This document shows, piece by piece, positions 1-52,113 of a stretch of 52,113 nucleotides of DNA. The position numbers and the translations under genes are program-made. The stretch spans positions 1 to 52,113 of the IMG/VR virus record IMGVR_UViG_3300014349_000035; one strand, given 5' to 3'. Within the stretch, counting starts at the first letter, position 1. Every line of letters begins with the position of its first letter. Under the pieces are notes generated by a model. The model was not told where the DNA came from and did no database searches. It saw only the letters and a program-made list of their open reading frames with translations. The stretch comes from a virus.

Positions 1-102
1 GCCTGCCGCCGTATCGAAGAAGCCTATCGCCAGCCCCGGCTTTTCGCAGAGCCCGCGCCAAAGCCCGTGCAGACCGCCCTCAACCTGGAGGGCGCGCAAT
101 GA
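1..102 (+). CDS. C-terminal end of the DNA methyltransferase that starts at 51487 (ORF continues across the circular junction; stop TGA 100-102)
   Basis: The frame of 51487 is open to base 52113. The last 24 nt equal the first 24 nt. The same frame continues as ACRRIEEAYRQPRLFAEPAPKPVQTALNLEGAQ*. ATGA overlap with the next gene at 99. Confidence 0.7.
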   Translation, partial: ACRRIEEAYRQPRLFAEPAPKPVQTALNLEGAQ

Positions 103-545
103 CCGCCGCCCGCTTCGCCCATCGCCCGCCGGTCGATCCGTGGGCTCGCCGCTGGCCAGACGACATGGCCCTGCCGCCGGTCGCCTACGAGCGCGACCGC
201 ATCTGCGAAATGACCCGCCGCCGCATCGTCGACCTCTACCGCTACGGCGTCGAGGTCGAGCACCTGGCGGAACGCTTCGGCCGGGACCACGACACCATCC
301 TCAAGGTGTTGCGCGAGGCCGGGGCCATCGTGAAGGGCGCGCGGCCCAAGAAGGCCGTGCGGAACGCTGCGGGCCTGAGCGACGACATCCTCGGCGCGAT
401 GACCGACCAGCCCATGCGCGTGGCCGAGATCGCCGAGCGCACCGGGCGTGACTGCCGGGTGGTCTCCGTCCGCCTCACCGGCCTCAAGGGGCAGGGGCTG
501 GTCGAGAACGTGGGCTGGGGCGTCTGGCGGAAGGTGGCGCGATGA
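99..545 (+). CDS. putative DNA-binding protein (HTH / winged-helix-like segments)
   Basis: 148 aa. Segments IVDLYRYGVEVEHLAERFGRDHDTILKVL and MRVAEIAERTGRDCRVVSVRLTGLKGQGLVE look like HTH/wHTH. 4-nt overlaps with both neighbours. Confidence 0.55.
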   Translation: MTAARFAHRPPVDPWARRWPDDMALPPVAYERDRICEMTRRRIVDLYRYGVEVEHLAERFGRDHDTILKVLREAGAIVKGARPKKAVRNAAGLSDDILGAMTDQPMRVAEIAERTGRDCRVVSVRLTGLKGQGLVENVGWGVWRKVAR

Positions 546-823
546 ACCCGCGAGAGACCTACCTCCTCGACCGCATCGCCCGGAAGGCCGACGAACGCCG
601 GGGCGTCCTCGCCGCGCGCGACGCCGCGCAGAACCACGTCGCCGCCCTGATGCGCGAGATCATCTGCCCGACCGAGCGCCGCCAGATGGCCCGCGAACTC
701 GTCACCGCATCCGTCGCCGTCATGGCCCAGGCATCGGGGCACGTTCCGACCGGGGCGCACCTTCAAAAGCTCGCTGGCGACGTCTTCGCCGCCGGGGAGA
801 TCGTCGCGGGGAGGGAGCGTTGA
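542..823 (+). CDS. hypothetical protein
   Basis: 93-aa ORF with G/C-ending codons, translationally coupled (ATGA at 542, TGATG at 821-825). Confidence 0.5.
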   Translation: MNPRETYLLDRIARKADERRGVLAARDAAQNHVAALMREIICPTERRQMARELVTASVAVMAQASGHVPTGAHLQKLAGDVFAAGEIVAGRER

Positions 824-1179
824 TGCGCGAGCCCGTCCAAGCCACCCAGCGCCGCGCCATGACCGAGGCCCGCCGCCTGCGCATCTACCTCGCCTGCAAT
901 GGCCGGTGCGTCTGTGGCGTGAAGGTTCCTTTGAAGGGAACCGTGATCGACCACCGCATCCCCCTCTGGATGGGCGGGGCCGACGAGGACGCGAACCTGC
1001 GCTTCCTCTGCGCCGACTGCGACAAGCCGAAGACCGCCAAGGACAAAGGCAACATCGCCAAGGTCAAGCGCATCCTCGCCCGCGAGGACGGCACCCGCCG
1101 CCCGCGCAAGCCGATCCGCTCGCGCGGCTTCGACAAGACCAAGACCCGCCGCTTCGACGGGACGGTGGCGCCGCGATGA
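823..1179 (+). CDS. HNH endonuclease
   Basis: 118 aa counted from the ATG at 823. CNGRCVCG ... IDHRIPLWMGGADEDANLRFLCADCDKPKT is an HNH motif flanked by Cys pairs. The longer 448 start is a GC shadow extension. Confidence 0.85.
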   Translation: MREPVQATQRRAMTEARRLRIYLACNGRCVCGVKVPLKGTVIDHRIPLWMGGADEDANLRFLCADCDKPKTAKDKGNIAKVKRILAREDGTRRPRKPIRSRGFDKTKTRRFDGTVAPR

Positions 1180-1370
1180 CCCGCTCCATCCCCGACCTCA
1201 TCGCCGACGCCGTGCTGACCGCCAGCACTGACCAGGAACGCCGCGAACGCGCCTCTGCCTGCGTCGCCTACGGCCTCGGCCTCCTCGCCGCCATGGATGG
1301 CGACAAGGCCGCCGCAGAGACCGGCTACCGCCTCGCCGACGCGCTCGCATCACGGAGCGCAGGGCAATGA
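1176..1370 (+). CDS. hypothetical protein
   Basis: 64 aa from the ATG at 1176, with ATGA coupling on both sides. Confidence 0.45.
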   Translation: MTRSIPDLIADAVLTASTDQERRERASACVAYGLGLLAAMDGDKAAAETGYRLADALASRSAGQ

Positions 1371-2398
1371 CCGACACCCGAGCCAGTGACCTGACCATGA
1401 CCGACAACGACCGAGGCCGCGTTCCCATGATCGAGATCGAGAAAATCTCCACCGCCGGGCGCCTGCGCCAAGCCTCGCCGCGTCAGGTCGAAGCCATCAA
1501 GGCCAGCATCGCCGAGGTCGGGCTGCTCAACCCCATCACCGTCTGCGAGGAGGGCGAAGGTTACGTCCTCGTCGCCGGGCTGCACCGTCTGGAAGCCTGC
1601 CGCGCGCTCGGCTGGACCGGCATCGCCGCCGTCGTCGTGGATCTGAACGAGCAGCGCCGCATCATCGCCGAGTGCGACGAGAACCTGTGCGGCCCGACCT
1701 TGACCGCCAGCGAGCGAGCCGAGTTCACCCGGCGCCGCAAGGAGGCCTACGAGGCGCTTCACCCGGAGACGCGGCACGGCGGCGACAGGCGCGGCGATCA
1801 AGTCGCCAAGTTGGCGACTTGCTCCGAGCCCCAGCGTTTCACCGCCGACACCGCCGCCGCGACTGGCCAGTCCGAGCGGGTCGTGCAACGCGATGCCGAA
1901 CGCGGCGAAAAGGTCTGCGACGCCGCCCTCGCGCTGATCCGTGGAACCCGGCTCGACACCGGCCGGTATCTGGACAGCATCAAGAACCTGCCCGCCGAGG
2001 CCCAAGTCGAGCGCGTTCAGGCCGACCTCGCCGCCGAACCGGCCGCGCCAGCCCCGGCGCCTGAGCCCGTCGCCCCCGTCGACCCTGAGCGCCGCAAGCT
2101 GGCCAAGCTGACCCCCGAGGCCATGATTGACGAGATCATCGGCCTGCGCGCGGACCTCAACGACGAGAAGGCGAAGGCCATGCTCCTGCGCCGGGAGCGC
2201 GACGATCTCGCCACCAGACTTGCCGAGGCCCTCGCCGGAGACCAGGGCAAGACCATCGGCTCCCTGCAAGCCCAGCTCCGCGCCGCCAAGTTCGCCCGCG
2301 ACGAAGCCCTCGCGGCCACGAAGCGCATGGAGCACCGGCTCAAGAAGGCCGAGGCCCGCGTCAAGGAACTCGAGAACATGGAGGTCGTGATCGCATGA
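1367..2398 (+). CDS. ParB-like N-terminal (nuclease/CTPase fold) domain protein with coiled-coil C-terminus
   Basis: IEIEKIS ... RQVEAIKASIAEVGLLNPITV ... YVLVAGLHRLEACRALGW matches the ParB/Srx N-domain pattern. The C-terminal half is Ala/Glu/Lys-rich helical sequence. Confidence 0.8.
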   Translation: MTDTRASDLTMTDNDRGRVPMIEIEKISTAGRLRQASPRQVEAIKASIAEVGLLNPITVCEEGEGYVLVAGLHRLEACRALGWTGIAAVVVDLNEQRRIIAECDENLCGPTLTASERAEFTRRRKEAYEALHPETRHGGDRRGDQVAKLATCSEPQRFTADTAAATGQSERVVQRDAERGEKVCDAALALIRGTRLDTGRYLDSIKNLPAEAQVERVQADLAAEPAAPAPAPEPVAPVDPERRKLAKLTPEAMIDEIIGLRADLNDEKAKAMLLRRERDDLATRLAEALAGDQGKTIGSLQAQLRAAKFARDEALAATKRMEHRLKKAEARVKELENMEVVIA

Positions 2399-2646
2399 GC
2401 CTCCTCGCCCGCATCGAGGCCAACGGCGGCGCGGTGATCCGCGACGAATGGCGCTTCAGCCTGCGCCGGGGCCGTCTGTCGACCGACGCTCTGGCGTGGC
2501 TGCGCGCTCGCTGGCCGGACGCCTGCCGCGAGGCGTGGCCGCTCTACGACGACTTCGAGGAGCGCGCCGCGATCATGGAGTTCGAGGCGAACATGCCGCG
2601 CGCCGACGCCGAGCGCGCCGCATATCAGGAGGTCGCCGGATGCTGA
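2395..2646 (+). CDS. hypothetical protein
   Basis: 83-aa ORF, ATGA-coupled to ParB-like gene, overlaps the helicase start by 7 nt. Confidence 0.5.
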   Translation: MSLLARIEANGGAVIRDEWRFSLRRGRLSTDALAWLRARWPDACREAWPLYDDFEERAAIMEFEANMPRADAERAAYQEVAGC

Positions 2647-5162
2647 CCTTCGCCGAGCCCAAGGAAATCCGCCTTCGCGACTACCAAGCCGACGCGATCG
2701 ACGCGCTGCGCCAGAAGATCAGGGCCGGAAGCCGTCGCCTGATCCTTTGCGCCGGCACCGGGGCAGGCAAGACGCTGACATCGGCGTCCCTGCTGCGCGA
2801 GGCCGACCGCAAGGGCTCGTTCGCCCTGTTCATCGTCGACCGCGTGGCCCTGGTCGAGCAGACCAGCGAGGTTTTCAGCGAATACGGCATCCGCCACGGC
2901 GTCATTCAGGGCATCCACAAGCGGTGGGCGCCGCGCGAGAACGTGCAGGTCTGCTCGGCGCAGACGCTGGCCCGGCGCGGTCTCCTGCGCGAGCCCGACC
3001 TGATCGTCGTTGACGAGGCCCATTGCTTCTACAAGGCGACCCTCGACCTCATGGAACGCTACCCGCGCGCCGTGAAGATCGGGCTCACGGCCACCCCGTT
3101 CACGAAGGGCATGGGCCTGCACTGGGATGACATGGTGAACGTCATCCCGACCCGCCGCCTGATCGACGAGGGCTATCTGGTCGAGCCGAAGATCTACGTC
3201 GCCAAGAGCCCGGGCGACGAGGAGTTCACCCGCAACAGCTTCGGCGAGTTCAGCGACGAAAGCGCCGCGTCCGCCGGGATCAAAATCGTCGGCGACGTGG
3301 TGCAGGAGTGGATCGCCAAGACGCACGAGCACTTCGGCGGGCCGGTGAAGACCATCGTGTTCAGCCCGACCGTGGAGCATGGCCGCGAGCTGTGCGCCGC
3401 ATTCGCCGCGGCGGGCTACAATTTCCAGCAGATCAGCTACCTGGACCGTGACGACGACGAGCGCCTCGCCAAGATCGGCGAGTTTCGGCGCCCCGACAGC
3501 ATGATCCACGGTCTGGTCTCGTGCGGCGTGCTCACCAAGGGGTTCGACGTCCCCGACGTTCGCTGCATCGCCGAGGGAAGCCTCGTTCTTACGGACAAAG
3601 GCCTCGTGCCAATTGAAAGTGTTACCCTTGGACACAGGTTGTGGGACGGTATAGAATTCGTTGAACATCAAGGAGTTGTGTTCAAGGGATATCGCGATGT
3701 CATCGAATACGCAGGGCTCACCGCAACGCCCGACCACGAAGTCCACACAGCGCAAGGCTGGCGGACCCTTGGGGATTGCGCCGCCGAACAAGTCGGCATC
3801 ACACAGACCGGATTTGGTCGGCGGCCTGTTCGGTCGGATGCAGGTTACTTCGCCAGAGGTAGTCTGGAGAAAGCGGGGGCGGTGGGACCACGCTCACGTC
3901 CGCTGCCGCTGCACTGGCTGTGGCCGCGAGTTTGTGCGCGACTTGGCCAAACTGCAGGCCGATCCGCCCATTCAAGGGTGTCGGCAATGCTACCTGAACG
4001 CCGCTGCGGAGGCGCGCGCGGAACGGGCGCCGGAATGGCTGGTGCGGCGCGCGAAGGGCATGAAGGCGCGTTGCGACAACCCCTCTCACGTCGCCTTCCC
4101 GGACTACGGAGCGCGTGGGATCGAGTTTCGGTTTTCCTCGGCTCGAGCCTGCGCGGAATGGGTGCAGGCCAACCTCGGCTTGCCGTCGCAGGACCGGAAC
4201 ATTCAGTTGGACCGCATCAACAACGACGGTCACTACGAGCCCGGCAATCTGCGTTGGGCGTCCAAGGCGCTCAACTGCAACAACACGCGCCGTGGTGGGT
4301 GGGTGGCCAAGATGCACCGCTTCAGGATGGAGCATCCCGAGGTGCACTACGCCGACAAGACGCTCCGAAACCTCTTCGCGGCGGGCCTGACCTTCAAGCA
4401 GGTGGAGGAGAGATTCTACCAGCCGTCGGACAAGCCAAAAGGCCGGTATGGGACATTCTCCAAGCCGGACCCCGCAATCGCTTCACTTGCGAAGGACTCC
4501 TAGTTCACAACTGCGGAGTTTCCTGCAAGCCCTACCGCAAGAGCCTGTCCAGCCACATGCAGGAGATCGGGCGCGTGATGCGGCCCATCCCGGGTGAGCA
4601 GAAGACCGCGCTCTGGCTTGACCACAGCGGTAACATCGAACGCTTCGCCGTCGACATGTTCGACGTCTGGGAGAACGGCGCGGGCGAACTGGACAAGGCC
4701 GAGAAGCGCGACAGCACCCCGCGCGAGCGAAGCCAGCAGGTCCGCGAGAAGGTGGTCTGTCCCGAGTGCGCCGGCGCCCTGCGCGGCAACACCTGCATGG
4801 CCTGTGGCTGGGAACGCCCGCCGAGGTCCAACATCCACGCTGTCGAGGGCGAGCTTCGCGAGTTCGATCCGGCCGCGCTCGGCATGACGCCCCGCGCCGG
4901 GCTGCGGGCCGAGTGCCTCAAGGATCCCCGGGCCGTCTACAACGCCTGCGTCTACTACGCGATCGCCAACTGCCGCGACGGCGACTGCGACAAGTCCCGC
5001 AAGCGCGCGTTCGCGATCTGGTGCGGCATCTACCCCGGCGTGAAGGCGCGTCCCGGCTGGTATGGGATGCGACCGACCGCCCCGAGCGCCGACGCGCTGG
5101 CCCTGATCGAGCGGGAGGTCGCCCGCTTCCGCAAGCACAGCCGTATGCGGAGGGCCGCGTGA
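2640..5162 (+). CDS. SF2 (DEAH-type) DNA helicase precursor containing an intein
   Basis: ATG at 2640 preceded by AGGAGG. Motif I CAGTGAGKT, motif II VVDEAH, motif III LTATP, motif VI QEIGRVMR, C-terminal Cys4 ribbon CPECAG..CMACG. Interrupted at 3564-4511. Confidence 0.9.
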   Translation: MLTFAEPKEIRLRDYQADAIDALRQKIRAGSRRLILCAGTGAGKTLTSASLLREADRKGSFALFIVDRVALVEQTSEVFSEYGIRHGVIQGIHKRWAPRENVQVCSAQTLARRGLLREPDLIVVDEAHCFYKATLDLMERYPRAVKIGLTATPFTKGMGLHWDDMVNVIPTRRLIDEGYLVEPKIYVAKSPGDEEFTRNSFGEFSDESAASAGIKIVGDVVQEWIAKTHEHFGGPVKTIVFSPTVEHGRELCAAFAAAGYNFQQISYLDRDDDERLAKIGEFRRPDSMIHGLVSCGVLTKGFDVPDVRCIAEGSLVLTDKGLVPIESVTLGHRLWDGIEFVEHQGVVFKGYRDVIEYAGLTATPDHEVHTAQGWRTLGDCAAEQVGITQTGFGRRPVRSDAGYFARGSLEKAGAVGPRSRPLPLHWLWPRVCARLGQTAGRSAHSRVSAMLPERRCGGARGTGAGMAGAAREGHEGALRQPLSRRLPGLRSAWDRVSVFLGSSLRGMGAGQPRLAVAGPEHSVGPHQQRRSLRARQSALGVQGAQLQQHAPWWVGGQDAPLQDGASRGALRRQDAPKPLRGGPDLQAGGGEILPAVGQAKRPVWDILQAGPRNRFTCEGLLVHNCGVSCKPYRKSLSSHMQEIGRVMRPIPGEQKTALWLDHSGNIERFAVDMFDVWENGAGELDKAEKRDSTPRERSQQVREKVVCPECAGALRGNTCMACGWERPPRSNIHAVEGELREFDPAALGMTPRAGLRAECLKDPRAVYNACVYYAIANCRDGDCDKSRKRAFAIWCGIYPGVKARPGWYGMRPTAPSADALALIEREVARFRKHSRMRRAA
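3564..4511 (+). mobile_element. intein (316 codons) inserted between helicase motifs V and VI
   Basis: Block A CIAEGSLVLTDKG. Block B LTATPDHEVHT. Blocks F/G VWDILQAGPRNRFTCEGLLVHN, followed by Cys+1 at 4512. Length is a multiple of 3. The first ~150 nt have A/T-ending codons, unlike the flanks. Confidence 0.85.
3838..4503 (+). CDS. HNH-type homing-endonuclease-like protein, nested inside the intein in the +1 frame
   Basis: 221 aa from the ATG at 3838; the ORF is open from 3661. CRCTGCG..CRQC Cys cluster, WLVRRAKGMKARCDNPSHVAFPDYGARGIEF, LDRINNDGHYEPGNLRWASKALNCNN (HNH-like). Third-codon positions are G/C-rich in this frame, not in the intein frame. Confidence 0.6.
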   Translation: MQVTSPEVVWRKRGRWDHAHVRCRCTGCGREFVRDLAKLQADPPIQGCRQCYLNAAAEARAERAPEWLVRRAKGMKARCDNPSHVAFPDYGARGIEFRFSSARACAEWVQANLGLPSQDRNIQLDRINNDGHYEPGNLRWASKALNCNNTRRGGWVAKMHRFRMEHPEVHYADKTLRNLFAAGLTFKQVEERFYQPSDKPKGRYGTFSKPDPAIASLAKDS

Positions 5163-6082
5163 CCGCCGACACCCTCGCCGACGCCCTGCGCGAAGCCTGC
5201 GCCGCCGTGGGCATCGAGCCCCCGAAGCGCCGCCTCGTGCCGGGCCAGTGGGTGCGCACCGACACGCACGGCCGCAACGGCAAGGACGATGCCGCCGTGC
5301 TGATCTTCGACGACGGCAGGGGCGGCATCGCCTGGAACCATCAGACCGGCCGCAACCAGAGGTTCACGATGACGGCCGCCGGCGAGCTTCGCCGCGACCC
5401 CGAGGCCGAGCGCCGCGCCCGCCAGCGGGACGCCGAGCGGCTGGCCCAGCAGCGCGAGGTCGAGCGCATCTGCGCCGAGATCGTGCGCGGCTGCGACACC
5501 GGCAAGCATCCCTACCTCGAGCGCAAGGGCTTCCCCGACCAGCTCGGCCTGATCTGCGAGGATCCGACCATCCACTTCCCGTCCACGCGGTTCGGCGATG
5601 CGCTGGCGAAGGCGCTTCCGGGCGAGGGTCCGTTCCTCGTGATCCCGGGTCGGGTTGGCCAGACCATCACCACGGTCCAGTTCATCACCGCTGACGGGGC
5701 CAAGAAGAACATTCTCCGCGGCCACATGACCGGCGCCTCGCACAGGATCGCCACAGGGGCGCAGACGTGGGTTTGCGAGGGCATCGCCACCGCCATGAGC
5801 GTGAGGGCCGCCCTGCGCCTTCTGGGGGCCTCTGCGACGGTCTTGTGCGCCTTCAGCGCCTCCAACGTCGAGAAGGTCGCTACGGCCATCCCCGGCGCGC
5901 GCATCGCGGCCGATCACGATGCCCCGAACGAACACCTGGAGGGCAAGGGCGCCGGCGAGTTCTACGCCCGCCGCTCGGGCCGCAAGTGGGTGATGCCTCC
6001 GGGTATCGGCGACTTCAACGACTATTACCAGGCCGAGGGCCTCCGGGCCGTGGCGCTGCTGCTGAGGGAGGCGCTGGGATGA
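5159..6082 (+). CDS. toprim-domain DNA primase-like protein
   Basis: GTG at 5159 overlaps the helicase stop (GTGA). HPYLERKGF motif, then WVCEGIATAMS ... IAADHD (toprim-like E ... DxD). 307 aa. Confidence 0.75.
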   Translation: MTADTLADALREACAAVGIEPPKRRLVPGQWVRTDTHGRNGKDDAAVLIFDDGRGGIAWNHQTGRNQRFTMTAAGELRRDPEAERRARQRDAERLAQQREVERICAEIVRGCDTGKHPYLERKGFPDQLGLICEDPTIHFPSTRFGDALAKALPGEGPFLVIPGRVGQTITTVQFITADGAKKNILRGHMTGASHRIATGAQTWVCEGIATAMSVRAALRLLGASATVLCAFSASNVEKVATAIPGARIAADHDAPNEHLEGKGAGEFYARRSGRKWVMPPGIGDFNDYYQAEGLRAVALLLREALG

Positions 6083-6090
6083 ACACGAGA

Positions 6091-6115
6091 CCCCGCGCTC
6101 AGGAGATACGCGGGG
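6091..6115 (+). terminator. GC hairpin just after the primase stop (no U-tract)
   Basis: CCCCGCG-11 nt loop-CGCGGGG. Confidence 0.35.
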
Positions 6116-6435
6116 CCGGTCTGACGGACGGTTTTAAGACAGTGGCGTCAGATGCAGGAAGCCTACCACGGGGCGGGACCACAGGCGAAGCGCAGTCCGA
6201 AAGAGAGAAGCGCGGTCCCCGGCACAGTGACCAAGGTGTCGCAAGTAGCTCTCGACGAGGCGGGGACGTCACTCCACCGGCTCGGCCCAAGGCGGCGGCT
6301 CGGCTCGGCCAGCAAGATCGCAATGGGATCGGACCGGCTCTGGCGCTGAAAAGCGCCGGGGCTGGTCGTCCTATGCCCGGACAGCAACTCTCTCATCCAG
6401 CAAATACAAGAGCTTAGAGAAGAAGGTTAAGAACA

Positions 6436-7431
6436 GTGCAGGCCGCTGAAACGATCAACCGCCAGCGAGGCGACCCGATGACCACCGCCACCCTGACCCG
6501 CCCCGACGTCATCGGCCCGGCGTTCCGGGAGATCGGCCTGATGCTGCGGTCGCCGGCGTTCGTCCGGCTGGCCGTGGCCGACGTCAAGCGCCGGCGCCGC
6601 ATCGCCGAGCAGCGCCGGGCCGCCCGTCTGTCGCAGCATGACCCCGCGCCGAACACGGCGATCCGACGCGACCTGCGCAAGTTGGCCGACCAGGAGCGCG
6701 CGCTGGCCGACGCCCGCGAGGCCAAGAACCGCAAGGCCGTCTCGGCGGCGCTGTCGGAGATCCACCGCCTCAAGGCCCGCATCGAGACCGAGCGAACCCG
6801 CCAGCTCAACGTCGCATGGGCGGGGCGCGCGGTCGCCGAGTCCGCTGCCCTCGCGCTTGCCCGGGGCGAACAGGTCGAGGACGAGGAAGTCGAGACCCAC
6901 GACTGGAAGCGGGGCAAGCACGGCGAGATCAAGCGGCGCAAGGGCGTCCCGCAGCTGATCACCGAGCGGGCGATCGTCAAGCGGGTCCAGAGCCGCACGG
7001 GGCTCGAGCTCGCCTTCCGCCGGGGTGATCTCGACGGCGCCGGCGTCCGCGCCGAGGCCCTGCTGCACATCGGGACCATCTACCGCGAGGCCTGGATCAC
7101 GGCGAACGCCCAGCGCGGGCCGGTGCGGGAGGAGGGCGTGCCGTCGTCGCCGCGGTGCAAGGCCAGCCTCGGCCCGGCGGAAGCGATCTTCGAGGCGCAG
7201 CAGACCCTACTCCGTCTGCGCGAGGGCCGCGTGCGGGGCGAGGACGGCAAGCTGCGGCGCATGGAGGGCGCGTGGATGACCCGCCGGCAGATCGCCATTC
7301 TGGACGCCGTGTGCGGGCAGGACATGGCCCTCGGCGCGGCTGCCAAGGCGCTGCGGATGGGCTACCCGGCGCTGCGTCGGGGCCTCAAGGCCGGGCTTGT
7401 GGTGGCCTGGGAAAACAGGGGGATCGGATGA
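6436..7431 (+). CDS. hypothetical protein with C-terminal HTH-like segment (possible regulator)
   Basis: 331-aa ORF from the GTG at 6436; an alternative ATG at 6478 is preceded by GCGAGG. Coiled-coil middle. C-terminal RRQIAILDAVCGQDMALGAAAKALRMGYPALRRGLKAG resembles a LuxR/sigma-r4 type HTH. Confidence 0.6.
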   Translation: MQAAETINRQRGDPMTTATLTRPDVIGPAFREIGLMLRSPAFVRLAVADVKRRRRIAEQRRAARLSQHDPAPNTAIRRDLRKLADQERALADAREAKNRKAVSAALSEIHRLKARIETERTRQLNVAWAGRAVAESAALALARGEQVEDEEVETHDWKRGKHGEIKRRKGVPQLITERAIVKRVQSRTGLELAFRRGDLDGAGVRAEALLHIGTIYREAWITANAQRGPVREEGVPSSPRCKASLGPAEAIFEAQQTLLRLREGRVRGEDGKLRRMEGAWMTRRQIAILDAVCGQDMALGAAAKALRMGYPALRRGLKAGLVVAWENRGIG

Positions 7432-7619
7432 CCCGCAAGTGCGAGAACTGCCAGTGGTGGGTTTTCCCATCCCATGACGGCTACGGAGAGATCGGCCAGT
7501 GTCGGGGCTCGATCCCCAAGCAGCCGAATGACGGCAAGATGGGCGTCTGGCCGCTGACCTACGGCTCCTCGTGGTGCGGTTCCTTTCGCCTTCGTGAAGG
7601 GCTGGAGACTGCCGAATGA
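7428..7619 (+). CDS. small Cys-rich protein
   Basis: 63 aa from the ATG at 7428 (ATGA coupling). CENCQWW ... GQCRG ... WCG. Confidence 0.5.
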   Translation: MTRKCENCQWWVFPSHDGYGEIGQCRGSIPKQPNDGKMGVWPLTYGSSWCGSFRLREGLETAE

Positions 7620-8002
7620 CCACACGAGAGAAGCTCATCGAGGCGGCAACGCGAGCGGCCATGTATTCCGAGGTCGTTACCGCTGATCATGGCGACGTGG
7701 CCCGCGTGGACAACTGGCCCGAGGTCATCGACGCCATCCTCGACACCCTGCGGGAGGCTATGCCCGGCCTCTACTGGACGGTTCGCGAGGCCAGCCTGGG
7801 AACCGATCCCGACGACGGCTCCGATTTGCCCATCTGGGACAATTGGGAAACGCCGGACAATAGCGCTGAATCGCGCGGCGTGTGGAAGGCCGTTGTCGGA
7901 TACGACATCTACCACGTCAGCTACGATTGGCCCTCGTGGCAGGAGGCGGTTCTGACGAAGGCGCATCACGCCATGATCGACCACATTAGGAGCGGGAAGT
8001 GA
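7616..8002 (+). CDS. hypothetical protein
   Basis: 128-aa ORF, ATGA-coupled, acidic. Confidence 0.55.
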   Translation: MTTREKLIEAATRAAMYSEVVTADHGDVARVDNWPEVIDAILDTLREAMPGLYWTVREASLGTDPDDGSDLPIWDNWETPDNSAESRGVWKAVVGYDIYHVSYDWPSWQEAVLTKAHHAMIDHIRSGK

Positions 8003-8045
8003 GGCCCCACCCGTGGCGTCTCGCCGCCCCTCGGCGCCCCACATC

Positions 8046-8060
8046 TTGACGGCCCGTCAA
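8046..8060. promoter_or_regulatory. perfect 15-bp palindrome TTGACGGCCCGTCAA overlapping a -35-like TTGACG; candidate late promoter/operator
   Basis: Lies at the start of a ~400-nt non-coding leader before the packaging/head operon. CTATCCAT follows 17-18 nt downstream. Confidence 0.35.
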
Positions 8061-8405
8061 TTTTACGCCTATCCATAGCGCATTCGGCGTTTCACGCCCG
8101 GAACCACCCCCGTCTGTGTGCTGCGGTGCGCCAACGGCCAGCTCGGGGGTAGGGAAGGCGGGCCGGATCACCACCATCGAGATCGCCAGCGGGCCACGCC
8201 CAGCCAGGCGAACGTGCACCGCGCCCGTATAGCGCGGCAGGTTATCGGCGAGCCCTGAGAAAGCCCGCCCAACCCCATCCCCGCGCGTCCCTCCGGCCTG
8301 CTCACCCCGGGCCAGGCCGTCACCCGACCCCCTGCCACCCGTGCGCGGGGTCTGTTCAGGCGGGAGAAGGGCGTCAGCCCGGGGACCACAACCCCAGGGA
8401 CCACC

Positions 8406-8768
8406 ATGAACACCAAGCCGACGCGGGTGCGCGTCCGTGCGAAGCCGAAGCCCCTCCGGAGTCCGGAGCAGATCGCGGAGGAACAAGCGTTCATCGAGGC
8501 CGGCGGCATCATCGTCGCCAGTCCGGACGAGGCGCGGATGATCGCGGAGAAGGAGCGTCGCGACCTGGCCACCAGTCTCACCGTCGACGACCTCCGGGCC
8601 AAGCTCTCCGACCTCACCGGCATCCGCCAGCGGGCCGCCTCCGAGATCGAGCGCCTCGCCTCCGAGCACGCCGCCATGACCCGCAACCTCCTCGCCATCG
8701 ACGGCGCCATCCAGGCCGTCTCCGAGCTGGTCGAGGCGGCCGAGGGCAAGGGTGCGGCCGATGCCTGA
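8406..8768 (+). CDS. hypothetical coiled-coil protein
   Basis: 120-aa ORF, first gene after the long leader. Confidence 0.55.
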   Translation: MNTKPTRVRVRAKPKPLRSPEQIAEEQAFIEAGGIIVASPDEARMIAEKERRDLATSLTVDDLRAKLSDLTGIRQRAASEIERLASEHAAMTRNLLAIDGAIQAVSELVEAAEGKGAADA

Positions 8769-8937
8769 CGACCTCATCCACGCGACCGCCAGTCTCGCAG
8801 ACAGCCTTCGTCGCGTGATCTTGGCGCTCCAGACCTGCGACGAGGCCCTGGTCGACGAGGCCGCGGCCAAGCTCGCCGACGCTGACCGACACCTCCTCCG
8901 CGCCGTCGAGGCCAAGGGGAAGAGCGAGGAGGCCTGA
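8761..8937 (+). CDS. hypothetical protein
   Basis: 58 aa from the ATG at 8761, overlapping the upstream stop. Confidence 0.45.
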   Translation: MPDDLIHATASLADSLRRVILALQTCDEALVDEAAAKLADADRHLLRAVEAKGKSEEA

Positions 8938-8939
8938 CC

Positions 8940-9425
8940 ATGCCCGCCGGCCGTCCCTCCAAGTTCAAACCCGAGTTCGTCGAGCAGGCCCGCAAGCTTG
9001 CTGCTCTCGGCGCCACCGACCGCGAAGTGGCAGAATTCTTCGATGTCGACGAGCGCACGCTCTACCGCTGGAAGCACGAGCACGAGGCATTTTGTCAGGC
9101 CCTAAAGGTCGGCAAGGACACGGCGGACCAGCGGGTCGAGCAGGCCCTCTATCGCCGGGCAATCGGCTACACCCAGGACGACACGCACTTCTCGTCCTAC
9201 GAAGGCGTTGTGACGCAGACGCCCTATGTGAAGCAGGTGCCGCCGGACACGACCGCCGCGATCTTCTGGCTCAAGAACCGCAAGCCCGACGAGTGGCGCG
9301 ACAAGGCCCACGTCGAGCATGGTGGAACCGTCGAGGTAACAGATGCCCGCGAGCGGCTTGCACGTCTCGTCGCTGGCCACGCTTCCGCCGGAGGAACTGG
9401 CGAAGGCGCTGGCAAGCCTCACTGA
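8940..9425 (+). CDS. terS: terminase small subunit
   Basis: GRPSKFKPEFVEQARKLAALGATDREVAEFFDVDERTLYRWKHEHEAFCQAL is the usual TerS HTH N-terminus. Sits immediately upstream of TerL. Confidence 0.8.
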   Translation: MPAGRPSKFKPEFVEQARKLAALGATDREVAEFFDVDERTLYRWKHEHEAFCQALKVGKDTADQRVEQALYRRAIGYTQDDTHFSSYEGVVTQTPYVKQVPPDTTAAIFWLKNRKPDEWRDKAHVEHGGTVEVTDARERLARLVAGHASAGGTGEGAGKPH

Positions 9426-10701
9426 AGCCGAGGCGGACGAACTCTTCCACGACTGGCGCTTCACGGCCCGGACTGAGCAGATCGCCCCTGACGGCGACTG
9501 GCAGGTCTGGGCCTATATCGCTGGTCGTGGGGCCGGGAAGACCCGATCCGGCGCCGAGTGGGTGCGGGAGAAGGTCAAGGCCGGGTGCAGCCGCATCGCC
9601 CTGATCGCTCCGACCGCCGGCGACGCCCGCGACGTCATGGTCGAGGGGGACAGCGGCATCCTGTCGGTCTGCTGGTCGGGGGACAAGGACCACAAGGGCA
9701 ACACGACCGGCCGCCCGATCTACGAGCCCTCCAAGCGCCGCCTGACCTGGGCGAACGGCGCGATGGCCACGACCTACTCGGCAGACGAGCCTGACCGTCT
9801 TCGGGGGCCGCAGCACGACGCGGGCTGGTGCGACGAGATCGCGGCGTGGAACTACGGGCAGGAAGCGTGGGATATGTTCATGTTCGGCCTGCGCCTCGGC
9901 TCCGCTCCGCAGGCGATGGTCACGACTACCCCGCGCCCGATCCCGCTGCTGCGTCAGATCATGGCCAGCGCCAACACGGTGATCACCCGGGGCTCGACCT
10001 ACGCCAACCGGGCCAACCTCGCCGCCTCGTTCCTGGACAAGATCGTCACCCGTTACGAGGGGACGCGGCTCGGAAGGCAGGAACTCCTCGGCGAGATGCT
10101 GGACGACGTGCCCGGCGCACTCTGGACGCGGGACATGATCGACGCGGCCAAGCGCGACGTGAGGATCCCTGACCTTCGGCGCGTCGTGGTGGCCGTTGAC
10201 CCCAGCGGCACGCGCGGCCAGTCCGACGAAGGCGACAGCATCGGGATCGTGGTCGCCGGCCAAGGCGTCGACGGCATCGGCTACGTTCTCGCCGACCGGA
10301 CCTGCAAGCTATCGCCCGATGGCTGGGGCAGGCGGGCCGTGGACGCCTACCGGGAGTTCAAGGCCGACCGCATCGTCGCCGAGCGCAATTTCGGCGGCGC
10401 CATGGTCGAGCATGTCATCCGCACCGTCGACCGCTCCGTGCCCTACAAGGAGGTCACGGCGGCCCGCGGCAAGATCATCCGCGCAGAGCCGATCGCCGCC
10501 CTCTACGAGCAGGGCAGGGTCAGGCACGCGCCCGGCCTCACCGACCTGGAAGACCAACTCTGCGCGATGACGAGCGACGGCTACCTCGGCGACGGCTCGC
10601 CCGACCGCGCCGACGCCCTCGTCTGGGCTCTGAGCGAACTGGCGCTAACACCAGAGCATGACTTCACCTGGCACGTCGGCGGCGAGGCAATCAACGCCTG
10701 A
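9343..10701 (+). CDS. terL: terminase large subunit
   Basis: Walker A-like AGRGAGKTRSGAEWV, with a nuclease half downstream. 452 aa. Overlaps terS by 83 nt. Confidence 0.9.
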   Translation: MPASGLHVSSLATLPPEELAKALASLTEAEADELFHDWRFTARTEQIAPDGDWQVWAYIAGRGAGKTRSGAEWVREKVKAGCSRIALIAPTAGDARDVMVEGDSGILSVCWSGDKDHKGNTTGRPIYEPSKRRLTWANGAMATTYSADEPDRLRGPQHDAGWCDEIAAWNYGQEAWDMFMFGLRLGSAPQAMVTTTPRPIPLLRQIMASANTVITRGSTYANRANLAASFLDKIVTRYEGTRLGRQELLGEMLDDVPGALWTRDMIDAAKRDVRIPDLRRVVVAVDPSGTRGQSDEGDSIGIVVAGQGVDGIGYVLADRTCKLSPDGWGRRAVDAYREFKADRIVAERNFGGAMVEHVIRTVDRSVPYKEVTAARGKIIRAEPIAALYEQGRVRHAPGLTDLEDQLCAMTSDGYLGDGSPDRADALVWALSELALTPEHDFTWHVGGEAINA

Positions 10702-10730
10702 GTCCATCACCACTTAACGGAGGCGCGACG

Positions 10731-10976
10731 ATGCAGATCGGCCGCATCGAGGGCGCCACGCGCGTGCTCGGCCAGTCGCAAGGCTATCTCGGCCTGCCTG
10801 TCCGCGACGAAATGATCGAGTGCGACGTCGGCGGCTTCACACCCGCCATGACGACGGCCTGGCTGCCGACGCAGGAAGAGATCGACGCCATCGTGGCCGG
10901 CGCACCGATCTACCTGCGCATCCTCGGCACCGGCCATCCGCCGGTCATGCTCATGGTCGGTCAGGCCCCGGAATGA
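10731..10976 (+). CDS. hypothetical protein
   Basis: 81-aa ORF between terL and portal, ATGA-coupled to portal. Confidence 0.5.
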   Translation: MQIGRIEGATRVLGQSQGYLGLPVRDEMIECDVGGFTPAMTTAWLPTQEEIDAIVAGAPIYLRILGTGHPPVMLMVGQAPE

Positions 10977-12415
10977 AGCTCTGGCCCCTCTTCCAGCGTC
11001 CTGTAGAGGCCAAGGCCTCGGGCGCTGGGCAGGCGATCTCCGCGCACGTCGTGGGCCGTCCGGTCTGGACGCCGCGCGACTACGGCCGGCTGGCTGACGA
11101 GGCCTACGTCCGCAATGCCGTGGGCTTCCGGTGTGTGAAGCTGATCGCGGGTTCGGCTGCGGCTGCGCCCTGGCTCCTCACGACGAAGAGCGGGGACGAG
11201 ATCGAGAGCCACCCGCTGCTTGACCTGCTGCACCGTCCAGGACCCAACGTCGGCGGCGCGGCACTGTTCGAGGCCTTCTTCGCCTACCTGCTGATCAGCG
11301 GGAACACCTACCTCGAGGCCGTGGGTCCGGACGGCAAGCCCCCGCGCGAGCTCTGGAACCTGCGGCCCGACCGGACCAAGCCGATCGCCGGGCCCTATGG
11401 GATGCCCTCGGGCTACGAGTACGAGGCCAACGGGCAGATCAAGCGCTGGCAGGCCGATCCACTGACCGGCGCGGGGCCGATCCTGCACCTGCGCGAGTTC
11501 CACCCGCTGAACGACTGGCTGGGTCTTGGCCGGGCTGAGCCGGCCGCCTACGGCATCGACCGCCACAACGCCGCCTCGGCGCACAACAAGGCCCTGCTGG
11601 ACAACGGCGCGCGGCCGTCGGGGGCAATGGTCTTCACGCCGGTCACGATGCCAGACGGCTCGGTCAAGACGGCCCCGCCGGAGGTCATCGACAAGGCGAC
11701 CAAGGATCTGGAGAAGCGCTCCGGCCCATCGAAGGCCGGCTCGCCCATGGTCCTCGGCGGAAACGTCAACTGGCTTGAAATGGGCATCAGCCCGAAGGAC
11801 ATGGACTTCGGCATGGGCAAGGAGGACGCCGCGCGCGACATCTGCGTGTCGTTCGGCGTGCCCCACATCCTGATCGTCCCGGGGCAATCGACCTACAACA
11901 ACGTCCGCGAGGCCAAGCTGGAACTGTGGGAGGACACCATCCTCCCGCTGATCGACAAGACCCTGGACGCGCTCAATGCGTGGCTGGTCCCGCAGTTCGG
12001 CGAAGACCTGCGGCTGGGTATCGACCTGGACGAGATCAGCGCCCTTGAGCCTCGCCGCGAGGCCAAGCGCAAGAGCGTGGTCGAGCTGCTGGACAAGGGC
12101 GTCCTTGACGAGGAGGAGGCCCGCGAGGCCCTGCAGTACGGCCCGCGCGCGGCCAACTCGGTCCGCAAGGTCGACGCCGCCGTGCTCAAGGCCCTGATGG
12201 ACGGCGCGGCGCGCGACACCACGCTCTTTGAGCCGCTCTACCGCTACATGAAGTCGGTCGGCCTCGTGGCCCCCGACGCCACGATGGAAAGCCTCATGGA
12301 CGCCGCCGCCAGCCTTCTGGCAGGGCGGGCCGAAGACCCGGAGCTTGACGCCAACACGCCCGCGCCAGGGAGCGCCGAGGAGGATCCTGCCGATGCTGAC
12401 TCGGCTGCAAATTAA
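10973..12415 (+). CDS. portal protein
   Basis: 480 aa from the ATG at 10973. Position follows TerL. Sequence pattern is typical of HK97/GTA-type portals. Confidence 0.9.
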   Translation: MKLWPLFQRPVEAKASGAGQAISAHVVGRPVWTPRDYGRLADEAYVRNAVGFRCVKLIAGSAAAAPWLLTTKSGDEIESHPLLDLLHRPGPNVGGAALFEAFFAYLLISGNTYLEAVGPDGKPPRELWNLRPDRTKPIAGPYGMPSGYEYEANGQIKRWQADPLTGAGPILHLREFHPLNDWLGLGRAEPAAYGIDRHNAASAHNKALLDNGARPSGAMVFTPVTMPDGSVKTAPPEVIDKATKDLEKRSGPSKAGSPMVLGGNVNWLEMGISPKDMDFGMGKEDAARDICVSFGVPHILIVPGQSTYNNVREAKLELWEDTILPLIDKTLDALNAWLVPQFGEDLRLGIDLDEISALEPRREAKRKSVVELLDKGVLDEEEAREALQYGPRAANSVRKVDAAVLKALMDGAARDTTLFEPLYRYMKSVGLVAPDATMESLMDAAASLLAGRAEDPELDANTPAPGSAEEDPADADSAAN

Positions 12416-13112
12416 GACCGCCGGTGACGGCAGCGAGCACGGCGACGCGCTCGAGCTGGACGTCAAGGGCCTGTCGGACCAAGGCGAGTTCGAGGGCTAC
12501 GCCTCGACCTTCGGCAACGTCGACCGCGGCAACGACATCGTGGTCTCGGGCTGCTTCCAGGAGAGCCTGAACAAGCGCCCCGCGGCCAAGGTCAAGATGC
12601 TGCTCCACCACGACCCGCGGCGCATCTGCGGCGTCTGGACCGAGATGGCCGAAGACAGCCGGGGCCTCCGGGTCAAGGGCAAGCTCCTCCTCACAACCCA
12701 GGACGGGCGAGAGACCTACGAGCTGATGCGCGCCGGCGCCCTGGACAGCATGTCGATCGGCTACCGGCCGACGCTCGACGAGATCGACCGCACCACGGGC
12801 GTCCGCCGCATTCTGAAGGCCGATCTGCGGGAGGTCTCGATTGTGACCTTCCCGATGAACGAGCGCTGCACCGTTGGCGCCGTGAAGACTATGCTCAACC
12901 TGAGCTCTGACGATCTGCGCGATCTTGAGGCGGCCCTTCGTGACGAAGGGCTTTCGCGCACGGACGCCGTGACGGCAGTTTCCGGCTTCAAGGCCTGGCT
13001 CCAGCGTGACGCTGGGGTGTCGGATCGGGATCAGCGCGACGCTGTGACCCCGGCGCAAGTCGCGGCGGCACACGCCGTCTTCGAAGAGTTCGCCAAGCGC
13101 CTGCGGGCCTGA
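12393..13112 (+). CDS. prohead (HK97-family) maturation protease
   Basis: ATG at 12393 after GAGGAGGA. FEGYASTFGNVDRGNDIVVSGCF motif. Lies between portal and capsid. Confidence 0.9.
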   Translation: MLTRLQIKTAGDGSEHGDALELDVKGLSDQGEFEGYASTFGNVDRGNDIVVSGCFQESLNKRPAAKVKMLLHHDPRRICGVWTEMAEDSRGLRVKGKLLLTTQDGRETYELMRAGALDSMSIGYRPTLDEIDRTTGVRRILKADLREVSIVTFPMNERCTVGAVKTMLNLSSDDLRDLEAALRDEGLSRTDAVTAVSGFKAWLQRDAGVSDRDQRDAVTPAQVAAAHAVFEEFAKRLRA

Positions 13113-13153
13113 CGACCTCGCCACCACGCACCAGGCCCAAGGAGGCCACTACC

Positions 13154-14509
13154 ATGACCAAGCTCGCTCACGCGGGACGCGTCTCGCCGCGCCCGTTCGA
13201 ACGCAAGGACGACAACGGCGCCGGCAACGTCGTCGCCGAGATGAAGAAGGCCGTCGAGCCCGTGATGACTGCCTTCGAGCAGTACAAGCAGGCCAACGAC
13301 GCCCGTCTCGCCGAGATCGAGAAGAAGGGGGTGGCCGATCCGGTCACGACCGACAAGCTCGCCAAGCTGGACCAGCACTTCGACAAGTACGAAGGCCTGA
13401 ACCAGCGCATCACCGCCGCCGAGAAGATCGCCGATCAGGTCAAGTCGATCGACGAGCGCTTCGACCGCCTCGAGACGGCGCTGAAGCGCACCACCAACGG
13501 CATGTCGCCGGAGGAAAAGGCCGAGCGCACCAACCTCTGGTGCAAGTCGGTCGTGCTCGCCCACACCCTGGGCGTGCCGAACCTGTCGGCCGAACAGCGG
13601 GAAGTGCTCGAGGCCGTCAACAACGAGTACAAGTCGCTGAGCGTCGGTGTCGACAGCGCCGGCGGCTACCTGGCACCGGTCGAGTACGTCCGCGAGATCA
13701 TCAAGGGCGAGACCGAGATCAGCCCCTTCCGCAGCCTGGTCCGCGTGCGCCAGACGGCCAACAAGTCGGTGCAGCTGCCCAAGCGCACCGGCCAGTTCGC
13801 CGCCCAGCGCGTGTCGGAACAGGGCACGCGCTCCGAGACCACGGGTCTCACCTACGGTCTCGAAGAAGTGCCGGTCCACGAGCTGTTCGCCCTCGTCGAC
13901 ATCTCGAACGCCATGCTGGAGGACTCTGCCTTCGACATGGCCGCCGAGATCTCGATGGAGGCCCAGGAGCAGTTCGCGGTGAAGGAAGGCGCGGAGTTCG
14001 TCTCCGGCACCGGCGTCGGCCAGGCCGAGGGCATCCTCGCCACCAGTGCCGGCCTCTCCAGCACTGTCTCGGGCACGGCGACGACCATCGCGGACGCGGA
14101 CGGCCAGGCCAATGGCCTGCTGACCCTGAAGCACGCGATCAAGACCGCCTACACGCGCAACGCCAACTGGGCGATGAACCGCACCACGCTGGGTTCGGTC
14201 CGCAAGCTCAAGGACGCGGACAAGAACTACATCTGGATGCCGGGCCTGGCGCAGGGCAAGCCGAACACCATCGACGGCGACCCCTACATCGAGGTGCCGG
14301 ACATGCCGAACGAGGGGGCGAACACCTACCCCATCGCCTACGGCGACTTCCGCCGCGGCTATGTCTGGATCGACCGGATCTCGATGGAGATGCTGCGCGA
14401 CCCGTACACGCAGGCCACCTCGGGCAACGTGCGGTTCATCATCCGCAAGCGCTCGGGCGGTCAGGTCGTGCTCGCCGAGGCCATCCGCCTCCTGAAGTGC
14501 TCGACCTAG
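13154..14509 (+). CDS. major capsid protein, HK97 fold
   Basis: 451 aa with a coiled-coil delta-domain-like N-terminus followed by the capsid body. AAGGAGG RBS. Position follows the protease. Confidence 0.9.
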   Translation: MTKLAHAGRVSPRPFERKDDNGAGNVVAEMKKAVEPVMTAFEQYKQANDARLAEIEKKGVADPVTTDKLAKLDQHFDKYEGLNQRITAAEKIADQVKSIDERFDRLETALKRTTNGMSPEEKAERTNLWCKSVVLAHTLGVPNLSAEQREVLEAVNNEYKSLSVGVDSAGGYLAPVEYVREIIKGETEISPFRSLVRVRQTANKSVQLPKRTGQFAAQRVSEQGTRSETTGLTYGLEEVPVHELFALVDISNAMLEDSAFDMAAEISMEAQEQFAVKEGAEFVSGTGVGQAEGILATSAGLSSTVSGTATTIADADGQANGLLTLKHAIKTAYTRNANWAMNRTTLGSVRKLKDADKNYIWMPGLAQGKPNTIDGDPYIEVPDMPNEGANTYPIAYGDFRRGYVWIDRISMEMLRDPYTQATSGNVRFIIRKRSGGQVVLAEAIRLLKCST

Positions 14510-14526
14510 TCGGCGCCGGAACCAAC

Positions 14527-14552
14527 GCGGCCCGCTGACAACGGCGGGCCGC
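14527..14552 (+). terminator. hairpin after the capsid gene
   Basis: GCGGCCCGC-8 nt loop-GCGGGCCGC, followed by TCCTCCCATTCC. Confidence 0.4.
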
Positions 14553-14583
14553 TCCTCCCATTCCAGAAGAAGGCATTTCTTCG

Positions 14584-15012
14584 ATGTTCGACCTCCACAA
14601 CAACATCAAGCGCGTGCGCTCGATCTCGCCCATCGCGATCGGCACCACGGGCACCGGCCAGGCCGGCAAGATTGTCGACACCCAAGGCTACGAGGCTGTC
14701 GAGTTCGAATTCGACTACGGGGCGATCACGGCCACGGCCGCGGTCTTCACGCCGGTCGTCAAGCACGGCGACGCGACGGGCTCCATGACCTCGATCGCCG
14801 ACTCGGACCTGATCGGCACCGAGGCGAACGCCGGCATCGCGGCCGGCGCCAGGACCTCCGGCGTCAACCGCAACGTCAGCAAGCGGCTCGGCTACAAGGG
14901 CGGCAAGCGCTACGTCCAGGTGTCGAAGCTGTCCTCGACCGCCACGGCCGGCACGCCGGTCTCGGCCACGGTCCTGCTCGCGGTTCCGCGCCACGCGCCG
15001 GTCGCTACCTAA
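14584..15012 (+). CDS. hypothetical virion protein (possible head decoration/cement protein)
   Basis: 142 aa, Thr/Ser/Gly-rich, immediately after the capsid gene. Confidence 0.5.
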   Translation: MFDLHNNIKRVRSISPIAIGTTGTGQAGKIVDTQGYEAVEFEFDYGAITATAAVFTPVVKHGDATGSMTSIADSDLIGTEANAGIAAGARTSGVNRNVSKRLGYKGGKRYVQVSKLSSTATAGTPVSATVLLAVPRHAPVAT

Positions 15013-15052
15013 TCGACGCCGGGTGCTCGGGGGAGACCCCGGCACGTCGATA

Positions 15053-15081
15053 CCGCGCCGCTTCTCCCAAGGGCGGCGCGG
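15053..15081 (+). terminator. GC hairpin upstream of the methyltransferase-fusion gene
   Basis: CCGCGCCGC-11 nt loop-GCGGCGCGG. Confidence 0.3.
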
Positions 15082-15121
15082 GCCCCGGTTCTCCCCCGAC
15101 TACCTCTCCCCCGAGGAATAA

Positions 15122-16507
15122 ATGCCCAAGACCGGCCTGAAGAGCGGTGAGCGCCAGGTGGCGACCCGCATCGAAGACGTCCGCCGCGACCACCGCGCCC
15201 GCTACGAGTGGGCGGCCAAGAACCTCGTGCCAGGTAGTTACGTAATCGACTGCGGCTGCGGCATCGGATACGGCGCGCGCATCCTCGCCGACGCCGGACA
15301 CCGGGTCTTTGCGGTCGACGCCGACGCCGAGACTATCGAGTTCGCGCGGGAGCGTTTCGGCCACCCGAACATCGAATTCTACCACTCGCCGGCCGAGGCC
15401 ATCGACTTCCCGCAAGCCGAAGCCGCCGTGTGCTTCGAGATGATCGAGCATGTCGCCAACCCGCGGCCGATCCTCAAGGCCCTGCGCGCCGCCGCTCCGG
15501 TGCTGCTGGCCAGCGTGCCGAACGAAGACGATTTCCCGTGGAAGCCCGAGTACGCCTTCCACCACCGGCACTACACGCCCGACCAGTTCGCCGATCTGCT
15601 CAACGACGCCGGCTATGAGCTTGCCGAGTGCCTCGGCCAAGTCGATGCCGAAGCCGATGTTCGTCCCCGGAGCGAAACCCGGAACCTGTGGCAAGGCCGC
15701 ACGCTGGTGGCGGTCGCTCGCCGCCGTGTGGTGGACCTCGCCGAGCCGACGTCCGCTTCCCAACTCGCGCCTGAGCCCAAAGGCCTCGGCCACGTCGTGA
15801 TCATCGGCCTCGGCCCGTCCGCCGAGCAGTACATGGACCTGACCAAGCGCCTCGGCGGGCGCTCGCGGTTCGCCGATCAAGTCTGGGCCATCAACGGGCT
15901 GGGCGACGTCCTGGCCTGCGACATGGTCTTCCACATGGACGACATCCGCGTGCAGGAGCGTCGCGCCGAGGCCGCGCCGGACAGCAATATCGCCACGATG
16001 GTCCGCTGGATGAAGAGCCATCCGGGGCCGATCATGACCAGCCGGGCGCATCCGGACTATCCGGGCCTCGTCGAGTTCCCGCTCGAGGACGTGATCAACG
16101 ACCTCGGCTACGCCTACTTCAACGGCACGGCGGCCTATGCGGCGGCCTACGCGATCCACCGCGGCGCCTCGAAGATCAGCTTCTTCGGCTGCGACTACAC
16201 CTACGCGAACAGCCACCAGGCCGAGAAGGGCAGGGCCTGCCTCGAGTTCTGGATCGGCTACGCGGCCGCGCGGGGCATCGACCTGGGCTTCGCCGACCGG
16301 ACGTCGCTCATGGATACCTGCGAGGATCCGGCCGACGCGGGCGAGCTCAACGTCTACGGCTACGACTTCGACACCGTCCGGATCGACACCTCGACCGGAA
16401 AGGCGCGCCTGACCTTCGAGCCGAAGGACAACCCGCCCACGGCCGCCGAGATGGAAGATCGATACGACCATAGCGCGCACCCCAACCCGCTGGTCACCAA
16501 GGCCTGA
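15122..16507 (+). CDS. fusion protein: class I SAM-dependent methyltransferase + MptE/Maf-like (DUF115-like) domain
   Basis: N-terminal half has VIDCGCGIGYGARILAD (SAM motif I) ... CFEMIEHV. C-terminal half has VVIIGLGPSAEQY ... CDMVFHMDD ... FNGTAAYAAAYAIHRGASKISFFGCDY, resembling MptE/Maf-type domains. Confidence 0.75.
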   Translation: MPKTGLKSGERQVATRIEDVRRDHRARYEWAAKNLVPGSYVIDCGCGIGYGARILADAGHRVFAVDADAETIEFARERFGHPNIEFYHSPAEAIDFPQAEAAVCFEMIEHVANPRPILKALRAAAPVLLASVPNEDDFPWKPEYAFHHRHYTPDQFADLLNDAGYELAECLGQVDAEADVRPRSETRNLWQGRTLVAVARRRVVDLAEPTSASQLAPEPKGLGHVVIIGLGPSAEQYMDLTKRLGGRSRFADQVWAINGLGDVLACDMVFHMDDIRVQERRAEAAPDSNIATMVRWMKSHPGPIMTSRAHPDYPGLVEFPLEDVINDLGYAYFNGTAAYAAAYAIHRGASKISFFGCDYTYANSHQAEKGRACLEFWIGYAAARGIDLGFADRTSLMDTCEDPADAGELNVYGYDFDTVRIDTSTGKARLTFEPKDNPPTAAEMEDRYDHSAHPNPLVTKA

Positions 16508-16518
16508 AGGAGAGACCC

Positions 16519-16806
16519 ATGAAGGCGCTCAAGGCTTTCGCCTACTCGCATGACGGCTTCACCCTGAAGCACCTGGCGGTCGGGGACGACGCCTCCGACG
16601 TTCCGGCTGATGCAGTCGAGGGCCTGAAGGCTGAGGGCTACATCGGCGACGGCAAGGGCAAGGTCGTCGAGACCAAGGTCGACGAGGCCCCGCAGAAGAC
16701 CGGCGCGGCCGAGCCCGTCGAGACCACGCTGACTCCCGCTCAAGTCGAGGCCCTGGACCGAGACGGCGACGGCAAGGCCGGCGGGTCGAAGAAGAAGGGC
16801 GCCTGA
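16519..16806 (+). CDS. hypothetical protein
   Basis: 95 aa, AAGGAGAG RBS. Confidence 0.55.
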   Translation: MKALKAFAYSHDGFTLKHLAVGDDASDVPADAVEGLKAEGYIGDGKGKVVETKVDEAPQKTGAAEPVETTLTPAQVEALDRDGDGKAGGSKKKGA

Positions 16807-16809
16807 CCC

Positions 16810-17022
16810 ATGGCGAGCGACGCCGACGCGATCCTCAACGCCATGGCGGCCTCCGGTGACGTCTGGCTCACCGACTCGCGAGGCCTGCGCGACGACGGCT
16901 CAGCCGCCCTGTTCGGCGGCTCGATCATCGCGCCGAGCCTCGACGCGGCCCAGGCGATCGCCGACGCTCGGCCCTTCCGCGAGACCGTGATCGGGCAACT
17001 GTTCCGGACCGGTGACGCCTGA
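16810..17022 (+). CDS. hypothetical protein
   Basis: 70-aa ORF, tightly packed. Confidence 0.45.
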   Translation: MASDADAILNAMAASGDVWLTDSRGLRDDGSAALFGGSIIAPSLDAAQAIADARPFRETVIGQLFRTGDA

Positions 17023-17438
17023 TGACGACCCGCCAGGACCTGATCATCCGCCAGGGCGAGACGTGGTCCTTCGTCTGGACGAAGCGCGACGCCGCCGGCG
17101 CCGCCGTTGACCTCACGGGCTACAGCGCCCGCATGGCGATCCGCGATCGGATCGGCGGTGCGAACCTTCAGGCGCTGCTCTCATCGACCGGCGACACCGG
17201 CGGCACGATCACGCTGGGCGGCGCTGCCGGCACGGTGACGATGTCCATGACGGCGGCCCAGAGCGCGGTGCTTGCGGCCACCATGGCGACCCTCTCGGTG
17301 ATGATCGCCGCGCAGGAGCCTGAGGGTCTCTCGCCGACGGAGACCTACGCCTACGACCTGCAGCTCACGAGCCCGGCCGGCGTCGTGACGCGGGAACTTG
17401 AAGGTCAGGTCCTCGTGCATCGCAGGGTGACGGTCTGA
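17022..17438 (+). CDS. hypothetical virion protein
   Basis: 138 aa, beta-rich, ATGA-coupled on both sides. Confidence 0.55.
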   Translation: MTTRQDLIIRQGETWSFVWTKRDAAGAAVDLTGYSARMAIRDRIGGANLQALLSSTGDTGGTITLGGAAGTVTMSMTAAQSAVLAATMATLSVMIAAQEPEGLSPTETYAYDLQLTSPAGVVTRELEGQVLVHRRVTV

Positions 17439-17956
17439 TGTCGCTCACCGTCGAAACCGGAACGGGCGTCCAGGGCGCGGAGTCCTACGCCACGATCGCC
17501 TACATCGACGCCTACTGGGCGGCCCGCACCCACGACGCCCGTTCGGCAACGTGGACGGCAGCTACGACGGCAAAGAAGGAAGGCGCAGCCCGGGAGGCCA
17601 CGGCGTTCATCGACGGCGTCTGGGGACCTTCCTATCGCGGCGTGCGGCGCGGCTATGTCCAGGGCCTGGAGTACCCGCGCACTGGCGCCCAGGACGACGC
17701 GAGCTACGACCTGCCAGACCTGCCGCCGCAGCTTCCCATGGCCGTTGCCGAACTCGCGCCCAAGGCCCTCAGCGGCCCGTTGGCGCCGGACGTCAAGGCC
17801 GGCGGCGGGATCATCAAGCGCGTGAAGGCCGACAACGTCGAGGTCGAGTACGAGGTCAACCGGGAGACCGCGAAGACCTATCCGGCCGTGGCCCGCATCC
17901 TCGCCCCGCTGCTGCGTGCTGACGAGGGCGGCTGGAACTACGGCTTCGCCGGCTAG
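17438..17956 (+). CDS. head-tail connector/adaptor-like protein (gp6-/DnaT-like N-terminal pattern)
   Basis: YATIAYIDAYWAART ... KEGAAREATAFID pattern. Located in the head-completion region. Confidence 0.5.
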   Translation: MSLTVETGTGVQGAESYATIAYIDAYWAARTHDARSATWTAATTAKKEGAAREATAFIDGVWGPSYRGVRRGYVQGLEYPRTGAQDDASYDLPDLPPQLPMAVAELAPKALSGPLAPDVKAGGGIIKRVKADNVEVEYEVNRETAKTYPAVARILAPLLRADEGGWNYGFAG

Positions 17957-17961
17957 GGCAG

Positions 17962-18957
17962 ATGCGGACTGACCGCCTCGCCAAGCTGATCGCCGACTGG
18001 GAGCCGCAGATCGCCGAGGCCTTCCTCGCGGCCGTGCGGGAGATCACGAACGAGGTCCGGTTCTCCGATCTCGTCGCGGCGATCAAGGCCGGGGATGTCG
18101 AGGGAGCGATCCGGCTGGTCGGACTGGACCCGCTGCAGTTCCGGGCGCTTGACCGGGCGATCGAGCAGGCCTTCGAGGACGCAGGCGTACAGACCATGCA
18201 GGGGATGCGCGGGCCGCTCGGCCTTCGCCTGGCGCCTCGCTTCGACTTCCGGGCGCCTGACGCCCAAGCATGGCTTCGCTCGCACGCGACGGAGCTCATC
18301 CGACAGATCACCGACGACCAGCGTGTGCTGATCCGGCAAGCGCTGGCTCCGCTGCGCTCTCCCCTCGACCCGATGATCACCGGCGATACGCCGCAAAAGC
18401 TGGCGCTCGACCTCGTCGGACGGGTCAATCGCGCGACCAACGCCCGCGAGGGGGGCATCCTCGGCTTGACGTCGCAGCAAGCCCGCTGGGCCGCCAACTA
18501 CGCCCGCGAGGTCGCGAATGCTGACCCGGCGGCGTTGACCCGCCTTCTCCGCGACCGCCGCTATGACGCTACGATCCGCAAGGCCATCCGCACGGGGCAG
18601 CCGATCGCCAAAGACCTGCAGGAGCGCATGGTCGAAGCCTACCGGAGTCGGGCCCTACGGCGTCGCGCCGAGACCATCGCGCTCAACGAGGCGGGGGAGG
18701 TCCTTCGCCGGGCTCAGCAAGAGGCCTGGGACCAGGTCATCGCCCGCGGCGTCGTGGCAGAGACCCGGGTCAAGCGCTTCTGGATCACGGTCGGCGATGA
18801 TCGGGTTCGTCCGACGCACGCGGCCGTGCCTGGCATGAACAAGGAAGGCGTGGGCCTGAAGCAGCCGTTTCAGACGCCCAAGGGGCCGGCGCTCAACCCC
18901 GGTTGGTCGTTTGATCCGGGTTGCCGCTGCCGGGTCCGGATCCGGCTGGCCGAGTAA
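17962..18957 (+). CDS. head morphogenesis protein (Mu F / SPP1 gp7-like)
   Basis: C-terminal RFWITVGDDRVRPTHAAVPGMNKEGV ... GCRCRV matches the Mu-F-like minor capsid domain. Confidence 0.8.
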   Translation: MRTDRLAKLIADWEPQIAEAFLAAVREITNEVRFSDLVAAIKAGDVEGAIRLVGLDPLQFRALDRAIEQAFEDAGVQTMQGMRGPLGLRLAPRFDFRAPDAQAWLRSHATELIRQITDDQRVLIRQALAPLRSPLDPMITGDTPQKLALDLVGRVNRATNAREGGILGLTSQQARWAANYAREVANADPAALTRLLRDRRYDATIRKAIRTGQPIAKDLQERMVEAYRSRALRRRAETIALNEAGEVLRRAQQEAWDQVIARGVVAETRVKRFWITVGDDRVRPTHAAVPGMNKEGVGLKQPFQTPKGPALNPGWSFDPGCRCRVRIRLAE

Positions 18958-19144
18958 CGCCAGGAACCTCGTCGGCGCCGTCCTCGGCGGCTTTCTCGAG
19001 GCCGAGCATAAGCAGCGAGACAGCGGCGCGGGCCGTCGTCAGAGCGGTGTGGGCCCGGACAGTCTCGCCGGGGTCGACGCCAAGGGCGTCGGATGCTCGG
19101 GCCAGCCGGTCGAGAGCTTCTTGATCTGACAGTTTCCGCGCCAT
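18893..19144 (-). CDS. possible small antisense gene in the 216-nt gap of the head module (very uncertain)
   Basis: MARKLSDQEALDRLARASDALGVDPGETVRAHTALTTARAAVSLLMLGLEKAAEDG reads as helical protein. No good + strand ORF in the gap. Weak RBS. The 3' end overlaps the upstream gene. Confidence 0.25.
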   Translation of the reverse strand: MARKLSDQEALDRLARASDALGVDPGETVRAHTALTTARAAVSLLMLGLEKAAEDGADEVPGVTRPAGSGPGSGNPDQTTNRG

Positions 19145-19173
19145 CGGGCGCACCGTAGCCCAGGGAGGACGGC

Positions 19174-19560
19174 GTGGCGATATTCGATGATCTCCCGGGC
19201 ATTCTGTCCGACACGCTGGCCGAGCTGGACGCCAACGAGGGCTTGGGTGTCACCGTCACATTCACCCACACGACTGGCGGGACCTACAACACCGCTACTC
19301 GAACCGTCGGCGCGGGGGCTAGCTTGACCGAGAGCGCGCTCGCTGTGATCGCGGACGTGCGCGGGAAGGAACTCATCGAAGGCCAGATCATCGCTGGCGA
19401 CAAGAAGCTGACGATCGCCGGGCCCGATCTGGCGACCGAACCGCTGCCGGGGTCATCGACCGTCGAGATCAACGGCGTGGTCATGACCGTCCTTCGGGTC
19501 GCCAAGACGCAGCCGGGTGACGACGTCGCGCTGTGGTCCATCTTCTGCGGTCGCCGCTGA
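19174..19560 (+). CDS. head-tail joining (head-closure-like) protein
   Basis: 128 aa. GTG start after GGGAGG. Precedes the gp10-like gene. Confidence 0.55.
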   Translation: MAIFDDLPGILSDTLAELDANEGLGVTVTFTHTTGGTYNTATRTVGAGASLTESALAVIADVRGKELIEGQIIAGDKKLTIAGPDLATEPLPGSSTVEINGVVMTVLRVAKTQPGDDVALWSIFCGRR

Positions 19561-19997
19561 TGGGAGCGTTTGCGGACCAGCTCGCAGCCTTCAAGAACCT
19601 CACCATGGCGCGCGTCCACAACACGGTGCGGGAGACCGTGATCGGCGCTGGGGAACGGCTGATCGATCTCTCGCCCATCGGCGCCCCCGAAACGTGGAAG
19701 CGCAAGCCGCCAAAGGACTACGTCCCGGGCCACTTCATTTCGAACTGGAACTACAGCCTCATGACCCCGGACCGGGCGGTGCAGCAACGCACCGACATCC
19801 GCGCCGTCAACTACCTCGAGGACCTGCCGACCGAAGCTGGGGGCCTCATCCACTACATCAGCAACTCCGTCGAGTACGGCCCGGCACTGGAGCGCGGCCA
19901 TTCCGGCCAGGCGCCGCTGGGGATGGTTGGGATCACAGAACTGGAACTGCCCCAAATCCTGCGGGCGGCAGTCGAGAAGGCCAAGGCGAAGGCATGA
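19560..19997 (+). CDS. HK97 gp10-like tail-completion protein
   Basis: 145 aa from the ATG at 19560. NSVEYGPALERGHS motif typical of the gp10 family. Confidence 0.7.
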   Translation: MGAFADQLAAFKNLTMARVHNTVRETVIGAGERLIDLSPIGAPETWKRKPPKDYVPGHFISNWNYSLMTPDRAVQQRTDIRAVNYLEDLPTEAGGLIHYISNSVEYGPALERGHSGQAPLGMVGITELELPQILRAAVEKAKAKA

Positions 19998-20401
19998 GCG
20001 TTCTTCACATCGGAGCCGCGCTCGAGGCGGCTCTCGACGCCATATCGCCGCCGATCGACACGGACTGGGAAAACGGCCAGGCATTCGAGCCGATCAACGG
20101 CACGCCATACCAAGCGGTCAGCGTCCTGTTCGCCCGGCCCGACAACGCAGAGATCGGCCCTCAGTACGTCCAGCGCGGCTTCATGCAGGTGACGCTGATG
20201 TATCCACTCAACGCGGGTTCGGGCGCAGCGGTCGCCCGCGCCGATCTGCTCCGCTCGACCTTTCGCCGGGGCCTGTCCCTGACATCCGGCGGCGTCATCG
20301 TCACCATCGAGAAGACGCCCGAGATCATGCCCGGCTTCCGCGACGGCGACCGTTACGCCGTGCCGGTGCGTGTCCCGTTCTTCGCCCCTGTCAACACTTA
20401 G
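19994..20401 (+). CDS. tail terminator-like protein
   Basis: 135 aa from the ATG at 19994 (ATGA coupling). Lies just before the tube gene. Confidence 0.55.
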   Translation: MSVLHIGAALEAALDAISPPIDTDWENGQAFEPINGTPYQAVSVLFARPDNAEIGPQYVQRGFMQVTLMYPLNAGSGAAVARADLLRSTFRRGLSLTSGGVIVTIEKTPEIMPGFRDGDRYAVPVRVPFFAPVNT

Positions 20402-20494
20402 GCCGAACAGGCCACCGCATTCCGGCGCGCCCCGCGTCCGGCCCCGGCGACCGACCCCGGCACGCCGATCCCCTCCTCTTGAAAGGATCACGTC

Positions 20495-21724
20495 ATGGCC
20501 GTTGCTCAGGGCCTCTACAAGCAAACCGTCTTCGCCAAGCAGTCCGGCCTCGGTACGCCGGCGACCACTGGCGGCCGCATCATGCGCCGGACGAACTCCA
20601 AGTTCGACCTGATGCGCGACACCTACGAGTCGAACGAGATCGTCAGCCACCAGCAGTCGACCGGCGCGAACGCGGGCATCGTCAAGACGTCGGGCAAGAT
20701 CGACTTCCTGATGTCGCCGCTGACGCAATCGCTGCTGTTCGCCTCGCTGCTGCGCAAGGACTTCGTGGCCGGCTTCACGGCGATCACCGGCGCCTCCATC
20801 ACCGTGGGCGCCGCGTCGGGCGGCCTGAACAACATTACCCGCGCCTCGGGCTCCTGGCTGACTGACGGCGTGAAGGTCGGCGATGTCGTCCGCTTTACGG
20901 CCGGCTCGATGGCTGCCGGCAATCTCAACAACAACATCCTGGTGGTCTCGATCACGTCTGCCACGGTGTTCGTCGGCAAGGTGCTGTCGGGCACTGCCCT
21001 GACGGCTGAGGGTCCGGTCGCGAGCGTCACCGTGACCTTCCAGGGCAAGAAGACCTACGTCCCGCTCACCGGCCACACCAAGGACTACTGGACGGTCGAG
21101 GAGTGCTACACCGACCTGGCGAAGTATGAGCAGTTCACCGACTGCGGCATCAGCAAGGCCGACATCTCGATCCCGGCCACCGGCAATGCGACGGTCAGCT
21201 TCGACGTGCCCGGCCTCAACCGCACGCGCAGCACCTCGGCCACGGTCGTCTCGCCGACCGCCGAGACCACGACCAACGTCCTGACCGCCGTCAACGGCGC
21301 TGTGATCGTCAACGGCGCCGTCACGACCATCACCGGGGCCACCATCACCATCGACGGGCATATCTCGCCCGGCGAGGCCGAGGTGGGCTCCAACACCATC
21401 GGCGACCTGATCCGCGGGGAAGTTTCGGTCTCGGGCAACTTCACCGCCAAGTTCTCGGCGACGACTCTTCAGGACATCTACGACAACCAAACCCTGGTGT
21501 CGCTGGTCCTGGCGATCACGGACGGCAGTTCCAAGACGGCCGACTTCGTGACGATCACGCTGCCGCAGATCAAGCTGTTCAGCGATGGCGCGGACGACGG
21601 CGAGGCCAAGGAAATCATCCGGACGTACGCCTTTACCGCGCAGATCCCGTCGACCACCGTCGGCGGCACGTCCCTGCAGCACTTCCAGACCATCTGCCAG
21701 ATCGTCGACAGCCAGGCCGCCTAA
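20495..21724 (+). CDS. major tail (tube) protein
   Basis: 409 aa, position upstream of the chaperone pair, followed by a hairpin. Confidence 0.65.
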   Translation: MAVAQGLYKQTVFAKQSGLGTPATTGGRIMRRTNSKFDLMRDTYESNEIVSHQQSTGANAGIVKTSGKIDFLMSPLTQSLLFASLLRKDFVAGFTAITGASITVGAASGGLNNITRASGSWLTDGVKVGDVVRFTAGSMAAGNLNNNILVVSITSATVFVGKVLSGTALTAEGPVASVTVTFQGKKTYVPLTGHTKDYWTVEECYTDLAKYEQFTDCGISKADISIPATGNATVSFDVPGLNRTRSTSATVVSPTAETTTNVLTAVNGAVIVNGAVTTITGATITIDGHISPGEAEVGSNTIGDLIRGEVSVSGNFTAKFSATTLQDIYDNQTLVSLVLAITDGSSKTADFVTITLPQIKLFSDGADDGEAKEIIRTYAFTAQIPSTTVGGTSLQHFQTICQIVDSQAA

Positions 21725-21745
21725 GCCTGAGCGACGACACGCGAA

Positions 21746-21769
21746 GGCCGGCGGGGAAACCTGCCGGCC
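21746..21769 (+). terminator. hairpin after the major tail gene
   Basis: GGCCGGC-10 nt loop-GCCGGCC. Confidence 0.4.
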
Positions 21770-21817
21770 GAACACTTCAGCCCGGGCATCCCGCCTGCGC
21801 CATATCCCGAGGGACAG

Positions 21818-22255
21818 ATGAGCAAGACCAACACCGCCCCGTTCTCGATCGCCGACATCGAGGCCCAGGTCGCCACCGAGGAGACCGTCGACTTCGAGCC
21901 GACCCTGCCGGACGGCATCACGCCCTCGGGCGCCATCTTCAAGATCAAGTCCGACCTCGCGCCGAGCGTCGACGCCCGGCTCAAGGAGATGCTCGACCAG
22001 ATGAAGCGCCAGGACCAGCTGCGCGCCGCGCAGGCGGCCAAGGCGCGGCCGGGCGAGGTCATCGAGAGCACCGACGCGCAGGACCTGTTCGGCCGCCGGC
22101 TGATCGCCGTCCGCGTCGCGGGCTGGAACCTGCCGGACGAGTTCAACGAGGCGAACCTGCTCAAGCTGCTCAAGGGCTGGACAGGCCTCGGCGCGCAGAT
22201 CCTCGAGAAGTCGGCCGAACTCGCCCGTTTTACGCCGACCTCGCCGAAGGCCTGA
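21818..22255 (+). CDS. tail assembly chaperone (gpG-like)
   Basis: 145 aa, acidic, located between the tube gene and the tape measure region. Confidence 0.65.
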   Translation: MSKTNTAPFSIADIEAQVATEETVDFEPTLPDGITPSGAIFKIKSDLAPSVDARLKEMLDQMKRQDQLRAAQAAKARPGEVIESTDAQDLFGRRLIAVRVAGWNLPDEFNEANLLKLLKGWTGLGAQILEKSAELARFTPTSPKA

Positions 22256-22341
22256 TCGCCTACGCCGAGGGGCAATTCGAACTAGAGCGGCTGGTCGGAG
22301 AGGGATCGCTCAAGGCGCCTCGTCGCATCCATCTGGAGGCG

Positions 22342-22617
22342 ATGGCCCGGCAGGGCGACATCGAGGCCGAGAACGAACTCTACAACGGCCCGCAGCTTCC
22401 GCCGCTCGCCGCGTATCTGTGGAACTGGTGGATCGAACTCGCGGCCACCCGAACCAACAGCGGCTTCGGCCCGAACCCGATCACCCGCCATGATCTGCAC
22501 GCCTGGGAGGCCGACACGCACCACCGCCTCCGGGCATGGGAGCGACAGGCGATCCTGCGCATCGACGCCCTCTGGCTGGCCTCCGTCAGGGCAGCTGACG
22601 AGAAGGAGAGCAAGTAG
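22342..22617 (+). CDS. tail assembly chaperone second ORF (gpT-like), in the -1 frame relative to 21818..22255
   Basis: The frame is open far upstream of its first ATG with no in-frame ATG/GTG/TTG, and it overlaps the whole end of the gpG-like gene. LWNWWIEL ... ITRHDLHAWE ... WERQAILRID pattern. Confidence 0.55.
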   Translation: MARQGDIEAENELYNGPQLPPLAAYLWNWWIELAATRTNSGFGPNPITRHDLHAWEADTHHRLRAWERQAILRIDALWLASVRAADEKESK

Positions 22618-22665
22618 ACGAGCGCGACAACCGCAAGTAGCCTCGCGGCGCGTAGTGGGGAGGAA

Positions 22666-22977
22666 GTGCTCGTGGAAATCCTGATCATCGCCGTCATCAT
22701 CGGCCTGCTGCCGGCGTTCATCGCCAGGTCCAAAGGCTACAACTTCTTCGGCTGGTGGCTGTTCGGCGCTGCGCTCTGGATCGTCGCGTTCCCGATGGCG
22801 CTGACCCTGAAGCCGAACAAGAAGGTGATCGAGGCTCGGCAGATGGCGCTGAACGACATGAAGAAGTGCCCGCAATGCGCCGAGCTGATCAAGCGCGAGG
22901 CCAGGGTCTGCCGGTTCTGTGGTGCGGACTTCACTGGCGGCGCGGCGTCAACAGAAGGCGCCGCAGCGAACGTCTAG
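22666..22977 (+). CDS. membrane protein with C-terminal zinc ribbon
   Basis: GTG start 5 nt after GGGGAGGAA. Two TM helices (ILIIAVIIGLLPAFI, WWLFGAALWIVAFPMAL). CPQC ... CRFCG. Confidence 0.7.
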   Translation: MLVEILIIAVIIGLLPAFIARSKGYNFFGWWLFGAALWIVAFPMALTLKPNKKVIEARQMALNDMKKCPQCAELIKREARVCRFCGADFTGGAASTEGAAANV

Positions 22978-23192
22978 GGCCTCAACAAGCCCATCCCGAT
23001 CAGCGCCTCGGCGGCCAGCCGGCGCAGCGCCTCGGGGCGGGACAGTTCCTCCGGCGGGATGCGGTCGCGCTGCTCGGCAATCCAGGTGTCGACGGCGTTC
23101 AGCAGGTCGGGCGGAACCCTAACGCCGACGTGGACCGAGCCGACCGGCGGGCGTCCTCGCTTTTTTCTGTCATCAGATATTGACGTCATCAT
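22974..23192 (-). CDS. ribbon-helix-helix (CopG/Arc-like) regulator
   Basis: 72 aa from ATGATG at 23192. KKRGRPP, then VGVRVPPDLLNAVDTWIAEQ ... SRPEALRRLAAEAL (beta-alpha-alpha). Stop overlaps the convergent upstream gene's stop (CTAG). Confidence 0.7.
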   Translation of the reverse strand: MMTSISDDRKKRGRPPVGSVHVGVRVPPDLLNAVDTWIAEQRDRIPPEELSRPEALRRLAAEALIGMGLLRP

Positions 23193-23209
23193 TAAACGAT
23201 GACAGAAAA
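23163..23209. promoter_or_regulatory. 12-bp perfect inverted repeat bracketing the RHH start codon, in an AT-rich patch
   Basis: TTTTCTGTCATC-23 nt-GATGACAGAAAA. The spacer contains TGACGTCA and the ATGATG start (minus strand). GTCATC/GATGAC hexamer occurs three times. Confidence 0.5.
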
Positions 23210-23280
23210 GACGGGCCGGAGCAAGGAGGCAACCTTGCAACCGGCCCTGACCTGAACCGACGATCACTGGAGGATCGCGA

Positions 23281-23697
23281 ATGGCCCAAGCTGGCCGTAT
23301 CTATACCCGTCCCCGGCCCGAGCCGGAAGTTGCCGCCGCGAACGTTCGCGCAATGCTCGCTCCCTTCTTCAGGGGCGACATGCGCGGCGGCGCTGCTGCT
23401 GAACCGAACAATCGCCCGAACCTGCCGACGTCCGGCCGCGAGGCCCTGGAGCTGCTGGTCGAGCGTCTGATCGACGAGATGGACCGCATCGACGGCGACG
23501 CCGACCTCGAGCTCGAATGCGAGGACGAGGGCGCCGAGTGCAACGACGAGGGCTTCGACAGCGACAGCGAGCCGTGCCTCGGTCGCCCGGAGGCGCACTC
23601 GCTGATGAGCGGCATCGGCCCGCTCAGCGAGCGGCATCACCGCACCGGCGGACTGTTCGAGTTCGGCGGCGCCACCTTCGATGAGGCCTGCGTCTGA
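23281..23697 (+). CDS. acidic hypothetical protein
   Basis: 138 aa. Central DEMDRIDGDADLELECEDEGAECNDEGFDSDSEP block. Transcribed divergently from the RHH gene. Confidence 0.6.
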   Translation: MAQAGRIYTRPRPEPEVAAANVRAMLAPFFRGDMRGGAAAEPNNRPNLPTSGREALELLVERLIDEMDRIDGDADLELECEDEGAECNDEGFDSDSEPCLGRPEAHSLMSGIGPLSERHHRTGGLFEFGGATFDEACV

Positions 23698-24341
23698 TGG
23701 CCGTCGCGAAGACCACGACTGCGATCGAACTCCCGCCGCTGGCGCTGGAGACGGTCGAAATCCCGCTGATCGGAACCGCGCCGCTCATCGTTCATGCCTG
23801 GAGCGAGAAGGCGCTGCGGGCGATGGCCGACAAGCAGCAGAAGAAGGCCACCAAGGGCCGCGAGGCCAAGGACCCCCGCGCCGACTTCATCGGCTCGCTC
23901 TATCCGCTGACGGAACTGCCGGAGAAGCCGAGCGACGAAGACCTCGCCGCGGCCCGCTTCGGCTTCCCCGCGGTGGCGTTCAAGTCGGCGGCGGTCACGG
24001 CCTGCACGTCGACGGGCGCGATCACGAAGGTGGCCGCGAGGCAGGCCTTCCACGTCGAGGGCGAGATGGTCGAGATCATCGGCCCGCCGCCGGCGATGCG
24101 CGAGGACGTCTGCCGCGTCGGCATGGGCGTCGCCGACCTGCGCTACCGGGGTCAATTCGACCCGTGGGGCGTCAAGGTCCGCGTCCAGATCAACACGGCG
24201 GTCATCTCGCCGGAGCAGGTGGTCAACCTGTTCGGTCTGGCCGGGTTCGCGGTCGGCATCGGCGAGTGGCGTCCCGAGCGCGACGGCGGCTACGGTCGCT
24301 TCCGCGTCGCGGCGGCTGGTGAACTGGAGGCGCTGGCATGA
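23697..24341 (+). CDS. hypothetical protein (conserved-looking, function unknown)
   Basis: 214 aa, ATGA-coupled. GFPAVAFKSA ... DLRYRGQFDPW ... GIGEWRPERDGGYGRF. Confidence 0.65.
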   Translation: MAVAKTTTAIELPPLALETVEIPLIGTAPLIVHAWSEKALRAMADKQQKKATKGREAKDPRADFIGSLYPLTELPEKPSDEDLAAARFGFPAVAFKSAAVTACTSTGAITKVAARQAFHVEGEMVEIIGPPPAMREDVCRVGMGVADLRYRGQFDPWGVKVRVQINTAVISPEQVVNLFGLAGFAVGIGEWRPERDGGYGRFRVAAAGELEALA

Positions 24342-24823
24342 CGCGTGTCATCTACGGCTGGCGGTCTGGCTCGCGCGTCAATCTCGACGCGCAGCTTGCC
24401 GGTGAGGCTCTGGCGCGGCTCCAGAAGGGCAAGAACGACCTGCTGGAGCCCGCCGACATCGTGAACGCGGCGCGGGACGCGAAGTCCGTCCTGCACCCGC
24501 ACTTCGAGTGGGACGATACGGTCGCGGCGGAAGCCTACCGCTGCGATCAGGCCCGCGAACTGGTCCGGTCGCTGACGGTCGACGTCAGCCGGTCGAACCT
24601 TGAAGCGAAGCCCGTCCGGGCCTTCGTGAACGTCGAGGCGGGCGGCGAACGCGGCTACGTCTCGACCGTGACGGCGATGTCGTCGCAGGAACTACGGCAG
24701 CAGGTCATCGCCAAGGCCTGGGCCGAACTGGAGGCGTGGCGGCGACGTCACGCGGAGCTCACTGAACTCGGTCGTATCTTCTCGATGATCGACCAAGGGA
24801 TTGAGGCTCTGCCGGGCTCCTAG
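24338..24823 (+). CDS. hypothetical protein
   Basis: 161 aa, ATGA-coupled. LHPHFEWDDTVAAEAYRCDQARELVRSL motif. Confidence 0.65.
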   Translation: MTRVIYGWRSGSRVNLDAQLAGEALARLQKGKNDLLEPADIVNAARDAKSVLHPHFEWDDTVAAEAYRCDQARELVRSLTVDVSRSNLEAKPVRAFVNVEAGGERGYVSTVTAMSSQELRQQVIAKAWAELEAWRRRHAELTELGRIFSMIDQGIEALPGS

Positions 24824-24835
24824 CCCCGGCGAAAC

Positions 24836-25010
24836 GAGGCAGGCATGGCGGGGCATCGCAGGCCCCGGCCTGGCATGGCGTGGCCTGGCGTGCCCAGGTC
24901 AGGCGGGCCAAGGCAGGCAAGGCATGGCGAGGCGGCGTTAGGCGTCGCGCGGCATGGCGAGGCAGGCGTGGTCAGGCAAGGCGTTGCGGGGCGAGGCGGG
25001 TCTTCGCTTG
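24836..25010 (+). repeat. G-rich degenerate short repeats (GGCATGGCG x4, GGCAGGC/GGCGAGGC variants)
   Basis: GGCATGGCG at 24842, 24872, 24921 and 24951 (spacing 30/49/30). GGCATGGCGAGGC(G/A)GGCG occurs twice, 30 nt apart. Strong G over C skew on the + strand. Confidence 0.5.
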
Positions 25011-25035
25011 GCGAGCCAAGGCTGGTCAACTCAAG

Positions 25036-25061
25036 AAGGGCGGCTCTCGCGGGCCGCCCTT
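25036..25061 (+). terminator. 9-bp GC hairpin closing the accessory island (no U-tract)
   Basis: AAGGGCGGC-8 nt loop-GCCGCCCTT. Confidence 0.4.
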
Positions 25062-25114
25062 CGCACATCTGAACATCACCATCTTCCAACAGCCGCCAGA
25101 CGGAGGGCGAACGC

Positions 25115-28100
25115 ATGGCCGACACGATCGCCAGCCTGATGATCGTCATCGACGCGGCCCAGGCTGCGCTCGCCGCGGCGAAGATGGACGACGCGACCCG
25201 TGCGGCGGGAAGCCTCGAAACGCAGGTCAAGAAGGTCGGCGACACGTCGAAGGCGGCGGCTGCGGGGATGGCCGCGATCCCGGCTGCGCTGCGTGACATC
25301 GACGCGCGGACGGACGCCCTGCGCGCCTCTGTCGACCCGCTGGCGCTGGCCCAGAAGAAGGCCAACAAGGAGCTTGCCGAGGCCGCCAGCCTTTACCGGC
25401 TCGGCGCGATCTCGGCTCAGGAATACGCGAACTACGGCGCGGTCCTTGAGGGGCGGCTGGAGACCATCACGTCGGCGCAGAACGCGCTGAACATGGCGCA
25501 GGGACGCGGCACCCGGCAGATGGGCCTTACGGCACAGGAAAGCTTGAACCTGTCGCGCCAGATCGCAGACGTGGGCGTCTCGCTCGCCTCCGGGCAGGCG
25601 CTTTGGATGGTCGCGATCCAGCAGGGCGCGCAGCTCGGCGACATCTACCAGACAGCGTCGGCGCGAGGCGTGACCTTCAGCGCCATGATCGGCACGGCGG
25701 GGCGTCAGATTGGCGGCTTCGTGGCCCGGGTCGCGCCAGCGGCGGCCTTGCTTGCCGCCGCTGGCGCCGCCATCGCCCTGCCGTGGAAGGTCGCAGCCGA
25801 GGAGATCGAGGACAGTTCGGAGCGGATCGCGCGAAGCCTCGGCGCCACCGAAACGCAGATGAAGCGCATCAAGGAGGAGGGCGTCGGTATGGGCGACACC
25901 CTCGTCGCCGTGTTCGAGGTCATCGGCCAGCGTGCGTGGAAGGTGTTCGGAGAAGACCTCACGGCACTCGGCAACAGGGCCAAGGGGTTCTACGACGGTC
26001 TCGTCGATGGCGCGGACAAGGCCATCGGATGGATGATCGGCGCGTTCCTCGCCTTCACGCGGACGGTCGGTATCTACCTGGGCAACCTGCCGGCGTTCGC
26101 GTCGGAGGCGATGGTCAATATGGCCAACGCCGTCGTTGGCGGCCTTGAACGCCTGCTGAACGAATTCATCGGCAAGATCAACGCGCTCGGAAACGCGGTT
26201 GAGGCCATCGCAACTGCGCTCGGCCGCAACATCGACATCCCCAACATCCCGGACGTCGACTGGAAGGGCTGGGAGCAGCGGAACACCGGCGCGGCCGTTG
26301 AGACCGTCCGGCGGATGCGTGAGGCGGCTGCTAGCGCTTGGTCGGACGGTGCGGCGATGTGGGACGCCTTCAAGGCGGACGTCGCCCGCGAGGCCGTCAA
26401 CAACGCCATGGGCGACCCGGGCAAGCCGAAGAAGGACCGCGAGGGCCGGAGCGAGAAGGAGGGCGTCGACGAGTTCGCCCGCGCGCTGGACGAGTTCAAC
26501 GACCGGATGCGCGAACGCAACGCCCTGGCGTCGGAATACGAGCGCATCGTCTCTCGGATGCCGACCGGCGAACAGCTCGCCAACGCCGAGTATGCGATGC
26601 TTGCGGGTCGCTCGGCTGACGACCTGGGCCGCGCCGCCGACGAGATGGCGCAACTCGACCGCCTGACGCAGCAGGCCGCCGGAAACATGGCCAGCGCGTT
26701 CGGTCAGGTCGGCAAGGCCATCGGCGGCATGGTCTCGGCAATGTCGCAATACAAGTCGATCCAGTCAGACGCGGCGGCGCGCTCCGCCTACGCGCTGAAG
26801 GCCTACCGCGATGCGATGAAGGGCACCGACCAGGAAGCCCAGAAGCGCACGCTGGAGGAATACTACCGCGTGCAGCGCGAAGGCGCGCGCGAGACCGCTG
26901 CGGCGCAGGTCGACGCCTACGGCTCGATGGCCAGCGCGGCCAAGGGCTTCTTCAAGGAAGGCAGCGACGGCTACAAGGCCATGCAGGCTGTCGAGGCCGG
27001 GTTCCGTGCGTGGCAGATGGCCATGTCGATCCAGGCCATGGTGCAGGACACCACCGAGACGAGTTCCAAGGTCGCGAACTCGATGGTGAAGGGCGGCGCG
27101 TCGGCGGCGGCTGGCGCGGCCAAGATCTTCGAGGCGCTCGGCCCGTTCGGCTTCCCCGTCGTCGCGGCGATGCTTGGCGTCCTCGCTTCGCTGGGCCTCA
27201 ACACCGGAGGCGGCGGCAGCAGTGGCGTCGCGATCTCCGAGCGGCGCCAGCGGGAACAGGGAACGGGAACCGTCCTCGGCGACGCCAACGCCAAGAGCGC
27301 GAGCATCGCCAATGCGCTGGAGATCGTGGCGGCGAACACGAACCGCGACCTCGAATACAGCAACGCCATGCTGCGCGCCCTGCGCTCGATCGACGACCAG
27401 ATCGGCGTCGTCGCGGCGGCCATCGCCCGGCAACTCGGCGCGTCGGGCATCCTCGACACGTCCAGCCTGAACCTCGGCACGTCCGGCAAGGCGCCGTCCC
27501 TGATGACGCTAGGCTTCGGCTCGGTCACGACGCGGACGCTGAAAGACCTCGGCCTCGAGTTCGGATCGCAGTCGCTGGCCGACATCCTCGCCAACGGCAT
27601 CGACGGGGCGGCCTATTCGGTGGTGCAGTCGACCAAGAAGAAGTCGGCCCTCGGCATCACCTACAGCAGCTCGACCTCGACCAAGACGAAGAAGACCGAA
27701 CTCGACGCCGCGCTGGCGGACGAGATCACCCGCGTCATCGGAAGCCTGCGCGACGGCGTGCTGGCGGCGGCTTCGGTGCTGGGCGTCTCCGGCGCCGAGG
27801 CGGTGCTGGCGGCCTTCAAGGTCAACATCGGCAAGATCAGCCTGAAGGACATGACCGGCGCCGAGATCGAGGAGACGCTTCAAGCGGTCTTCTCCAAGGT
27901 CGGCGACGAGATGGCCGGGGCGGTGCTGCCGGGCCTCAAGGCGGTGCAATCGGTCGGCGAGGGCCTGTTCGAGACCCTGATCCGGGTCGCCCGGCAGTAT
28001 CAGGTCATCGACGTCACGCTGTCGACCATCGGCAAGACCTTCGGCATGGTCGGGGTCTCCTCGATCGAGGCCCGCGAGCGGCTGGTCGACCTGTTCGGCT

Positions 28101-29074
28101 CGCTGGACGACTTCACCGAGCAAGTCGGCTTCTACAGCGAGACCTTCCTGACGGAAGCCGAGCGGCTGGCCCCGATCCAGACTGCGGTGACGGCGGAACT
28201 GGCTCGGCTCGGCCTGTCGGGGATCAAGACCCGCGACCAGTTCAAGTCGGTGGTGCAGGGCCTCGACGTCTCCACGGCCGCCGGCGCCGAACTGTTCGCC
28301 GCCCTGATGGCGCTCGCCCCCGCCTTCGCGAAGGTCACGGAGGAGACGCAGGCGGTCACGGACGCCCGGGAGGCCCTTTCGCGGGCCTACGAGCGCGAGA
28401 GCGAGGCGATCCTCGACACCAAGGACCGTTTCGCCCAGCTGGCGGCCGACCTCGGGAAGTTCCGCTCGAGCCTCTACAGCGGCCCGGCGGCGGCCATGTC
28501 GCCAGAGGCCGCGTATCTCGCCGCCCAGGCCGAGTTCGCGCGCGTCCGGGGCCTGGCCCTCGGCGGCAACGAGCAGGCGCTGGGCGAGCTTCAGAGCGTC
28601 AGCCAGGCCTACCTCGACGCCTCGAAAGCCTACTTCGCCTCGTCGCAGGGCTACTTCGCCGACCTTGAGGCCGTCCGGGCGGCGGTCACGGCGGCCGAGG
28701 GCATCGCAGGGGCGCAGGCGACGCTGGCTGAACAGCAGCTCGAACAGCTCAAGTCGCTGGTCTCCGGCTACATCGAGGTCAACGAGAGCGTGCTCTCTGT
28801 TCGCGACGCCGTGGTCGCTCTCCAGACGGCGCTCGGTCTCCCGGCGAACGGCGCGGCTCCGGCCGCCCCGCTGGCGCCTTCGACGCAAGCCGCCAACGAC
28901 AACGCCGCCGCCCAGGCCGCCGCCCTCGACGAGATCAGGCAGGAGCTTGCGGCCCTCAACGCCCGCATGGACGCCAAGTTCGCGCAGGACGCCGCGATCT
29001 ACGCCGCCGAGCGGGCGGACCTCGAAACGCAGACCGAGGCCCTCGCCCGCCGCCTGCGGGATCTCACCGCTTAA
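25115..29074 (+). CDS. tape measure protein
   Basis: 1319 aa, Ala-rich helical, Gly-rich TM-like segment (GPFGFPVVAAMLGVLASLGL). GGAGGG RBS. Position matches a tape measure. Confidence 0.9.
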   Translation: MADTIASLMIVIDAAQAALAAAKMDDATRAAGSLETQVKKVGDTSKAAAAGMAAIPAALRDIDARTDALRASVDPLALAQKKANKELAEAASLYRLGAISAQEYANYGAVLEGRLETITSAQNALNMAQGRGTRQMGLTAQESLNLSRQIADVGVSLASGQALWMVAIQQGAQLGDIYQTASARGVTFSAMIGTAGRQIGGFVARVAPAAALLAAAGAAIALPWKVAAEEIEDSSERIARSLGATETQMKRIKEEGVGMGDTLVAVFEVIGQRAWKVFGEDLTALGNRAKGFYDGLVDGADKAIGWMIGAFLAFTRTVGIYLGNLPAFASEAMVNMANAVVGGLERLLNEFIGKINALGNAVEAIATALGRNIDIPNIPDVDWKGWEQRNTGAAVETVRRMREAAASAWSDGAAMWDAFKADVAREAVNNAMGDPGKPKKDREGRSEKEGVDEFARALDEFNDRMRERNALASEYERIVSRMPTGEQLANAEYAMLAGRSADDLGRAADEMAQLDRLTQQAAGNMASAFGQVGKAIGGMVSAMSQYKSIQSDAAARSAYALKAYRDAMKGTDQEAQKRTLEEYYRVQREGARETAAAQVDAYGSMASAAKGFFKEGSDGYKAMQAVEAGFRAWQMAMSIQAMVQDTTETSSKVANSMVKGGASAAAGAAKIFEALGPFGFPVVAAMLGVLASLGLNTGGGGSSGVAISERRQREQGTGTVLGDANAKSASIANALEIVAANTNRDLEYSNAMLRALRSIDDQIGVVAAAIARQLGASGILDTSSLNLGTSGKAPSLMTLGFGSVTTRTLKDLGLEFGSQSLADILANGIDGAAYSVVQSTKKKSALGITYSSSTSTKTKKTELDAALADEITRVIGSLRDGVLAAASVLGVSGAEAVLAAFKVNIGKISLKDMTGAEIEETLQAVFSKVGDEMAGAVLPGLKAVQSVGEGLFETLIRVARQYQVIDVTLSTIGKTFGMVGVSSIEARERLVDLFGSLDDFTEQVGFYSETFLTEAERLAPIQTAVTAELARLGLSGIKTRDQFKSVVQGLDVSTAAGAELFAALMALAPAFAKVTEETQAVTDAREALSRAYERESEAILDTKDRFAQLAADLGKFRSSLYSGPAAAMSPEAAYLAAQAEFARVRGLALGGNEQALGELQSVSQAYLDASKAYFASSQGYFADLEAVRAAVTAAEGIAGAQATLAEQQLEQLKSLVSGYIEVNESVLSVRDAVVALQTALGLPANGAAPAAPLAPSTQAANDNAAAQAAALDEIRQELAALNARMDAKFAQDAAIYAAERADLETQTEALARRLRDLTA

Positions 29075-29089
29075 CCCACGGAGACCGCC

Positions 29090-31762
29090 GTGACCGTTGT
29101 TACCCGCAACAGCCCGCCCTTCGGCGCGGGCGGACAGGCCGTCGTGTACGTCGGCGAGACCGTCACGGTCGGCTTCCGGCTGACCGACGTCGCCGGCGTG
29201 GTGCAGTCCTACACCGGCCGCACCTTCGGCCTGCAGGTCTATCTCGACGGCGGCTCGAACAAGATCAACGTGAACGGCGCGCTCGTCTCTCACGCTGACG
29301 GCGACTACATCGAGTGCGTCCTGACCGACGCGGAAACCGACAACCTCACTGCCGGCGCGCTCTACGGCTGGGGCTTCGTCGAGTACACCGACGACGGCCC
29401 GATGGTGATCTGCGGCGGCGTGATCAAGGCGGCTGCGGGCGCCACGGCCGCCCAGGCCTCGGGATCGCCCGGGACCGGCTACAGCGGCACGACGCTCTAC
29501 ACGCTGCGCACCGACAGCAACATCGTGACCGTCACCTACCTGGGCACGCCGGGCGCGGGCGTACTGCCGGGCGGAACGGATGGCCAGTTCCTCGTCAAGG
29601 ACGGGGCCAGCGACTACTCGACCGAATGGGTGACGCTCGGGATCGCGCACGTCTCGGGCCTCTCGGCCAGCCTGTCGACCCTGACGTCGGCGGACGTGTC
29701 CCTGACCGCGCGCCTCTCTGCCGAGGAAGATGCGCGCGCCTCTGCCGACACCAGCCTCACCTCCCGGCTGTCGACGGAAGAGGTGACGCGTGCGGCGGCC
29801 GACACCAGCCTGACGAGCCGCCTGAGCGCGGAGGAGGGGGCCCGCGCCGCCGGCGATGCGTCCCTGACGACGCGGATCTCGGCGGAGGAGGTGACGCGGG
29901 CGAACGCGGACGGCTCGCTCACGACGCGGCTGAGCGCCGAGGAAGCCGCCCGCGGCGCGGCCGACACCTCGCTCACGACCCGCCTGTCGACGGAAGAAGA
30001 CACGCGCGCCACGGCCGATACGAGTCTGACCACGCGGCTGGGCATCGAAGAGACGACGCGTTCCACGGCGATCTCCAACGCGACGGTGGCTCAAACTTCC
30101 CTGACCAGCCGGATCAGCACCGAGGAAGGCGCGCGAGCGAGCGCCGATGCGTCGCTAGCCGCGCGCGCCCTAAGCTCTCCAACGATTGTCGGTGAACCTA
30201 TGCTTGGCGGCGGCGACGCCATCGGCGCACCCGCCGTCGCCCCGACGCCAGTGGCCGACGCGGCTGGTGTTTTGACCGGAACCTATCAATACGCCTACGC
30301 CGAGAGCGACGGCACGGGCATGTCGCCGCTATCGCCCATTGGCTCTGTGACGGTCACGGGCAAGAAAATCCTCGTCACCGTGCCGCCACCCCGTCGCGGG
30401 ACTAGCGAGCGCATCCTCTACCGCACGGAGGCCGGGGGGTCAGTGTTCAAGCAGGTGCATAGCTTCGGTGGCGGCAGCCGATTCTTCAAAACAACCGTGC
30501 TTGATAACACCGCCGACGTCGACTTGGGCGCGGTTCACGGAACCACCGGCGCGCATCCGGGGCCGGACACGACCGCGCTTGTCCGCTTCCAGATGGCTGA
30601 GACGGTGATGTCCCTTCGCAGTCACCCTGGCGCCACTGGCAGCGGCCCCGCCGATTTGACGAACCTCATGGGCGACAGCGGCTACACGTCCGGCGCCTAT
30701 TGTCACGACGTTTATGGTGAGTATCTCGGCCGAACCTATCTGGGGAGCACCTTCGCCAGCCAGAAGACCGGCACGAACGGCACTCACTTCTCGGCCTATT
30801 GGACAGACGAGGCGGACGAAACGGGCCTTTCCACGGTCTACCGCCTCAACCCGCGTGGCGGTGTTTCGATTACTCCGACGACGCTTTCTGACCCGTCTCT
30901 GGGAGATGGCCATGCGTTGGCGCATTCGGTGGTCGCGACTCTGCCCAGCGCCCCGACCGGCAATGCGATCGCCATACAGGAGGTCGTGACCGGCGCTGGG
31001 TCGGCGGCATATCGCCAAACCGCGTCGTCGACCCGGTTGTCTGCCGGATACACCGGTTCGGCGCCGACGGTCGCCAAGACGGTGACCAACGCCTCCGCGA
31101 ACCTGGGAACCTCGGTCGGGCTGGAGGCTGCGGCGACCGGCGCGGCGGGGTTGTCGATTGGCGCGGCCGGCCGCGCCAGCGCCGGAACCAAGAGGATCGG
31201 CGTCCTCGGCGACAGCTCGGGGATCAGCCTCGACACCTTCTCGCCGACCTGGCCATCGGGGGTCGGTGGCGCGGGCGGCATGTTCACGAACGGGGCCAAT
31301 ACCGACGACATCCTGATCTGCCTAGACAACGTCACGCCTGTGCTCCGCGTGACGAATGGCGGCGGGTTCGTCGCCGAGGGGCTGAACAGCAACACGTCCA
31401 CCGCCTACGACTTCGCAACGTCCGGCAAGGGCAATTTCCGCATCCTCGCCAATGGCAACACCGACATCAGGCTCGGCTCGACCAACAATGTCCCGGTGCT
31501 GTTCACGGTCAACAGTGCGACCGTGATGAACTTGGGCACGGCAGGGGCCGTTAACTTTGCGGCGTCTTCTGCTGCAACGGCACACGCCAGCGCGCAGGTT
31601 GAAATCACGTCCACCACCAAGGGCTTCCTGCCGCCGCGCATGACGGGAACCCAGCGTGATGCGATCAGCAGCCCGGCCACAGGGCTGGTTGTCTACAACA
31701 CCACGACGCAAAAGCTGAATGTTTACACTGGCGCCGCGTGGGAAGCGGTGACGTCGTCTTAA
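29090..31762 (+). CDS. tail fibre protein with coiled-coil repeat stalk
   Basis: 890 aa from a GTG start. 18-aa tandem repeats. C-terminal GFLPPRMTGTQRDAISSPATGLVVYNTTTQKLNVYTGAAWEAV is a common fibre C-terminal motif. Confidence 0.8.
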   Translation: MTVVTRNSPPFGAGGQAVVYVGETVTVGFRLTDVAGVVQSYTGRTFGLQVYLDGGSNKINVNGALVSHADGDYIECVLTDAETDNLTAGALYGWGFVEYTDDGPMVICGGVIKAAAGATAAQASGSPGTGYSGTTLYTLRTDSNIVTVTYLGTPGAGVLPGGTDGQFLVKDGASDYSTEWVTLGIAHVSGLSASLSTLTSADVSLTARLSAEEDARASADTSLTSRLSTEEVTRAAADTSLTSRLSAEEGARAAGDASLTTRISAEEVTRANADGSLTTRLSAEEAARGAADTSLTTRLSTEEDTRATADTSLTTRLGIEETTRSTAISNATVAQTSLTSRISTEEGARASADASLAARALSSPTIVGEPMLGGGDAIGAPAVAPTPVADAAGVLTGTYQYAYAESDGTGMSPLSPIGSVTVTGKKILVTVPPPRRGTSERILYRTEAGGSVFKQVHSFGGGSRFFKTTVLDNTADVDLGAVHGTTGAHPGPDTTALVRFQMAETVMSLRSHPGATGSGPADLTNLMGDSGYTSGAYCHDVYGEYLGRTYLGSTFASQKTGTNGTHFSAYWTDEADETGLSTVYRLNPRGGVSITPTTLSDPSLGDGHALAHSVVATLPSAPTGNAIAIQEVVTGAGSAAYRQTASSTRLSAGYTGSAPTVAKTVTNASANLGTSVGLEAAATGAAGLSIGAAGRASAGTKRIGVLGDSSGISLDTFSPTWPSGVGGAGGMFTNGANTDDILICLDNVTPVLRVTNGGGFVAEGLNSNTSTAYDFATSGKGNFRILANGNTDIRLGSTNNVPVLFTVNSATVMNLGTAGAVNFAASSAATAHASAQVEITSTTKGFLPPRMTGTQRDAISSPATGLVVYNTTTQKLNVYTGAAWEAVTSS
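29699..30165 (+). repeat. about 8 in-frame tandem copies of a 54-nt (18-aa) unit, SLT(S/T)RLS(A/T)EE..R...AD.
   Basis: SLTARLSAEEDARASADT / SLTSRLSTEEVTRAAADT / SLTSRLSAEEGARAAGDA / SLTTRISAEEVTRANADG / SLTTRLSAEEAARGAADT / SLTTRLSTEEDTRATADT ... Confidence 0.8.
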
Positions 31763-31773
31763 GGGGGCTTCTC

Positions 31774-32070
31774 ATGACCATAACCGCAAACACTGTTGTC
31801 AGCGTTCCGCTGACGGTTGCGCAGGTCGATGTGCTTGTCGCGGCGCTTGGAGACGCGCTTAGGCAGGAAGCGCTTTGCGCCGACCGAAACCCGCTTGATC
31901 GGGCCAATGGGCTGTTGCCGATCGCGACGGCGGCTTACCAGGCCGTGGCGCGCGCTCGCGAGGATGCGGTCCGCAATGCAATCGCCGAGTCGCCGCGCCC
32001 CGAGCCGGAAATCGCCAACGTGGGGCGGCAGGGCCGGACGGCTGAGTGCAAATCCGAGGCCGACGCGTAA
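31774..32070 (+). CDS. hypothetical protein
   Basis: 98 aa from the ATG at 31774. More A/T-ending codons than the neighbours. Confidence 0.45.
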   Translation: MTITANTVVSVPLTVAQVDVLVAALGDALRQEALCADRNPLDRANGLLPIATAAYQAVARAREDAVRNAIAESPRPEPEIANVGRQGRTAECKSEADA

Positions 32071-32172
32071 GCCATGCCACGCCGCCGGGATCTCCGGCTC
32101 GCCCTGGTCCTGGCGGCGGCGCTCTGGGCAGGCGCGGCCGTGGCCGTCGCAAAGCTGCTCTAGGGGCTACCC

Positions 32173-33702
32173 GTGATCGCCATAGAACTGACCGCTGCGA
32201 TCGACAGCGCGGGGACGCTTGCGACCTTCTACCTGTCGGACGACCGTCTCGCGACGCGGGCGGGGGACACCCCGGCGAACACCGCGTTTGAGCCCGCGAT
32301 CCGGTCGGCGGGTTCGATCAAGCAGACGATCTTCGGCGACGGGCGCACCGCGGGCAGCACGAAGCTGGCCTCCAACGAGGTGCGGATCGACAACGCCGAC
32401 GGCCGCTACGACGCATGGCTGAACTACAGCTTCGACGGCCGGCCTCTGGTCATCCGCCGGGGCAACGCGGGCGACGCCTACCCCTCGGCCTGGTCGACGG
32501 TCTTCACCGGCGCCGTCGACGCCCTGACCGTCACCCGCAAGGAAGTGACGATCCGGCTGCGCGACAAGCAGCTGATCTTCGACCGCGCCGTTTCGACCGA
32601 CCGCTACGGCGGGACGAATGTCCTCCCCGCAGGTATCGACGGAACCCCCGATGATCTCGCGGGCAAGGCCAAGCCGCGCGTGCTGGGCCGAGTGCTGAAC
32701 ATCGCCCCGCCCTGCGTCAACACGTCGAAGCTGGTCTATCAGCCGCACAACGGCCAGCTGGCCTCCGTGGACGCGGTCTACGACCAGTGCTTGGCCCTCA
32801 CGTTCGGAGCGGACCACGCGGACGCGGGCGCCCTGCTGGCGGCTACCGTCGCGGCCGGCGCCTACGATACCTGCCTCGCCGAAGGGCTCATCCGGCTTGG
32901 CTCCTCGCCCGCCGGCGAGATCACCTGCGACGTGGCCCAGGGCGCTTCGGCCGTAGACCGCACAGCCGCGGCGCTGCTGCTCGCCCTCGCGCTCGAGGCG
33001 GGCGTCGACGCGCTGGATATCGCCGATGACGATGCGGCCGCGCTCGCCGCCGACGCGCCGGCCGAGCTTGGCATCTGGCTTTCGCAGGGCAACGAGACCT
33101 TCGCCTCAGTCATGGACCAGATCGCGGCGTCGGTCGGCGGGTTCTACCTCTTCGACCCCGCGGGCTCGCTGCGCATGGGGCGGCTTAACGCCCCCGTCGG
33201 CGTCCCGGTCCTGGCGATTGCGGAATACGACGTCGCCGAGCCTTTCGAGCGGCGCCCGGCGCGTGACGGCGACGTGCCGATCTGGCGCGTCACCATCCGG
33301 CACTCCCGCGTCTACACGGTCCAGACGTCCGATATCGCCGGCGCCGTCACCACGGCGAGGCGCGCGCTGGTCGCCCAGGAGTACCGGGCGCAGGTCGCCG
33401 AGAACCCGGCGGTGAAAACGCAATACCTCCTGGCCGGGGAGGAGGCGTTCGACACCCTGCTCGTGAGCGAAGCCGATGCGGCCAACGAGGCGGCCAGGCG
33501 GCTTGCCTTGCGCGGCGTGCGGCGGAACTTCTACGACCTCGGCGTCCCGGCCTCCCTGATCGCTGGGGCGGGCCTCAAGCTCTCGGACCTCGTGACCGTG
33601 ACCTATCCGCGCCTCGGCCTCGCGGCCGGGCCGACCCTCGTGCTGCTCGGCATCGAGCACGACTACTCCCGCAACCGCGCGACCCTGACCCTCTGGGGGT
33701 GA
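32173..33702 (+). CDS. tail (distal tail / baseplate-like) protein
   Basis: 509 aa from a GTG start. Position is downstream of the tape measure. Confidence 0.6.
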   Translation: MIAIELTAAIDSAGTLATFYLSDDRLATRAGDTPANTAFEPAIRSAGSIKQTIFGDGRTAGSTKLASNEVRIDNADGRYDAWLNYSFDGRPLVIRRGNAGDAYPSAWSTVFTGAVDALTVTRKEVTIRLRDKQLIFDRAVSTDRYGGTNVLPAGIDGTPDDLAGKAKPRVLGRVLNIAPPCVNTSKLVYQPHNGQLASVDAVYDQCLALTFGADHADAGALLAATVAAGAYDTCLAEGLIRLGSSPAGEITCDVAQGASAVDRTAAALLLALALEAGVDALDIADDDAAALAADAPAELGIWLSQGNETFASVMDQIAASVGGFYLFDPAGSLRMGRLNAPVGVPVLAIAEYDVAEPFERRPARDGDVPIWRVTIRHSRVYTVQTSDIAGAVTTARRALVAQEYRAQVAENPAVKTQYLLAGEEAFDTLLVSEADAANEAARRLALRGVRRNFYDLGVPASLIAGAGLKLSDLVTVTYPRLGLAAGPTLVLLGIEHDYSRNRATLTLWG

Positions 33703-33706
33703 TCCC

Positions 33707-34564
33707 TTGGCCAACGCCATCCTCGCCTATGGAAACCAGATCGACGGCGCCACGCTCACGGGCGGCTCGTGGGTCTCGACGCTACCGCTGGCCAACCTGC
33801 AGGACCGCACCCTCGGCCGGGTGGCGCGATCAACGGGCGTCCTGACGACGCAGACGCAGTTCGATATCGACTTTGGCGGCACGCGCCTGCTGCGGGTCTT
33901 CGCCCTCGTCGCGCACAACTTCTCGATCGCCGCCCGCTACCGCTTCCGGTTCGCGACCGATCCGGCCTTCTCGACGGTAGTCCTTGACACCGGGTGGACC
34001 GACGTCTGGCCGGTCGTCTACCCGCTCGGCACCGTCCCCTGGGGCTCGCCCAGCTGGTGGACCGGCAAGTACAGCGCCGAGGAGATCGAGGGCTACACCG
34101 CCAGCTGCACGTACATCTTCGCCAGCGCGACCAACGCCCGCTACGTCCGCGTCGAGATCGACGACACGACCAACGAGGACGGGTTCGTCGAGATCGGCCG
34201 CGTCTTTGCCGGCAACGGCTTTCAGCCGGCCCGGAACATGACCTACGGGGCGTCGATCGGGTGGGAGAACCGCACCGAGGTTCAGGAGGCGCTCTCGGGC
34301 GCCGAATACTTCAACGAGCGCCGCGCCTTTCGTGTCGTCCGCTTCGGCCTGGCCGCCATGACCGAAGACGAGGCCATGGCGAACGCCTCCGAACTGATCC
34401 GGGCGATCGGGGTCAGCCGGGAAGTCTTCTTCGTCTGGGATCCTGACGACACCACGCACGCGCTGCGCCGCCAGTTCCTGGGGCGCCTGCGCACGCTCAA
34501 CCCGATCGAGAACGCTGGGCCCGACCGATGGAAGGCGCCTTTTGAAGTCAAGGAGCTGCTCTGA
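33707..34564 (+). CDS. tail protein, function unknown
   Basis: 285 aa from a TTG start, coupled to the next gene (ATGA). Confidence 0.55.
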   Translation: MANAILAYGNQIDGATLTGGSWVSTLPLANLQDRTLGRVARSTGVLTTQTQFDIDFGGTRLLRVFALVAHNFSIAARYRFRFATDPAFSTVVLDTGWTDVWPVVYPLGTVPWGSPSWWTGKYSAEEIEGYTASCTYIFASATNARYVRVEIDDTTNEDGFVEIGRVFAGNGFQPARNMTYGASIGWENRTEVQEALSGAEYFNERRAFRVVRFGLAAMTEDEAMANASELIRAIGVSREVFFVWDPDDTTHALRRQFLGRLRTLNPIENAGPDRWKAPFEVKELL

Positions 34565-36021
34565 TGGCATCGTTCTACGCTGACCCGGCGCTGGGCGGCA
34601 GCGGTTCGACCTACACGGACGACACGAACCCGACCACGGGCCTCGACAACTACGGCTACACCGAGCGCCTGATCCCGATGTTCACGGACGTCGCGGGGAT
34701 CGCCAACTATGCCAAGGGCCGCGCGACCGCGGCCGATGCGTCGGCGACCGCGGCGGCGGCTTCGGCAGCGTCGGCGCTCGGGGCGCCGGGGACCAACGCG
34801 ACCTCGACCACGTCCCTGACGGTCGGCACCGGCTCCAAGTCCCTGACCCTCGCCCAGACCGGCAAGGCCTTCTCAATCGGCCAGGTCGTCGTAATCGCCT
34901 CTACGGCCTCGCCCGGCAACCAGATGACCGGGATCATCACGGCGTTCAATTCCGGCACCGGGGCGATGACGGTCGACGTCCAGCAGACGCTCGGCTCGGG
35001 TACGATCGCCTCGTGGACGATCTCGCTCGGCGCGCTGGTCTCCTCGACCCTGCCCAGCCAGACCGGCAACAGCGGCAAGTTCCTGACCACGAACGGCACC
35101 TCGGCCAGCTGGGCGAACGCGCTGATCCCGGGCAACAACCTCTCCGACGTCTCGAACACGACGACGGCGCGCTCGAACCTAGGCCTGGCCATCGGGACCA
35201 ACGTCCAGGCCTATGACGCCGACCTCGCGGCGATCGCGGCCCTCGTCTCGGCGGCGAACAAGCTCCCCTATGCGACCGGCGCGTCAACCTGGGCCATGAC
35301 GGACCTGTCGGCGTTCGGCCGGAGCCTCATCGACGATGCGGACGCCGCGACGGCGCGGGCGACGCTCGGGCTCGTCATCGACACGAACGTCCAGGCCTAC
35401 AGCGCCAAGACCGCTGCGCTCGCCGGCCTCACCTGGGCCGCGGACAAGGGCATCCTGCTCACCGGCGCGTCGACGGCGTCGACCTTCGACCTCACGGCCT
35501 ATGCACGGACCCTGCTGGACGACGCGAACGCCGGCGCAGCGCGCGGCACGCTCGGCGCCGCCGCATCGGGGGCCAACACGGATATCACCTCGCTCGGCGG
35601 CCTGACGACGGCCGGCGCAAAGGCGGTCGTCGCCGGCGCCCTGCCGGCCTATGCGGGGAACGCCGGCCGCCTCCTGGCGGTCAAGGGCGACGAGAGCGAG
35701 GTCGAGTTCGTCCGGCCGGTTATGGCGGGCTATGCGACGATCTCCGGCACGACGCTGACCGAGCGATACAGCAACGGGTTCCTGATCGGCCGCGTGTCGA
35801 CCGGGCTGTACTATATCCAGCTCGACGCGGCGGCCGCGAACAGCGTCAGCTGGCACGCCGCCGTGATGGCTGGATACTCCGGCGTCTCCAACGCCTACAC
35901 GGTCTCGGAGCGCACGGACGGCACGAAGACCGCCTCGATCGTCTACTTTGAGGTGCGCAACAACGGCGGCTCGCTGACCGACCCGGAAAGCCTCTCGGCC
36001 TTCGTCTTCGTCAACGCCTAG
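34564..36021 (+). CDS. tail fibre protein
   Basis: 485 aa. Repeated fibre motifs AR(S/A)NLGL / ARATLGL / ARGTLGA with NVQAY spacing. Confidence 0.75.
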   Translation: MASFYADPALGGSGSTYTDDTNPTTGLDNYGYTERLIPMFTDVAGIANYAKGRATAADASATAAAASAASALGAPGTNATSTTSLTVGTGSKSLTLAQTGKAFSIGQVVVIASTASPGNQMTGIITAFNSGTGAMTVDVQQTLGSGTIASWTISLGALVSSTLPSQTGNSGKFLTTNGTSASWANALIPGNNLSDVSNTTTARSNLGLAIGTNVQAYDADLAAIAALVSAANKLPYATGASTWAMTDLSAFGRSLIDDADAATARATLGLVIDTNVQAYSAKTAALAGLTWAADKGILLTGASTASTFDLTAYARTLLDDANAGAARGTLGAAASGANTDITSLGGLTTAGAKAVVAGALPAYAGNAGRLLAVKGDESEVEFVRPVMAGYATISGTTLTERYSNGFLIGRVSTGLYYIQLDAAAANSVSWHAAVMAGYSGVSNAYTVSERTDGTKTASIVYFEVRNNGGSLTDPESLSAFVFVNA

Positions 36022-36030
36022 GTCGCTCGA

Positions 36031-36216
36031 ATGACGGAACTTGCGCTCGCCGTCGGCGCCCAATTCGCCGCGCTCGCCGCCGCCTGGGGCCTGACCGAAA
36101 ATCAGGCCTTGAACGGCTCCCTTTCCGCCCTCACGGCGATCACCTTCGGCGTAGCCGTTCTGGCCGAGCGGCTGACCCCCGACGCTCATCGCGTCGCCCG
36201 GGCGGCCTTCAGCTAG
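36031..36216 (+). CDS. hypothetical small protein
   Basis: 61-aa ORF, Ala/Leu-rich. Confidence 0.35.
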   Translation: MTELALAVGAQFAALAAAWGLTENQALNGSLSALTAITFGVAVLAERLTPDAHRVARAAFS

Positions 36217-36247
36217 CGTCACTCATCACGTATTAGCGGAGGCCCCG

Positions 36248-36622
36248 ATGGCCGATCAACCGCCCGAACCCGTTGTGGTCGGGATCAAGCTGCTGGCGTC
36301 CTTCGGGCCAGGGGCGGCGGGGACGGTGCTAGCGTTGATGCTGGCGCAAAATCTGACATGGCGCGGCGTTCTGGTATCAGCCTTCGCCGGGCTGGCGTGC
36401 GTGCTTCTCGTGGCCCCAGCTCTAACTGTGATCGCCGGGGAGGTCTGGCCGTGGGGCAATATGCCGACGGCGATAGTGAACCTCATCGGGTTCATCTGTG
36501 GCTTGATCGGCATGGCCTTTACCAGCGGTCTCGTTCAGGCGGCGGCCCAATACAGCAAGAACCCCCTTGCATGGGTGCGGGTCAAGCTCGGGCCGGTCGA
36601 AATCGGGGAGCCTGAGAAGTGA
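36248..36622 (+). CDS. holin-like membrane protein
   Basis: 124 aa with 3-4 predicted TM helices, upstream of the lysis genes. Confidence 0.6.
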   Translation: MADQPPEPVVVGIKLLASFGPGAAGTVLALMLAQNLTWRGVLVSAFAGLACVLLVAPALTVIAGEVWPWGNMPTAIVNLIGFICGLIGMAFTSGLVQAAAQYSKNPLAWVRVKLGPVEIGEPEK

Positions 36623-36909
36623 TCTGGCTCGCGCTCTCCGCAATCGCGGGGGTGGTGGTGGTCGGGGTGATCTGCCTCGCCGCCGCATGGGGCCAGACGA
36701 CGCGGCTTCAGAGATGGGGCCTTGTGCTGGTCGCGTCGGGCTTTGTCGGCGCCGCTGCTGACCGGGCGCTGCAAAGGCCGGTCGGACTGTTCGACGTGAT
36801 GATGCTCATGGGCCTCGCCCTGTATCTGGTCATCACATACGGCCCCGCGATCTGGAAGCGGGCCGACGCCTTGGACGGACATCAGGACGGACAGATCAAG
36901 GGGCTCTGA
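36619..36909 (+). CDS. membrane protein (second holin/antiholin candidate)
   Basis: 96 aa, about 3 TM helices, GTGA/ATGA coupling. Confidence 0.55.
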   Translation: MIWLALSAIAGVVVVGVICLAAAWGQTTRLQRWGLVLVASGFVGAAADRALQRPVGLFDVMMLMGLALYLVITYGPAIWKRADALDGHQDGQIKGL

Positions 36910-38054
36910 TGAGCAAGCAGTGGACGCGGGATGATCTCGAAAGGCTGATCGAGGTCATTCACGAGTGCATGGGCGACGGCTTCGAGCTTGACCCCGGAAG
37001 AGGGGAAAGCAACAGCGCGATCACCGAGGCGGCACGGCGCATCGGCGTTAACCGCAACAGCATCTATGGGCGATTGCAGACCGCGCAAAACAAGTTCGGC
37101 CTCGCTCCGGACCCGAGCTTCTACCGGCCGCGCAAGGGCTCCCCGATCTTCGAGGTCGAGGGCCTGCCGGATGACGGCGAACTGACGGCGGCTGAGTTGA
37201 TTGCGGCGCTCAAGGCGAAGCACGCCAAGAAGCGCGAGCACCACGAAGCAGCGAAGCTGCGGCGGGTCCGCGTGCATATGCCCGGCCCGGTCGCGATTGC
37301 CTTCTTCGGCGACCCGCACGTTGATGATCCCGGTTGCGCGTGGGGGGACTTGGAGCGCGACGTAGCGCTGTGCCGCGACACGCCCGGCATGATGGCAGTG
37401 GACGTGGGCGACAACAGCAACAACTGGGTCGGCCGTCTGATGCGGCTATACGCCGACCAGGAGGTCACGGCGAAGCAGTCGCTCGTCCTGATCGAGTGGC
37501 TGATGACGGCGCTTCCGTGGCTGCTGTGGGAAGACGGCAATCACGACACCTGGAACACGGAGAAGGGGGATCCGGCGGCGGTGATGCACCGGCTGCTTGG
37601 GCGGGTCGGCATCATGAACACCGGCGGGACGCGGCTGCAGCTGCACCTGCCGGCGGGCTGCGATCTGACGATGCACGTCCGCCACGACTTCCCCGGCGGA
37701 TCGCAGTTCAACCCGGCACATGCTCTGGTCCGCGAGACCCTGTTCGGCTACCGCGACCACATCATGGCCTGCGGCCACCGGCACAGCACCGGTTATATCC
37801 CGATCTGGCATAACGACCCTCGCCGCCTCTGCCACGGCTTCCGCGTCGGGACATACAAGGACTTCGACAAGTTTGCCAAGGAGAAGGGATTTCAGGACTC
37901 CAACTGGGCGCGGTCCATGGCGGCGATTGTCGATCCGGACTACGCGCACGATCCGGTGCGCTACATCACGCGCGCGTTCTCGATCGAGGAGGCGGCTGAA
38001 TATCTCACCTGGCGAAGGGGTAAGTGGGAACTCGGCAAGAGCGCGGCGGCATGA
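36909..38054 (+). CDS. calcineurin-like metallophosphoesterase with N-terminal HTH-like domain
   Basis: FFGDPHVDD, DVGDNSNNW, EDGNHDTW and ACGHRHSTGY are the MPE motifs GDxH / GDxxN / GNHD / GHxH. N-terminal ITEAARRIGVNRNSIYGRL is HTH-like. Confidence 0.8.
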   Translation: MSKQWTRDDLERLIEVIHECMGDGFELDPGRGESNSAITEAARRIGVNRNSIYGRLQTAQNKFGLAPDPSFYRPRKGSPIFEVEGLPDDGELTAAELIAALKAKHAKKREHHEAAKLRRVRVHMPGPVAIAFFGDPHVDDPGCAWGDLERDVALCRDTPGMMAVDVGDNSNNWVGRLMRLYADQEVTAKQSLVLIEWLMTALPWLLWEDGNHDTWNTEKGDPAAVMHRLLGRVGIMNTGGTRLQLHLPAGCDLTMHVRHDFPGGSQFNPAHALVRETLFGYRDHIMACGHRHSTGYIPIWHNDPRRLCHGFRVGTYKDFDKFAKEKGFQDSNWARSMAAIVDPDYAHDPVRYITRAFSIEEAAEYLTWRRGKWELGKSAAA

Positions 38055-38254
38055 CCTACCTTCCCCCTGCCACTGCCGAAGAGATGGCCGAGCCCGGCTG
38101 GGCGGAACGTCGGAACGCGCGCTGGTATGAACTCCGGCAGGAGTGGGTCCGGCAGATGGAAGCGGCGGGGTATCGGGTCAAGCTCCGCAAGCTGAAGCGC
38201 ACCGGCAGGCCGGAGCCCGGCACGGTAGACGCCGGAGACAGCGAGAGCGGATGA
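38051..38254 (+). CDS. hypothetical protein
   Basis: 67 aa from the ATG at 38051 (ATGA coupling). Confidence 0.45.
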   Translation: MTYLPPATAEEMAEPGWAERRNARWYELRQEWVRQMEAAGYRVKLRKLKRTGRPEPGTVDAGDSESG

Positions 38255-38394
38255 AGCTCTGGCCGCTCCTGTTTCTCGCTGAAGGCGTCCTGTTGGGAGT
38301 GGCTATCGCATGGCTTCGCTGGCGTTCGGGACCGGCTTTGCGCTGGGCGTTGTCTCTGGTGCGACGGCTGCGCTTCTCACGGTGGGGGCGATAG
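38251..38394 (+). CDS. small membrane peptide candidate (47 aa)
   Basis: ATGA-coupled. One TM helix (LWPLLFLAEGVLLGVAIAWL), then an Arg-rich tail. Overlaps a better TM ORF in another frame. Confidence 0.3.
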   Translation: MKLWPLLFLAEGVLLGVAIAWLRWRSGPALRWALSLVRRLRFSRWGR

Positions 38395-38447
38395 TGCTTC
38401 TGGTCGCCGTCGTGGGGCCGGTGATCTACCGGGCGGCTGTCCGCTAG
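38310..38447 (+). CDS. small membrane peptide candidate (45 aa), alternative frame
   Basis: MASLAFGTGFALGVVSGATAALLTVGAIVLLVAVVGPVIYRAAVR reads as a two-TM hairpin. Below the 60-aa ORF track cut-off. Confidence 0.35.
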   Translation: MASLAFGTGFALGVVSGATAALLTVGAIVLLVAVVGPVIYRAAVR

Positions 38448-38613
38448 GCGCGTCTATCGGGATGCGCTGGGGAGGTAGCTGCGGCTTCCCCTGCGTTGGA
38501 ACGTCGAGCGCCCACTTTTACCTGAGACAGCTCCTTCGACCCGTGGGGTTGCCGGGTGACGGGAACAAGTCCGCCGCAGCCAAATCACCATACCACAGAA
38601 CGGACCTGAGACC

Positions 38614-39228
38614 ATGACCGCGCTCGCCAATCCGCAGGGCTTCTTCGCCTCGCTGCGCCAGACCAAGGTGCTCGGCCCATCGCTTGAGCAGTCTGAGGTC
38701 GACGGCCTGAACGCCATCCTCGTCGCGTGCGGCGGCGCCGGCTGGGGTCCACGCTTCACCGCCTACGCGCTGGCCACGGCTGACCGCGAGACCGGCGGGA
38801 CCATGAAGCCGATCAAGGAGTGGGGGACGAACGGCTACTTCTGGCGGCGCTACGACATCGACGGCGCGAACCCGGCGCTCGCCCGCCGCCTGGGCAACAC
38901 CGTGCCGGGCGACGGCGTCCGCTATGCCGGCCGCGGCTATGTGCAGATCACGGGCCGGGCGAACTACGAGCGGGCGGGCGAGAAACTCGGCTACCCCCTG
39001 GTCGGCAACCCCGACCTGGCACTGCGGTCGGACATCGCCGCCGCGATCATGACGCGGGGGATGGAGGAGGGGTGGTTCACCGGCAAGAAACTGGCCGACT
39101 ACATCACCGCGAACCGCTGCGACTTCCGCAACGCCCGGCGGATCATCAACGGGCTCGACCACGCGGACGAGATCGCCGGCGAGGCCGAGCTCTACCTGCA
39201 GGCCCTGAAGGCGGGGCAGTGGGCGTGA
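38614..39228 (+). CDS. endolysin, glycoside hydrolase family 19 (chitinase-like)
   Basis: YAGRGYVQITGRANYERAGEKLGYPLVGNPDLAL matches the GH19 signature region. Confidence 0.85.
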   Translation: MTALANPQGFFASLRQTKVLGPSLEQSEVDGLNAILVACGGAGWGPRFTAYALATADRETGGTMKPIKEWGTNGYFWRRYDIDGANPALARRLGNTVPGDGVRYAGRGYVQITGRANYERAGEKLGYPLVGNPDLALRSDIAAAIMTRGMEEGWFTGKKLADYITANRCDFRNARRIINGLDHADEIAGEAELYLQALKAGQWA

Positions 39229-39701
39229 CCGACTTCATCCCCGGCGTCGCGCAGGCCAAGGCCGCCGGGCGCATCGGTCTGTGGGTCGCCATCTTCATCG
39301 TCGGGGCCATGGGGATCTTCGCCCTCGCGAACGTGCTGGCTGACCCGTTCGGCTGGCAGAAGGCCCGCACCGATCTCGCCGTGGCCGAAGCCGTGAAGGC
39401 CAAGGCCGAGGCCATCCGCTCCGAGGCCGTCGCCGCCGCGACCGCCGACGCCGCCCGCATCGCCGAGGAGGGCGCCCGGCGCGATACGCAGACCATCATC
39501 ATCCGGGAGGCCGCCCGTGCCGCCATCCAAGCCGCTCCGGGCGCTGACGCTCGGCTCGATCCTCGCCTCGTGCGCGCTGGGAACCGCGAGCTGTGCAAGT
39601 TCCCCCCATACGCCGGTCATCCTGGCTGCGATCAAGTGCGCCCCGCTGATCCCGCCGAGCTACCGCCAGCCCGTCCCGCCGGCGGACCTGCCACCCCCTG
39701 A
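39225..39701 (+). CDS. i-spanin (Rz-like)
   Basis: GTG at 39225 overlaps the endolysin stop. N-terminal TM (IGLWVAIFIVGAMGIFALA), then a coiled-coil periplasmic domain. Confidence 0.7.
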   Translation: MTDFIPGVAQAKAAGRIGLWVAIFIVGAMGIFALANVLADPFGWQKARTDLAVAEAVKAKAEAIRSEAVAAATADAARIAEEGARRDTQTIIIREAARAAIQAAPGADARLDPRLVRAGNRELCKFPPYAGHPGCDQVRPADPAELPPARPAGGPATP

Positions 39702-39867
39702 CGCAACCGCCGGCGACGTCTACAGCGCGCTCTCTGACCAGACGGCCGCCCTGTCCCTCGCCAACGCCCGGACGGCGGACGTCATCGCCATCACCGAGGC
39801 CTGCGACAAGCGCGCGGCCGAGGTCGCGGATAAGATCGAGCCGCGGCGGAAGTGGTGGCCGTGGTGA
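39517..39867 (+). CDS. o-spanin (Rz1-like lipoprotein), overlapping the i-spanin 3' end in another frame
   Basis: Signal plus lipobox LGSILASC / GTASC. Pro-rich mature part. Confidence 0.75.
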   Translation: MPPSKPLRALTLGSILASCALGTASCASSPHTPVILAAIKCAPLIPPSYRQPVPPADLPPPDATAGDVYSALSDQTAALSLANARTADVIAITEACDKRAAEVADKIEPRRKWWPW

Positions 39868-39978
39868 ACCTGTAAGCCTTCCTTACACGTTCGGCGGACC
39901 CGCATAGGAAACCGCCCGACCCTATACACGATCCTCCCCGGCGGGGCCTGAACCCGTCGCGTCCCTGCTGTTCGAGAT

Positions 39979-40014
39979 GGCCCCTGCGCTCCGGCGCGGG
40001 GGCCTTTCGTCGTT
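39979..40014 (+). terminator. rho-independent terminator of the late operon
   Basis: GGCCCCTGCGC-TCCG-GCGCGGGGGCC (11 bp with one G-U pair), followed by TTTCGTCGTTC. Confidence 0.55.
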
Positions 40015-40019
40015 CTGGC

Positions 40020-40262
40020 CTATCCGCCGGCGAGCCGGGCCTCGAGGTCCGCCGGCCGCCAGCCATCGAGAAGCGCCGCCATCGCCAGCGAGACCGGCCC
40101 GCTGATCCGCGTCGTTCCGCGCTCGTAATCGCGGATCCCCGCCCCAGGGTCGCGGCCCTGCAGGCCGAGGACGCGGCCGAGTTCGGCCATCTTGAGCGGG
40201 CGGCCGAGGCCCCAGAGCTCGCCGAGCGTCCCGCGGGCGTCGCGCATCTGTTCGCCGGTCAT
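40020..40262 (-). CDS. XRE-family HTH protein
   Basis: 80 aa. LKMAELGRVLGLQGRDPGAGIRDYERG fits the XRE HTH pattern. Confidence 0.7.
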   Translation of the reverse strand: MTGEQMRDARGTLGELWGLGRPLKMAELGRVLGLQGRDPGAGIRDYERGTTRISGPVSLAMAALLDGWRPADLEARLAGG

Positions 40263-40283
40263 CGGTTTGCTCCCTGTGTTGGG

Positions 40284-40478
40284 TTAGTCTGTGAGGCTGT
40301 TGTAGTTCTCGACGCCGTAGGGCGTGAGCATCCAATAGACGGCCCGCCCGCGCACGAACCTGCGAACGATGCCGCGCCGCTCCAGCGCCTTCATGGTCCG
40401 CGTGTCCTGCCCCATCTCCTTTGCGGTGCGTGAGCAGCCGTGAACCTGACGGATGGCGGTCTTCATGTTCTCGGTCAT
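40284..40478 (-). CDS. small winged-helix-like DNA-binding protein
   Basis: 64 aa. RTAKEMGQDTRTMKALERRGIVRR ... YWMLTPYG. Confidence 0.5.
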   Translation of the reverse strand: MTENMKTAIRQVHGCSRTAKEMGQDTRTMKALERRGIVRRFVRGRAVYWMLTPYGVENYNSLTD

Positions 40479-40519
40479 CTAGGTTGCTCCCTGCTGATGG
40501 GTTGGTTATACACCAATTC

Positions 40520-40705
40520 ATGAGCGACGCAACAGGTGTTATACAAAAAAGACGCGGGCGACCGACGACGGGTCACAAGCTCGTAGCCCTCCGGTTCACG
40601 CCTGACGCGCTGGCCAAGATCGACGCTTGGGCGGCTGAAAACGAAATCCCCGACAACCGCTCAGAAGCCATCCGCCGCCTGGTAGAGCTAGGGCTGGGGA
40701 GGTAG
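40520..40705 (+). CDS. ribbon-helix-helix regulator, paralogue of 22974..23192
   Basis: 61 aa. KRRGRPTTG, then LVALRFTPDALAKIDAWAAEN ... NRSEAIRRLVELGL. GTTATACA repeats at 40505 and 40538 bracket the start codon. Confidence 0.65.
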   Translation: MSDATGVIQKRRGRPTTGHKLVALRFTPDALAKIDAWAAENEIPDNRSEAIRRLVELGLGR

Positions 40706-41767
40706 GGCCTTTCTCCGCTTCGCCACGCGCTCGACGACAGACCGCTTCCCCTCTGTTGACAGGTGCGCGTAGCGACGAGTTGTCGCCGTATCCCGGTGGC
40801 CAAGAACCTCGCCGATCTCGCCCAGCGTCGCGCCGTCCGCCAGAGCGTCAGAGGCAAACGAGTGCCGTAGATCGTGCAGGCGGAAGTTCTTGAGCTTGGC
40901 GCGCTCGCGGACCAAATCCCAAACCAGAGACGGGTAGCTGTTAAGTCCGACCAGCCATCCCCCTCGGGGCGATATGCTCTCGATGACCTGTCGCGCGTCG
41001 TCGGGGAAGACAATGGTCTTCGGACCCTCCTTGGCGGCGGTCTTGTGCTGTTCCAGGTAGAGAACGCCGTCGCGGTATTGAGACCGCTTGGCCCGCGCGA
41101 TTTCCGAGAACCGAGCCCCCGTCAGGTAGAGAACCCGCAGCAGCGCGACGGCGTGGGGATACTGCACCTCCGTCTCGTCGAAAGCTTCCTCCAGCCGCTC
41201 GCGCTCCTCTTTGGTCAGGTAGCGCCTGCGCTGTGTTTCGGGGTATTTCTTGACCGCCTCAAACGGGTATTCCCCGAACTTCCACATGGCGGAGACAAGA
41301 GCCTGGAGCCGGTTAAAGGCAATCGGCCGGTCGGACATCTTGCGCTTCAGGGCCAGCACGTCAGCCTTGCCGATCTCGGCGACGCGCTTTGATCCCCACT
41401 CAGGCTTGATGGTGTTCTCTACATGGCCCTTGTCGTGGCGAGCGGATCGCTTGTGGGCGTGTTCCTTGAGGTAGCGGTCGCACAGGCTGGAGACTGTTTC
41501 AGAGGCCCGTAGGGCGGCCCTGTCTCCTGATGGATCGCCGCCCCGCGCAATGATGCCGATCCACTCCCGCGCGATCTCTCTGGCTTGCGGAAGGGTCATG
41601 CCGGGGAAGTCGCCGATCTTCGGGCGCCTGCGCTGGCCGGTGCCTTTTACCCGATAGTAGAAGTAGAACGCGCGCCTGCCATCCCGAACCCGGAACTCAA
41701 GGCCCGTTACCTCGTCATCCTTGAGGAGGGAGCCTTCAGGGGCGTTCTTGAGTTGGGTGAGGTTCAT
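40688..41767 (-). CDS. int: tyrosine integrase (P4-like N-terminal arm domain)
   Basis: 359 aa from the ATG at 41767. GLEFRVRDGRRAFYFYYRVKG N-domain. C-terminal catalytic pattern LHDLRHSFAS ... LGHRDTATTRRYAH. Confidence 0.9.
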   Translation of the reverse strand: MNLTQLKNAPEGSLLKDDEVTGLEFRVRDGRRAFYFYYRVKGTGQRRRPKIGDFPGMTLPQAREIAREWIGIIARGGDPSGDRAALRASETVSSLCDRYLKEHAHKRSARHDKGHVENTIKPEWGSKRVAEIGKADVLALKRKMSDRPIAFNRLQALVSAMWKFGEYPFEAVKKYPETQRRRYLTKEERERLEEAFDETEVQYPHAVALLRVLYLTGARFSEIARAKRSQYRDGVLYLEQHKTAAKEGPKTIVFPDDARQVIESISPRGGWLVGLNSYPSLVWDLVRERAKLKNFRLHDLRHSFASDALADGATLGEIGEVLGHRDTATTRRYAHLSTEGKRSVVERVAKRRKALPPQP

Positions 41768-42210
41768 GTGTCCAGCTTGTGACGAAGCGCCATCGCATCC
41801 CACCACGCATTGTGCTGGACCGCACCCGGGAGCGTGGTCGGGTAGCAGTCGACGTTGTGTACCTCGAACGTCATGCGCGGATAGTCTGCCGAAGCCCAGC
41901 CGCCATCCGGCCCGGTTGAGAGCGCGGCGCAAAACCGACCGATATCGACGGGGCTGTCCGCAATGATGGCGGGGTCTTCGTCTTCACCGATGAAGCGCCG
42001 GATCGCGCCACCCACGCTGTAAACCGGCACGACCACAGCATTTGTTGCGTCATGCCTATTCATCAGCGGAAGAACGTTCCGAAGAACCCACGGGTCTTTG
42101 GCATTGGCGGTCGTCTGAACGTGAATACTCCGACCAGTTTCAGCCACCATGGCGAGGCTCAGAAGCGGGCCGTTGTGCCCATCAAACTCAGTGTCGAGGT
42201 AATATCGCAT
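41764..42210 (-). CDS. DEDDh 3'-5' exonuclease (DnaQ/RNase T-like)
   Basis: ATG at 42210, 5 nt after GGAGG. YYLDTEFDG (ExoI), ADSPVD, HNAWWDAMAL (ExoIII, H-x4-D). ATGA overlap with int. Confidence 0.8.
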   Translation of the reverse strand: MRYYLDTEFDGHNGPLLSLAMVAETGRSIHVQTTANAKDPWVLRNVLPLMNRHDATNAVVVPVYSVGGAIRRFIGEDEDPAIIADSPVDIGRFCAALSTGPDGGWASADYPRMTFEVHNVDCYPTTLPGAVQHNAWWDAMALRHKLDT

Positions 42211-42450
42211 GTCGCCTCCGGGTGTCATCCGGGCGCCAGAATGGCCCCAGACCCATCAATATGCGACGACTAGAACGAACGGTGAAACGTCTTATGCGCC
42301 AACGCTTGCCGACCTGAACAAACCAAGGCCGAAAAATGCGAGGCGAGACACGTGGTCACTGTTCTCAATCGCCGCTGTTCCTTGTATAGTAACCGATAGC
42401 GGAAGTCTGTCAATTACCTCGGATGCCGCTGGGGTGTCACAGGTCTGAAA

Positions 42451-42663
42451 TCAGGCCCCGATTGCCCCGGTGTTCGCGTGCATGTTTTCGCGCTCCCAGG
42501 CTTCCACGTCCGCCTCTGCATAGCGCACGCGGGCTTGCTGCGAAGCGCCGAACTTGATGAAGCGCGGACCCTTGCCGAGACAGCGCCACATGGCCAGCGT
42601 CGCCGGGGAGCATCCGAGACGCTCGCCAAGCTCAGCCGGGGTCAGGTGCTTTTGTCTGCTCAT
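42451..42663 (-). CDS. xis: excisionase / AlpA-family HTH protein
   Basis: 70 aa. LTPAELGERLGCSPATLAMWRCLGKGPRFIKFG ... VRYAEADVEAW. Confidence 0.8.
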   Translation of the reverse strand: MSRQKHLTPAELGERLGCSPATLAMWRCLGKGPRFIKFGASQQARVRYAEADVEAWERENMHANTGAIGA

Positions 42664-42697
42664 CGTTCGTCGGCCTGTGTGAAGCGGGCTGGCTTGG

Positions 42698-42931
42698 TCA
42701 TTTGGGTGAGGGGCCGTCGCGGTCGAGCACGGAAAGGGCGTGCGCAATCCCGGCAGCGTAGACTTCGAGGAGAACGTCGGGCTTCTGGGCGGCAAGGGCG
42801 CTCATGGCGACCCGCCGCGCGATACTCGACAGGCCGTGCCTCATCTGTACGTGAGCCCGCTTGGGGCCATCTCCGAGCGGTAGATCGGCCAGCAGCGCAA
42901 TGGGGCCGGTTTTGGACGCCGCGTCACTCAT
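42698..42931 (-). CDS. hypothetical protein
   Basis: 77 aa from the ATG at 42931. Confidence 0.45.
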   Translation of the reverse strand: MSDAASKTGPIALLADLPLGDGPKRAHVQMRHGLSSIARRVAMSALAAQKPDVLLEVYAAGIAHALSVLDRDGPSPK

Positions 42932-43190
42932 GACCTTCCTCCAGGCGCTTGAGAAGGGAGGAGGCGAGGGCTTCGACCTTGGGGTCGCCGGATATGTTCG
43001 GAAACTCTGACAGGCCAGTCCGCGCCTCTTCCAGCAATCCACGGAGGCGGGTGTTGTCGGCCTCCAGCCTTTCCTCTCTATCGAGTGCGGCAGAGAGGGC
43101 CTGAGCGGCTTGGTCGCACTCGTAGAAGCGACCAACGCTGTCCTGGCCGTGTAGTCTCAACCGCTCTACCAGTTCACGGGGGTTGGTCAT
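42924..43190 (-). CDS. hypothetical coiled-coil protein
   Basis: 88-aa ORF, coupled. Confidence 0.5.
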   Translation of the reverse strand: MTNPRELVERLRLHGQDSVGRFYECDQAAQALSAALDREERLEADNTRLRGLLEEARTGLSEFPNISGDPKVEALASSLLKRLEEGHE

Positions 43191-43558
43191 TTAGGGTTCC
43201 TCCCGGGGCCGTCCTCTTCGATCACTGGGGCGACGCCTTCGGCGCTGCCACGGGTGGACTCCTCGCACTCGTCCGCCCAGCGCTTCAGCTCGGCGGCGAA
43301 GTGTGATAGTCGCCGATGCAGATAATCGAGCGGCGACCATGCCCAGCAGGCCTCGCGGCGATTGATGCGGCGTATGAGGCAAACATCCTCGCCGTGGACC
43401 TCGCAGCCTCCGATGACCACCCACGCATCATCACTTGGCTCACACCACCAGATTTCCTCGACCAGACCTGAGCAAGTCGGCTCCGCGCTCAGTGCGGCAA
43501 GGGTCAGGGTTCCCTTGCCGGAGGTGGTCGGTTGATCGTGGTCCCGGGATGCAGTCAT
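43187..43558 (-). CDS. hypothetical protein
   Basis: 123 aa from the ATG at 43558. Cys/Trp-rich. Confidence 0.5.
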   Translation of the reverse strand: MTASRDHDQPTTSGKGTLTLAALSAEPTCSGLVEEIWWCEPSDDAWVVIGGCEVHGEDVCLIRRINRREACWAWSPLDYLHRRLSHFAAELKRWADECEESTRGSAEGVAPVIEEDGPGRNPK

Positions 43559-43821
43559 CACTCCCCCTCCTCGGTATTGGGTGCAGAGAGGGCTTGTCGG
43601 GCGATGCGAGCCATGTTGGCCGCTTCGTCGATGGGCCATTCACCGACGCCACGCGCCCAGTCCATTCCACACCCGGGGCGGTCGACGATCTCTTCCAAAG
43701 CCCCCCGCATCCGCTCTACGTCTGAGAGAAGGGAGCGGAGGTCTTGGGCCAAAACCGGCCCTGCGTAGAGCCTTCCGCCGGTAGTTAGAGCCTCCTCCAA
43801 CCTCTTGATATAGTCGCTCAC
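43558..43821 (-). CDS. hypothetical protein
   Basis: 87 aa. GTG start overlaps the upstream stop. Confidence 0.5.
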   Translation of the reverse strand: MSDYIKRLEEALTTGGRLYAGPVLAQDLRSLLSDVERMRGALEEIVDRPGCGMDWARGVGEWPIDEAANMARIARQALSAPNTEEGE

Positions 43822-44240
43822 GACTGCTCCTCCTGGTGTTCACGCTGACGAAGGGCAGAGAGGATGGCTTCGGCAAGCCGCTCAATCGGGCGCGGGCATT
43901 CTCCGATCTCGGCTCCGTCCATCGGTATATGATCGGCGAAGACGGTGTTGTCTGGCCCCATGTCCTGCGCGTGCGCCGGAAACGAAGCTATGAGCGTCTT
44001 CAGCCTCTCAAGTTCATCTGCCAGAGCGTCAGTCGCGGGAGAGGGCTGGGGAGCGCGGCGGTTCCATGCGGCGATGGCGGCCGACCGGGGAGCGATTTCT
44101 TCACCAGTCGCGCCGCACTCGTCGCAGATGACGGCGAAATCGCCGTCGCTCGGCTCCTGATCTGGGCGCTCGATGCCGTATTGCTGAACAACGAGCTTTT
44201 GGCCCCCGCAGAACGGGCACGGCTTGAGAGCGTCAGTCAT
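43818..44240 (-). CDS. lar: Lar-family restriction-alleviation-like protein with C-terminal extension
   Basis: ATG at 44240 after GGAGAAAG. KPCPFCGG ... VICDECGATG ... AAIAAWNRR is the Lar-family pattern. An extra ~75 aa follow. Confidence 0.65.
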   Translation of the reverse strand: MTDALKPCPFCGGQKLVVQQYGIERPDQEPSDGDFAVICDECGATGEEIAPRSAAIAAWNRRAPQPSPATDALADELERLKTLIASFPAHAQDMGPDNTVFADHIPMDGAEIGECPRPIERLAEAILSALRQREHQEEQS

Positions 44241-44306
44241 GTCTTTCTCCAATCCAGACCGGGCGGTTGATGTCCCGTTCCCTGAGCTTGCGAGCCTTGC
44301 GCAGCT

Positions 44307-44633
44307 TCACCGCTTACCCTCCCGGTATGCGTTGAGGGCGGCGCGGGCGGCGTCACGCTCGCGGAGAAGGTCAAGAATCCAGTCGTCGCGCTCCTTCAAG
44401 ATCTGCTTCCAGTATTCGCGAGCGCGGTAAGCCGCTTCGTCGCGCTCGGTTCTGAGCGTTGTGATTTCCTCGCGCATCCGCCGGACCTGCTCGGCGAGGG
44501 ACACGTCCCCGCCGTCCGGTGGGTCCATGAACTCGACGCCACCGATGGCGGCAGAGACAGCGCAGCACTCGGCGCACGGCTCTTTCAGCACGGCCACGCG
44601 CTCACGGCGGCGAACGTCAACGGCATGGGTCAT
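44307..44633 (-). CDS. hypothetical protein (Cys motif + coiled coil)
   Basis: 108 aa from the ATG at 44633. Confidence 0.5.
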   Translation of the reverse strand: MTHAVDVRRRERVAVLKEPCAECCAVSAAIGGVEFMDPPDGGDVSLAEQVRRMREEITTLRTERDEAAYRAREYWKQILKERDDWILDLLRERDAARAALNAYREGKR

Positions 44634-44887
44634 CACTCGCTCCTTCCGTGAAGCGGGCAGTCCTCGGTGATCCAGAAAGCGCCCTTCATGCCCCAGGCAC
44701 CCCAGCCGCGCGCGTTGTCGCCAATGGGGCAGGTGCATCCGCGCTCAACAGCGGCGTTAGAGCCGGGCGTGGGGTCGTCGTCGTCGTCGTTGTTCGGGTC
44801 AAACGGGTCGGGCCGCTTCCACCATTCGCGGTGGCGCCGGTCATCGTCAGCGTCGGCTTGATCGCTGGGGGTCCAATCGCGGGTCAT
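44633..44887 (-). CDS. hypothetical acidic/Cys-containing protein
   Basis: 84 aa from the ATG at 44887. DPNNDDDDDP, GCTCPIG ... DCPLHG. Confidence 0.5.
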   Translation of the reverse strand: MTRDWTPSDQADADDDRRHREWWKRPDPFDPNNDDDDDPTPGSNAAVERGCTCPIGDNARGWGAWGMKGAFWITEDCPLHGRSE

Positions 44888-45285
44888 GCTGCGTCCTCGA
44901 AATGCTCGACGGTCAGGCCAGAGCGGGCGCACCAGGCGAGGATGAAGGTGAGGAGGTCGGCGAACTCGGCCTTGGTCAGCTTCGACGAGCGGTAGCCCAT
45001 CGGGAAAAAGCCATCGCCTTCCAGCACCGGCATGATGGTGATTTCGCAGCCCCACGCCTGCATGAAGACCACCTTCCACAGCTCGGGCGTCATCTTCACG
45101 CCGTTGTGGGTCGGGCGCTGGCGCTGGATTTGCGCGAGCAGCCCCCAAAGGGCGCTGTTCTGCGGGTCAGACCGCTTGGCCTCGCGGAACTCGATCACCG
45201 TCCCGTGCGGCGCCGTCCTGCACCATTGGGCGGCGGTCTCGCGGTTGGCCGGACGGTCGAGGATGATGGGGCGGGAGCGGGTCAT
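44884..45285 (-). CDS. ninB: NinB/Orf-family recombination protein
   Basis: EFREAKRSDPQNSALWGLLAQI ... PELWKVVFMQAWG matches the NinB pattern. Confidence 0.8.
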   Translation of the reverse strand: MTRSRPIILDRPANRETAAQWCRTAPHGTVIEFREAKRSDPQNSALWGLLAQIQRQRPTHNGVKMTPELWKVVFMQAWGCEITIMPVLEGDGFFPMGYRSSKLTKAEFADLLTFILAWCARSGLTVEHFEDAA

Positions 45286-46001
45286 ACGGCCCGCCTTTCC
45301 TCGATCACCTCAAAGCCGGGGATCGTCCGGCGGCCTTGGCGGCAGTCGCGGTTGGCCAGCGACAGGAAGAACTCCTCGCAGGCGGCGCGGTCGGTCTGCC
45401 AGTAGTGGCGAGCGGCAGCCGTTCCATCGACCAGCCGGGGCGTCCAGTAGCTCCGCAGGCCGGTTCCCGTGGTCGCGGCTTTGTCGGCCTTGCTGGCCAC
45501 CTTCGCAGCCTTGTCAGCGTCGCGCAGGGCGGCCTCGGCAGCCTCGCGGGCGGCAAGGTCCGCCGATGCGGCGCGCATGGCCTCGGCGGCCTTAGCAGCG
45601 GCTTCCTCGGCCTCGCGGCGGGCCTTCTCCGCAGCCTCCCGGCGGATGCGCTCCTGTTCCTTGCGCCACGGTTCCAGCGCCCGCTTGCACGCCTCGGCGG
45701 CCAGCACGGTCATGCCGCGCACCGCCTTGGTGTCAGAGATCAGCGGGGCGTATTTCGCCTGCACCGCCGCCTTGCCTTCGTCGAAGGGCCGGTTCTCCTC
45801 CTTGCGGGCCTCGTCGGCGGCTTTCTCGGCCTGCCTGATCTGGTCTAGGAGGTCGGCCACGGCATCGGCTTGCCCTTTCGTGGTGATGGGCTCGCCGTCG
45901 AGGAAGTTGCGAGCCTCGGCGTAGAGGTCTTCGATGTGCGCCTTGATGGCGCCGAAGGTGTCGGGCGGGTTGTTGTGGCCCATCATGCCGTCAGCCATCA
46001 C
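45282..46001 (-). CDS. hypothetical protein, long Ala/Glu/Lys/Arg coiled coil
   Basis: 239-aa ORF, coupled to both neighbours. Confidence 0.6.
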   Translation of the reverse strand: MMADGMMGHNNPPDTFGAIKAHIEDLYAEARNFLDGEPITTKGQADAVADLLDQIRQAEKAADEARKEENRPFDEGKAAVQAKYAPLISDTKAVRGMTVLAAEACKRALEPWRKEQERIRREAAEKARREAEEAAAKAAEAMRAASADLAAREAAEAALRDADKAAKVASKADKAATTGTGLRSYWTPRLVDGTAAARHYWQTDRAACEEFFLSLANRDCRQGRRTIPGFEVIEERRAV

Positions 46002-46663
46002 GCGGCCTCCGAGAACGGGTCGGCTTCACCGTTCCCCGCGGGCGGCGCGAACCGGGTGGCCTCGTTCTTCATGGCGCGGACCACGCGGGCGTATTGCTCG
46101 TCGCTCATCACCTCGCGCCATTGGGCCTTGTTCTTCGCCCAGGTGGCCTTGAACTCGTCGCCGGACGTGCAGGCGATCAGGGCGCGAATGGCGAAGTCGG
46201 CGGGGTCGGGCGCGGCCTCCACGTTGGCCATGCTCTTGTCGTAGAGCGCGAGCCCGAACGGGTTGCCGAAAGTCATCAGCGCCCGCTTCATGGCGTCCGT
46301 CTCAGCCTCCTTCAGCGCGCTCTCGTGGGCTTGGTCCACGTCCTTGTCGATGCCGGAGCCGAAGCCGCAGCCCTCGCGGATGATGACCGTCTCCCCGGCC
46401 CGCACGGTGACGCGCACCCGGCAGGAGTAGCCGACGCGCCACTGGTCGTTGCCGTGCTTGTCCTTCCCAAGGCGCGGCTCGCCAAGTTGGCGCAGGTCCA
46501 CGGTCTCGCGGTCCCATGCGTCGAACCCGAAGATGCGGTTGGCCTCGGCGATGGCGTGCCATCCCTCGATATAGGACAGCTTGCGCCCGGCCTGTTCCCG
46601 CGTGGCGACGTGCGCCTTGTTCAGCGGGGCGGCCAGCTCCTTGGTCTGTTCAGGCGTGAACAT
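45998..46663 (-). CDS. Rad52/22-family single-strand annealing protein
   Basis: LSYIEGWHAIAEANRIFGFDAWDRETV ... KEAETDAMKRALMTFGNPFGLALYDK. Confidence 0.85.
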   Translation of the reverse strand: MFTPEQTKELAAPLNKAHVATREQAGRKLSYIEGWHAIAEANRIFGFDAWDRETVDLRQLGEPRLGKDKHGNDQWRVGYSCRVRVTVRAGETVIIREGCGFGSGIDKDVDQAHESALKEAETDAMKRALMTFGNPFGLALYDKSMANVEAAPDPADFAIRALIACTSGDEFKATWAKNKAQWREVMSDEQYARVVRAMKNEATRFAPPAGNGEADPFSEAA

Positions 46664-46889
46664 TGATATGCTCCAGGTGTTGTGCGATCCGCCGCTGGGT
46701 GGCGCGGTGCAGCGCGTCGCGGCGGGCTTGCTGGCAGGCGTTGGCCACGCCGGAACGGACGTTTAGCAGCGCGAACTCGGCGGCCCGGATGCGGGGCAGG
46801 TCGGCCTCGATCTCGCCCGGCTGTTCGCCAGCGAAGCGGACGAGATCGGCGACGGCGCGCTCCAGTGCGGTTACGGGATCGTTGGTCAC
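46650..46889 (-). CDS. hypothetical protein
   Basis: 79-aa ORF. Confidence 0.45.
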   Translation of the reverse strand: MTNDPVTALERAVADLVRFAGEQPGEIEADLPRIRAAEFALLNVRSGVANACQQARRDALHRATQRRIAQHLEHINVHA

Positions 46890-47083
46890 GCTGTCACCTG
46901 CGCGGACCAGACGCGGCGGCGCTTGCCGTCAGGGCTGATGCGTTCCACCACCACCTCGGGCGGGTAGTCGGGATGCTGAAGCCTGCGCCAGTGCCAGAGG
47001 GCGAGCTTCTTGGCCCGGTCCAGTGCGTCCACGGTGTCGATCACGACACGGGTGCGGGGGATAATGACGGCGTAGCGGGTCAT
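46886..47083 (-). CDS. hypothetical protein
   Basis: 65 aa from the ATG at 47083. Confidence 0.45.
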   Translation of the reverse strand: MTRYAVIIPRTRVVIDTVDALDRAKKLALWHWRRLQHPDYPPEVVVERISPDGKRRRVWSAQVTA

Positions 47084-47454
47084 TGGGCGGTGTCCTTTTG
47101 TTGTGACGCGCCGTCCTTGCGTGTGCTCACCCGAGCCCGGTTCCGGGGCTCCTCGCCAAGGCGGCCGTAGATTTGAAAGCCGAGGAACCATTGCGGTCCA
47201 TCACCGCCGCGCCCGGAAAGACCAACCCACCAGTGCATCGGGTAGCTGCCGAATTTGGTCGTCAGCGAGGTCTCAAAGGTGCGCCGCATATTGAAGCGGG
47301 CGGGGAAGCGGGCGATCACCCACGCGCCGGAGAAGACGGCGGCGGCCAGGCAGACGGTTATGATCACGCCCCAGCCGACGCTTCCGGCGATGGCGTTGGC
47401 TATGTCAGCCCAAGGAAAGTGTTCTTGGGCCGGGGACGGCGCGTCACCCATCAT
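47080..47454 (-). CDS. membrane protein
   Basis: 124 aa. TM helix GWGVIITVCLAAAVFSGAWVIA. Confidence 0.5.
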   Translation of the reverse strand: MMGDAPSPAQEHFPWADIANAIAGSVGWGVIITVCLAAAVFSGAWVIARFPARFNMRRTFETSLTTKFGSYPMHWWVGLSGRGGDGPQWFLGFQIYGRLGEEPRNRARVSTRKDGASQQKDTAQ

Positions 47455-47466
47455 TCAATCTCCATT

Positions 47467-47784
47467 TCAGGAAGCGCAGGCTCGCCACGCACGGGCGGCC
47501 TTGATTGCTGCTGTCAGTTCTTCGGCCATTGAGATCGCGCCGCAGGGACCACCGCCGGTCATCCGGGTTCGGGTCCATTCCTCAACCACCAGGGCGAGGA
47601 CGGCTTCGGCTTGCTCGATGGTCAGCCACAGGTGGCCGGTCGGGTAGGTGCGCCACATGACCTCGCCGGTCAGGTGCTCGAAAGAGGGTCGGGAGACGGC
47701 ATCGCCGCCTCCCTGCCGCACGAGGGGGCCACCCTTTGCCGCTTGCTGGGCGGCGTAGGGGTCGCGCGGGGTCTCGGGGGTCAT
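47467..47784 (-). CDS. hypothetical protein
   Basis: 105-aa ORF. Confidence 0.5.
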   Translation of the reverse strand: MTPETPRDPYAAQQAAKGGPLVRQGGGDAVSRPSFEHLTGEVMWRTYPTGHLWLTIEQAEAVLALVVEEWTRTRMTGGGPCGAISMAEELTAAIKAARAWRACAS

Positions 47785-48104
47785 TGGTCGCCTCCGGTCG
47801 CCTTGGCGATGGCGGCGAAAGCGCGCGCGTTCAAAGCGTGGTCAGCCGCAGACGATGAACATCCAATGGTGTGGTGCCAGCGTTGCTGAAGCTCCCTCAG
47901 CACATCCAGAAGCTCCGGCGCGGCGGCTATCAGGCGGGCGTTGGCGCGCTGTTCTTCAAGCCCTTCAAACTCGCTGACCGCATCCCAGTCTTTAGGGGCG
48001 TTTGGAAACACGGAGGCGATAAACTCATCGCCAGCCCACACAGGGCCGGTCATGCTGTGAGGGTCGTAGGACCAAGGCCCCGGCGTGTGCTTGCTCTCGC
48101 TCAT
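47781..48104 (-). CDS. hypothetical protein (SESKHTPGPW N-terminus), paralogue-like to 48294..48575
   Basis: 107 aa from the ATG at 48104 (ATGA-coupled). Ends ...AIAKATGGDQ. Confidence 0.55.
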   Translation of the reverse strand: MSESKHTPGPWSYDPHSMTGPVWAGDEFIASVFPNAPKDWDAVSEFEGLEEQRANARLIAAAPELLDVLRELQQRWHHTIGCSSSAADHALNARAFAAIAKATGGDQ

Positions 48105-48208
48105 TGGCTCAAACTCCAAATCCAGAAGCTCACCACCAGCGACAGGACAGAGACGACCAGTCCGCCGTTCAGGGCATTGCGGAGGAGGAAGGAGAGGGCG
48201 GGGTTCAT
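48101..48208 (-). CDS. 35-aa single-TM peptide candidate
   Basis: MNPALSFLLRNALNGGLVVSVLSLVVSFWIWSLSQ, with ATGA coupling at both ends. Confidence 0.35.
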   Translation of the reverse strand: MNPALSFLLRNALNGGLVVSVLSLVVSFWIWSLSQ

Positions 48209-48297
48209 TGACCCATGCTCACGACGTAGACAGCGACCAGCAGCCAGAAGGAGCCAGCAGCCAAGGTGATGATGGTGAGGCGGCGACGGGGGCTCAC
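48205..48297 (-). CDS. 30-aa single-TM peptide candidate
   Basis: (V)SPRRRLTIITLAAGSFWLLVAVYVVSMGQ. GTGA overlap with the upstream stop and ATGA overlap with the downstream start. Confidence 0.35.
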   Translation of the reverse strand: MSPRRRLTIITLAAGSFWLLVAVYVVSMGQ

Positions 48298-48575
48298 TGG
48301 CCAGTCGCCTTGGCAATGGCGGCGTCGATCTCCGCGACCCACTCCTCGTCAGAACCTTCGACCTCGCTCCAGCGAGAGTTCTTCAAGTCCAAGACCGTCT
48401 GACGAGCCGCGCGCAGCGCCTCGAGAAGCCCGGACCGCTGCTCAAGGACGCGCTTGATCGCCGCCCGATCCATCGCGGTCGGAAAGCCGCCACGTCCCCG
48501 CCGATTGTCGTACTGCGCGAGGAAATCCCGGACGGCCTCACCCCAGATGTCGGGAGTGTGCTTGCTCTCGCTCAC
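48294..48575 (-). CDS. hypothetical protein (SESKHTP N-terminus)
   Basis: 93 aa from the GTG at 48575 (GTGA coupling). Ends ...AIAKATGQ. Confidence 0.55.
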   Translation of the reverse strand: MSESKHTPDIWGEAVRDFLAQYDNRRGRGGFPTAMDRAAIKRVLEQRSGLLEALRAARQTVLDLKNSRWSEVEGSDEEWVAEIDAAIAKATGQ

Positions 48576-48826
48576 AGCGTCCCCCATTCGCGAACGGGGT
48601 TGACCGGCGCTTCAAGATCGGCAGCGCAGTCACAGCAGACGCGCTCGCCGTAGTCGTCCAGAAGGTCGAGGTCGAAGTCGTGGCGGCTGCTAAACCAGCG
48701 CTGGCACTCCTCGCACTGGAGCGCGTCGCTTTCCCGCGCCGCCTCGTCAAAGTCGGCCAGCGGGTAGTCGGTCAGGTAGTCGGCGATAAACGCCTGCGCT
48801 GCCGGGTCGGTCGGATCAAGCAACAT
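48572..48826 (-). CDS. hypothetical zinc-ribbon-like protein
   Basis: 84 aa. CEECQ ... CCDC. Confidence 0.55.
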   Translation of the reverse strand: MLLDPTDPAAQAFIADYLTDYPLADFDEAARESDALQCEECQRWFSSRHDFDLDLLDDYGERVCCDCAADLEAPVNPVREWGTL

Positions 48827-49061
48827 CGCCCGCCCCCATCATCTCGGCCACGCGCACCGCCGCCCACTCGGCAGCGTCGGCAACATCAAGGCTCATGCCC
48901 GCATCAAGGCAGGTGTCGAGAAGGATGTTGCTGGCGCGAATGCAGCGGTTCTCAGCGGCAAACCGTGCATCAAGGTCGGTAACGCCAAGCGTCGCCGCGC
49001 GGGCCACAACGTAGCCGTTGAGCGCGGTGGCCAGATGGTCGAGGGTGATTGATCGCTGCAT
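48816..49061 (-). CDS. hypothetical protein, first gene of the early-left operon
   Basis: 81-aa ORF just downstream of the operator-bearing region. Confidence 0.5.
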   Translation of the reverse strand: MQRSITLDHLATALNGYVVARAATLGVTDLDARFAAENRCIRASNILLDTCLDAGMSLDVADAAEWAAVRVAEMMGAGDVA

Positions 49062-49091
49062 GGTGTGTCCCCGTGTCTATGGGGAGCACTG

Positions 49092-49104
49092 TTGCATTTT
49101 GCAA
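49092..49104. promoter_or_regulatory. operator, 13-bp palindrome TTGCATTTTGCAA
   Basis: TTGCA-N3-TGCAA. One of three perfect copies flanking the repressor gene. Confidence 0.6.
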
Positions 49105-49136
49105 ACATACTATCAAGGGGGCGGGCGCAAAAAATA

Positions 49137-49149
49137 TTGCAGAATGCAA
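49137..49149. promoter_or_regulatory. operator, 13-bp palindrome TTGCAGAATGCAA
   Basis: Same TTGCA-N3-TGCAA architecture, 45 nt centre-to-centre from the first copy. Confidence 0.6.
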
Positions 49150-49202
49150 ACGCCTATTTCACAAGGGAATCGTCGGCGGTTTACCCAGACCGGGTAGCCG
49201 GG

Positions 49203-49511
49203 TCAGCTCGCTTTGAGGAGTGCTTCCAACACCAGGACGGCCTGCCTCTGCTGTTCCTTGGGGACGCGCGAGGCGATGCGCACTAGATCGGTGTCCAGAT
49301 CGTCGGGGTGATGGTCAAGGAGGAAGCCCGGCGTAGTATTGAGCGCAGGCGCTAGTCTGCGGAGCCACTTGGAAGACAAGCCGCGCTCGCCTGCCTCGAT
49401 TAGCGAAATCACAGAGGCGGTGGTTCCAACGGCAGTAGCAAGCTGCTCTTGCGTAAGGCGCCGGTGTTCGCGCCACGCCTTGAGGAAGTTCTTTTCAGCG
49501 TCCTTAGCCAT
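49203..49511 (-). CDS. CI-like repressor, XRE-family HTH, no peptidase domain
   Basis: 102 aa from the ATG at 49511. LTQEQLATAVGTTASVISLIEAGERG. Lies between operator clusters, divergent from a Cro-like gene. Confidence 0.75.
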   Translation of the reverse strand: MAKDAEKNFLKAWREHRRLTQEQLATAVGTTASVISLIEAGERGLSSKWLRRLAPALNTTPGFLLDHHPDDLDTDLVRIASRVPKEQQRQAVLVLEALLKAS

Positions 49512-49593
49512 ACCCTCATTTTGCGCTGAGGGCGGCGAGAAAGCGTTAGACAGGCTGCAAACATGCGCGCCGAAAATGGGCTTGCCTGCAATG

Positions 49594-49606
49594 TTGCATT
49601 CTGCAA
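49594..49606. promoter_or_regulatory. operator, 13-bp palindrome TTGCATTCTGCAA in the divergent repressor/cro region
   Basis: Third perfect TTGCA-N3-TGCAA. Extra TGCAA half-sites at 49556, 49587 and 49619. Confidence 0.6.
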
Positions 49607-49616
49607 ACATGCCGAC

Positions 49617-49832
49617 ATGCAAACTGCTTCGCCCATTGAGATCGCCGAGCGCCTGCGGGCCGCAGGGGTCAGCGCCAGTTATGCCAGCCAACTGTCACGC
49701 TCCGTTCGGAAGCCGTCGCAGCGGCTGGCTATCAAGCTCTATCGGGAAACCGGCGTGAAGCTGGGGCCGATTGCCAACGCGACTGACAGCGAGATTGACG
49801 CGCTCGAAAGCCTGCTCGGGAAGGTCGCTTGA
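49617..49832 (+). CDS. Cro-like small HTH protein
   Basis: 71 aa from the ATG at 49617. IEIAERLRAAGVSASYASQLSRSVRKPS. Divergent from the repressor. Confidence 0.55.
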   Translation: MQTASPIEIAERLRAAGVSASYASQLSRSVRKPSQRLAIKLYRETGVKLGPIANATDSEIDALESLLGKVA

Positions 49833-50330
49833 ATGGCCCCCTACAGCAAAGGCACGGTCTATTTCATTCGCCCGGTCGGCATGGATGGGCCGGTCAAGAT
49901 CGGCTTTACCCGCAGCCCGGTTGCCCGCCTCGACCAAATCAACAAGTGGGTTCCGTGGGAACTTGAGATAGCGGCTACGGTTGGCGGCACTCTGAAAACC
50001 GAGCTCCGCTTCCACACCCTTCTCGAAGCGCACCGGATGCGCGGGGAGTGGTTCCACGGCTCGCCGGACGTTTTGGCCGTTGTGGCGTCGGTTGCTGCCG
50101 GAACGTTTGATCTCGACAGCCTCCCAACGGCGCGCCGGGCGCAATCGTTCTACTCCCACGAAGTTCAACGCCTCTGGCGCGAGCGGGCGGATGCGAAGGC
50201 CCGACTTAAGCCGTTGCGCGCGTCCATGCCGGATGATCTTCGGCTGAAATATGACCGCTTGGGACGGCTGGACGTTGCGGCCTGCGCGGCTGCACTGGCC
50301 GAACTCAACGCCTTCGCCGAGGCGGCCTAG
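49833..50330 (+). CDS. T5orf172 / GIY-YIG-like domain protein
   Basis: GTVYFIRPVG ... VKIGFTRSPVARLDQIN ... ELRFHTLLEAHRMRGEWF. Confidence 0.7.
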   Translation: MAPYSKGTVYFIRPVGMDGPVKIGFTRSPVARLDQINKWVPWELEIAATVGGTLKTELRFHTLLEAHRMRGEWFHGSPDVLAVVASVAAGTFDLDSLPTARRAQSFYSHEVQRLWRERADAKARLKPLRASMPDDLRLKYDRLGRLDVAACAAALAELNAFAEAA

Positions 50331-50744
50331 ATGAGCCGGGGGGCTGAACATGACGGGCGGGCCTCCATTCCCGCGCCTTCGCGCTACCAACGGAATCCTA
50401 CCGTTATTCGCGTTGTCCTCGAAACGGGTAACAACCCCGAGGCGACGAGTATTCCCCAATCTGGCGACCTACCCCCCGTCGCCAGCGGGGCGGGCCTGCG
50501 TGATGCGGCTCGCCCCAACCCCCTCCCTTGCGGAGCGTCAACCACTGCCCCCGGCCAGTCGAGCGGCCGGGGGGTTCTTTCGCGCGTCTGGCAGGGCGTC
50601 CAATGGCGCAATTGCCTGACTGCCCGCGAATACCTCGCTGCAGGTCTGTCGCTGCGTGACGTGGCCACGATCCTCAGCACGACGCCCGCCGAACTCGACC
50701 TCGCCCTCTGGAACAACCTCGGGAGGCAATATGCCGCGTCCTGA
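50331..50744 (+). CDS. doubtful ORF; only the C-terminal ~45 aa look protein-like (HTH-like)
   Basis: 137-aa ORF with many A/T-ending codons in its first half and a strong terminator-like hairpin inside it. C-terminal LTAREYLAAGLSLRDVATILSTTPAELDLAL. No internal ATG/GTG/TTG upstream of that segment. Confidence 0.3.
   Translation: MSRGAEHDGRASIPAPSRYQRNPTVIRVVLETGNNPEATSIPQSGDLPPVASGAGLRDAARPNPLPCGASTTAPGQSSGRGVLSRVWQGVQWRNCLTAREYLAAGLSLRDVATILSTTPAELDLALWNNLGRQYAAS
50548..50580 (+). terminator. rho-independent terminator-like hairpin
   Basis: CCCCCGGCC-8 nt loop-GGCCGGGGG, followed by GTTCTTT. Confidence 0.5.
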
Positions 50745-51123
50745 CAACACTGATCGTAACACCCGCATTATCGAGCGCCTGAAGGCGGGTCTCTTTGCTG
50801 GCGACGTGGCCCGCGAAATGGGTCTGTCCAAGAATGTGGTTATCGGGGTCGGCAATCGCGCCGGTCTGGCGCGGACTGGTCGTAGCGGCGATGGCGTGCG
50901 CAACGCGATTGCCAAGGGATATTTCAAGCCCGGCCACGGAGTGGTCAGGGGCGAAGCGCATCCGAGAGCCATTCTCTGCGATGCCGCCGTGCGCGACATT
51001 CGGCGTCGCTACACGCCCCGGTGTCCGGTCAACGGCGCCATGGCCATGGCGAGGGAATACGGCGTTCACTTCAACACGGTGATGCAGGTTATCAGCCGTC
51101 GTCTTTGGGGGCACGTCCAGTGA
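50731..51123 (+). CDS. GcrA-like N-terminal DNA-binding domain protein
   Basis: ATG at 50731 after GGGAGG. IIERLKAGLFAGDVAREMGLSKNVVIGVGNRAGLARTGR parallels the GcrA N-domain (LSASQIA..LG.+RNAVIGK.HRLGL). C-terminal VRDIRRRY ... AREYGVHFNTVMQVISRRLWGHV HTH. Confidence 0.55.
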   Translation: MPRPDNTDRNTRIIERLKAGLFAGDVAREMGLSKNVVIGVGNRAGLARTGRSGDGVRNAIAKGYFKPGHGVVRGEAHPRAILCDAAVRDIRRRYTPRCPVNGAMAMAREYGVHFNTVMQVISRRLWGHVQ

Positions 51124-51311
51124 TGTGGCCCTTCAAACGCAAGCCCGACCCGCTGAAGCAAGCGCAGGCCGAATGGCTGGCCGCCCAAGCCGCGCTGAAC
51201 GGCGCCAAGGCCCGTCGCGACACCCGCGATGAACACGCCGCCCAGGTGCGCCTCAACGCCGCCATGACCCGTCTGCTGATCGTTGAGCGCCAGTGCGGGG
51301 GCGCCCGGTGA
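51123..51311 (+). CDS. hypothetical protein
   Basis: 62 aa from the ATG at 51123 (TGATG coupling). Confidence 0.45.
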   Translation: MWPFKRKPDPLKQAQAEWLAAQAALNGAKARRDTRDEHAAQVRLNAAMTRLLIVERQCGGAR

Positions 51312-51490
51312 AGTCCTCCGTCGAAGCTGTGCTGATCCGTGGAACTCGCACGCAGGACGGCAACTGGCTGGCCGTCTGCACTGTGGGTGGTAAGCAGCAC
51401 GCGATCTCCCTGCCAAGCACTTTTGCCTTCCGTGAGGGGCGCCGCATCCGCGTCATCGTCGAGCGCGAAGGCCGGGCGGTGCTGGCATGA
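51308..51490 (+). CDS. hypothetical protein
   Basis: 60 aa from the GTG at 51308 (GTGA coupling). Confidence 0.45.
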   Translation: MKSSVEAVLIRGTRTQDGNWLAVCTVGGKQHAISLPSTFAFREGRRIRVIVEREGRAVLA

Positions 51491-52113
51491 CCCGCGAAGA
51501 GATCATCGGCGACTGCCGCCTGATCCTCGGCGACTGCCGGGACGTTCTCCCGACGCTGGGGCCGGTCGATGCGGTGGTGACTGATCCTCCGTATGGGATC
51601 GCAGAGGCCGCCGGAAAGAACGCCAGCCGGGGCAATGTCGCCGTCGCAAAGGATTACGGCGACGACGAATGGGATAATGAGCCCATCGACCCGGAAACCA
51701 TGCGCCTTGTTCGCGCTGCGGGCCGTTGGCAGATCATCTTCGGCGGTAACTACTATGACTGCCCGCCCGCCTCTTGCTGGCTGGTGTGGGACAAGCTCAA
51801 CGGCGCCAACGACTTCGCCGACTGCGAGCTGGCGTGGACCAATCTCCCGAAGGCTGTTCGCCGTATCCGCTATCTGTGGAACGGAATGTTGCGCGCGAAC
51901 GGCGAGGCACGCGGGGATCACCCGACACAGAAGCCCGTCGGCGTCATGCGCTGGGCTCTACAGCACCTGCCGGCCGACGCGCGGACCATCATCGACCCGT
52001 TTATGGGGTCGGGCACGACCGGCGTAGCGTGCGCGATGCAGGGCCTGTCTTTCATCGGCGTTGAGCGGGAGGCCAAGTATTTCGCCGCAGCCTGCCGCCG
52101 TATCGAAGAAGCC
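51487..52113 (+). CDS. beta-class DNA methyltransferase (N6-adenine or N4-cytosine; CcrM-like motif order), runs off the window end and continues at 25..102
   Basis: ATG at 51487 (ATGA coupling). VVTDPPYG (motif IV) comes before HPTQKPVGVMRWAL and DPFMGSGTTGVACAMQGLSFIGVE (motif I). No stop before 52113. Confidence 0.85.
   Translation, partial: MTREEIIGDCRLILGDCRDVLPTLGPVDAVVTDPPYGIAEAAGKNASRGNVAVAKDYGDDEWDNEPIDPETMRLVRAAGRWQIIFGGNYYDCPPASCWLVWDKLNGANDFADCELAWTNLPKAVRRIRYLWNGMLRANGEARGDHPTQKPVGVMRWALQHLPADARTIIDPFMGSGTTGVACAMQGLSFIGVEREAKYFAAACRRIEEA

Follow-up and report, generated by a model that had tools for sequence, protein, structure and literature searches.

A phage helicase intein that probably forms a mobile composite with an HNH-like gene nested in the +1 frame

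We analysed a stretch of viral DNA of 52,113 nucleotides (the window) and found that its SF2 helicase gene is interrupted at positions 3564–4511 by an element in which two reading frames are in use. It is very probable that this element is a mobile composite of two overlapping genes: a class-1 intein, read in the helicase frame (F0), and an independent HNH-like gene, read in the +1 frame. The anatomy of the element, its two frames, the purifying selection specific to each of them, the avoidance of stops, the Hint fold and the conservation of the layout are established by the results given below. All features described lie on the plus strand.

Host gene and insertion site

The host gene (positions 2640–5162) encodes the precursor of an SF2 (ResIII/DEAD-like) DNA helicase, according to Pfam (ResIII, 1.2e-23; Helicase_C, 5.4e-5), PHROG (phrog_16 DNA helicase, 3.8e-61) and identity to gp45 of Paracoccus phage Shpa, which was the nearest deposited homologue (69% amino acid identity). 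Collinearity with gp45 indicates that the helicase probably starts at ATG 2640. As described in an earlier note on this DNA, the insert was in frame and stop-free on translation (316 codons, 948 nt); it opens with CIAEGSLVLTDKGLVPIESV, holds LTATPDHEVHT and closes with ...VWDILQAGPRNRFTCEGLLVHN, and CGVSCKPYRKSLSSHMQEIGRVMR comes next. The homologue is uninterrupted at the site: Shpa gp45 reads GFDVPDCL followed directly by IGISCKPYRKS, versus GFDVPDVR, 316 aa and CGVSCKPYRKS in the window. Since Shpa reads across the insertion site, removal of the 948 nt gives a collinear helicase, and the joined flanks of the intein-less helicase site are GGGTTCGACGTCCCCGACGTTCGC and TGCGGAGTTTCCTGCAAGCC. 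The alignment to an intein-free homologue, which the earlier note had suggested, was collinear without the insert and supported the clean insertion point proposed just 5' of helicase motif VI, with gp45 missing exactly 316 codons. Motif VI itself (QEIGRVMR, 4560–4583) is located in the C-extein.

Intein domains in the helicase frame

The helicase frame codes for a class-1 intein of 316 codons (3564–4511) with Cys1 at its start, His-Asn at its end and Cys+1 at 4512–4514. The Hint N-lobe (3564–3827, coding in F0) comprises blocks A and B with C1, T55 and H58, all three invariant in 25 relatives. The Hint C-lobe (4425–4511, also coding in F0) comprises blocks F and G with D297, H315 and N316; D297 and N316 were invariant and C317 nearly so, with Ser in some relatives. 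Between the two lobes lies a central F0 spacer (3843–4406, aa 94–281), which is an open read-through of the HNH gene.

The search with Hint/intein HMMs, also suggested earlier, had a divided outcome. The Pfam and NCBIfam Hint/intein models gave no match to the F0 insert of the window at usable thresholds; Pfam Hint_2 reached E=0.074 on the spliced lobes of the window and matched 6 out of 14 family members (best 1.3e-4). A single-sequence PDB search with the F0 insert returned marginal RecA-intein matches only (E=0.13). Because the curated models were without a match, a family profile and structure were needed for the intein call. The mini-intein profile built from the family matched solved DnaE inteins (7qil, E=2.2e-5; Npu DnaE, about 9e-4), and the family HMMs matched the window at 3564–3812 for the N-lobe (E=6e-40) and at 4416–4514 for the C-lobe (E=3e-19). 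Further copies of the Hint lobes or of the HNH gene were not found elsewhere in the window.

In the AlphaFold model of the F0 translation, pLDDT was 88–98 in the N-lobe (aa 1–90; 96–98 for aa 1–80), 96–98 in the C-lobe (aa 288–317) and 31–50 in the spacer (aa 94–281), which was unstructured. When the two-lobe AlphaFold model was searched against PDB with Foldseek, ranks 1–42 were occupied by intein/Hint structures only. The intein reading of this insert was thus upheld by Cys1, TxxH, His-Asn and Cys+1, by the match to the DnaE-intein profile and by the modelled Hint fold. The assignment of all 316 codons to intein protein held for the first ~88 and the last ~30 residues, but not for the centre, which codes in +1. 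The catalytic residues are intact, the lobes have a dN/dS of 0.15–0.26 and a replicative helicase can be expected to be important, all of which suggests that the intein splices.

The nested gene in the +1 frame

An ORF of the HNH-like homing-endonuclease type (268 aa from ATG 3697; 3697–4503) occupies the +1 frame, and its stop TAG (4501–4503) falls within the block G codons. It matched PHROG families annotated as HNH endonuclease (phrog_374 HNH, 1.4e-25; phrog_3377, 1.2e-19) and, weakly, phrog_1035 'endonuclease VII' (7e-7), and we recovered 384 homologues. The AF2 model of the protein had a pLDDT of 85.5 (above 90 across most of aa 40–240) and gave 78 BFVD structure matches of the phage HNH/AP2 type at E<=1e-3, including neighbours labelled 'AP2 domain' and 'DNA-binding domain'. 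The Pfam HNH models did not match the protein, NCBIfam likewise had no usable match to its ORF, PDB sequences searched with its profile gave nothing relevant, and Foldseek of its model against PDB gave nothing significant. This gene had escaped the earlier note.

Four invariant cysteines arranged as CxxC...CxxC (C72, C75, C95 and C98; 3910–3990) form a probable zinc ribbon. Further downstream, the structure model predicts a beta-beta-alpha core (IQLDRINNDGHYEPGNLRWASKALNCNN, 4201–4284) with strands at residues 169–173 and 185–189 and a helix at 190–196. Residues D172, R173, Y180 and N184 of this core were invariant in the alignment; N184 was so in both alignments and N193 in one of the two, while H179, which lies in the beta-beta-alpha loop, was nearly invariant. 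The invariant D172-R173 pair stands where a canonical HNH has D-H with the catalytic His. Given Arg at this position, the nuclease activity of the protein is uncertain, and we therefore call it HNH-like and not a canonical HNH enzyme.

Start codons and upstream signals

A single start codon conserved across the family was not found among 118 relatives, and two candidates remain. The first is ATG 3697, preceded by a candidate ribosome-binding site, AAGGGA (3684–3689), with both elements inside the Hint N-lobe codons (3684–3699); this ATG is also present in locus L162, and 90 out of 118 relatives had a start codon upstream that was accompanied by an SD-like element, under a loose SD criterion. 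The alternative is a TTG (3814–3816) that encodes the L of a conserved P-D-L-V-G motif. This Leu position was ATG, TTG or GTG in 84 out of 118 relatives, and the Leu codons used there were TTG in 40 cases versus CTG in 9, TTA in 4 and CTT in 1. A sigma-70-like site, TGGACA-17-TAGAAT (3629–3657), lies inside the N-lobe about 40 nt 5' of ATG 3697 and has 10 out of 12 consensus matches, where shuffles expect 0.1. Loci L162 and L091 carry the same element at the same helicase site; both hexamers were kept in L162 and not in L091. Speculatively, positions 3629–3657 might act as an internal promoter of the nested gene.

Base composition and frame-specific selection

The GC content was 0.52–0.55 at 3525–3749 versus about 0.70 in the surroundings, and GC3 in the helicase frame dropped from 0.90–0.95 to 0.47–0.62; these drops give figures to the codon and composition contrast with the surrounding gene that had been noticed before. 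Part of the AT-rich stretch that the earlier note read as a sign of horizontal origin carries candidate expression signals of the nested gene. From about 3780 to 4440, GC3 was 0.72–0.90 in the +1 frame versus 0.33–0.62 in the helicase frame. Given this +1 coding signal, the middle of the 316-aa translation, rich in R, A, G and P, is another gene read off frame.

Selection also differed between the frames. In F0, dN/dS was 0.15 for the N-lobe and 0.26 for the C-lobe, and in the centre it was 0.08 in the +1 frame versus 2.15 in F0. The centre of F0 had no stops in the window, versus about 5.2 expected. None of the 41 stop-risk contexts in the HNH ORF of the window used NNT (6.6 expected), and 0.1% of the synonymous shuffles of this ORF kept F0 open. 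For nine relatives, 0 out of 2000 shuffles each kept F0 open; these first nine were picked via their open F0 translation, an ascertainment bias from which the HNH-only census reported below is free. The +1 ORF was also kept in relatives with 44–50% GC, where the +2 frame holds 13–23 stops. The codon choice of the HNH ORF avoids all helicase-frame stops, and synonymous shuffling together with the low-GC relatives ruled out that F0 is open by chance in GC-rich DNA. Since the helicase needs a stop-free spacer, the synonymous codons of the HNH gene are limited, with no T-ending codon before a codon that starts with AA, AG or GA.

Distribution of the family

Matches in IMG/VR exceeded 554, and the census, ascertained through the HNH protein alone and with frames assigned by HMM, took in 148 loci. 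The Hint / +1 HNH / Hint layout without an F0 stop was present in 117 of these 148 loci; 24 were distant, free-standing HNH relatives, and fully in-frame loci were absent from the census. All 127 complete elements, which were drawn from deposited phage genomes as well as independent assemblies, showed the +1 phase followed by a return to F0, and neither the window nor any of these 127 had a stop in F0. Frame breaks were found at two loci (L052 and protein P0023). The family is hosted by helicases and DNA polymerase A in many phyla, and its carriers include the phages APSE-2 and Gardnerella AB1. Its insertion sites are numerous and fall in two or three host genes that are not related to one another. 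In HNH-less mini-intein relatives the N-lobe ends in ...QTG, the exact point where the HNH starts. Finally, the Jersey-like Salmonella phages, whose polymerase intein is annotated as splicing domains only, would belong to the family in the other (+2) phase.

On balance, we lean towards the view that the out-of-frame layout has become fixed and has persisted for long in a large intein family that crosses phyla and has hundreds of phage and prophage loci, and that it is not a rare, transient accident. If so, selection would favour an endonuclease whose synthesis is uncoupled from that of the host protein, and current surveys, which seek endonuclease domains in frame with the intein, would systematically count such elements as inteins without an endonuclease.

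Proposed mechanism and alternative explanations

From the sequence we infer splicing, nuclease and homing activity, as well as the use of the start codons, in the following scheme. The precursor helicase would be translated right across the element, and the N-lobe (~88 aa) and C-lobe (~30 aa), linked by the disordered spacer of ~190 aa, would pair. Protein splicing would then join ...GFDVPDVR to CGVSCKPY..., making the helicase whole again just before motif VI. The nested 268-aa gene, placed wholly inside the intein and starting at ATG 3697 or TTG 3814, would give by internal initiation a zinc-ribbon and HNH-like product, of the kind that phages encode as free-standing homing endonucleases. 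This product would cut intein-free (Shpa-like) helicase alleles, and recombinational repair would copy the whole element in.

The alternative that survives best, though we consider it unlikely, is that the nested protein, though conserved, is no homing nuclease but a DNA-binding or maturase-like factor, with the element inherited mostly vertically. It would account for the invariant Arg where the canonical catalytic His belongs, for the absence of Pfam and PDB HNH matches and for the BFVD neighbours labelled 'AP2 domain' or 'DNA-binding domain'. However, an element that homes actively is expected to be distributed as this one is, over many sites and phyla and in two or three host genes without relation to one another, with intein-free alleles in close relatives, and the HNH endonuclease annotation of the matching PHROG families and the nearly invariant H179 in the beta-beta-alpha loop also speak against it.

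Programmed frameshifting, with a +1 shift near 3800 and a shift back near 4437 (CCAAAAGG), would replace or supplement internal initiation and produce a Hint-HNH-Hint intein. This would require two efficient shifts in series, and we regard it as improbable. The C-junction of helicase-type elements does have an A-run (CCA AAA GGC), and the HNH homology starts exactly at the N-lobe end; but the polymerase-type relatives are without the junction A-run and a conserved slippery site was not evident at the N-junction, while SD-like elements often accompany start codons upstream and the free-standing HNH relatives have their own starts.

There is very little room for a canonical bifunctional or long-linker intein, in which all 316 F0 residues would be functional and the +1 ORF would be due to chance in GC-rich DNA. 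F0 is open from end to end, as that reading expects, and long off-frame ORFs are frequent in GC-rich DNA, with many in the window. The central F0, however, combines a dN/dS of 2.15 with pLDDT of 31–50, whereas the +1 frame has 0.08 and 85.5, respectively, and a PHROG HNH match at 1e-25, and the +1 ORF persists at 44–50% GC beside a +2 frame with 13–23 stops; frame-specific selection refutes the canonical reading. The least credible alternative is an ordinary in-frame HNH intein that a pair of mutually compensating frameshifts has disrupted, whether through sequencing error or through the decay of a pseudogene: the breaks in L052 and P0023 do show that assemblies contain indels, but the phase was constantly +1 in 127 of 127 complete elements, on which ground sequencing frameshifts were rejected, a fully in-frame version was not seen, and synonymous codons avoid F0 stops.

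Comparison with known systems

The mobility of inteins is attributed to the entry of endonuclease genes into mini-inteins that could only splice. Three states occur here side by side, namely free-standing HNH-like genes, mini-inteins and gene-bearing mini-inteins, which makes this invasion model testable with sequences.

Out-of-frame endonucleases in inteins were reported in 2025–2026, with other endonuclease types and in another frame. The out-of-frame inteins of actinophages resemble the window in having a same-strand endonuclease gene between the splicing blocks, in a different frame and with the host frame open, and they are proposed to have arisen when a free-standing endonuclease gene invaded an intein. 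These cases are endonuclease VII-like, with core residues 1–67 in frame 3 (+2), whereas the window has a zinc ribbon and an HNH-like domain (PHROG 374) with core residues 169–196 in +1. Their hosts are DNA polymerase, minor capsid, terminase and thymidylate synthase genes and they are described as rare; the window, in contrast, has an SF2 helicase in a high-GC phage, and its family counts at least 117 verified loci across phyla.

An out-of-frame endonuclease in the dnaX intein was reportedly first proposed by Gorbalenya in 1998. The cyanobacterial dnaX intein has an out-of-frame LAGLIDADG endonuclease (Phillips, DeSimone & Gogarten, bioRxiv 10.64898/2026.09.14.751524). As in the window, the endonuclease ORF overlaps the intein, the endonuclease frame has a low dN/dS within the overlap and the extein frame a raised one, and there are mini-intein relatives, with secondary invasion of a mini-intein proposed. 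It differs in its LAGLIDADG type, its '+2ORF' and its cellular host, whereas the window has an HNH-like gene in +1 in phage replication genes. Compared with the described out-of-frame inteins, the HNH-like type and the +1 frame mark the element of the window as a variant and not as the same subtype, and the family is widespread.

In DNA methylases of mycobacteriophages, the ShiLan 'hidden HNH' insertion (Arsenault et al., Genes 2025, PMC11855218) also has an out-of-frame HNH ORF in an in-frame insertion without host-frame stops, and this ORF likewise starts just inside the insertion and stops in its last bases. That insertion is without Hint, is thought to be retained as a protein loop and has its HNH in the third frame, whereas complete Hint lobes flank the ORF in the window. 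In fractured genes, split inteins have a free-standing endonuclease gene between their halves (Dassa et al., NAR 2009, PMC2677866); they share with the window a free-standing-type endonuclease gene at the junction of the N and C parts of the intein and short overlaps with an intein part. Their host frame is interrupted and the intein acts in trans, whereas the host frame of the window is continuous; given its 0 F0 stops, the intein is contiguous and not split.

Annotation is affected in two ways: such inteins are labelled endonuclease-less (e.g. in Salmonella phage Ent3), and the nested gene is missed or called an unrelated hypothetical protein. The element is also a natural case of overlapping genes under unequal constraint, with a folded protein in one frame and the mere absence of stops in the other. 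Finally, the Hint lobes of the window are like those of canonical mini-inteins (Npu/Ssp DnaE, Mtu RecA) in profile and fold, in size (~88 + ~30 aa) and in the insertion at the usual endonuclease or split site. Unlike those mini-inteins, they are separated by an unstructured spacer of ~190 aa that results from reading another gene off frame. The length of this disordered spacer indicates how large an insert without structure the lobes would tolerate, which is relevant to intein engineering.

The intein in the helicase gene

The helicase reading frame (F0) runs from 2448 to 5162 (+) with no interruption by stops. Its true start is probably ATG 2640 and not the mechanical ORF start at 2448, judging from the collinearity with gp45, the helicase of Paracoccus phage Shpa; this ATG overlaps the 3' end of an upstream 83-aa ORF (2395-2646; compare Shpa gp44/gp45). 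The flanks of the insert (3564-4511) corresponded to an SF2 helicase (Pfam ResIII, 1.2e-23; Helicase_C, 5.4e-5; phrog_16, 3.8e-61), and the Helicase_C match terminated at the insertion point. Shpa was the sole deposited DNA-level relative of the window and matched it in two pieces: gp45 is collinear with the window helicase at 69% identity and lacks exactly 316 codons (GFDVPDCL/IGISCKPYRKS in Shpa vs GFDVPDVR, the insert, and CGVSCKPYRKS in the window). The in-frame insertion proposed in an earlier note, with a collinear helicase after its removal, was thus confirmed. The sequence features described there were also recovered on translation: 316 codons with 0 stops in F0, the N-terminal sequence CIAEGSLVLTDKGLVPIESV, the internal LTATPDHEVHT and the C-terminal sequence VWDILQAGPRNRFTCEGLLVHN, followed by CGVSCKPYRKSLSSHMQEIGRVMR.

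The same note had suggested a search with Hint (splicing domain) and intein profiles. Curated profiles (Pfam, NCBIfam) gave no usable match to the window sequence, and a single-sequence PDB search with the F0 insert returned only marginal RecA-intein matches (E=0.13). Among the database relatives are simple mini-inteins, 109-158 aa long, of DNA polymerase A and of helicases. A family profile comprising these mini-inteins and the two lobes of the window matched DnaE inteins of known structure over almost their whole length (7qil, E=2.2e-5; Npu DnaE, ~9e-4; Spl DnaX, 0.017). In a Foldseek search with the F0 model, ranks 1-42 were all intein/Hint structures, with probability 1.00 for most and rmsd of 2.2-3.5 Å across 80-110 columns for the best matches. 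C1, T55, H58, D297 and N316 were invariant among relatives, and C317 nearly so. The profile, the fold model and the conserved residues agree with the intein reading and identify the insert, by sequence and fold, as a class-1 intein whose lobes comprise ~88 and ~30 residues. The lobes join where the endonuclease or the split site of an intein usually lies, and the N-lobes of mini-inteins stop at ...QTG, the exact point where HNH homology begins in the long forms.

A nested HNH-like gene in the +1 frame

More interesting than the intein itself is the gene nested in its +1 frame (F+1), together with the stop-free spacer that accommodates it. GC3 in F0 was 0.90-0.95 outside the insert and 0.33-0.62 at ~3780-4440, where it climbed to 0.72-0.90 in the +1 frame. 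The +1 ORF (3661-4503, +; ATG 3697) matched PHROG HNH endonuclease families (phrog_374, 1.4e-25; phrog_3377, 1.2e-19), and nothing in PHROG matched the F0 centre of the insert. Structure prediction for F0 gave a beta-rich Hint N-lobe (aa 1-80, pLDDT 96-98), a centre almost without secondary structure (aa 94-281, pLDDT 31-50) and a Hint C-lobe (aa 288-317, pLDDT 96-97). The full-length +1 protein had a mean pLDDT of 85.5 (>90 for most of aa 40-240), with predicted disorder restricted to the first ~30 residues, the stretch overlapping the Hint N-lobe coding.

The +1 protein has four invariant cysteines (CxxC...CxxC), a helical region and a beta-beta-alpha unit (IQLDR...NLRWA-SKALNCN; 4201-4284, +). 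Its BFVD neighbours (78 matches at E<=1e-3) were free-standing phage proteins labelled as HNH (homing) endonuclease, AP2-domain or DNA-binding. The Asp-His of canonical HNH enzymes is replaced in this family by Asp-Arg: an invariant Arg (D172-R173) occupies the catalytic His position in our alignments, and the nearly invariant H179 lies in the adjacent loop, six residues after D-R. We call the protein HNH-like and not canonical HNH because of this Arg and because neither the Pfam HNH models nor PDB entries matched it; the catalytic mechanism of the family, if any, may differ from the textbook one. We infer a putative nuclease and homing role from the many sites, the many hosts and the intein-free alleles in close relatives.

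Stop avoidance and frame-specific selection

Nine relatives were picked via their F0 translation and their DNA retrieved (intein GC 0.44-0.56). Across these and the window, F0 contained 0 stops per 308-321 codons, F+1 a conserved ORF of 260-296 aa, and F+2 6-23 stops. The sole route to an F0 stop is a T-ending HNH codon before a codon beginning AA, AG or GA, and T-ending codons in such contexts numbered 0 out of 41-55 per locus, vs 6.6-18.6 expected. When the HNH ORF was shuffled synonymously, 5-15 F0 stops arose, and only 0.1% of the window shuffles stayed open.

Since these nine loci had been ascertained through an open F0, we used the HNH protein as the sole query against IMG/VR and GTDB genomes and assigned frames by HMM in 148 loci (80 kept from >554 confirmed IMG/VR matches, and 68 from genomes). 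The order N-lobe in F0, HNH in +1 and C-lobe in F0 was found in 117 loci, all with 0 F0 stops, and in none of the 148 did the HNH share a frame with both lobes. The remainder were distant free-standing relatives without Hint lobes (24), loci truncated by contig ends (4) and broken frames (3, L052 among them). Selection changed frame along the element: Nei-Gojobori dN/dS over 116 distinct elements was 0.15 in F0 and 1.24 in F+1 for the N-lobe, 2.15 and 0.08 for the centre, and 0.26 and 0.67 for the C-lobe. Stop avoidance, the HNH-only census and the frame-specific dN/dS together rule out a sequencing artefact or chance as the source of the two-frame layout. On these sequence comparisons, the intein centre is a spacer under one constraint only, that of staying open.

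A few loci broke the rule, namely L052 (nt 2862-3805), where an indel within the HNH also leaves the two lobes in different frames, the protein P0023, where the Hint frame runs on into the HNH frame, L128 (nt 2637-4180), where one gene has a copy with a broken frame and, after it, a second mini-intein, and L135. Possible explanations are assembly errors, decay of the copies, or transitions towards in-frame or split forms.

Start, stop and candidate expression signals

Candidate starts were surveyed in 118 loci. An upstream start 25-50 codons before the P-[ED]-[LM]-V-G motif, with an SD-type element (GGAG/GAGG/AGGA-like, 5-15 nt ahead of the start codon), was present in 90; the candidate in the window is AAGGGA (3684-3689, +) with ATG 3697, an ATG identical in L162, a metagenome contig. 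The L/M codon of the motif was itself ATG, TTG or GTG in 84 of the 118 (TTG 3814 in the window), and Leu at this position was encoded by TTG 40 times, vs CTG 9, TTA 4 and CTT 1. Either ATG 3697 or TTG 3814 would be compatible with a functional protein, because free-standing relatives start 8-25 residues ahead of the motif and the first ~30 residues counted from ATG 3697 are predicted to be disordered. The nested stop ended 8 nt short of the last base of the intein in 75/118 loci; in the window it is TAG 4501-4503 (+), within CTC-CTA-GTT of block G.

A sigma-70-like site (TGGACA-17-TAGAAT, 3629-3657, +; 10/12 matches, 0.1 expected in shuffles) sits in the Hint N-lobe, ~40 nt upstream of ATG 3697, and includes ATA, a rare Ile codon. 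It is kept in L162 and not in L091 (a Bryobacterales MAG), and as a possible promoter of the nested gene it is a lead only. The A/T-ending codons at the start of the insert, previously read as a mark of horizontal acquisition, are real and coincide with a GC drop to 0.52-0.55; as for their cause, such embedded candidate expression signals may partly explain them.

Distribution and relation to reported inteins

Several DNA polymerase A sites carried the element, as did at least four sites in the helicase family of the window and a third host gene, on contigs assigned to Acidobacteriota, Bacillota, Actinomycetota, Pseudomonadota and others. The exact helicase site of the window was also occupied in L091 and L162; the latter contig (1,035 nt; HNH identity to the window 73%) has flanks of 48 nt before the intein and 40 nt after it. 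Contigs of ~0.9-1.1 kb, about the size of the element, carried many of the homologues of the nested protein, a pattern that would be compatible with breaks in the assembly graph in samples containing both intein-plus and intein-minus alleles.

The +1 layout was also found in deposited phage polymerase genes of Gardnerella phage vB_Gva_AB1 (nt 2251-3177) and APSE-2 (P45, nt 2206-3126), both annotated as plain 'DNA polymerase' with neither the intein nor the nested gene. The polymerase intein of Salmonella phage vB_SenS-Ent3 (HG934470.1), for which the annotation reads just 'encoding splicing domains', contains a related ORF of HNH-like type, here in the +2 frame (nt 2270-2761, frame 1, between a Hint N-lobe at nt 2022-2222 and a C-lobe at nt 2838-2921, both in frame 2). 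The HNH core matched 150 Salmonella phage records by tblastn, so many Jersey-like phages may have this hidden gene without an annotation for it.

Same-strand, out-of-frame endonuclease genes within inteins were described in actinophages in 2025 (endonuclease VII-like, frame 3), in a report that calls the arrangement rare and previously unreported, and a similar arrangement was described in 2026 in a cyanobacterial dnaX intein (LAGLIDADG, '+2ORF'; bioRxiv 10.64898/2026.09.14.751524), which shares the dN/dS signature. The window element falls into the same class; it is set apart from the reported cases by its endonuclease family, its phase (+1) and the gene and clade of its host, and its family is much larger and more uniform than those reports describe. 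The ShiLan element (PMC11855218) also has a hidden HNH, but lacks a Hint domain, unlike the window element, and a split-intein counterpart was described by Dassa et al. 2009 (PMC2677866).

Genome context

The window is a siphovirus-like phage or prophage; its genes include those for ParB, the SF2 helicase, primase and terminase as well as portal, major head and tape measure proteins. Neither tRNA genes nor a second copy of the element were found in the window. The DNA primase gene (5159-6082; phrog_2249, 5.4e-27) shares its first 4 nt with the end of the helicase gene, in the same arrangement as Shpa gp45/gp46; the mechanical primase ORF (4766-6082) is too long. Finally, the 40500-51000 region had a GC of 0.62-0.65, vs 0.67-0.71 in the structural and replication modules, and few high-GC3 ORFs (none at 40262-44884); the region may belong to a different module or mark a border between prophage and host.

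Follow-up and report, generated by a model that had tools for sequence, protein, structure and literature searches.

The helicase gene of the phage studied here is interrupted by a class-1 intein, and within that intein, in the +1 reading frame, lies a second gene for an HNH-like protein; the two overlapping genes, intein and nested HNH-like homing endonuclease, very likely form one composite selfish element. The window (the whole stretch of 52,113 nucleotides analysed, IMG/VR record IMGVR_UViG_3300014349_000035) belongs to a temperate phage resembling Paracoccus phage Shpa. A previous examination of the letters of this DNA, the sequence-only reading, had proposed a splicing domain like that of a mini-intein, with an HNH-type gene lying separately and out of frame at the usual endonuclease insertion point, and the layout, the frame switch, the predicted folds and the relatives all agreed with that core proposal. 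Its remark that no described example was known did not hold, as Gorbalenya 1998, Gosselin et al. 2025 and Phillips et al. 2026 describe the architecture. The general type, an out-of-frame endonuclease in an intein, is already known, and the HNH-like phage family is a new, widespread member of it.

The boundaries of the intein could be defined because the helicase allele of Shpa is intein-less. Shpa gp45 is collinear with the window helicase at 69% amino acid identity, and the window helicase start, MLTFAEP, aligned with the start of gp45. Frame 0 was free of stops from 2448 to 5162, and the precursor is composed of an N-extein (2640-3563), the intein (3564-4511) and a C-extein (4512-5159), followed by the stop codon. 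The insertion falls between helicase motif V (TKGFDVPD) and motif VI (QEIGRVMR). With Cys1 at 3564-3566 (tgc) and Asn316 at 4509-4511 (aac), the coordinates reproduced the intein length of 316 amino acids proposed earlier. The features of the precursor gene, all on the plus strand, were as follows.

2640 to 5162, plus strand: SF2 helicase precursor gene, with matches to Pfam ResIII, DEAD and Helicase_C
3564 to 4511, plus strand: class-1 intein of 316 codons in the helicase frame, exactly the segment missing from Shpa gp45
3564 to 3815, plus strand: N-terminal splicing lobe, amino acids 1-84, with block A (CIAEGSLVLTDKG) and block B (TPDH at 3726-3737); pLDDT 85-94
3816 to 4415, plus strand: shadow linker of the intein frame, amino acids 85-284, open and not selected as protein; pLDDT approximately 30-40
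4416 to 4511, plus strand: C-terminal splicing lobe, amino acids 285-316, with blocks F and G; pLDDT 58-88
4512 to 4514, plus strand: Cys+1, residue 1 of the C-extein and predicted splicing nucleophile; Ile at the equivalent position of the intein-less Shpa protein

The segment 3564-4511 is a class-1 intein, and its two lobes were modelled as a Hint fold. The TxxH motif of block B was present as T55-P-D-H58, and block F/G, VWDILQAGPRNRFTCEGLLVHN, supplied the C-terminal His-Asn directly before the Cys+1 nucleophile. The best 37 PDB fold matches of the intein (Foldseek) were all inteins or Hint domains (Ssp DnaB, Mtu RecA, gp41-1, Npu DnaE), and the C-terminal splicing lobe was kept in all related loci. 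The Pfam and NCBIfam intein models did not match the window intein; because scans of both frames with these collections gave no HNH or intein match, the family labels used here were taken from PHROG matches, sequence motifs and modelled folds. Protein splicing of the precursor was suggested by the selection for a stop-free intein frame within essential replication genes. The G+C content at third codon positions was 0.56-0.57 in the splicing blocks versus 0.91-0.92 in the flanking exteins, a difference that counted for a foreign origin of the element.

The nested gene occupies most of the intein. The +1 frame was open from 3655 to 4503, with TTG 3661, ATG 3697 and ATG 3838 as candidate starts, and the conserved, folded core of the protein spanned approximately 3805-4431. 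All peptides that the sequence-only reading had quoted from this frame were found in the translation. The features of the nested gene were the following.

3697 to 4503, plus strand: nested gene for an HNH-like putative homing endonuclease in the +1 frame, 268 amino acids from ATG 3697
3684 to 3689, plus strand: weak Shine-Dalgarno-like AAGGGA, 7 nt upstream of ATG 3697 and inside the Lys-Gly codons of the intein
3910 to 3990, plus strand: CxxC...CxxC zinc ribbon (C72, C75, C95, C98), with nearly invariant cysteines and weak Zn_ribbon matches
4201 to 4284, plus strand: beta-beta-alpha (His-Me finger-like) motif, LDRINNDGHYEPGNLRWASKALNCNN, with predicted strands at 169-173 and 185-189 and a helix at 190-196
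4501 to 4503, plus strand: TAG that ends the nested gene, spelled within the Leu and Val codons (cTA Gtt) of block G

Three PHROG families labelled "HNH endonuclease" (374, 3377 and 2081) matched the nested protein with E values of 1e-25 to 8e-11, and its 209 homologues were mostly 255-283 amino acids long with the same end. The AF2 model had a mean pLDDT of 88.7, and the 77 fold matches in BFVD were phage HNH, AP2 or HTH homing endonucleases. The strands and helix of the beta-beta-alpha-metal topology were modelled at pLDDT above 90. Among 75 aligned members, D172, R173, Y180, E181 and N184 were invariant and H179 and N196 were conserved in at least 90%, with H179, Y180 and E181 located in the hairpin loop between the strands. 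The sequence-only reading had considered this a convincing HNH protein, a judgement that the PHROG families and fold similarity upheld, while the unmatched Pfam and NCBIfam models and an altered catalytic dyad spoke against it. Pfam and NCBIfam HNH models did not match the window's nested protein; across the family, Pfam HNH_3 matched 2 of 75 members (E 0.058) and NCBIfam none.

The altered dyad raises the question of whether the nested protein is a nuclease at all. The catalytic His of the canonical D-H pair was replaced in 75 of 75 sequences, which carry D172-R173, and neither Foldseek nor a profile search returned a significant PDB match to the protein, the sole match being zinc-ribbon-like. 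Because significant PDB matches were lacking by both fold and sequence, the protein might act as a nickase, or bind DNA without being a standard nuclease. Under one alternative explanation it would be a DNA-binding or regulatory protein, such as a pseudo-nuclease, in an element that no longer homes or that uses another nuclease; Pfam, NCBIfam and PDB all failed to link it to HNH enzymes, and Arsenault et al. (PMC11855218) regarded the HNH assignment of the Pacc40 ORF, a homologue, as uncertain. We consider this explanation unlikely. The PHROG HNH families matched at E 1e-25, the beta-beta-alpha topology retains conserved D, N and N residues along with the invariant Tyr-Glu, the 90% conserved His could supply the general base, and the fold matches were phage homing endonucleases. 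Furthermore, the presence of the element at many insertion sites in three host protein families, with intein-less alleles alongside, implied ongoing mobility.

The translation start of the nested gene is most likely ATG 3697, as judged from conservation, and it was the start position of many database homologues. The sequence-only reading had placed the start at ATG 3838; that codon is present, and is also conserved in the immediate clade of the window, but starting there would drop residues 37-47, the folded RPDLVGxxFG segment that is conserved even in free-standing relatives and confidently modelled, making ATG 3838 the less likely choice. The start remains uncertain because the Shine-Dalgarno-like site before ATG 3697 is weak: its duplex energy was -5.6 kcal/mol, versus -10.5 and -11.5 at two neighboring gene starts, a value reached by approximately 20% of random 20-mers from the window. 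The string AAGGGATAyCrnGATG was kept in the three closest relatives of the window, and in many relatives AAGGAGGT plus ATG was written in the K-E-V...Y-D/E codons of the intein. At the other end, the TAG at 4501-4503 lies within cTA Gtt cac aac, the L-V-H-N codons of block G, as had been noted earlier. The nested stop was at the same position in 22 of 36 relatives, and the Leu codon of block G was CTA or TTA in 24 of 34 cases versus 19% of Leu elsewhere in inteins.

Programmed +1 ribosomal frameshifting near 3800 would dispense with internal initiation and fuse the HNH-like protein to the N-extein and the N-terminal lobe. Such a fusion would accord with the +1 frame being open from 3655, well upstream of the HNH core, with the weakness of the Shine-Dalgarno-like site, and with the behavior of canonical intein endonucleases, which act as part of the intein polypeptide. 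However, informal inspection of 3770-3830 and of the relatives revealed no conserved shift-prone site, many relatives have a +1-frame stop 1-2 codons before an ATG, strong pairs of Shine-Dalgarno and ATG occur in the polymerase clade, and the fractured and free-standing members of this gene family have an ORF of their own. Frameshifting was accordingly judged highly improbable, and separate translation of the nested gene is preferred.

The middle of the intein frame, in which the sequence-only reading had seen no endonuclease motifs, matched no family in a profile scan that included Pfam, and was predicted to be disordered. That reading had further observed that G/C-rich third positions follow the +1 frame in the core, and base composition agreed, with G+C of 0.82 at the third position of the HNH frame and 0.64 and 0.49 at the other two. 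It had then attributed the lack of intein-frame stops to the resulting G/C-rich first positions, an explanation that failed when the HNH codons were shuffled synonymously: 5.6 intein-frame stops were still expected in the window and 0 were observed, and 0 of 2000 shuffles were stop-free. Over 36 loci, the same shuffling predicted approximately 310 intein-frame stops where 0 were observed, while the third frame contained 384. This shuffling ruled out that GC content suffices to explain the open frame; the intein frame is actively kept open, beyond any effect of GC.

A protein search with the intein frame returned 41 matches, saturated by low-complexity words, and DNA loci were compared instead. 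HMM scans of 166 related loci and the window placed 60 HNH matches nested at +1, 7 nested at +2, 5 in split-intein "fractured" genes and 101 free-standing, with 0 in frame, so that none of the 72 intein-associated copies was an in-frame HNH copy. After duplicates were removed, 64 nested loci (57 at +1 and 7 at +2; GC 38-65%) remained, 63 of which had a stop-free intein frame. Their hosts were family A (Pol I-type) DNA polymerases, SF2 helicases and a third host protein, with several insertion sites. The layout is widespread: the phages and prophages that have it number in the dozens and come from many bacterial phyla. Two isolates, Gardnerella phage vB_Gva_AB1 and Streptococcus phage Javan255, have it in genes annotated only as DNA polymerase. 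Fractured DNA polymerases with the same HNH-like family were found at five loci (L021, L022, L024, L113, L123), where the N- and C-intein halves are split onto separate ORFs, each with a stop or start of its own; the window has a continuous frame with no such split. This, together with the +1 offset, bore out the view that the element is neither a canonical in-frame bifunctional intein nor a fractured gene. The search for relatives with the HNH in frame or without it, which had been suggested earlier, yielded none in frame, along with mini-intein relatives without the HNH insert and free-standing relatives of the HNH-like gene.

These comparisons effectively refuted the explanation that two compensating sequencing or assembly indels mask a canonical in-frame HNH intein. 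Such errors are an a priori possibility, and rare single-frameshift chimeras do occur in databases (P0143, P0183, P0198). The same +1 offset and open frame, however, recurred in 57 distinct loci from unrelated samples, MAGs, genomes and phage isolates, and an in-frame relative was not found among the related loci scanned. Three independent metagenome contigs approximately 80-88% identical to the window had the same helicase, insertion site, layout and open intein frame, and as one of them aligned to the window without gaps over 1023 nt, compensating indels in the window were ruled out.

Substitutions among the related sequences showed which frame is under constraint in each part of the element. 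Counted by intein codon position 1/2/3 in pairwise comparisons of phylogenetically non-independent sequences (the same dependence applies to the codon counts), they were 121/56/238 in the N part, 1006/387/284 in the core and 20/10/40 in the C part. Intein position 1 is HNH position 3, and core substitutions concentrated there, while those in the splicing blocks concentrated at intein position 3. The window showed the same frame switch against its three closest relatives, with core counts of 72/33/14 against the nearest. By these codon-position counts, the core is under purifying selection in the HNH frame, and the splicing blocks are under purifying selection in the intein frame.

This pattern bears on whether an ancestral in-frame HNH was frameshifted and is now a dead remnant, retained only since the helicase frame must stay open. 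Under the homing-cycle model an endonuclease is expected to decay once fixation is reached; one related locus (L023) had 9 intein-frame stops, and the HNH ORF was truncated in some relatives (L010, L106). Against decay, the HNH frame was intact in essentially all loci, and its core was under purifying selection, both in the 1006 third-position substitutions versus 387 and 284 and in the nearest relative. No in-frame, ancestor-like relatives were present among the loci scanned, and the existence of free-standing relatives and HNH-less mini-inteins without in-frame forms fits invasion of a mini-intein and not a frameshift. We reject the decay explanation as very unlikely.

Out-of-frame intein endonucleases were described in 1998 (Gorbalenya, as cited) and then in 2025-2026 preprints. 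Actinophage inteins resemble the window in having a contiguous intein, an unstructured middle, and a His-Me-type endonuclease in another frame of the same strand between the splicing blocks, and their authors propose an origin by a free-standing endonuclease gene invading an intein. By description the endonucleases are set apart: in the actinophages it is in "frame 3", with a catalytic core at residues 1-67 that matches T4 endonuclease VII, and the hosts are terminase, capsid, polymerase and thymidylate synthase genes, whereas the window endonuclease is in the +1 frame with its beta-beta-alpha motif at 169-196 after a zinc ribbon. In the cyanobacterial dnaX intein, an overlapping ORF encodes a LAGLIDADG endonuclease (Gorbalenya 1998 "Non-canonical inteins", as cited; Phillips et al., bioRxiv 10.64898/2026.09.14.751524). 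It shares with the window a disordered in-frame middle, a confidently folded alternative-frame ORF under purifying selection, a Shine-Dalgarno motif before the nested start and mini-intein relatives, and secondary invasion was proposed for it as well. However, the dnaX case involves a LAGLIDADG enzyme in a +2 ORF within a cellular gene of one phylum, while the window family is HNH-like, at +1, and resides in the replication genes of phages from many phyla.

"Hidden" out-of-frame HNH insertions have also been reported in phage DNA methylases, in the ShiLan domain and Pacc40 gp60 (Arsenault et al. 2025, PMC11855218). There too an HNH-like ORF lies in an alternative frame and the host gene frame is kept open, and the Pacc40 ORF was homologous to the window's nested protein (tblastn 32% identity, E 8e-8, shared YGGRGI...DRIDNDGNYEPGN motifs). 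The methylase insertions have no splicing domain and are thought to be retained in the mature protein (PMC11855218), whereas in the window intact intein blocks lie on both sides of the insert, which is expected to be removed by splicing. In fractured genes, where a free-standing endonuclease gene separates the two parts of a split intein (Dassa et al. 2009, PMC2677866), that gene likewise sits at the standard intein insertion point and overlaps the downstream intein part; the window differs in its continuous intein frame, encoding one polypeptide with predicted cis-splicing, and the endonucleases of Dassa et al. are Vsr-like and GIY-YIG, not HNH (PMC2677866). Canonical bifunctional inteins (HNH or LAGLIDADG) share the insertion point between blocks B and F and the same presumed life style of homing into intein-less alleles. 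Their endonuclease is part of the intein polypeptide, in contrast to the window, where it would be a separate translation product.

From these findings we infer separate translation, the start site, nuclease activity, a target site and homing for the nested gene. In the proposed mechanism, the ribosome would read through the class-1 intein in the helicase frame, and the 84-amino acid N-terminal and 32-amino acid C-terminal lobes would form the Hint fold, bridged by an unstructured linker of approximately 200 amino acids that would be merely the second gene read out of frame. Splicing would excise the whole 316-amino acid insert and ligate the helicase at Arg|Cys. The second gene would be translated separately in the +1 frame from an internal start, most likely ATG 3697, to the TAG of block G, giving an HNH-like protein of approximately 25-30 kDa with a zinc ribbon, a helical module, the beta-beta-alpha motif and a C-terminal helical module. 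Helicase alleles without the intein, such as the one in Shpa, would presumably be nicked or cut by this protein, and repair would then copy the intein with the endonuclease gene into the cut allele.

We more tentatively suggest, as a possibility short of an even chance, that the overlap is a stable, co-adapted two-gene module and not a transient accident. The start and Shine-Dalgarno would be written in the K-G/K-E-V...D-V/Y-D codons of essential splicing blocks and the stop in the Leu-Val of block G, while the codon choice of the endonuclease would hold the intein frame open. Losing or shifting one gene would then be difficult without damage to the other, which, if true, would explain why 0 of 72 intein-associated copies were in frame. 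The +1-nested, +2-nested, fractured and free-standing contexts would, in that case, be natural intermediates of the Dassa model of endonuclease gain and split-intein origin.

The findings in this study indicated that the homing endonuclease of an intein can be encoded by a gene of its own that overlaps the intein, and that such a layout is neither unique nor artefactual. Within this intein and HNH-like family, out-of-frame nesting or separate genes were the sole arrangement found. Such nested genes are systematically missed by annotation; the records of sequenced isolates with the layout list only a long "DNA polymerase". As a case of overlapping genes, the element is a clean natural example in which one frame is merely stop-free and the other is kept as protein. 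The splicing lobes tolerate an unstructured linker of approximately 200 amino acids, which may interest intein engineering. For intein evolution, the data support the view that the mini-intein comes first and the endonuclease invades later, and one endonuclease family connects contiguous inteins with split inteins.

The helicase gene of the window carried an intein with a separate HNH-like open reading frame (ORF) nested in the +1 frame. The sequence-only reading had proposed this arrangement; the observation was confirmed by the class-1 residues, by 64 nested loci and by frame-switching selection, while its interpretation was supported with corrections. The features concerned were as follows.

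2448-5162, + strand: open stretch of frame 0 (the helicase and intein frame), encoding an SF2 helicase with ResIII, DEAD and Helicase_C matches
3564-4511, + strand: class-1 intein, the segment missing from gp45 of Paracoccus phage Shpa
3655-4503, + strand: nested ORF, open in the +1 frame and ending at a TAG within "cTA Gtt" (Leu-Val codons in splicing block G)

Shpa gp45, the closest public relative of the helicase (75% nucleotide identity), was collinear with it from ATG 2640, minus one 316-codon block. The additional segment, located between helicase motifs V and VI, was assigned as a class-1 intein because its N-terminal Cys (CIAEGSLVLTDKG), internal T55-P-D-H58 and C-terminal VWDILQAGPRNRFTCEGLLVHN followed by Cys are the defining residues. 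AlphaFold2 prediction of the intein-frame polypeptide was confident only for residues 1-84 and 285-316, which resembled solved inteins (the best 37 PDB matches were all inteins or Hint domains), and residues 85-284 had a pLDDT of about 30-40. As anticipated, the frame-0 middle of the intein had no family match in profile searches. GC3 was 0.56-0.57 in the splicing blocks (3564-3803 and 4437-4511) versus 0.91-0.92 in the exteins (2640-3563 and 4512-5159); by composition, the intein looks foreign to this genome, and the contrast with the flanking helicase exteins suggested recent acquisition.

The remainder of the window was a temperate siphovirus-like genome encoding ParB, primase, terminase, portal, capsid, tape measure and integrase, and Shpa had a similar gene order. 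The integrase together with an exonuclease/recombinase pair (40688-41932 and 45282-46663, both - strand) indicated a temperate phage or prophage. The window yielded no tRNA genes. Another HNH endonuclease gene, canonical and unrelated (448-1179, + strand; PHROG 333 and 589), was located upstream of a ParB-like gene (1367-2398).

The HNH identity given to the nested product was supported by PHROG families and by fold, but not by its catalytic residues or by general HNH models. The product matched PHROG HNH endonuclease families at E values of 1.4e-25, 1.2e-19 and 7.7e-11, and one endonuclease VII family at 7e-7. Its AlphaFold2 model (mean pLDDT 88.7; 75 homologues in the alignment) was poor only at residues 1 to ~35, which overlap intein block B, and combined a CxxC...CxxC ribbon with helical modules and with a beta-beta-alpha unit (residues 169-196) bearing LDRINNDGHYEPGNLRW...N. 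Foldseek matched this model to 77 viral models (E up to 1e-3), mostly phage proteins labeled "HNH" or "HTH homing endonuclease" or AP2-domain proteins; nothing in the PDB was matched significantly by Foldseek or sequence profile, and Pfam and NCBIfam HNH models were not matched. In the nested family, the catalytic His position of the D-H dyad was an invariant Arg, leaving D172, H179 (at least 90%), Y180, E181, N184 and N196 conserved. Some beta-beta-alpha nucleases, such as PacI, use a general base other than His. Nuclease activity of the nested protein is thus plausible.

Comparison of 17 pairs of related inteins indicated which frame is selected where. Substitutions at intein codon positions 1/2/3 numbered 121/56/238 over the opening 240 nt, 1006/387/284 across the HNH-coding core and 20/10/40 over the final 75 nt; the pairs were not independent, and the pattern was present in every one of them. 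Between the window and its nearest relative, the corresponding counts were 4/0/22, 72/33/14 and 2/1/4. Because the first intein position coincides with the third HNH position, selection acts on the intein frame at first, on the HNH frame through the core and on the intein frame again at the end. Blocks B, F and G are overlapped by the N-terminal ~36 and C-terminal ~25 residues of the nested ORF, and the conservation of these ends is purely a by-product; free-standing HNH relatives were without the C-terminal tail.

The survey of relatives and the open intein frame showed that this layout is neither an error nor a product of chance. A protein search with the nested ORF yielded 209 homologues, mostly 255-283 aa long, with a common end (...IASLxKD[CSF] before the stop) and often an identical MSS start. 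Motifs and HMMs of the splicing lobes and HNH core were used to scan 160 related loci taken from viral and genome collections. Measured against both splicing lobes, the HNH match was nested at +1 in 60 cases and at +2 in 7; in a further 5 the lobes were split across ORFs, and 101 had no intein. Of the two kinds of relative that the sequence-only reading had suggested looking for, an in-frame HNH was found in none of the HMM-scanned loci and HNH-less mini-inteins were present in two polymerases. With duplicates dropped, 64 nested loci remained (57 at +1 and 7 at +2; G+C 38-65%), and the intein frame was stop-free in 63; L023 had 9 stops. Three metagenome contigs ~80-88% identical to the window shared its helicase, insertion site and open frame, and one of them was gap-free against it across 1023 nt.

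The open intein frame had been attributed to G/C-rich composition. High G+C was insufficient as an explanation, since synonymous shuffling of HNH codons predicted ~310 intein-frame stops in 36 distinct loci, where none was seen; the third frame of the same loci had 384. For the window alone, 5.6 stops were expected, and 0 of 2000 shuffles were stop-free. On these sequence comparisons, the intein frame is held open by selection, implying a precursor that would be translated through and spliced.

Rare chimeric gene calls among metagenomic proteins (P0143, P0183 and P0198), which start in the frame of the host or intein and run on into the HNH frame part of the way along, were probably sequencing errors or dead copies, as they were single frameshifts truncating the host protein. 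L015 (3536-4855) had just the C-terminal half of both intein and polymerase, and its HNH-frame ORF continued upstream for ~170 aa, into unrelated coding sequence of HTH or sigma-like type; this locus may be a recombinant or misassembly. Contigs with close nested-ORF homologues were mostly about 0.9-1.1 kb, roughly intein length, and assemblies may break at intein borders because the element occurs in several contexts within one sample.

Translation signals of the nested gene were located inside the splicing blocks. The stop, correctly placed within the block G codons by the sequence-only reading, was placed identically in 22 of 36 relatives. Leu in block G was encoded by CTA or TTA in 24 of 34 instances, compared with 19% for other Leu codons in these inteins (binomial P 9e-11, phylogeny ignored). 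In the polymerase clade, the nested ATG was built from Tyr-Asp/Glu codons (taT Gax), preceded by 8 nt by AAGGAGGT, formed from Lys-Glu-Val codons, including in low-GC genomes. The corresponding signals in the window's clade were as follows.

3684-3689, + strand: AAGGGA, a weak ribosome-binding site preceding ATG 3697, kept in 3 of 3 close relatives
3697, + strand: ATG, candidate start, from Asp-Val codons (gAT Gtc)

The start originally proposed, ATG 3838, was judged less likely, as it would delete the conserved, well-modeled RPDLVGxxFG segment.

The +1 layout was also found in Gardnerella phage vB_Gva_AB1 (L162, MW387018.1 ORF9) and Streptococcus phage Javan255 (L163, MK448719.1), both annotated with one long "DNA polymerase" CDS, leaving the intein and nested HNH-like gene unannotated. 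A related HNH was at +2 in EBPR siphovirus 2 gp51 (L165, JF412297.1) and six metagenomic loci; the +2 loci (L025, L031, L077/L079, L131, L161 and L165) had a fully open intein frame and formed a sister group of polymerase inteins with motifs C[FL]..DT.VLT... and ...GP.[IV][AV]HNC. Fractured and HNH-less members were also found.

L021, 3493-4454: fractured family A (Pol I-type) DNA polymerase
L022, 393-1342: the same
L024, 3457-4484: the same
L113, 3134-4128: the same
L123, 1154-1890: the same
L113, 4252-4680: HNH-less mini-intein of the same family, 142 aa
L161, 3756-4229: HNH-less mini-intein of the same family, 157 aa

At the fractured loci, the N-extein and N-intein ORF closed at a stop and was overlapped by a homologous HNH-like ORF; a C-intein and C-extein ORF followed in a third frame with its own Met and a +1 residue Ser. 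This resembles the split-intein arrangement of Dassa et al. (2009, PMC2677866), but with an HNH-like endonuclease. The mini-inteins occupied a second site in polymerases also bearing an HNH-carrying intein. Mycobacterium phage Pacc40 gp60 (L166, FJ174692.1; 2480-2959), a published "hidden HNH", was homologous to the nested protein, with 32% identity and shared motifs, and was placed at +2 within its host gene; unlike the window, it had no recognizable intein blocks.

The sequence-only reading knew of no described example, yet the architecture itself is already known. An alternative-frame endonuclease in the cyanobacterial dnaX intein was proposed by Gorbalenya in 1998, as cited by later papers, and that case was re-analysed in 2026 (Phillips et al., bioRxiv 10.64898/2026.09.14.751524). 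Phage methylases are reported to carry out-of-frame HNH insertions with no intein (Arsenault et al. 2025, PMC11855218), and split inteins with endonuclease genes between their halves were described in 2009 (Dassa et al.). No description of the present family was found in the literature, and what appears to be new is this intein/HNH-like family, together with its breadth and its strictly out-of-frame condition. The set of +1, +2, fractured, HNH-less and intein-less relatives would fit a history in which a free-standing endonuclease gene invaded a mini-intein.

Follow-up and report, generated by a model that had tools for sequence, protein, structure and literature searches.

VIPR (Viral Interference Programmable Repeat) has been described as a phage-borne, CRISPR-like system of RNA-guided DNA binding (bioRxiv 10.64898/2026.04.26.720920), and its characterised examples, from Escherichia phage SUSP1 and a Pseudomonas fulva prophage, are both type II (10.64898/2026.04.26.720920, 10.64898/2026.04.26.720927). 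Vipr has a RAMP architecture of RRM core, G-loop and thumb, and each guide, or vrRNA, consists of 9-16 tandem YNNGG (GGY-NN) pentamers, in which GGY is conserved and NN hypervariable from one related system to another. Staggered arrays with 1-nt overlaps appear in fig. S18, the published targets are satellites and lysis-lysogeny regulators, and at the 80% cut-off applied to natural targets no self-matches are reported (10.64898/2026.04.26.720920). As for Vipr, the published mechanism of the class 1 CRISPR-Cas backbone proteins (Cas7, Csm3, Cmr4 and type VII Cas7) is polymerisation along a guide RNA, with bases flipped at regular intervals. Prophage morons and superinfection-exclusion cassettes of late operons form another known group, including those of the lambda rexAB type, those of the P22 sieA type and the mycobacteriophage genes for prophage-mediated defence.

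Here we examined a 52,113-nt viral sequence, IMG/VR record IMGVR_UViG_3300014349_000035 (the window), in which an island separates the tail chaperone genes from the tape measure gene. Judged from its sequence, this island is very probably a VIPR system, which would act by RNA-guided, allele-specific silencing of the tail genes of sibling phages, whether superinfecting or co-resident. Like the described VIPR systems, it combines a small RAMP protein, Vipr, carrying the GGY-reading residues with adjacent GGY-NN guides of 10-15 units and a vap gene, is carried by phages or prophages without cas genes or CRISPR repeats, and has predicted targets in competing phages, on either strand, under a 1-nt skip at the wobble position. 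It differs from the published systems in having a different Vap, a divergent RHH gene, an insertion site between chaperone and tape measure genes, and a single hairpin per array instead of a pseudoknotted tail on each vrRNA. Its predicted targets, moreover, are the tape measure and tube genes of sibling phages, in a reciprocal manner, and one guide matches a gene of its own phage at 82%. With class 1 CRISPR-Cas the 214-aa protein shares its predicted fold (Foldseek probability 0.9-1.0, E from 5.6e-4, identity 8-13%), whereas the window lacks a repeat-spacer array, Cas1, Cas2, Cas5, Cas6, a large subunit, an adaptation module and a nuclease, and its guide is a pentamer repeat holding information in two of five bases. 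Tandem and direct repeat scans of the window returned no array of 25-40-nt repeats, Rfam returned no CRISPR repeat within 22000-25600, and the neighbours are tail genes; a class 1 identity was therefore rejected, the RAMP fold alone being shared. Like the morons, the island is an independently regulated accessory cassette with a predicted anti-phage role in a structural operon of a temperate phage, but its effector would be RNA-guided, programmable and allele-specific for homologous genes rather than directed at a generic step of infection.

The window phage is a temperate siphovirus, encoding an integrase and hence presumably capable of lysogeny, and its host is probably Caulobacterales-like. 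The tube protein gene (20495-21724; Phage_tube_2, E=1.5e-21) is followed by the two chaperone genes (21818-22255, Phage_TAC_4, and 22342-22617, Phage_TAC_18), five ORFs and the tape measure gene (25115-29074, TMP_2). The original prediction had placed five ORFs and a G-rich repeat between chaperones and tape measure, and every ORF was recovered at the coordinates given there. The features of the island are as follows.

22666..22977, plus strand: small membrane protein, zinc ribbon at the C-terminus (Pfam UPF0547/Zn_ribbon_3, E~1e-6; phrog_8436, E=1e-28)
22974..23192, minus strand: RHH-type regulator, divergent from the vipr operon (phrog_4738 transcriptional repressor, E=4.8e-5; Pfam RHH_1 weak, E=0.08)
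23150..23280, no strand: divergent control region (AT-rich 60 nt and a 21-nt imperfect inverted repeat)
23281..23697, plus strand: acidic 138-aa ORF, translationally coupled to vipr (29 D+E against 13 K+R)
23697..24341, plus strand: vipr, predicted minimal RAMP (Cas7-like) protein of 214 aa (match to PDB 36pp, SUSP1 Vipr)
24338..24823, plus strand: vap, accessory protein of 161 aa co-inherited with vipr, which it adjoins in 33 of 35 loci
24842..24916, plus strand: putative vrRNA guide 1, 15 GGYNN units (NN: AT GG AT AG CC CT AT GT CT GT CA CA GG AA (AG))
24916..24965, plus strand: putative vrRNA guide 2, 10 units (NN: AA AT GA GG TA GT GC AT GA (AG))
24965..25029, plus strand: putative vrRNA guide 3, 11 guide units as far as 25019, with the conserved 3' handle GGCTGGTCAA behind them
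25035..25062, plus strand: 12-bp GC hairpin GAAGGGCGGCUC-UCGC-GGGCCGCCCUUC, from folding and conservation

The 214-aa protein is identified, from sequence and structure prediction, as Vipr, a Cas7-like RAMP protein. As a single sequence it matched PDB 36pp (SUSP1 Vipr) in phmmer at E=3.1e-3, and a profile of 39 homologues returned the same structure at E=1.3e-8 as its sole credible match, the two proteins being about 20-25% identical and alignable chiefly over the C-terminal third. The GGY-reading residues H17, R138 and D177-W178-R179 of SUSP1 align to H33, R151 and E190-W191-R192 of the window protein. Across homologues, R151, W191 and R192 do not vary, H33 is kept at 90% or more, position 190 has no residue other than E or D, and the G-loop motif G-[VI]-G-[ED]-W-R-P is invariant at its G, W, R and P positions; in all, 3803 homologues of Vipr were found. 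The only PDB matches that Foldseek returned for its AF2 model (pLDDT 78) were RAMP proteins of the Cas7, Csm3 and Cmr groups. The AF2 model of the 161-aa protein, Vap (pLDDT 88.6), gave no significant fold match, the best being MarR and ScpB at E~0.7, and Vap could be a DNA-binding protein of the winged-helix type whose C-terminal helix is long; its homologues adjoining vipr include Saal gp52, ODay gp20 and Pipp gp44. The first reading of the island assigned none of the three operon proteins to a family, which holds for the acidic ORF, without family matches, and no longer for Vipr and Vap.

The decisive component is the G-rich repeat, which had been taken for a mere end feature and which we now read as a guide-RNA array at the core of the system. 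That the repeat is real and far above chance was borne out by simulations and by a period-5 scan: the array (24842-25029) comprises 38 GGY-NN pentamers, arranged as three guides of 15, 10 and 13 units, with 27 of 38 consecutive pentamers opening with GGY (p(GGY)=0.055), and positions 1-3 are G, G and C/T in 33, 32 and 38 of the 38 units, positions 4-5 being mixed. At a threshold of at least 7/10 GGY at period 5 it is the sole such place on both strands of the 52 kb, and one of 100 Markov simulations reached 7/10, the value of the array being 8. Guide 1 is preceded by a GGCA leader (24838-24841) and closes with the unit GGCAG, whose last G also opens guide 2; the putative vrRNA ends were placed from register shifts and a figure legend. 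In more than 25 related loci, including those of actinophages, 59 unique guides adjoin vipr, terminate in GGCAG and overlap by 1 nt, which corresponds to the staggered array of the published work. The hairpin behind the array, predicted as a 9-bp stem, measures 12 bp (66-nt stretch folded: MFE -27.8 kcal/mol, z = -3.55). A GGGCGG...CCGCCC stem with varying loops also follows the arrays of L004, L005, L007, L008, L011, L013, L014, L015 and L100, and in most alphaproteobacterial loci the last guide is followed by a GCTGG(T)C handle and the GGGCGG/CCGCCC hairpin, one per array. The 12-bp hairpin would be the conserved 3' tail of the array, or may be no more than a terminator.

Within the island, the conserved unit is vipr, vap and the vrRNA array, joined in this subclade by the RHH gene, and not the five-gene unit originally proposed. 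The zinc-ribbon protein, whose two N-terminal hydrophobic segments and CxxC...CxxC motif agree with the predicted two-TM topology and whose start may be GTG at 22672 because of its better spacing from GGAGG, had no homologue in the 35 related VIPR loci, and in locus L008 its slot is held by a lipoprotein-like ORF; it is island cargo and lies outside the conserved VIPR parts. The same is true of the acidic ORF, for which a database of 5.8 billion proteins gave five matching proteins in all (four besides itself) and homologues are present in two of 35 related loci, the small ORFs upstream of vipr elsewhere being unrelated to it. The coupled operon is supported by TGATG at 23695-23699 and ATGA at 24338-24341, consistent with translational coupling. 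As for the regulator, its minus-strand position and the stop codons overlapping in CTAG (22974-22977) stood, and the RHH assignment itself is weak in Pfam and comes from PHROG. Its claimed role as the island's own regulator gains weight from homologues found in 13 of 35 Vipr loci, upstream and in opposite orientation, the one in Brevundimonas prophage L008 being 68% identical, and the protein is a probable repressor or autoregulator of the cassette. The divergent region does contain, as predicted, the most AT-rich patch, the 60 nt at 23150-23209 (GC 0.40, the minimum within 18-32 kb). A 21-nt imperfect inverted repeat (23163-23183 / 23189-23209) spans the RHH start and is a candidate operator; a simple sigma-70 consensus scan returned no promoter in the divergent region, so that a promoter there is inferred only.

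Decoding the guides with the published one-base-skip rule (NNx NNx NNx), we found that guides 1 and 3 spell, at the sequence level, conserved tape measure motifs of related phages. Against the tape measure genes of L054 and L045, guide 1 scores 25/28 NN bases with 12 consecutive units, and against that of the sibling phage L100 22/28, in each case codon-aligned; at the homologous site its match declines in more distant phages, and it is down to 14/30 in the gene of its own phage. For guide 3 the score on the tape measure gene of L100 is 19/22, again codon-aligned; this guide codes for the peptide VQ[KN]VGEG[FL][FL]E, with tape measure homologues carrying VQKVGEGLFET. Tape measure homologues contain the peptides coded by both guides, and do so solely in the sense frame. 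The skip itself is supported by the L054 and L045 sites, where guide 1 reached at best 15-18/30 under skip 0 and skip 2 against 25/30 under skip 1, and by the 59 guides, whose sole match with at most two mismatches fell under skip 1. For guide 2, repeated searches gave chance-like matches only, the best in the window being 14/18 in a chaperone gene (p=0.30).

In the sibling phage L100 this cassette occupies the identical position, chaperone genes on one side and the tape measure gene on the other, with Vipr 97% and Vap 89% identical to those of the window, different NN strings, and flanking tail proteins at 29-70% identity. Its guides in turn match the window, and one guide of the window comes close to a gene of its own phage:

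21082..21111, plus strand: site of the L100 solo vrRNA in the window tube gene, codons DYWTVEECY, 19/20 NN bases
27137..27172, minus strand: site of an L100 guide in the window tape measure gene, codons GPFGFPVVAAM, 23/24 NN bases
27943..27975, plus strand: near-self site of guide 3 in its own tape measure gene, codons VQSVGEGLFET, 18/22 NN bases

The tape measure site of the L100 guide was reached by none of 500 (11-unit) and none of 200 (12-unit) unit-order shuffles, and no shuffle reached the scores of guides 1 and 3 against L100 or of the L100 guides against the window. L100's own tube allele, DYWTCEEAY, gives only 15/20 with its solo vrRNA, and the own alleles of the window phage at the guide 1 and guide 3 sites carry 4-16 mismatches. 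When the window's guides were compared with the window under skips of 0, 1 or 2, none reached 75% of NN bases; the near-self site of guide 3 stands at 82% over its 22 NN bases (unit-order shuffle p=0.003) and at 69-75% with 12-13 units. The absence of self-matches of at least 80%, from which guide 3 departs, is a property of the published sets and does not define the family. Near-self matches of 75-83% in the carrier's adjacent structural genes recur at several loci, among them an L018 guide against its own portal gene (15/18, p=0.003), L103 guides against their own tape measure gene (21/28 and 19/24), and guides of L105 and L008. Among the mismatches in the own genes are complete units as well as switches of Leu codon family (CTN/TTR), which look like escape changes. 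We lean towards a reading in which sibling temperate phages aim same-site VIPR guides at each other's tail genes, in a reciprocal and allele-specific arms race of "kin discrimination", with own alleles escaping by a few substitutions in the first two codon positions, among them Leu CTN/TTR switches that would defeat wobble-tolerant recognition. As far as we found, neither reciprocal tail-gene targeting nor an 82% match to an own gene has been reported earlier.

The near-self matches, found for guide 3 and at L018, L103, L105 and L008, together with the position of the cassette inside the tail operon, could also mean that the cassette additionally or mainly regulates its carrier, with partly complementary guides damping late tail-gene transcription in the lysogen or timing lytic growth. 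We consider this improbable, since other phages match better (guide 3 at 19/22 on L100, the L100 guides at 23/24 and 19/20 on the window), the natural allele VQKVGEGLFET suits guide 3 better than the own VQSVGEGLFET, and the own-gene mismatches have the escape-like character described above. In addition, perturbed NN pairing abolishes silencing in the published work (10.64898/2026.04.26.720920).

A conventional protein-only module made up of the three proteins, such as a toxin-antitoxin, abortive infection or anti-defence locus in which the G-rich repeat would be a terminator region or low-complexity spacer, appears highly improbable. RHH regulators are a typical feature of toxin-antitoxin loci, and PADLOC, as proposed in the original prediction, yielded a weak AbiEi match (E=0.005) for the 161-aa protein. 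Significant matches to PADLOC, Pfam or NCBIfam families were absent, however; the GGY-reading residues are conserved, vipr has the period-5 GGY array at its side in most of the related loci despite varying gene order, and the in-frame matches of the decoded guides to phage genes lie far above shuffled controls.

That these five ORFs should be standard tail or assembly proteins with a conserved place here is hardly credible. They do lie within the tail operon, and the cassette recurs between chaperone and tape measure genes in related loci, but the vipr-vap-array unit also occurs in the early/immunity region of mycobacteriophages, in myovirus baseplate clusters and beside unrelated genes, is inverted relative to the tail operon in L103, and encodes a Vipr for which window and L100 show 97% identity, against 29-70% for the flanking tail proteins. 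The predicted fold of Vipr is that of a RAMP and no tail fold, so that distribution and fold rule this reading out. The original view of a mobile, self-contained accessory cassette belonging to the defence or superinfection-exclusion class is upheld, the proposed search having located it both at other loci and in other phages, and from its distribution across genomes the cassette is mobile.

For the VIPR system proposed here, the published mechanism comes from the type II preprints on SUSP1 and P. fulva, outside the clade of the window (10.64898/2026.04.26.720920, 10.64898/2026.04.26.720927). By analogy, a promoter in the AT-rich divergent region, under RHH control, would drive the operon of acidic ORF, vipr and vap together with the array, making transcription of the cassette independent of the late operon. 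The array transcript, ending at the conserved hairpin, would yield three staggered vrRNAs of 10-15 GGYNN units each with one-G overlaps. Vipr protomers would polymerise on the vrRNA, one per GGYNN unit, with GGY buried and NN presented, and the resulting RNP would bind dsDNA reading NNx NNx NNx, that is the first two bases of each codon without the wobble base; binding would block transcription, possibly helped by Vap.

In conclusion, VIPR was described only in 2026, from two type II systems, and the window provides a natural example from a different clade, with a staggered array, in alphaproteobacterial phages and related to the cassettes of actinophages. For genome annotation, period-5 G-rich "ORFs" beside phrog_4652 and phrog_15946 genes, for example Pipp gp43, are to be read as guide arrays and not as proteins. 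Both weapon and targets are readable from sequence, with near-identical Vipr and Vap proteins and guides matching each other's tape measure and tube genes, and these reciprocal matches between near-identical cassettes make it testable whether late-gene silencing suffices for rival exclusion, how many NN mismatches separate self from non-self (18/22, 19/22, 23/24) and how guides diversify. Finally, the 75-83% likeness of guides to their carrier's adjacent genes is a hint that homologues of these neighbours serve as the source of new guides or as what the guides are selected against, and if true, this would bear on how vrRNA specificities arise.

The cassette lies in a temperate siphovirus genome of 52 kb and 67% GC, between the tail chaperone genes and the tape measure gene.

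Features of the genome and of the cassette (positions in the window)
9343, large terminase gene
10820, portal gene
13154-14509, HK97-type capsid gene
20495-21724, tail tube gene
21818-22255 and 22342-22617, tail chaperone genes, followed by five ORFs
22666-22977, plus strand, zinc-ribbon membrane ORF
22974-23192, minus strand, RHH gene
23281-23697, plus strand, acidic ORF
23697-24341, plus strand, vipr (214 aa)
24338-24823, plus strand, vap (161 aa)
24842-24916, guide 1, 15 units
24916-24965, guide 2, 10 units
24965-25029, guide 3, 11 units and the conserved GGCTGGTCAA handle
25115-29074, tape measure gene
40688-41932, minus strand, integrase gene

After the capsid gene and before a Mu_F-like gene (17962-18957) lies a 461-aa SAM-dependent methyltransferase ORF (15122-16507), which may be a further accessory insertion. 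Downstream of the tape measure gene, an 890-aa ORF (29090-31762) without a Pfam family match presumably encodes a tail fibre or distal tail protein; its 54-nt tandem repeat (29914-30018, 1.9 copies, TRF) falls in a longer run of SLT(S/T)RLS.EE..RA.AD peptide repeats.

The original prediction could place none of the three operon proteins in a known family, and indeed searches of Pfam, NCBIfam and PADLOC gave no significant match, while PHROGs returned "unknown function" families only. A PDB sequence search with the 214-aa protein yielded a single match, chain 36pp_D, "SUSP1 Vipr protein" (E=3e-3), which a profile built from 39 homologues matched at E=1.3e-8, the other PDB matches not being credible. 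Vipr is the small phage-encoded RAMP protein of the Viral Interference Programmable Repeat (VIPR) system and polymerises on a guide RNA (vrRNA) of 9-16 GGY-NN pentamers; the protein holds GGY, NN pairs with double-stranded DNA reading NNx with every third base skipped, and target binding silences transcription (bioRxiv 10.64898/2026.04.26.720920; 10.64898/2026.04.26.720927). The GGY-reading residues of SUSP1 Vipr reported in these 2026 preprints, H17, R138 and D177-W178-R179, align with H33, R151 and E190-W191-R192 of the window protein, positions that are invariant or near-invariant across a family of 3803 proteins (E<=1e-3). Furthermore, the AlphaFold model of window Vipr (pLDDT 78) matched only Cas7-type RAMPs, namely type VII Cas7, Csm3, Cmr4/6, Cas7-11 and Cascade Cas7, in a PDB copy older than the Vipr entry.

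The guide RNA component is found downstream of vap, where 24842-25029 reads as 38 pentamers with G, G and C/T at positions 1-3 in 33, 32 and 38 of the 38 and mixed bases at positions 4-5. Since the register shifts twice, each time at GGCAG|GC, where a GGCAG unit shares its last G with the start of the following run, the array comprises three guides; GGCA also stands ahead of the first run. This layout agrees with the published "staggered vrRNA arrays" and their 1-nt overlap between vrRNAs (bioRxiv 10.64898/2026.04.26.720920). A density of at least 7/10 GGY at period 5 occurred at no second site in the window on either strand and was reached in 1 of 100 Markov simulations. The GGCAG-terminated architecture adjoins vipr in most of the related loci fetched (59 distinct guides), including those of Mycobacterium phage Saal, Gordonia phages ODay and Pipp, a Brevundimonas prophage and many metagenomic phages. 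In three related loci (L004, L009, L011) the cassette is preceded by an extra array on the other strand (L004: 3419-3488, minus strand). A GGGCGG/CCGCCC hairpin closes the array, and its stem is kept among the alphaproteobacterial loci while the loop varies; the G-rich repeat and terminal hairpin had been predicted correctly, with a stem of 12 bp instead of the proposed 9. No Rfam family was found in 22000-25600, array and hairpin included. The period of 5 and the register shifts rule out a reading of the array as a 75-aa protein-coding ORF (24845-25072). In Pipp, the annotated CDS gp43 ('hypothetical protein', L003:5611-5880) coincides with a GGY-NN array (guides at 5617-5671, 5724-5778 and 5778-5832) and probably encodes no protein; the window ORF is an artefact of the same kind.

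The 161-aa protein, which we call Vap (the accessory protein of the system) based on its co-occurrence and homology, is encoded next to vipr in 33 of 35 related loci, with vipr, vap and array in varying order; its homologues include Saal gp52, ODay gp20 and Pipp gp44. Neither Foldseek nor the PDB-profile search returned a significant match for Vap, the best, non-significant structural neighbours of its model (pLDDT 88.6) being winged-helix proteins. From its components and architecture, we firmly assign the window locus to the VIPR family; its mechanism, carried over from the VIPR preprints, would be RNA-guided silencing of transcription.

The proposal that the cassette has its own regulator is supported as well. 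In 13 of the 35 loci an RHH gene precedes vipr on the opposite strand, that of the Brevundimonas prophage (L008), missed there by the gene caller, being 68% identical, and a 21-nt inverted repeat (23163-23209) spans the RHH start in the window; the recurrence of this divergent gene together with the repeat supports a dedicated regulator. A tblastn search of cultured phages gave no RHH match and a sigma-70 scan found no promoter. The predicted AT-rich divergent patch was likewise recovered (GC 0.40 at 23150-23209, the lowest of 18-32 kb), as were the stop-stop overlap in CTAG, the two translational couplings in the operon and the acidic composition of the 138-aa ORF. The zinc-ribbon ORF has no homologue in the 35 related loci, and the acidic ORF has four relatives among 5.8 billion proteins and does not align with the upstream small ORFs of other loci; both are cargo, or at least lie outside the conserved parts. 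The start of the zinc-ribbon ORF is more likely GTG 22672, 8 nt past GGAGG, than GTG 22666, 2 nt past it (22660-22675).

As to mobility, which the original prediction had raised, the vipr-vap-array unit occurs in several unrelated settings: cluster F mycobacteriophages and Pipp carry it in their early or immunity region, and it is also present in myovirus baseplate clusters and beside unrelated genes. A further recurrent position, in phages whose tail gene families differ, is the junction of tail chaperone and tape measure genes.

Chaperone/tape measure insertions in other phages
Gordonia phage ODay
Brevundimonas prophage, between TAC_11 and TMP_3
Sibling phage L100
Related locus L103:4982-7660, between TAC_18 and TMP_2, inverted relative to the tail operon

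The inverted cassette in L103 indicates that this junction is an insertion hot spot in either orientation. In L100, which shares the synteny of the window and has its cassette at the corresponding site, identity is 97% for Vipr and 89% for Vap (window 23694-24959, L100:6357-7612), compared with 70% for the tube, 29% and 61% for the chaperones and 45% for the tape measure. The cassette is thus not co-diverging with its neighbours, which suggests that it was recently exchanged or is under much stronger constraint. In L105, a related locus in a myovirus-type tail cluster, a DUF2513 gene and a MazE/PemK toxin-antitoxin pair come after the VIPR cassette (7727-8945), an arrangement resembling a small accessory-gene island.

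For target searches, each guide was converted to the published query by replacing GGY with one wildcard, and matches were scored as paired NN bases. Public collections were scanned with exact patterns only, hence with seeds of 8-10 units, and most scans gave chance-level numbers without extension. Guide 1 had no match of at least 75% in the window; in viral contigs, its units 1-9 and 7-15 gave 1 and 3 matches, none extending, and units 4-12 none. For guide 2, the exact-pattern scans revealed no target: all 10 units gave no match in viral contigs, and the 13 matches of an 8-unit seed, all in unrelated ORFs of low-GC contigs, were judged chance. Guide 3 seeds gave 1 and 0 matches in viral contigs; 29 matches of one seed in genome contigs, from diverse taxa and not wobble-aligned, were also judged chance. 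Units 4-12 of guide 1 gave 14 matches in the metagenome collection, about the chance expectation, two of which, with the same sequence, lie in GC-rich contigs (L054, L045) and can be lengthened to an unbroken run of 12 perfect units (25/28). This site (CGGCGGCATGAGCCCGCTGATGGTGCTGGTGCAGCAGGGC in L054) is in register with the codons, the skipped base falling on the wobble position; it encodes GGMSPLMVLVQQGS and lies within a TMP_2/Tape_meas_lam_C tape measure gene beside DUF2460 and lysozyme genes. The match of guide 1 at the homologous site is graded, from 21/30, 19/30 and 16/30 in tape measure genes of three other phages down to 14/30 in that of the window (25588-25632). Among 150 tape measure homologues, the guide 1 and 3 peptides are present in the sense frame (for example MGMNPLMVLVQQGP 12/14, VQKVGEGLFET 10/11), their antisense readings scoring at background; in cultured phages, only distant homologues of both target regions were found.

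Further matches connect the window with L100. Window guides 1 and 3 score 22/28 and 19/22 in the L100 tape measure gene, and the first L100 guide scores 23/24 in that of the window (27137-27172, antisense, codons GPFGFPVVAAM). Moreover, L100 carries a solo 10-unit vrRNA (L100:3853-3902) outside the main array, ~2.5 kb upstream of vipr and intergenic between tube (2559-3779) and chaperone (4015-4446), that scores 19/20 in the window tube gene (21082-21111, DYWTVEECY); the window, with a tube-chaperone gap of just 93 nt, has no counterpart. On L100's own alleles the L100 guides score only 15-16, and the cross-match values were reached by 0 of 200-500 unit-order shuffles. From these alignments, the guides of this clade appear to be naturally directed at the tail structural genes of close phage relatives, with targeting that appears reciprocal between siblings and few changes at codon positions 1-2 parting self from non-self. 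In an all-against-all comparison of the 59 guides, the only match with at most two mismatches was that of the L004 guide (3419-3488, minus strand) to a tail-fibre-like ORF of L011 (5146-5178; 20/22, codon-aligned, YNTFTDASNGE).

Within the window, guide 3 matches best in the tape measure gene of the phage itself (27943-27975, 18/22, VQSVGEGLFET), a score reached by 3 of 1000 unit-order shuffles. At 82%, this match differs from the published account, in which no self-hits were seen at the natural-target threshold of 80% (bioRxiv 10.64898/2026.04.26.720920), and near-self matches of 75-83% occur in four further loci (L018, L103, L105, L008). They would also fit a cassette that regulates the carrier phage itself, additionally or mainly, a reading we hold to be improbable. 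In L018, a guide (4175-4224) scores 15/18 in the phage's own portal gene (52-1425; site 894-920, EQLRWTAEV, p=0.003), and the mismatches, a Leu codon-family switch (CTN/TTR; CTA versus TTx) and Arg for Lys, would evade wobble-tolerant recognition. We interpret the near-self matches as traces of guides directed against sibling alleles.

As the VIPR family is already known, nothing here is categorically new. The window and its sibling L100 make a pair in which reciprocal, allele-specific RNA-guided interference can be tested directly and which bears on the origin of guides and on mismatch tolerance.
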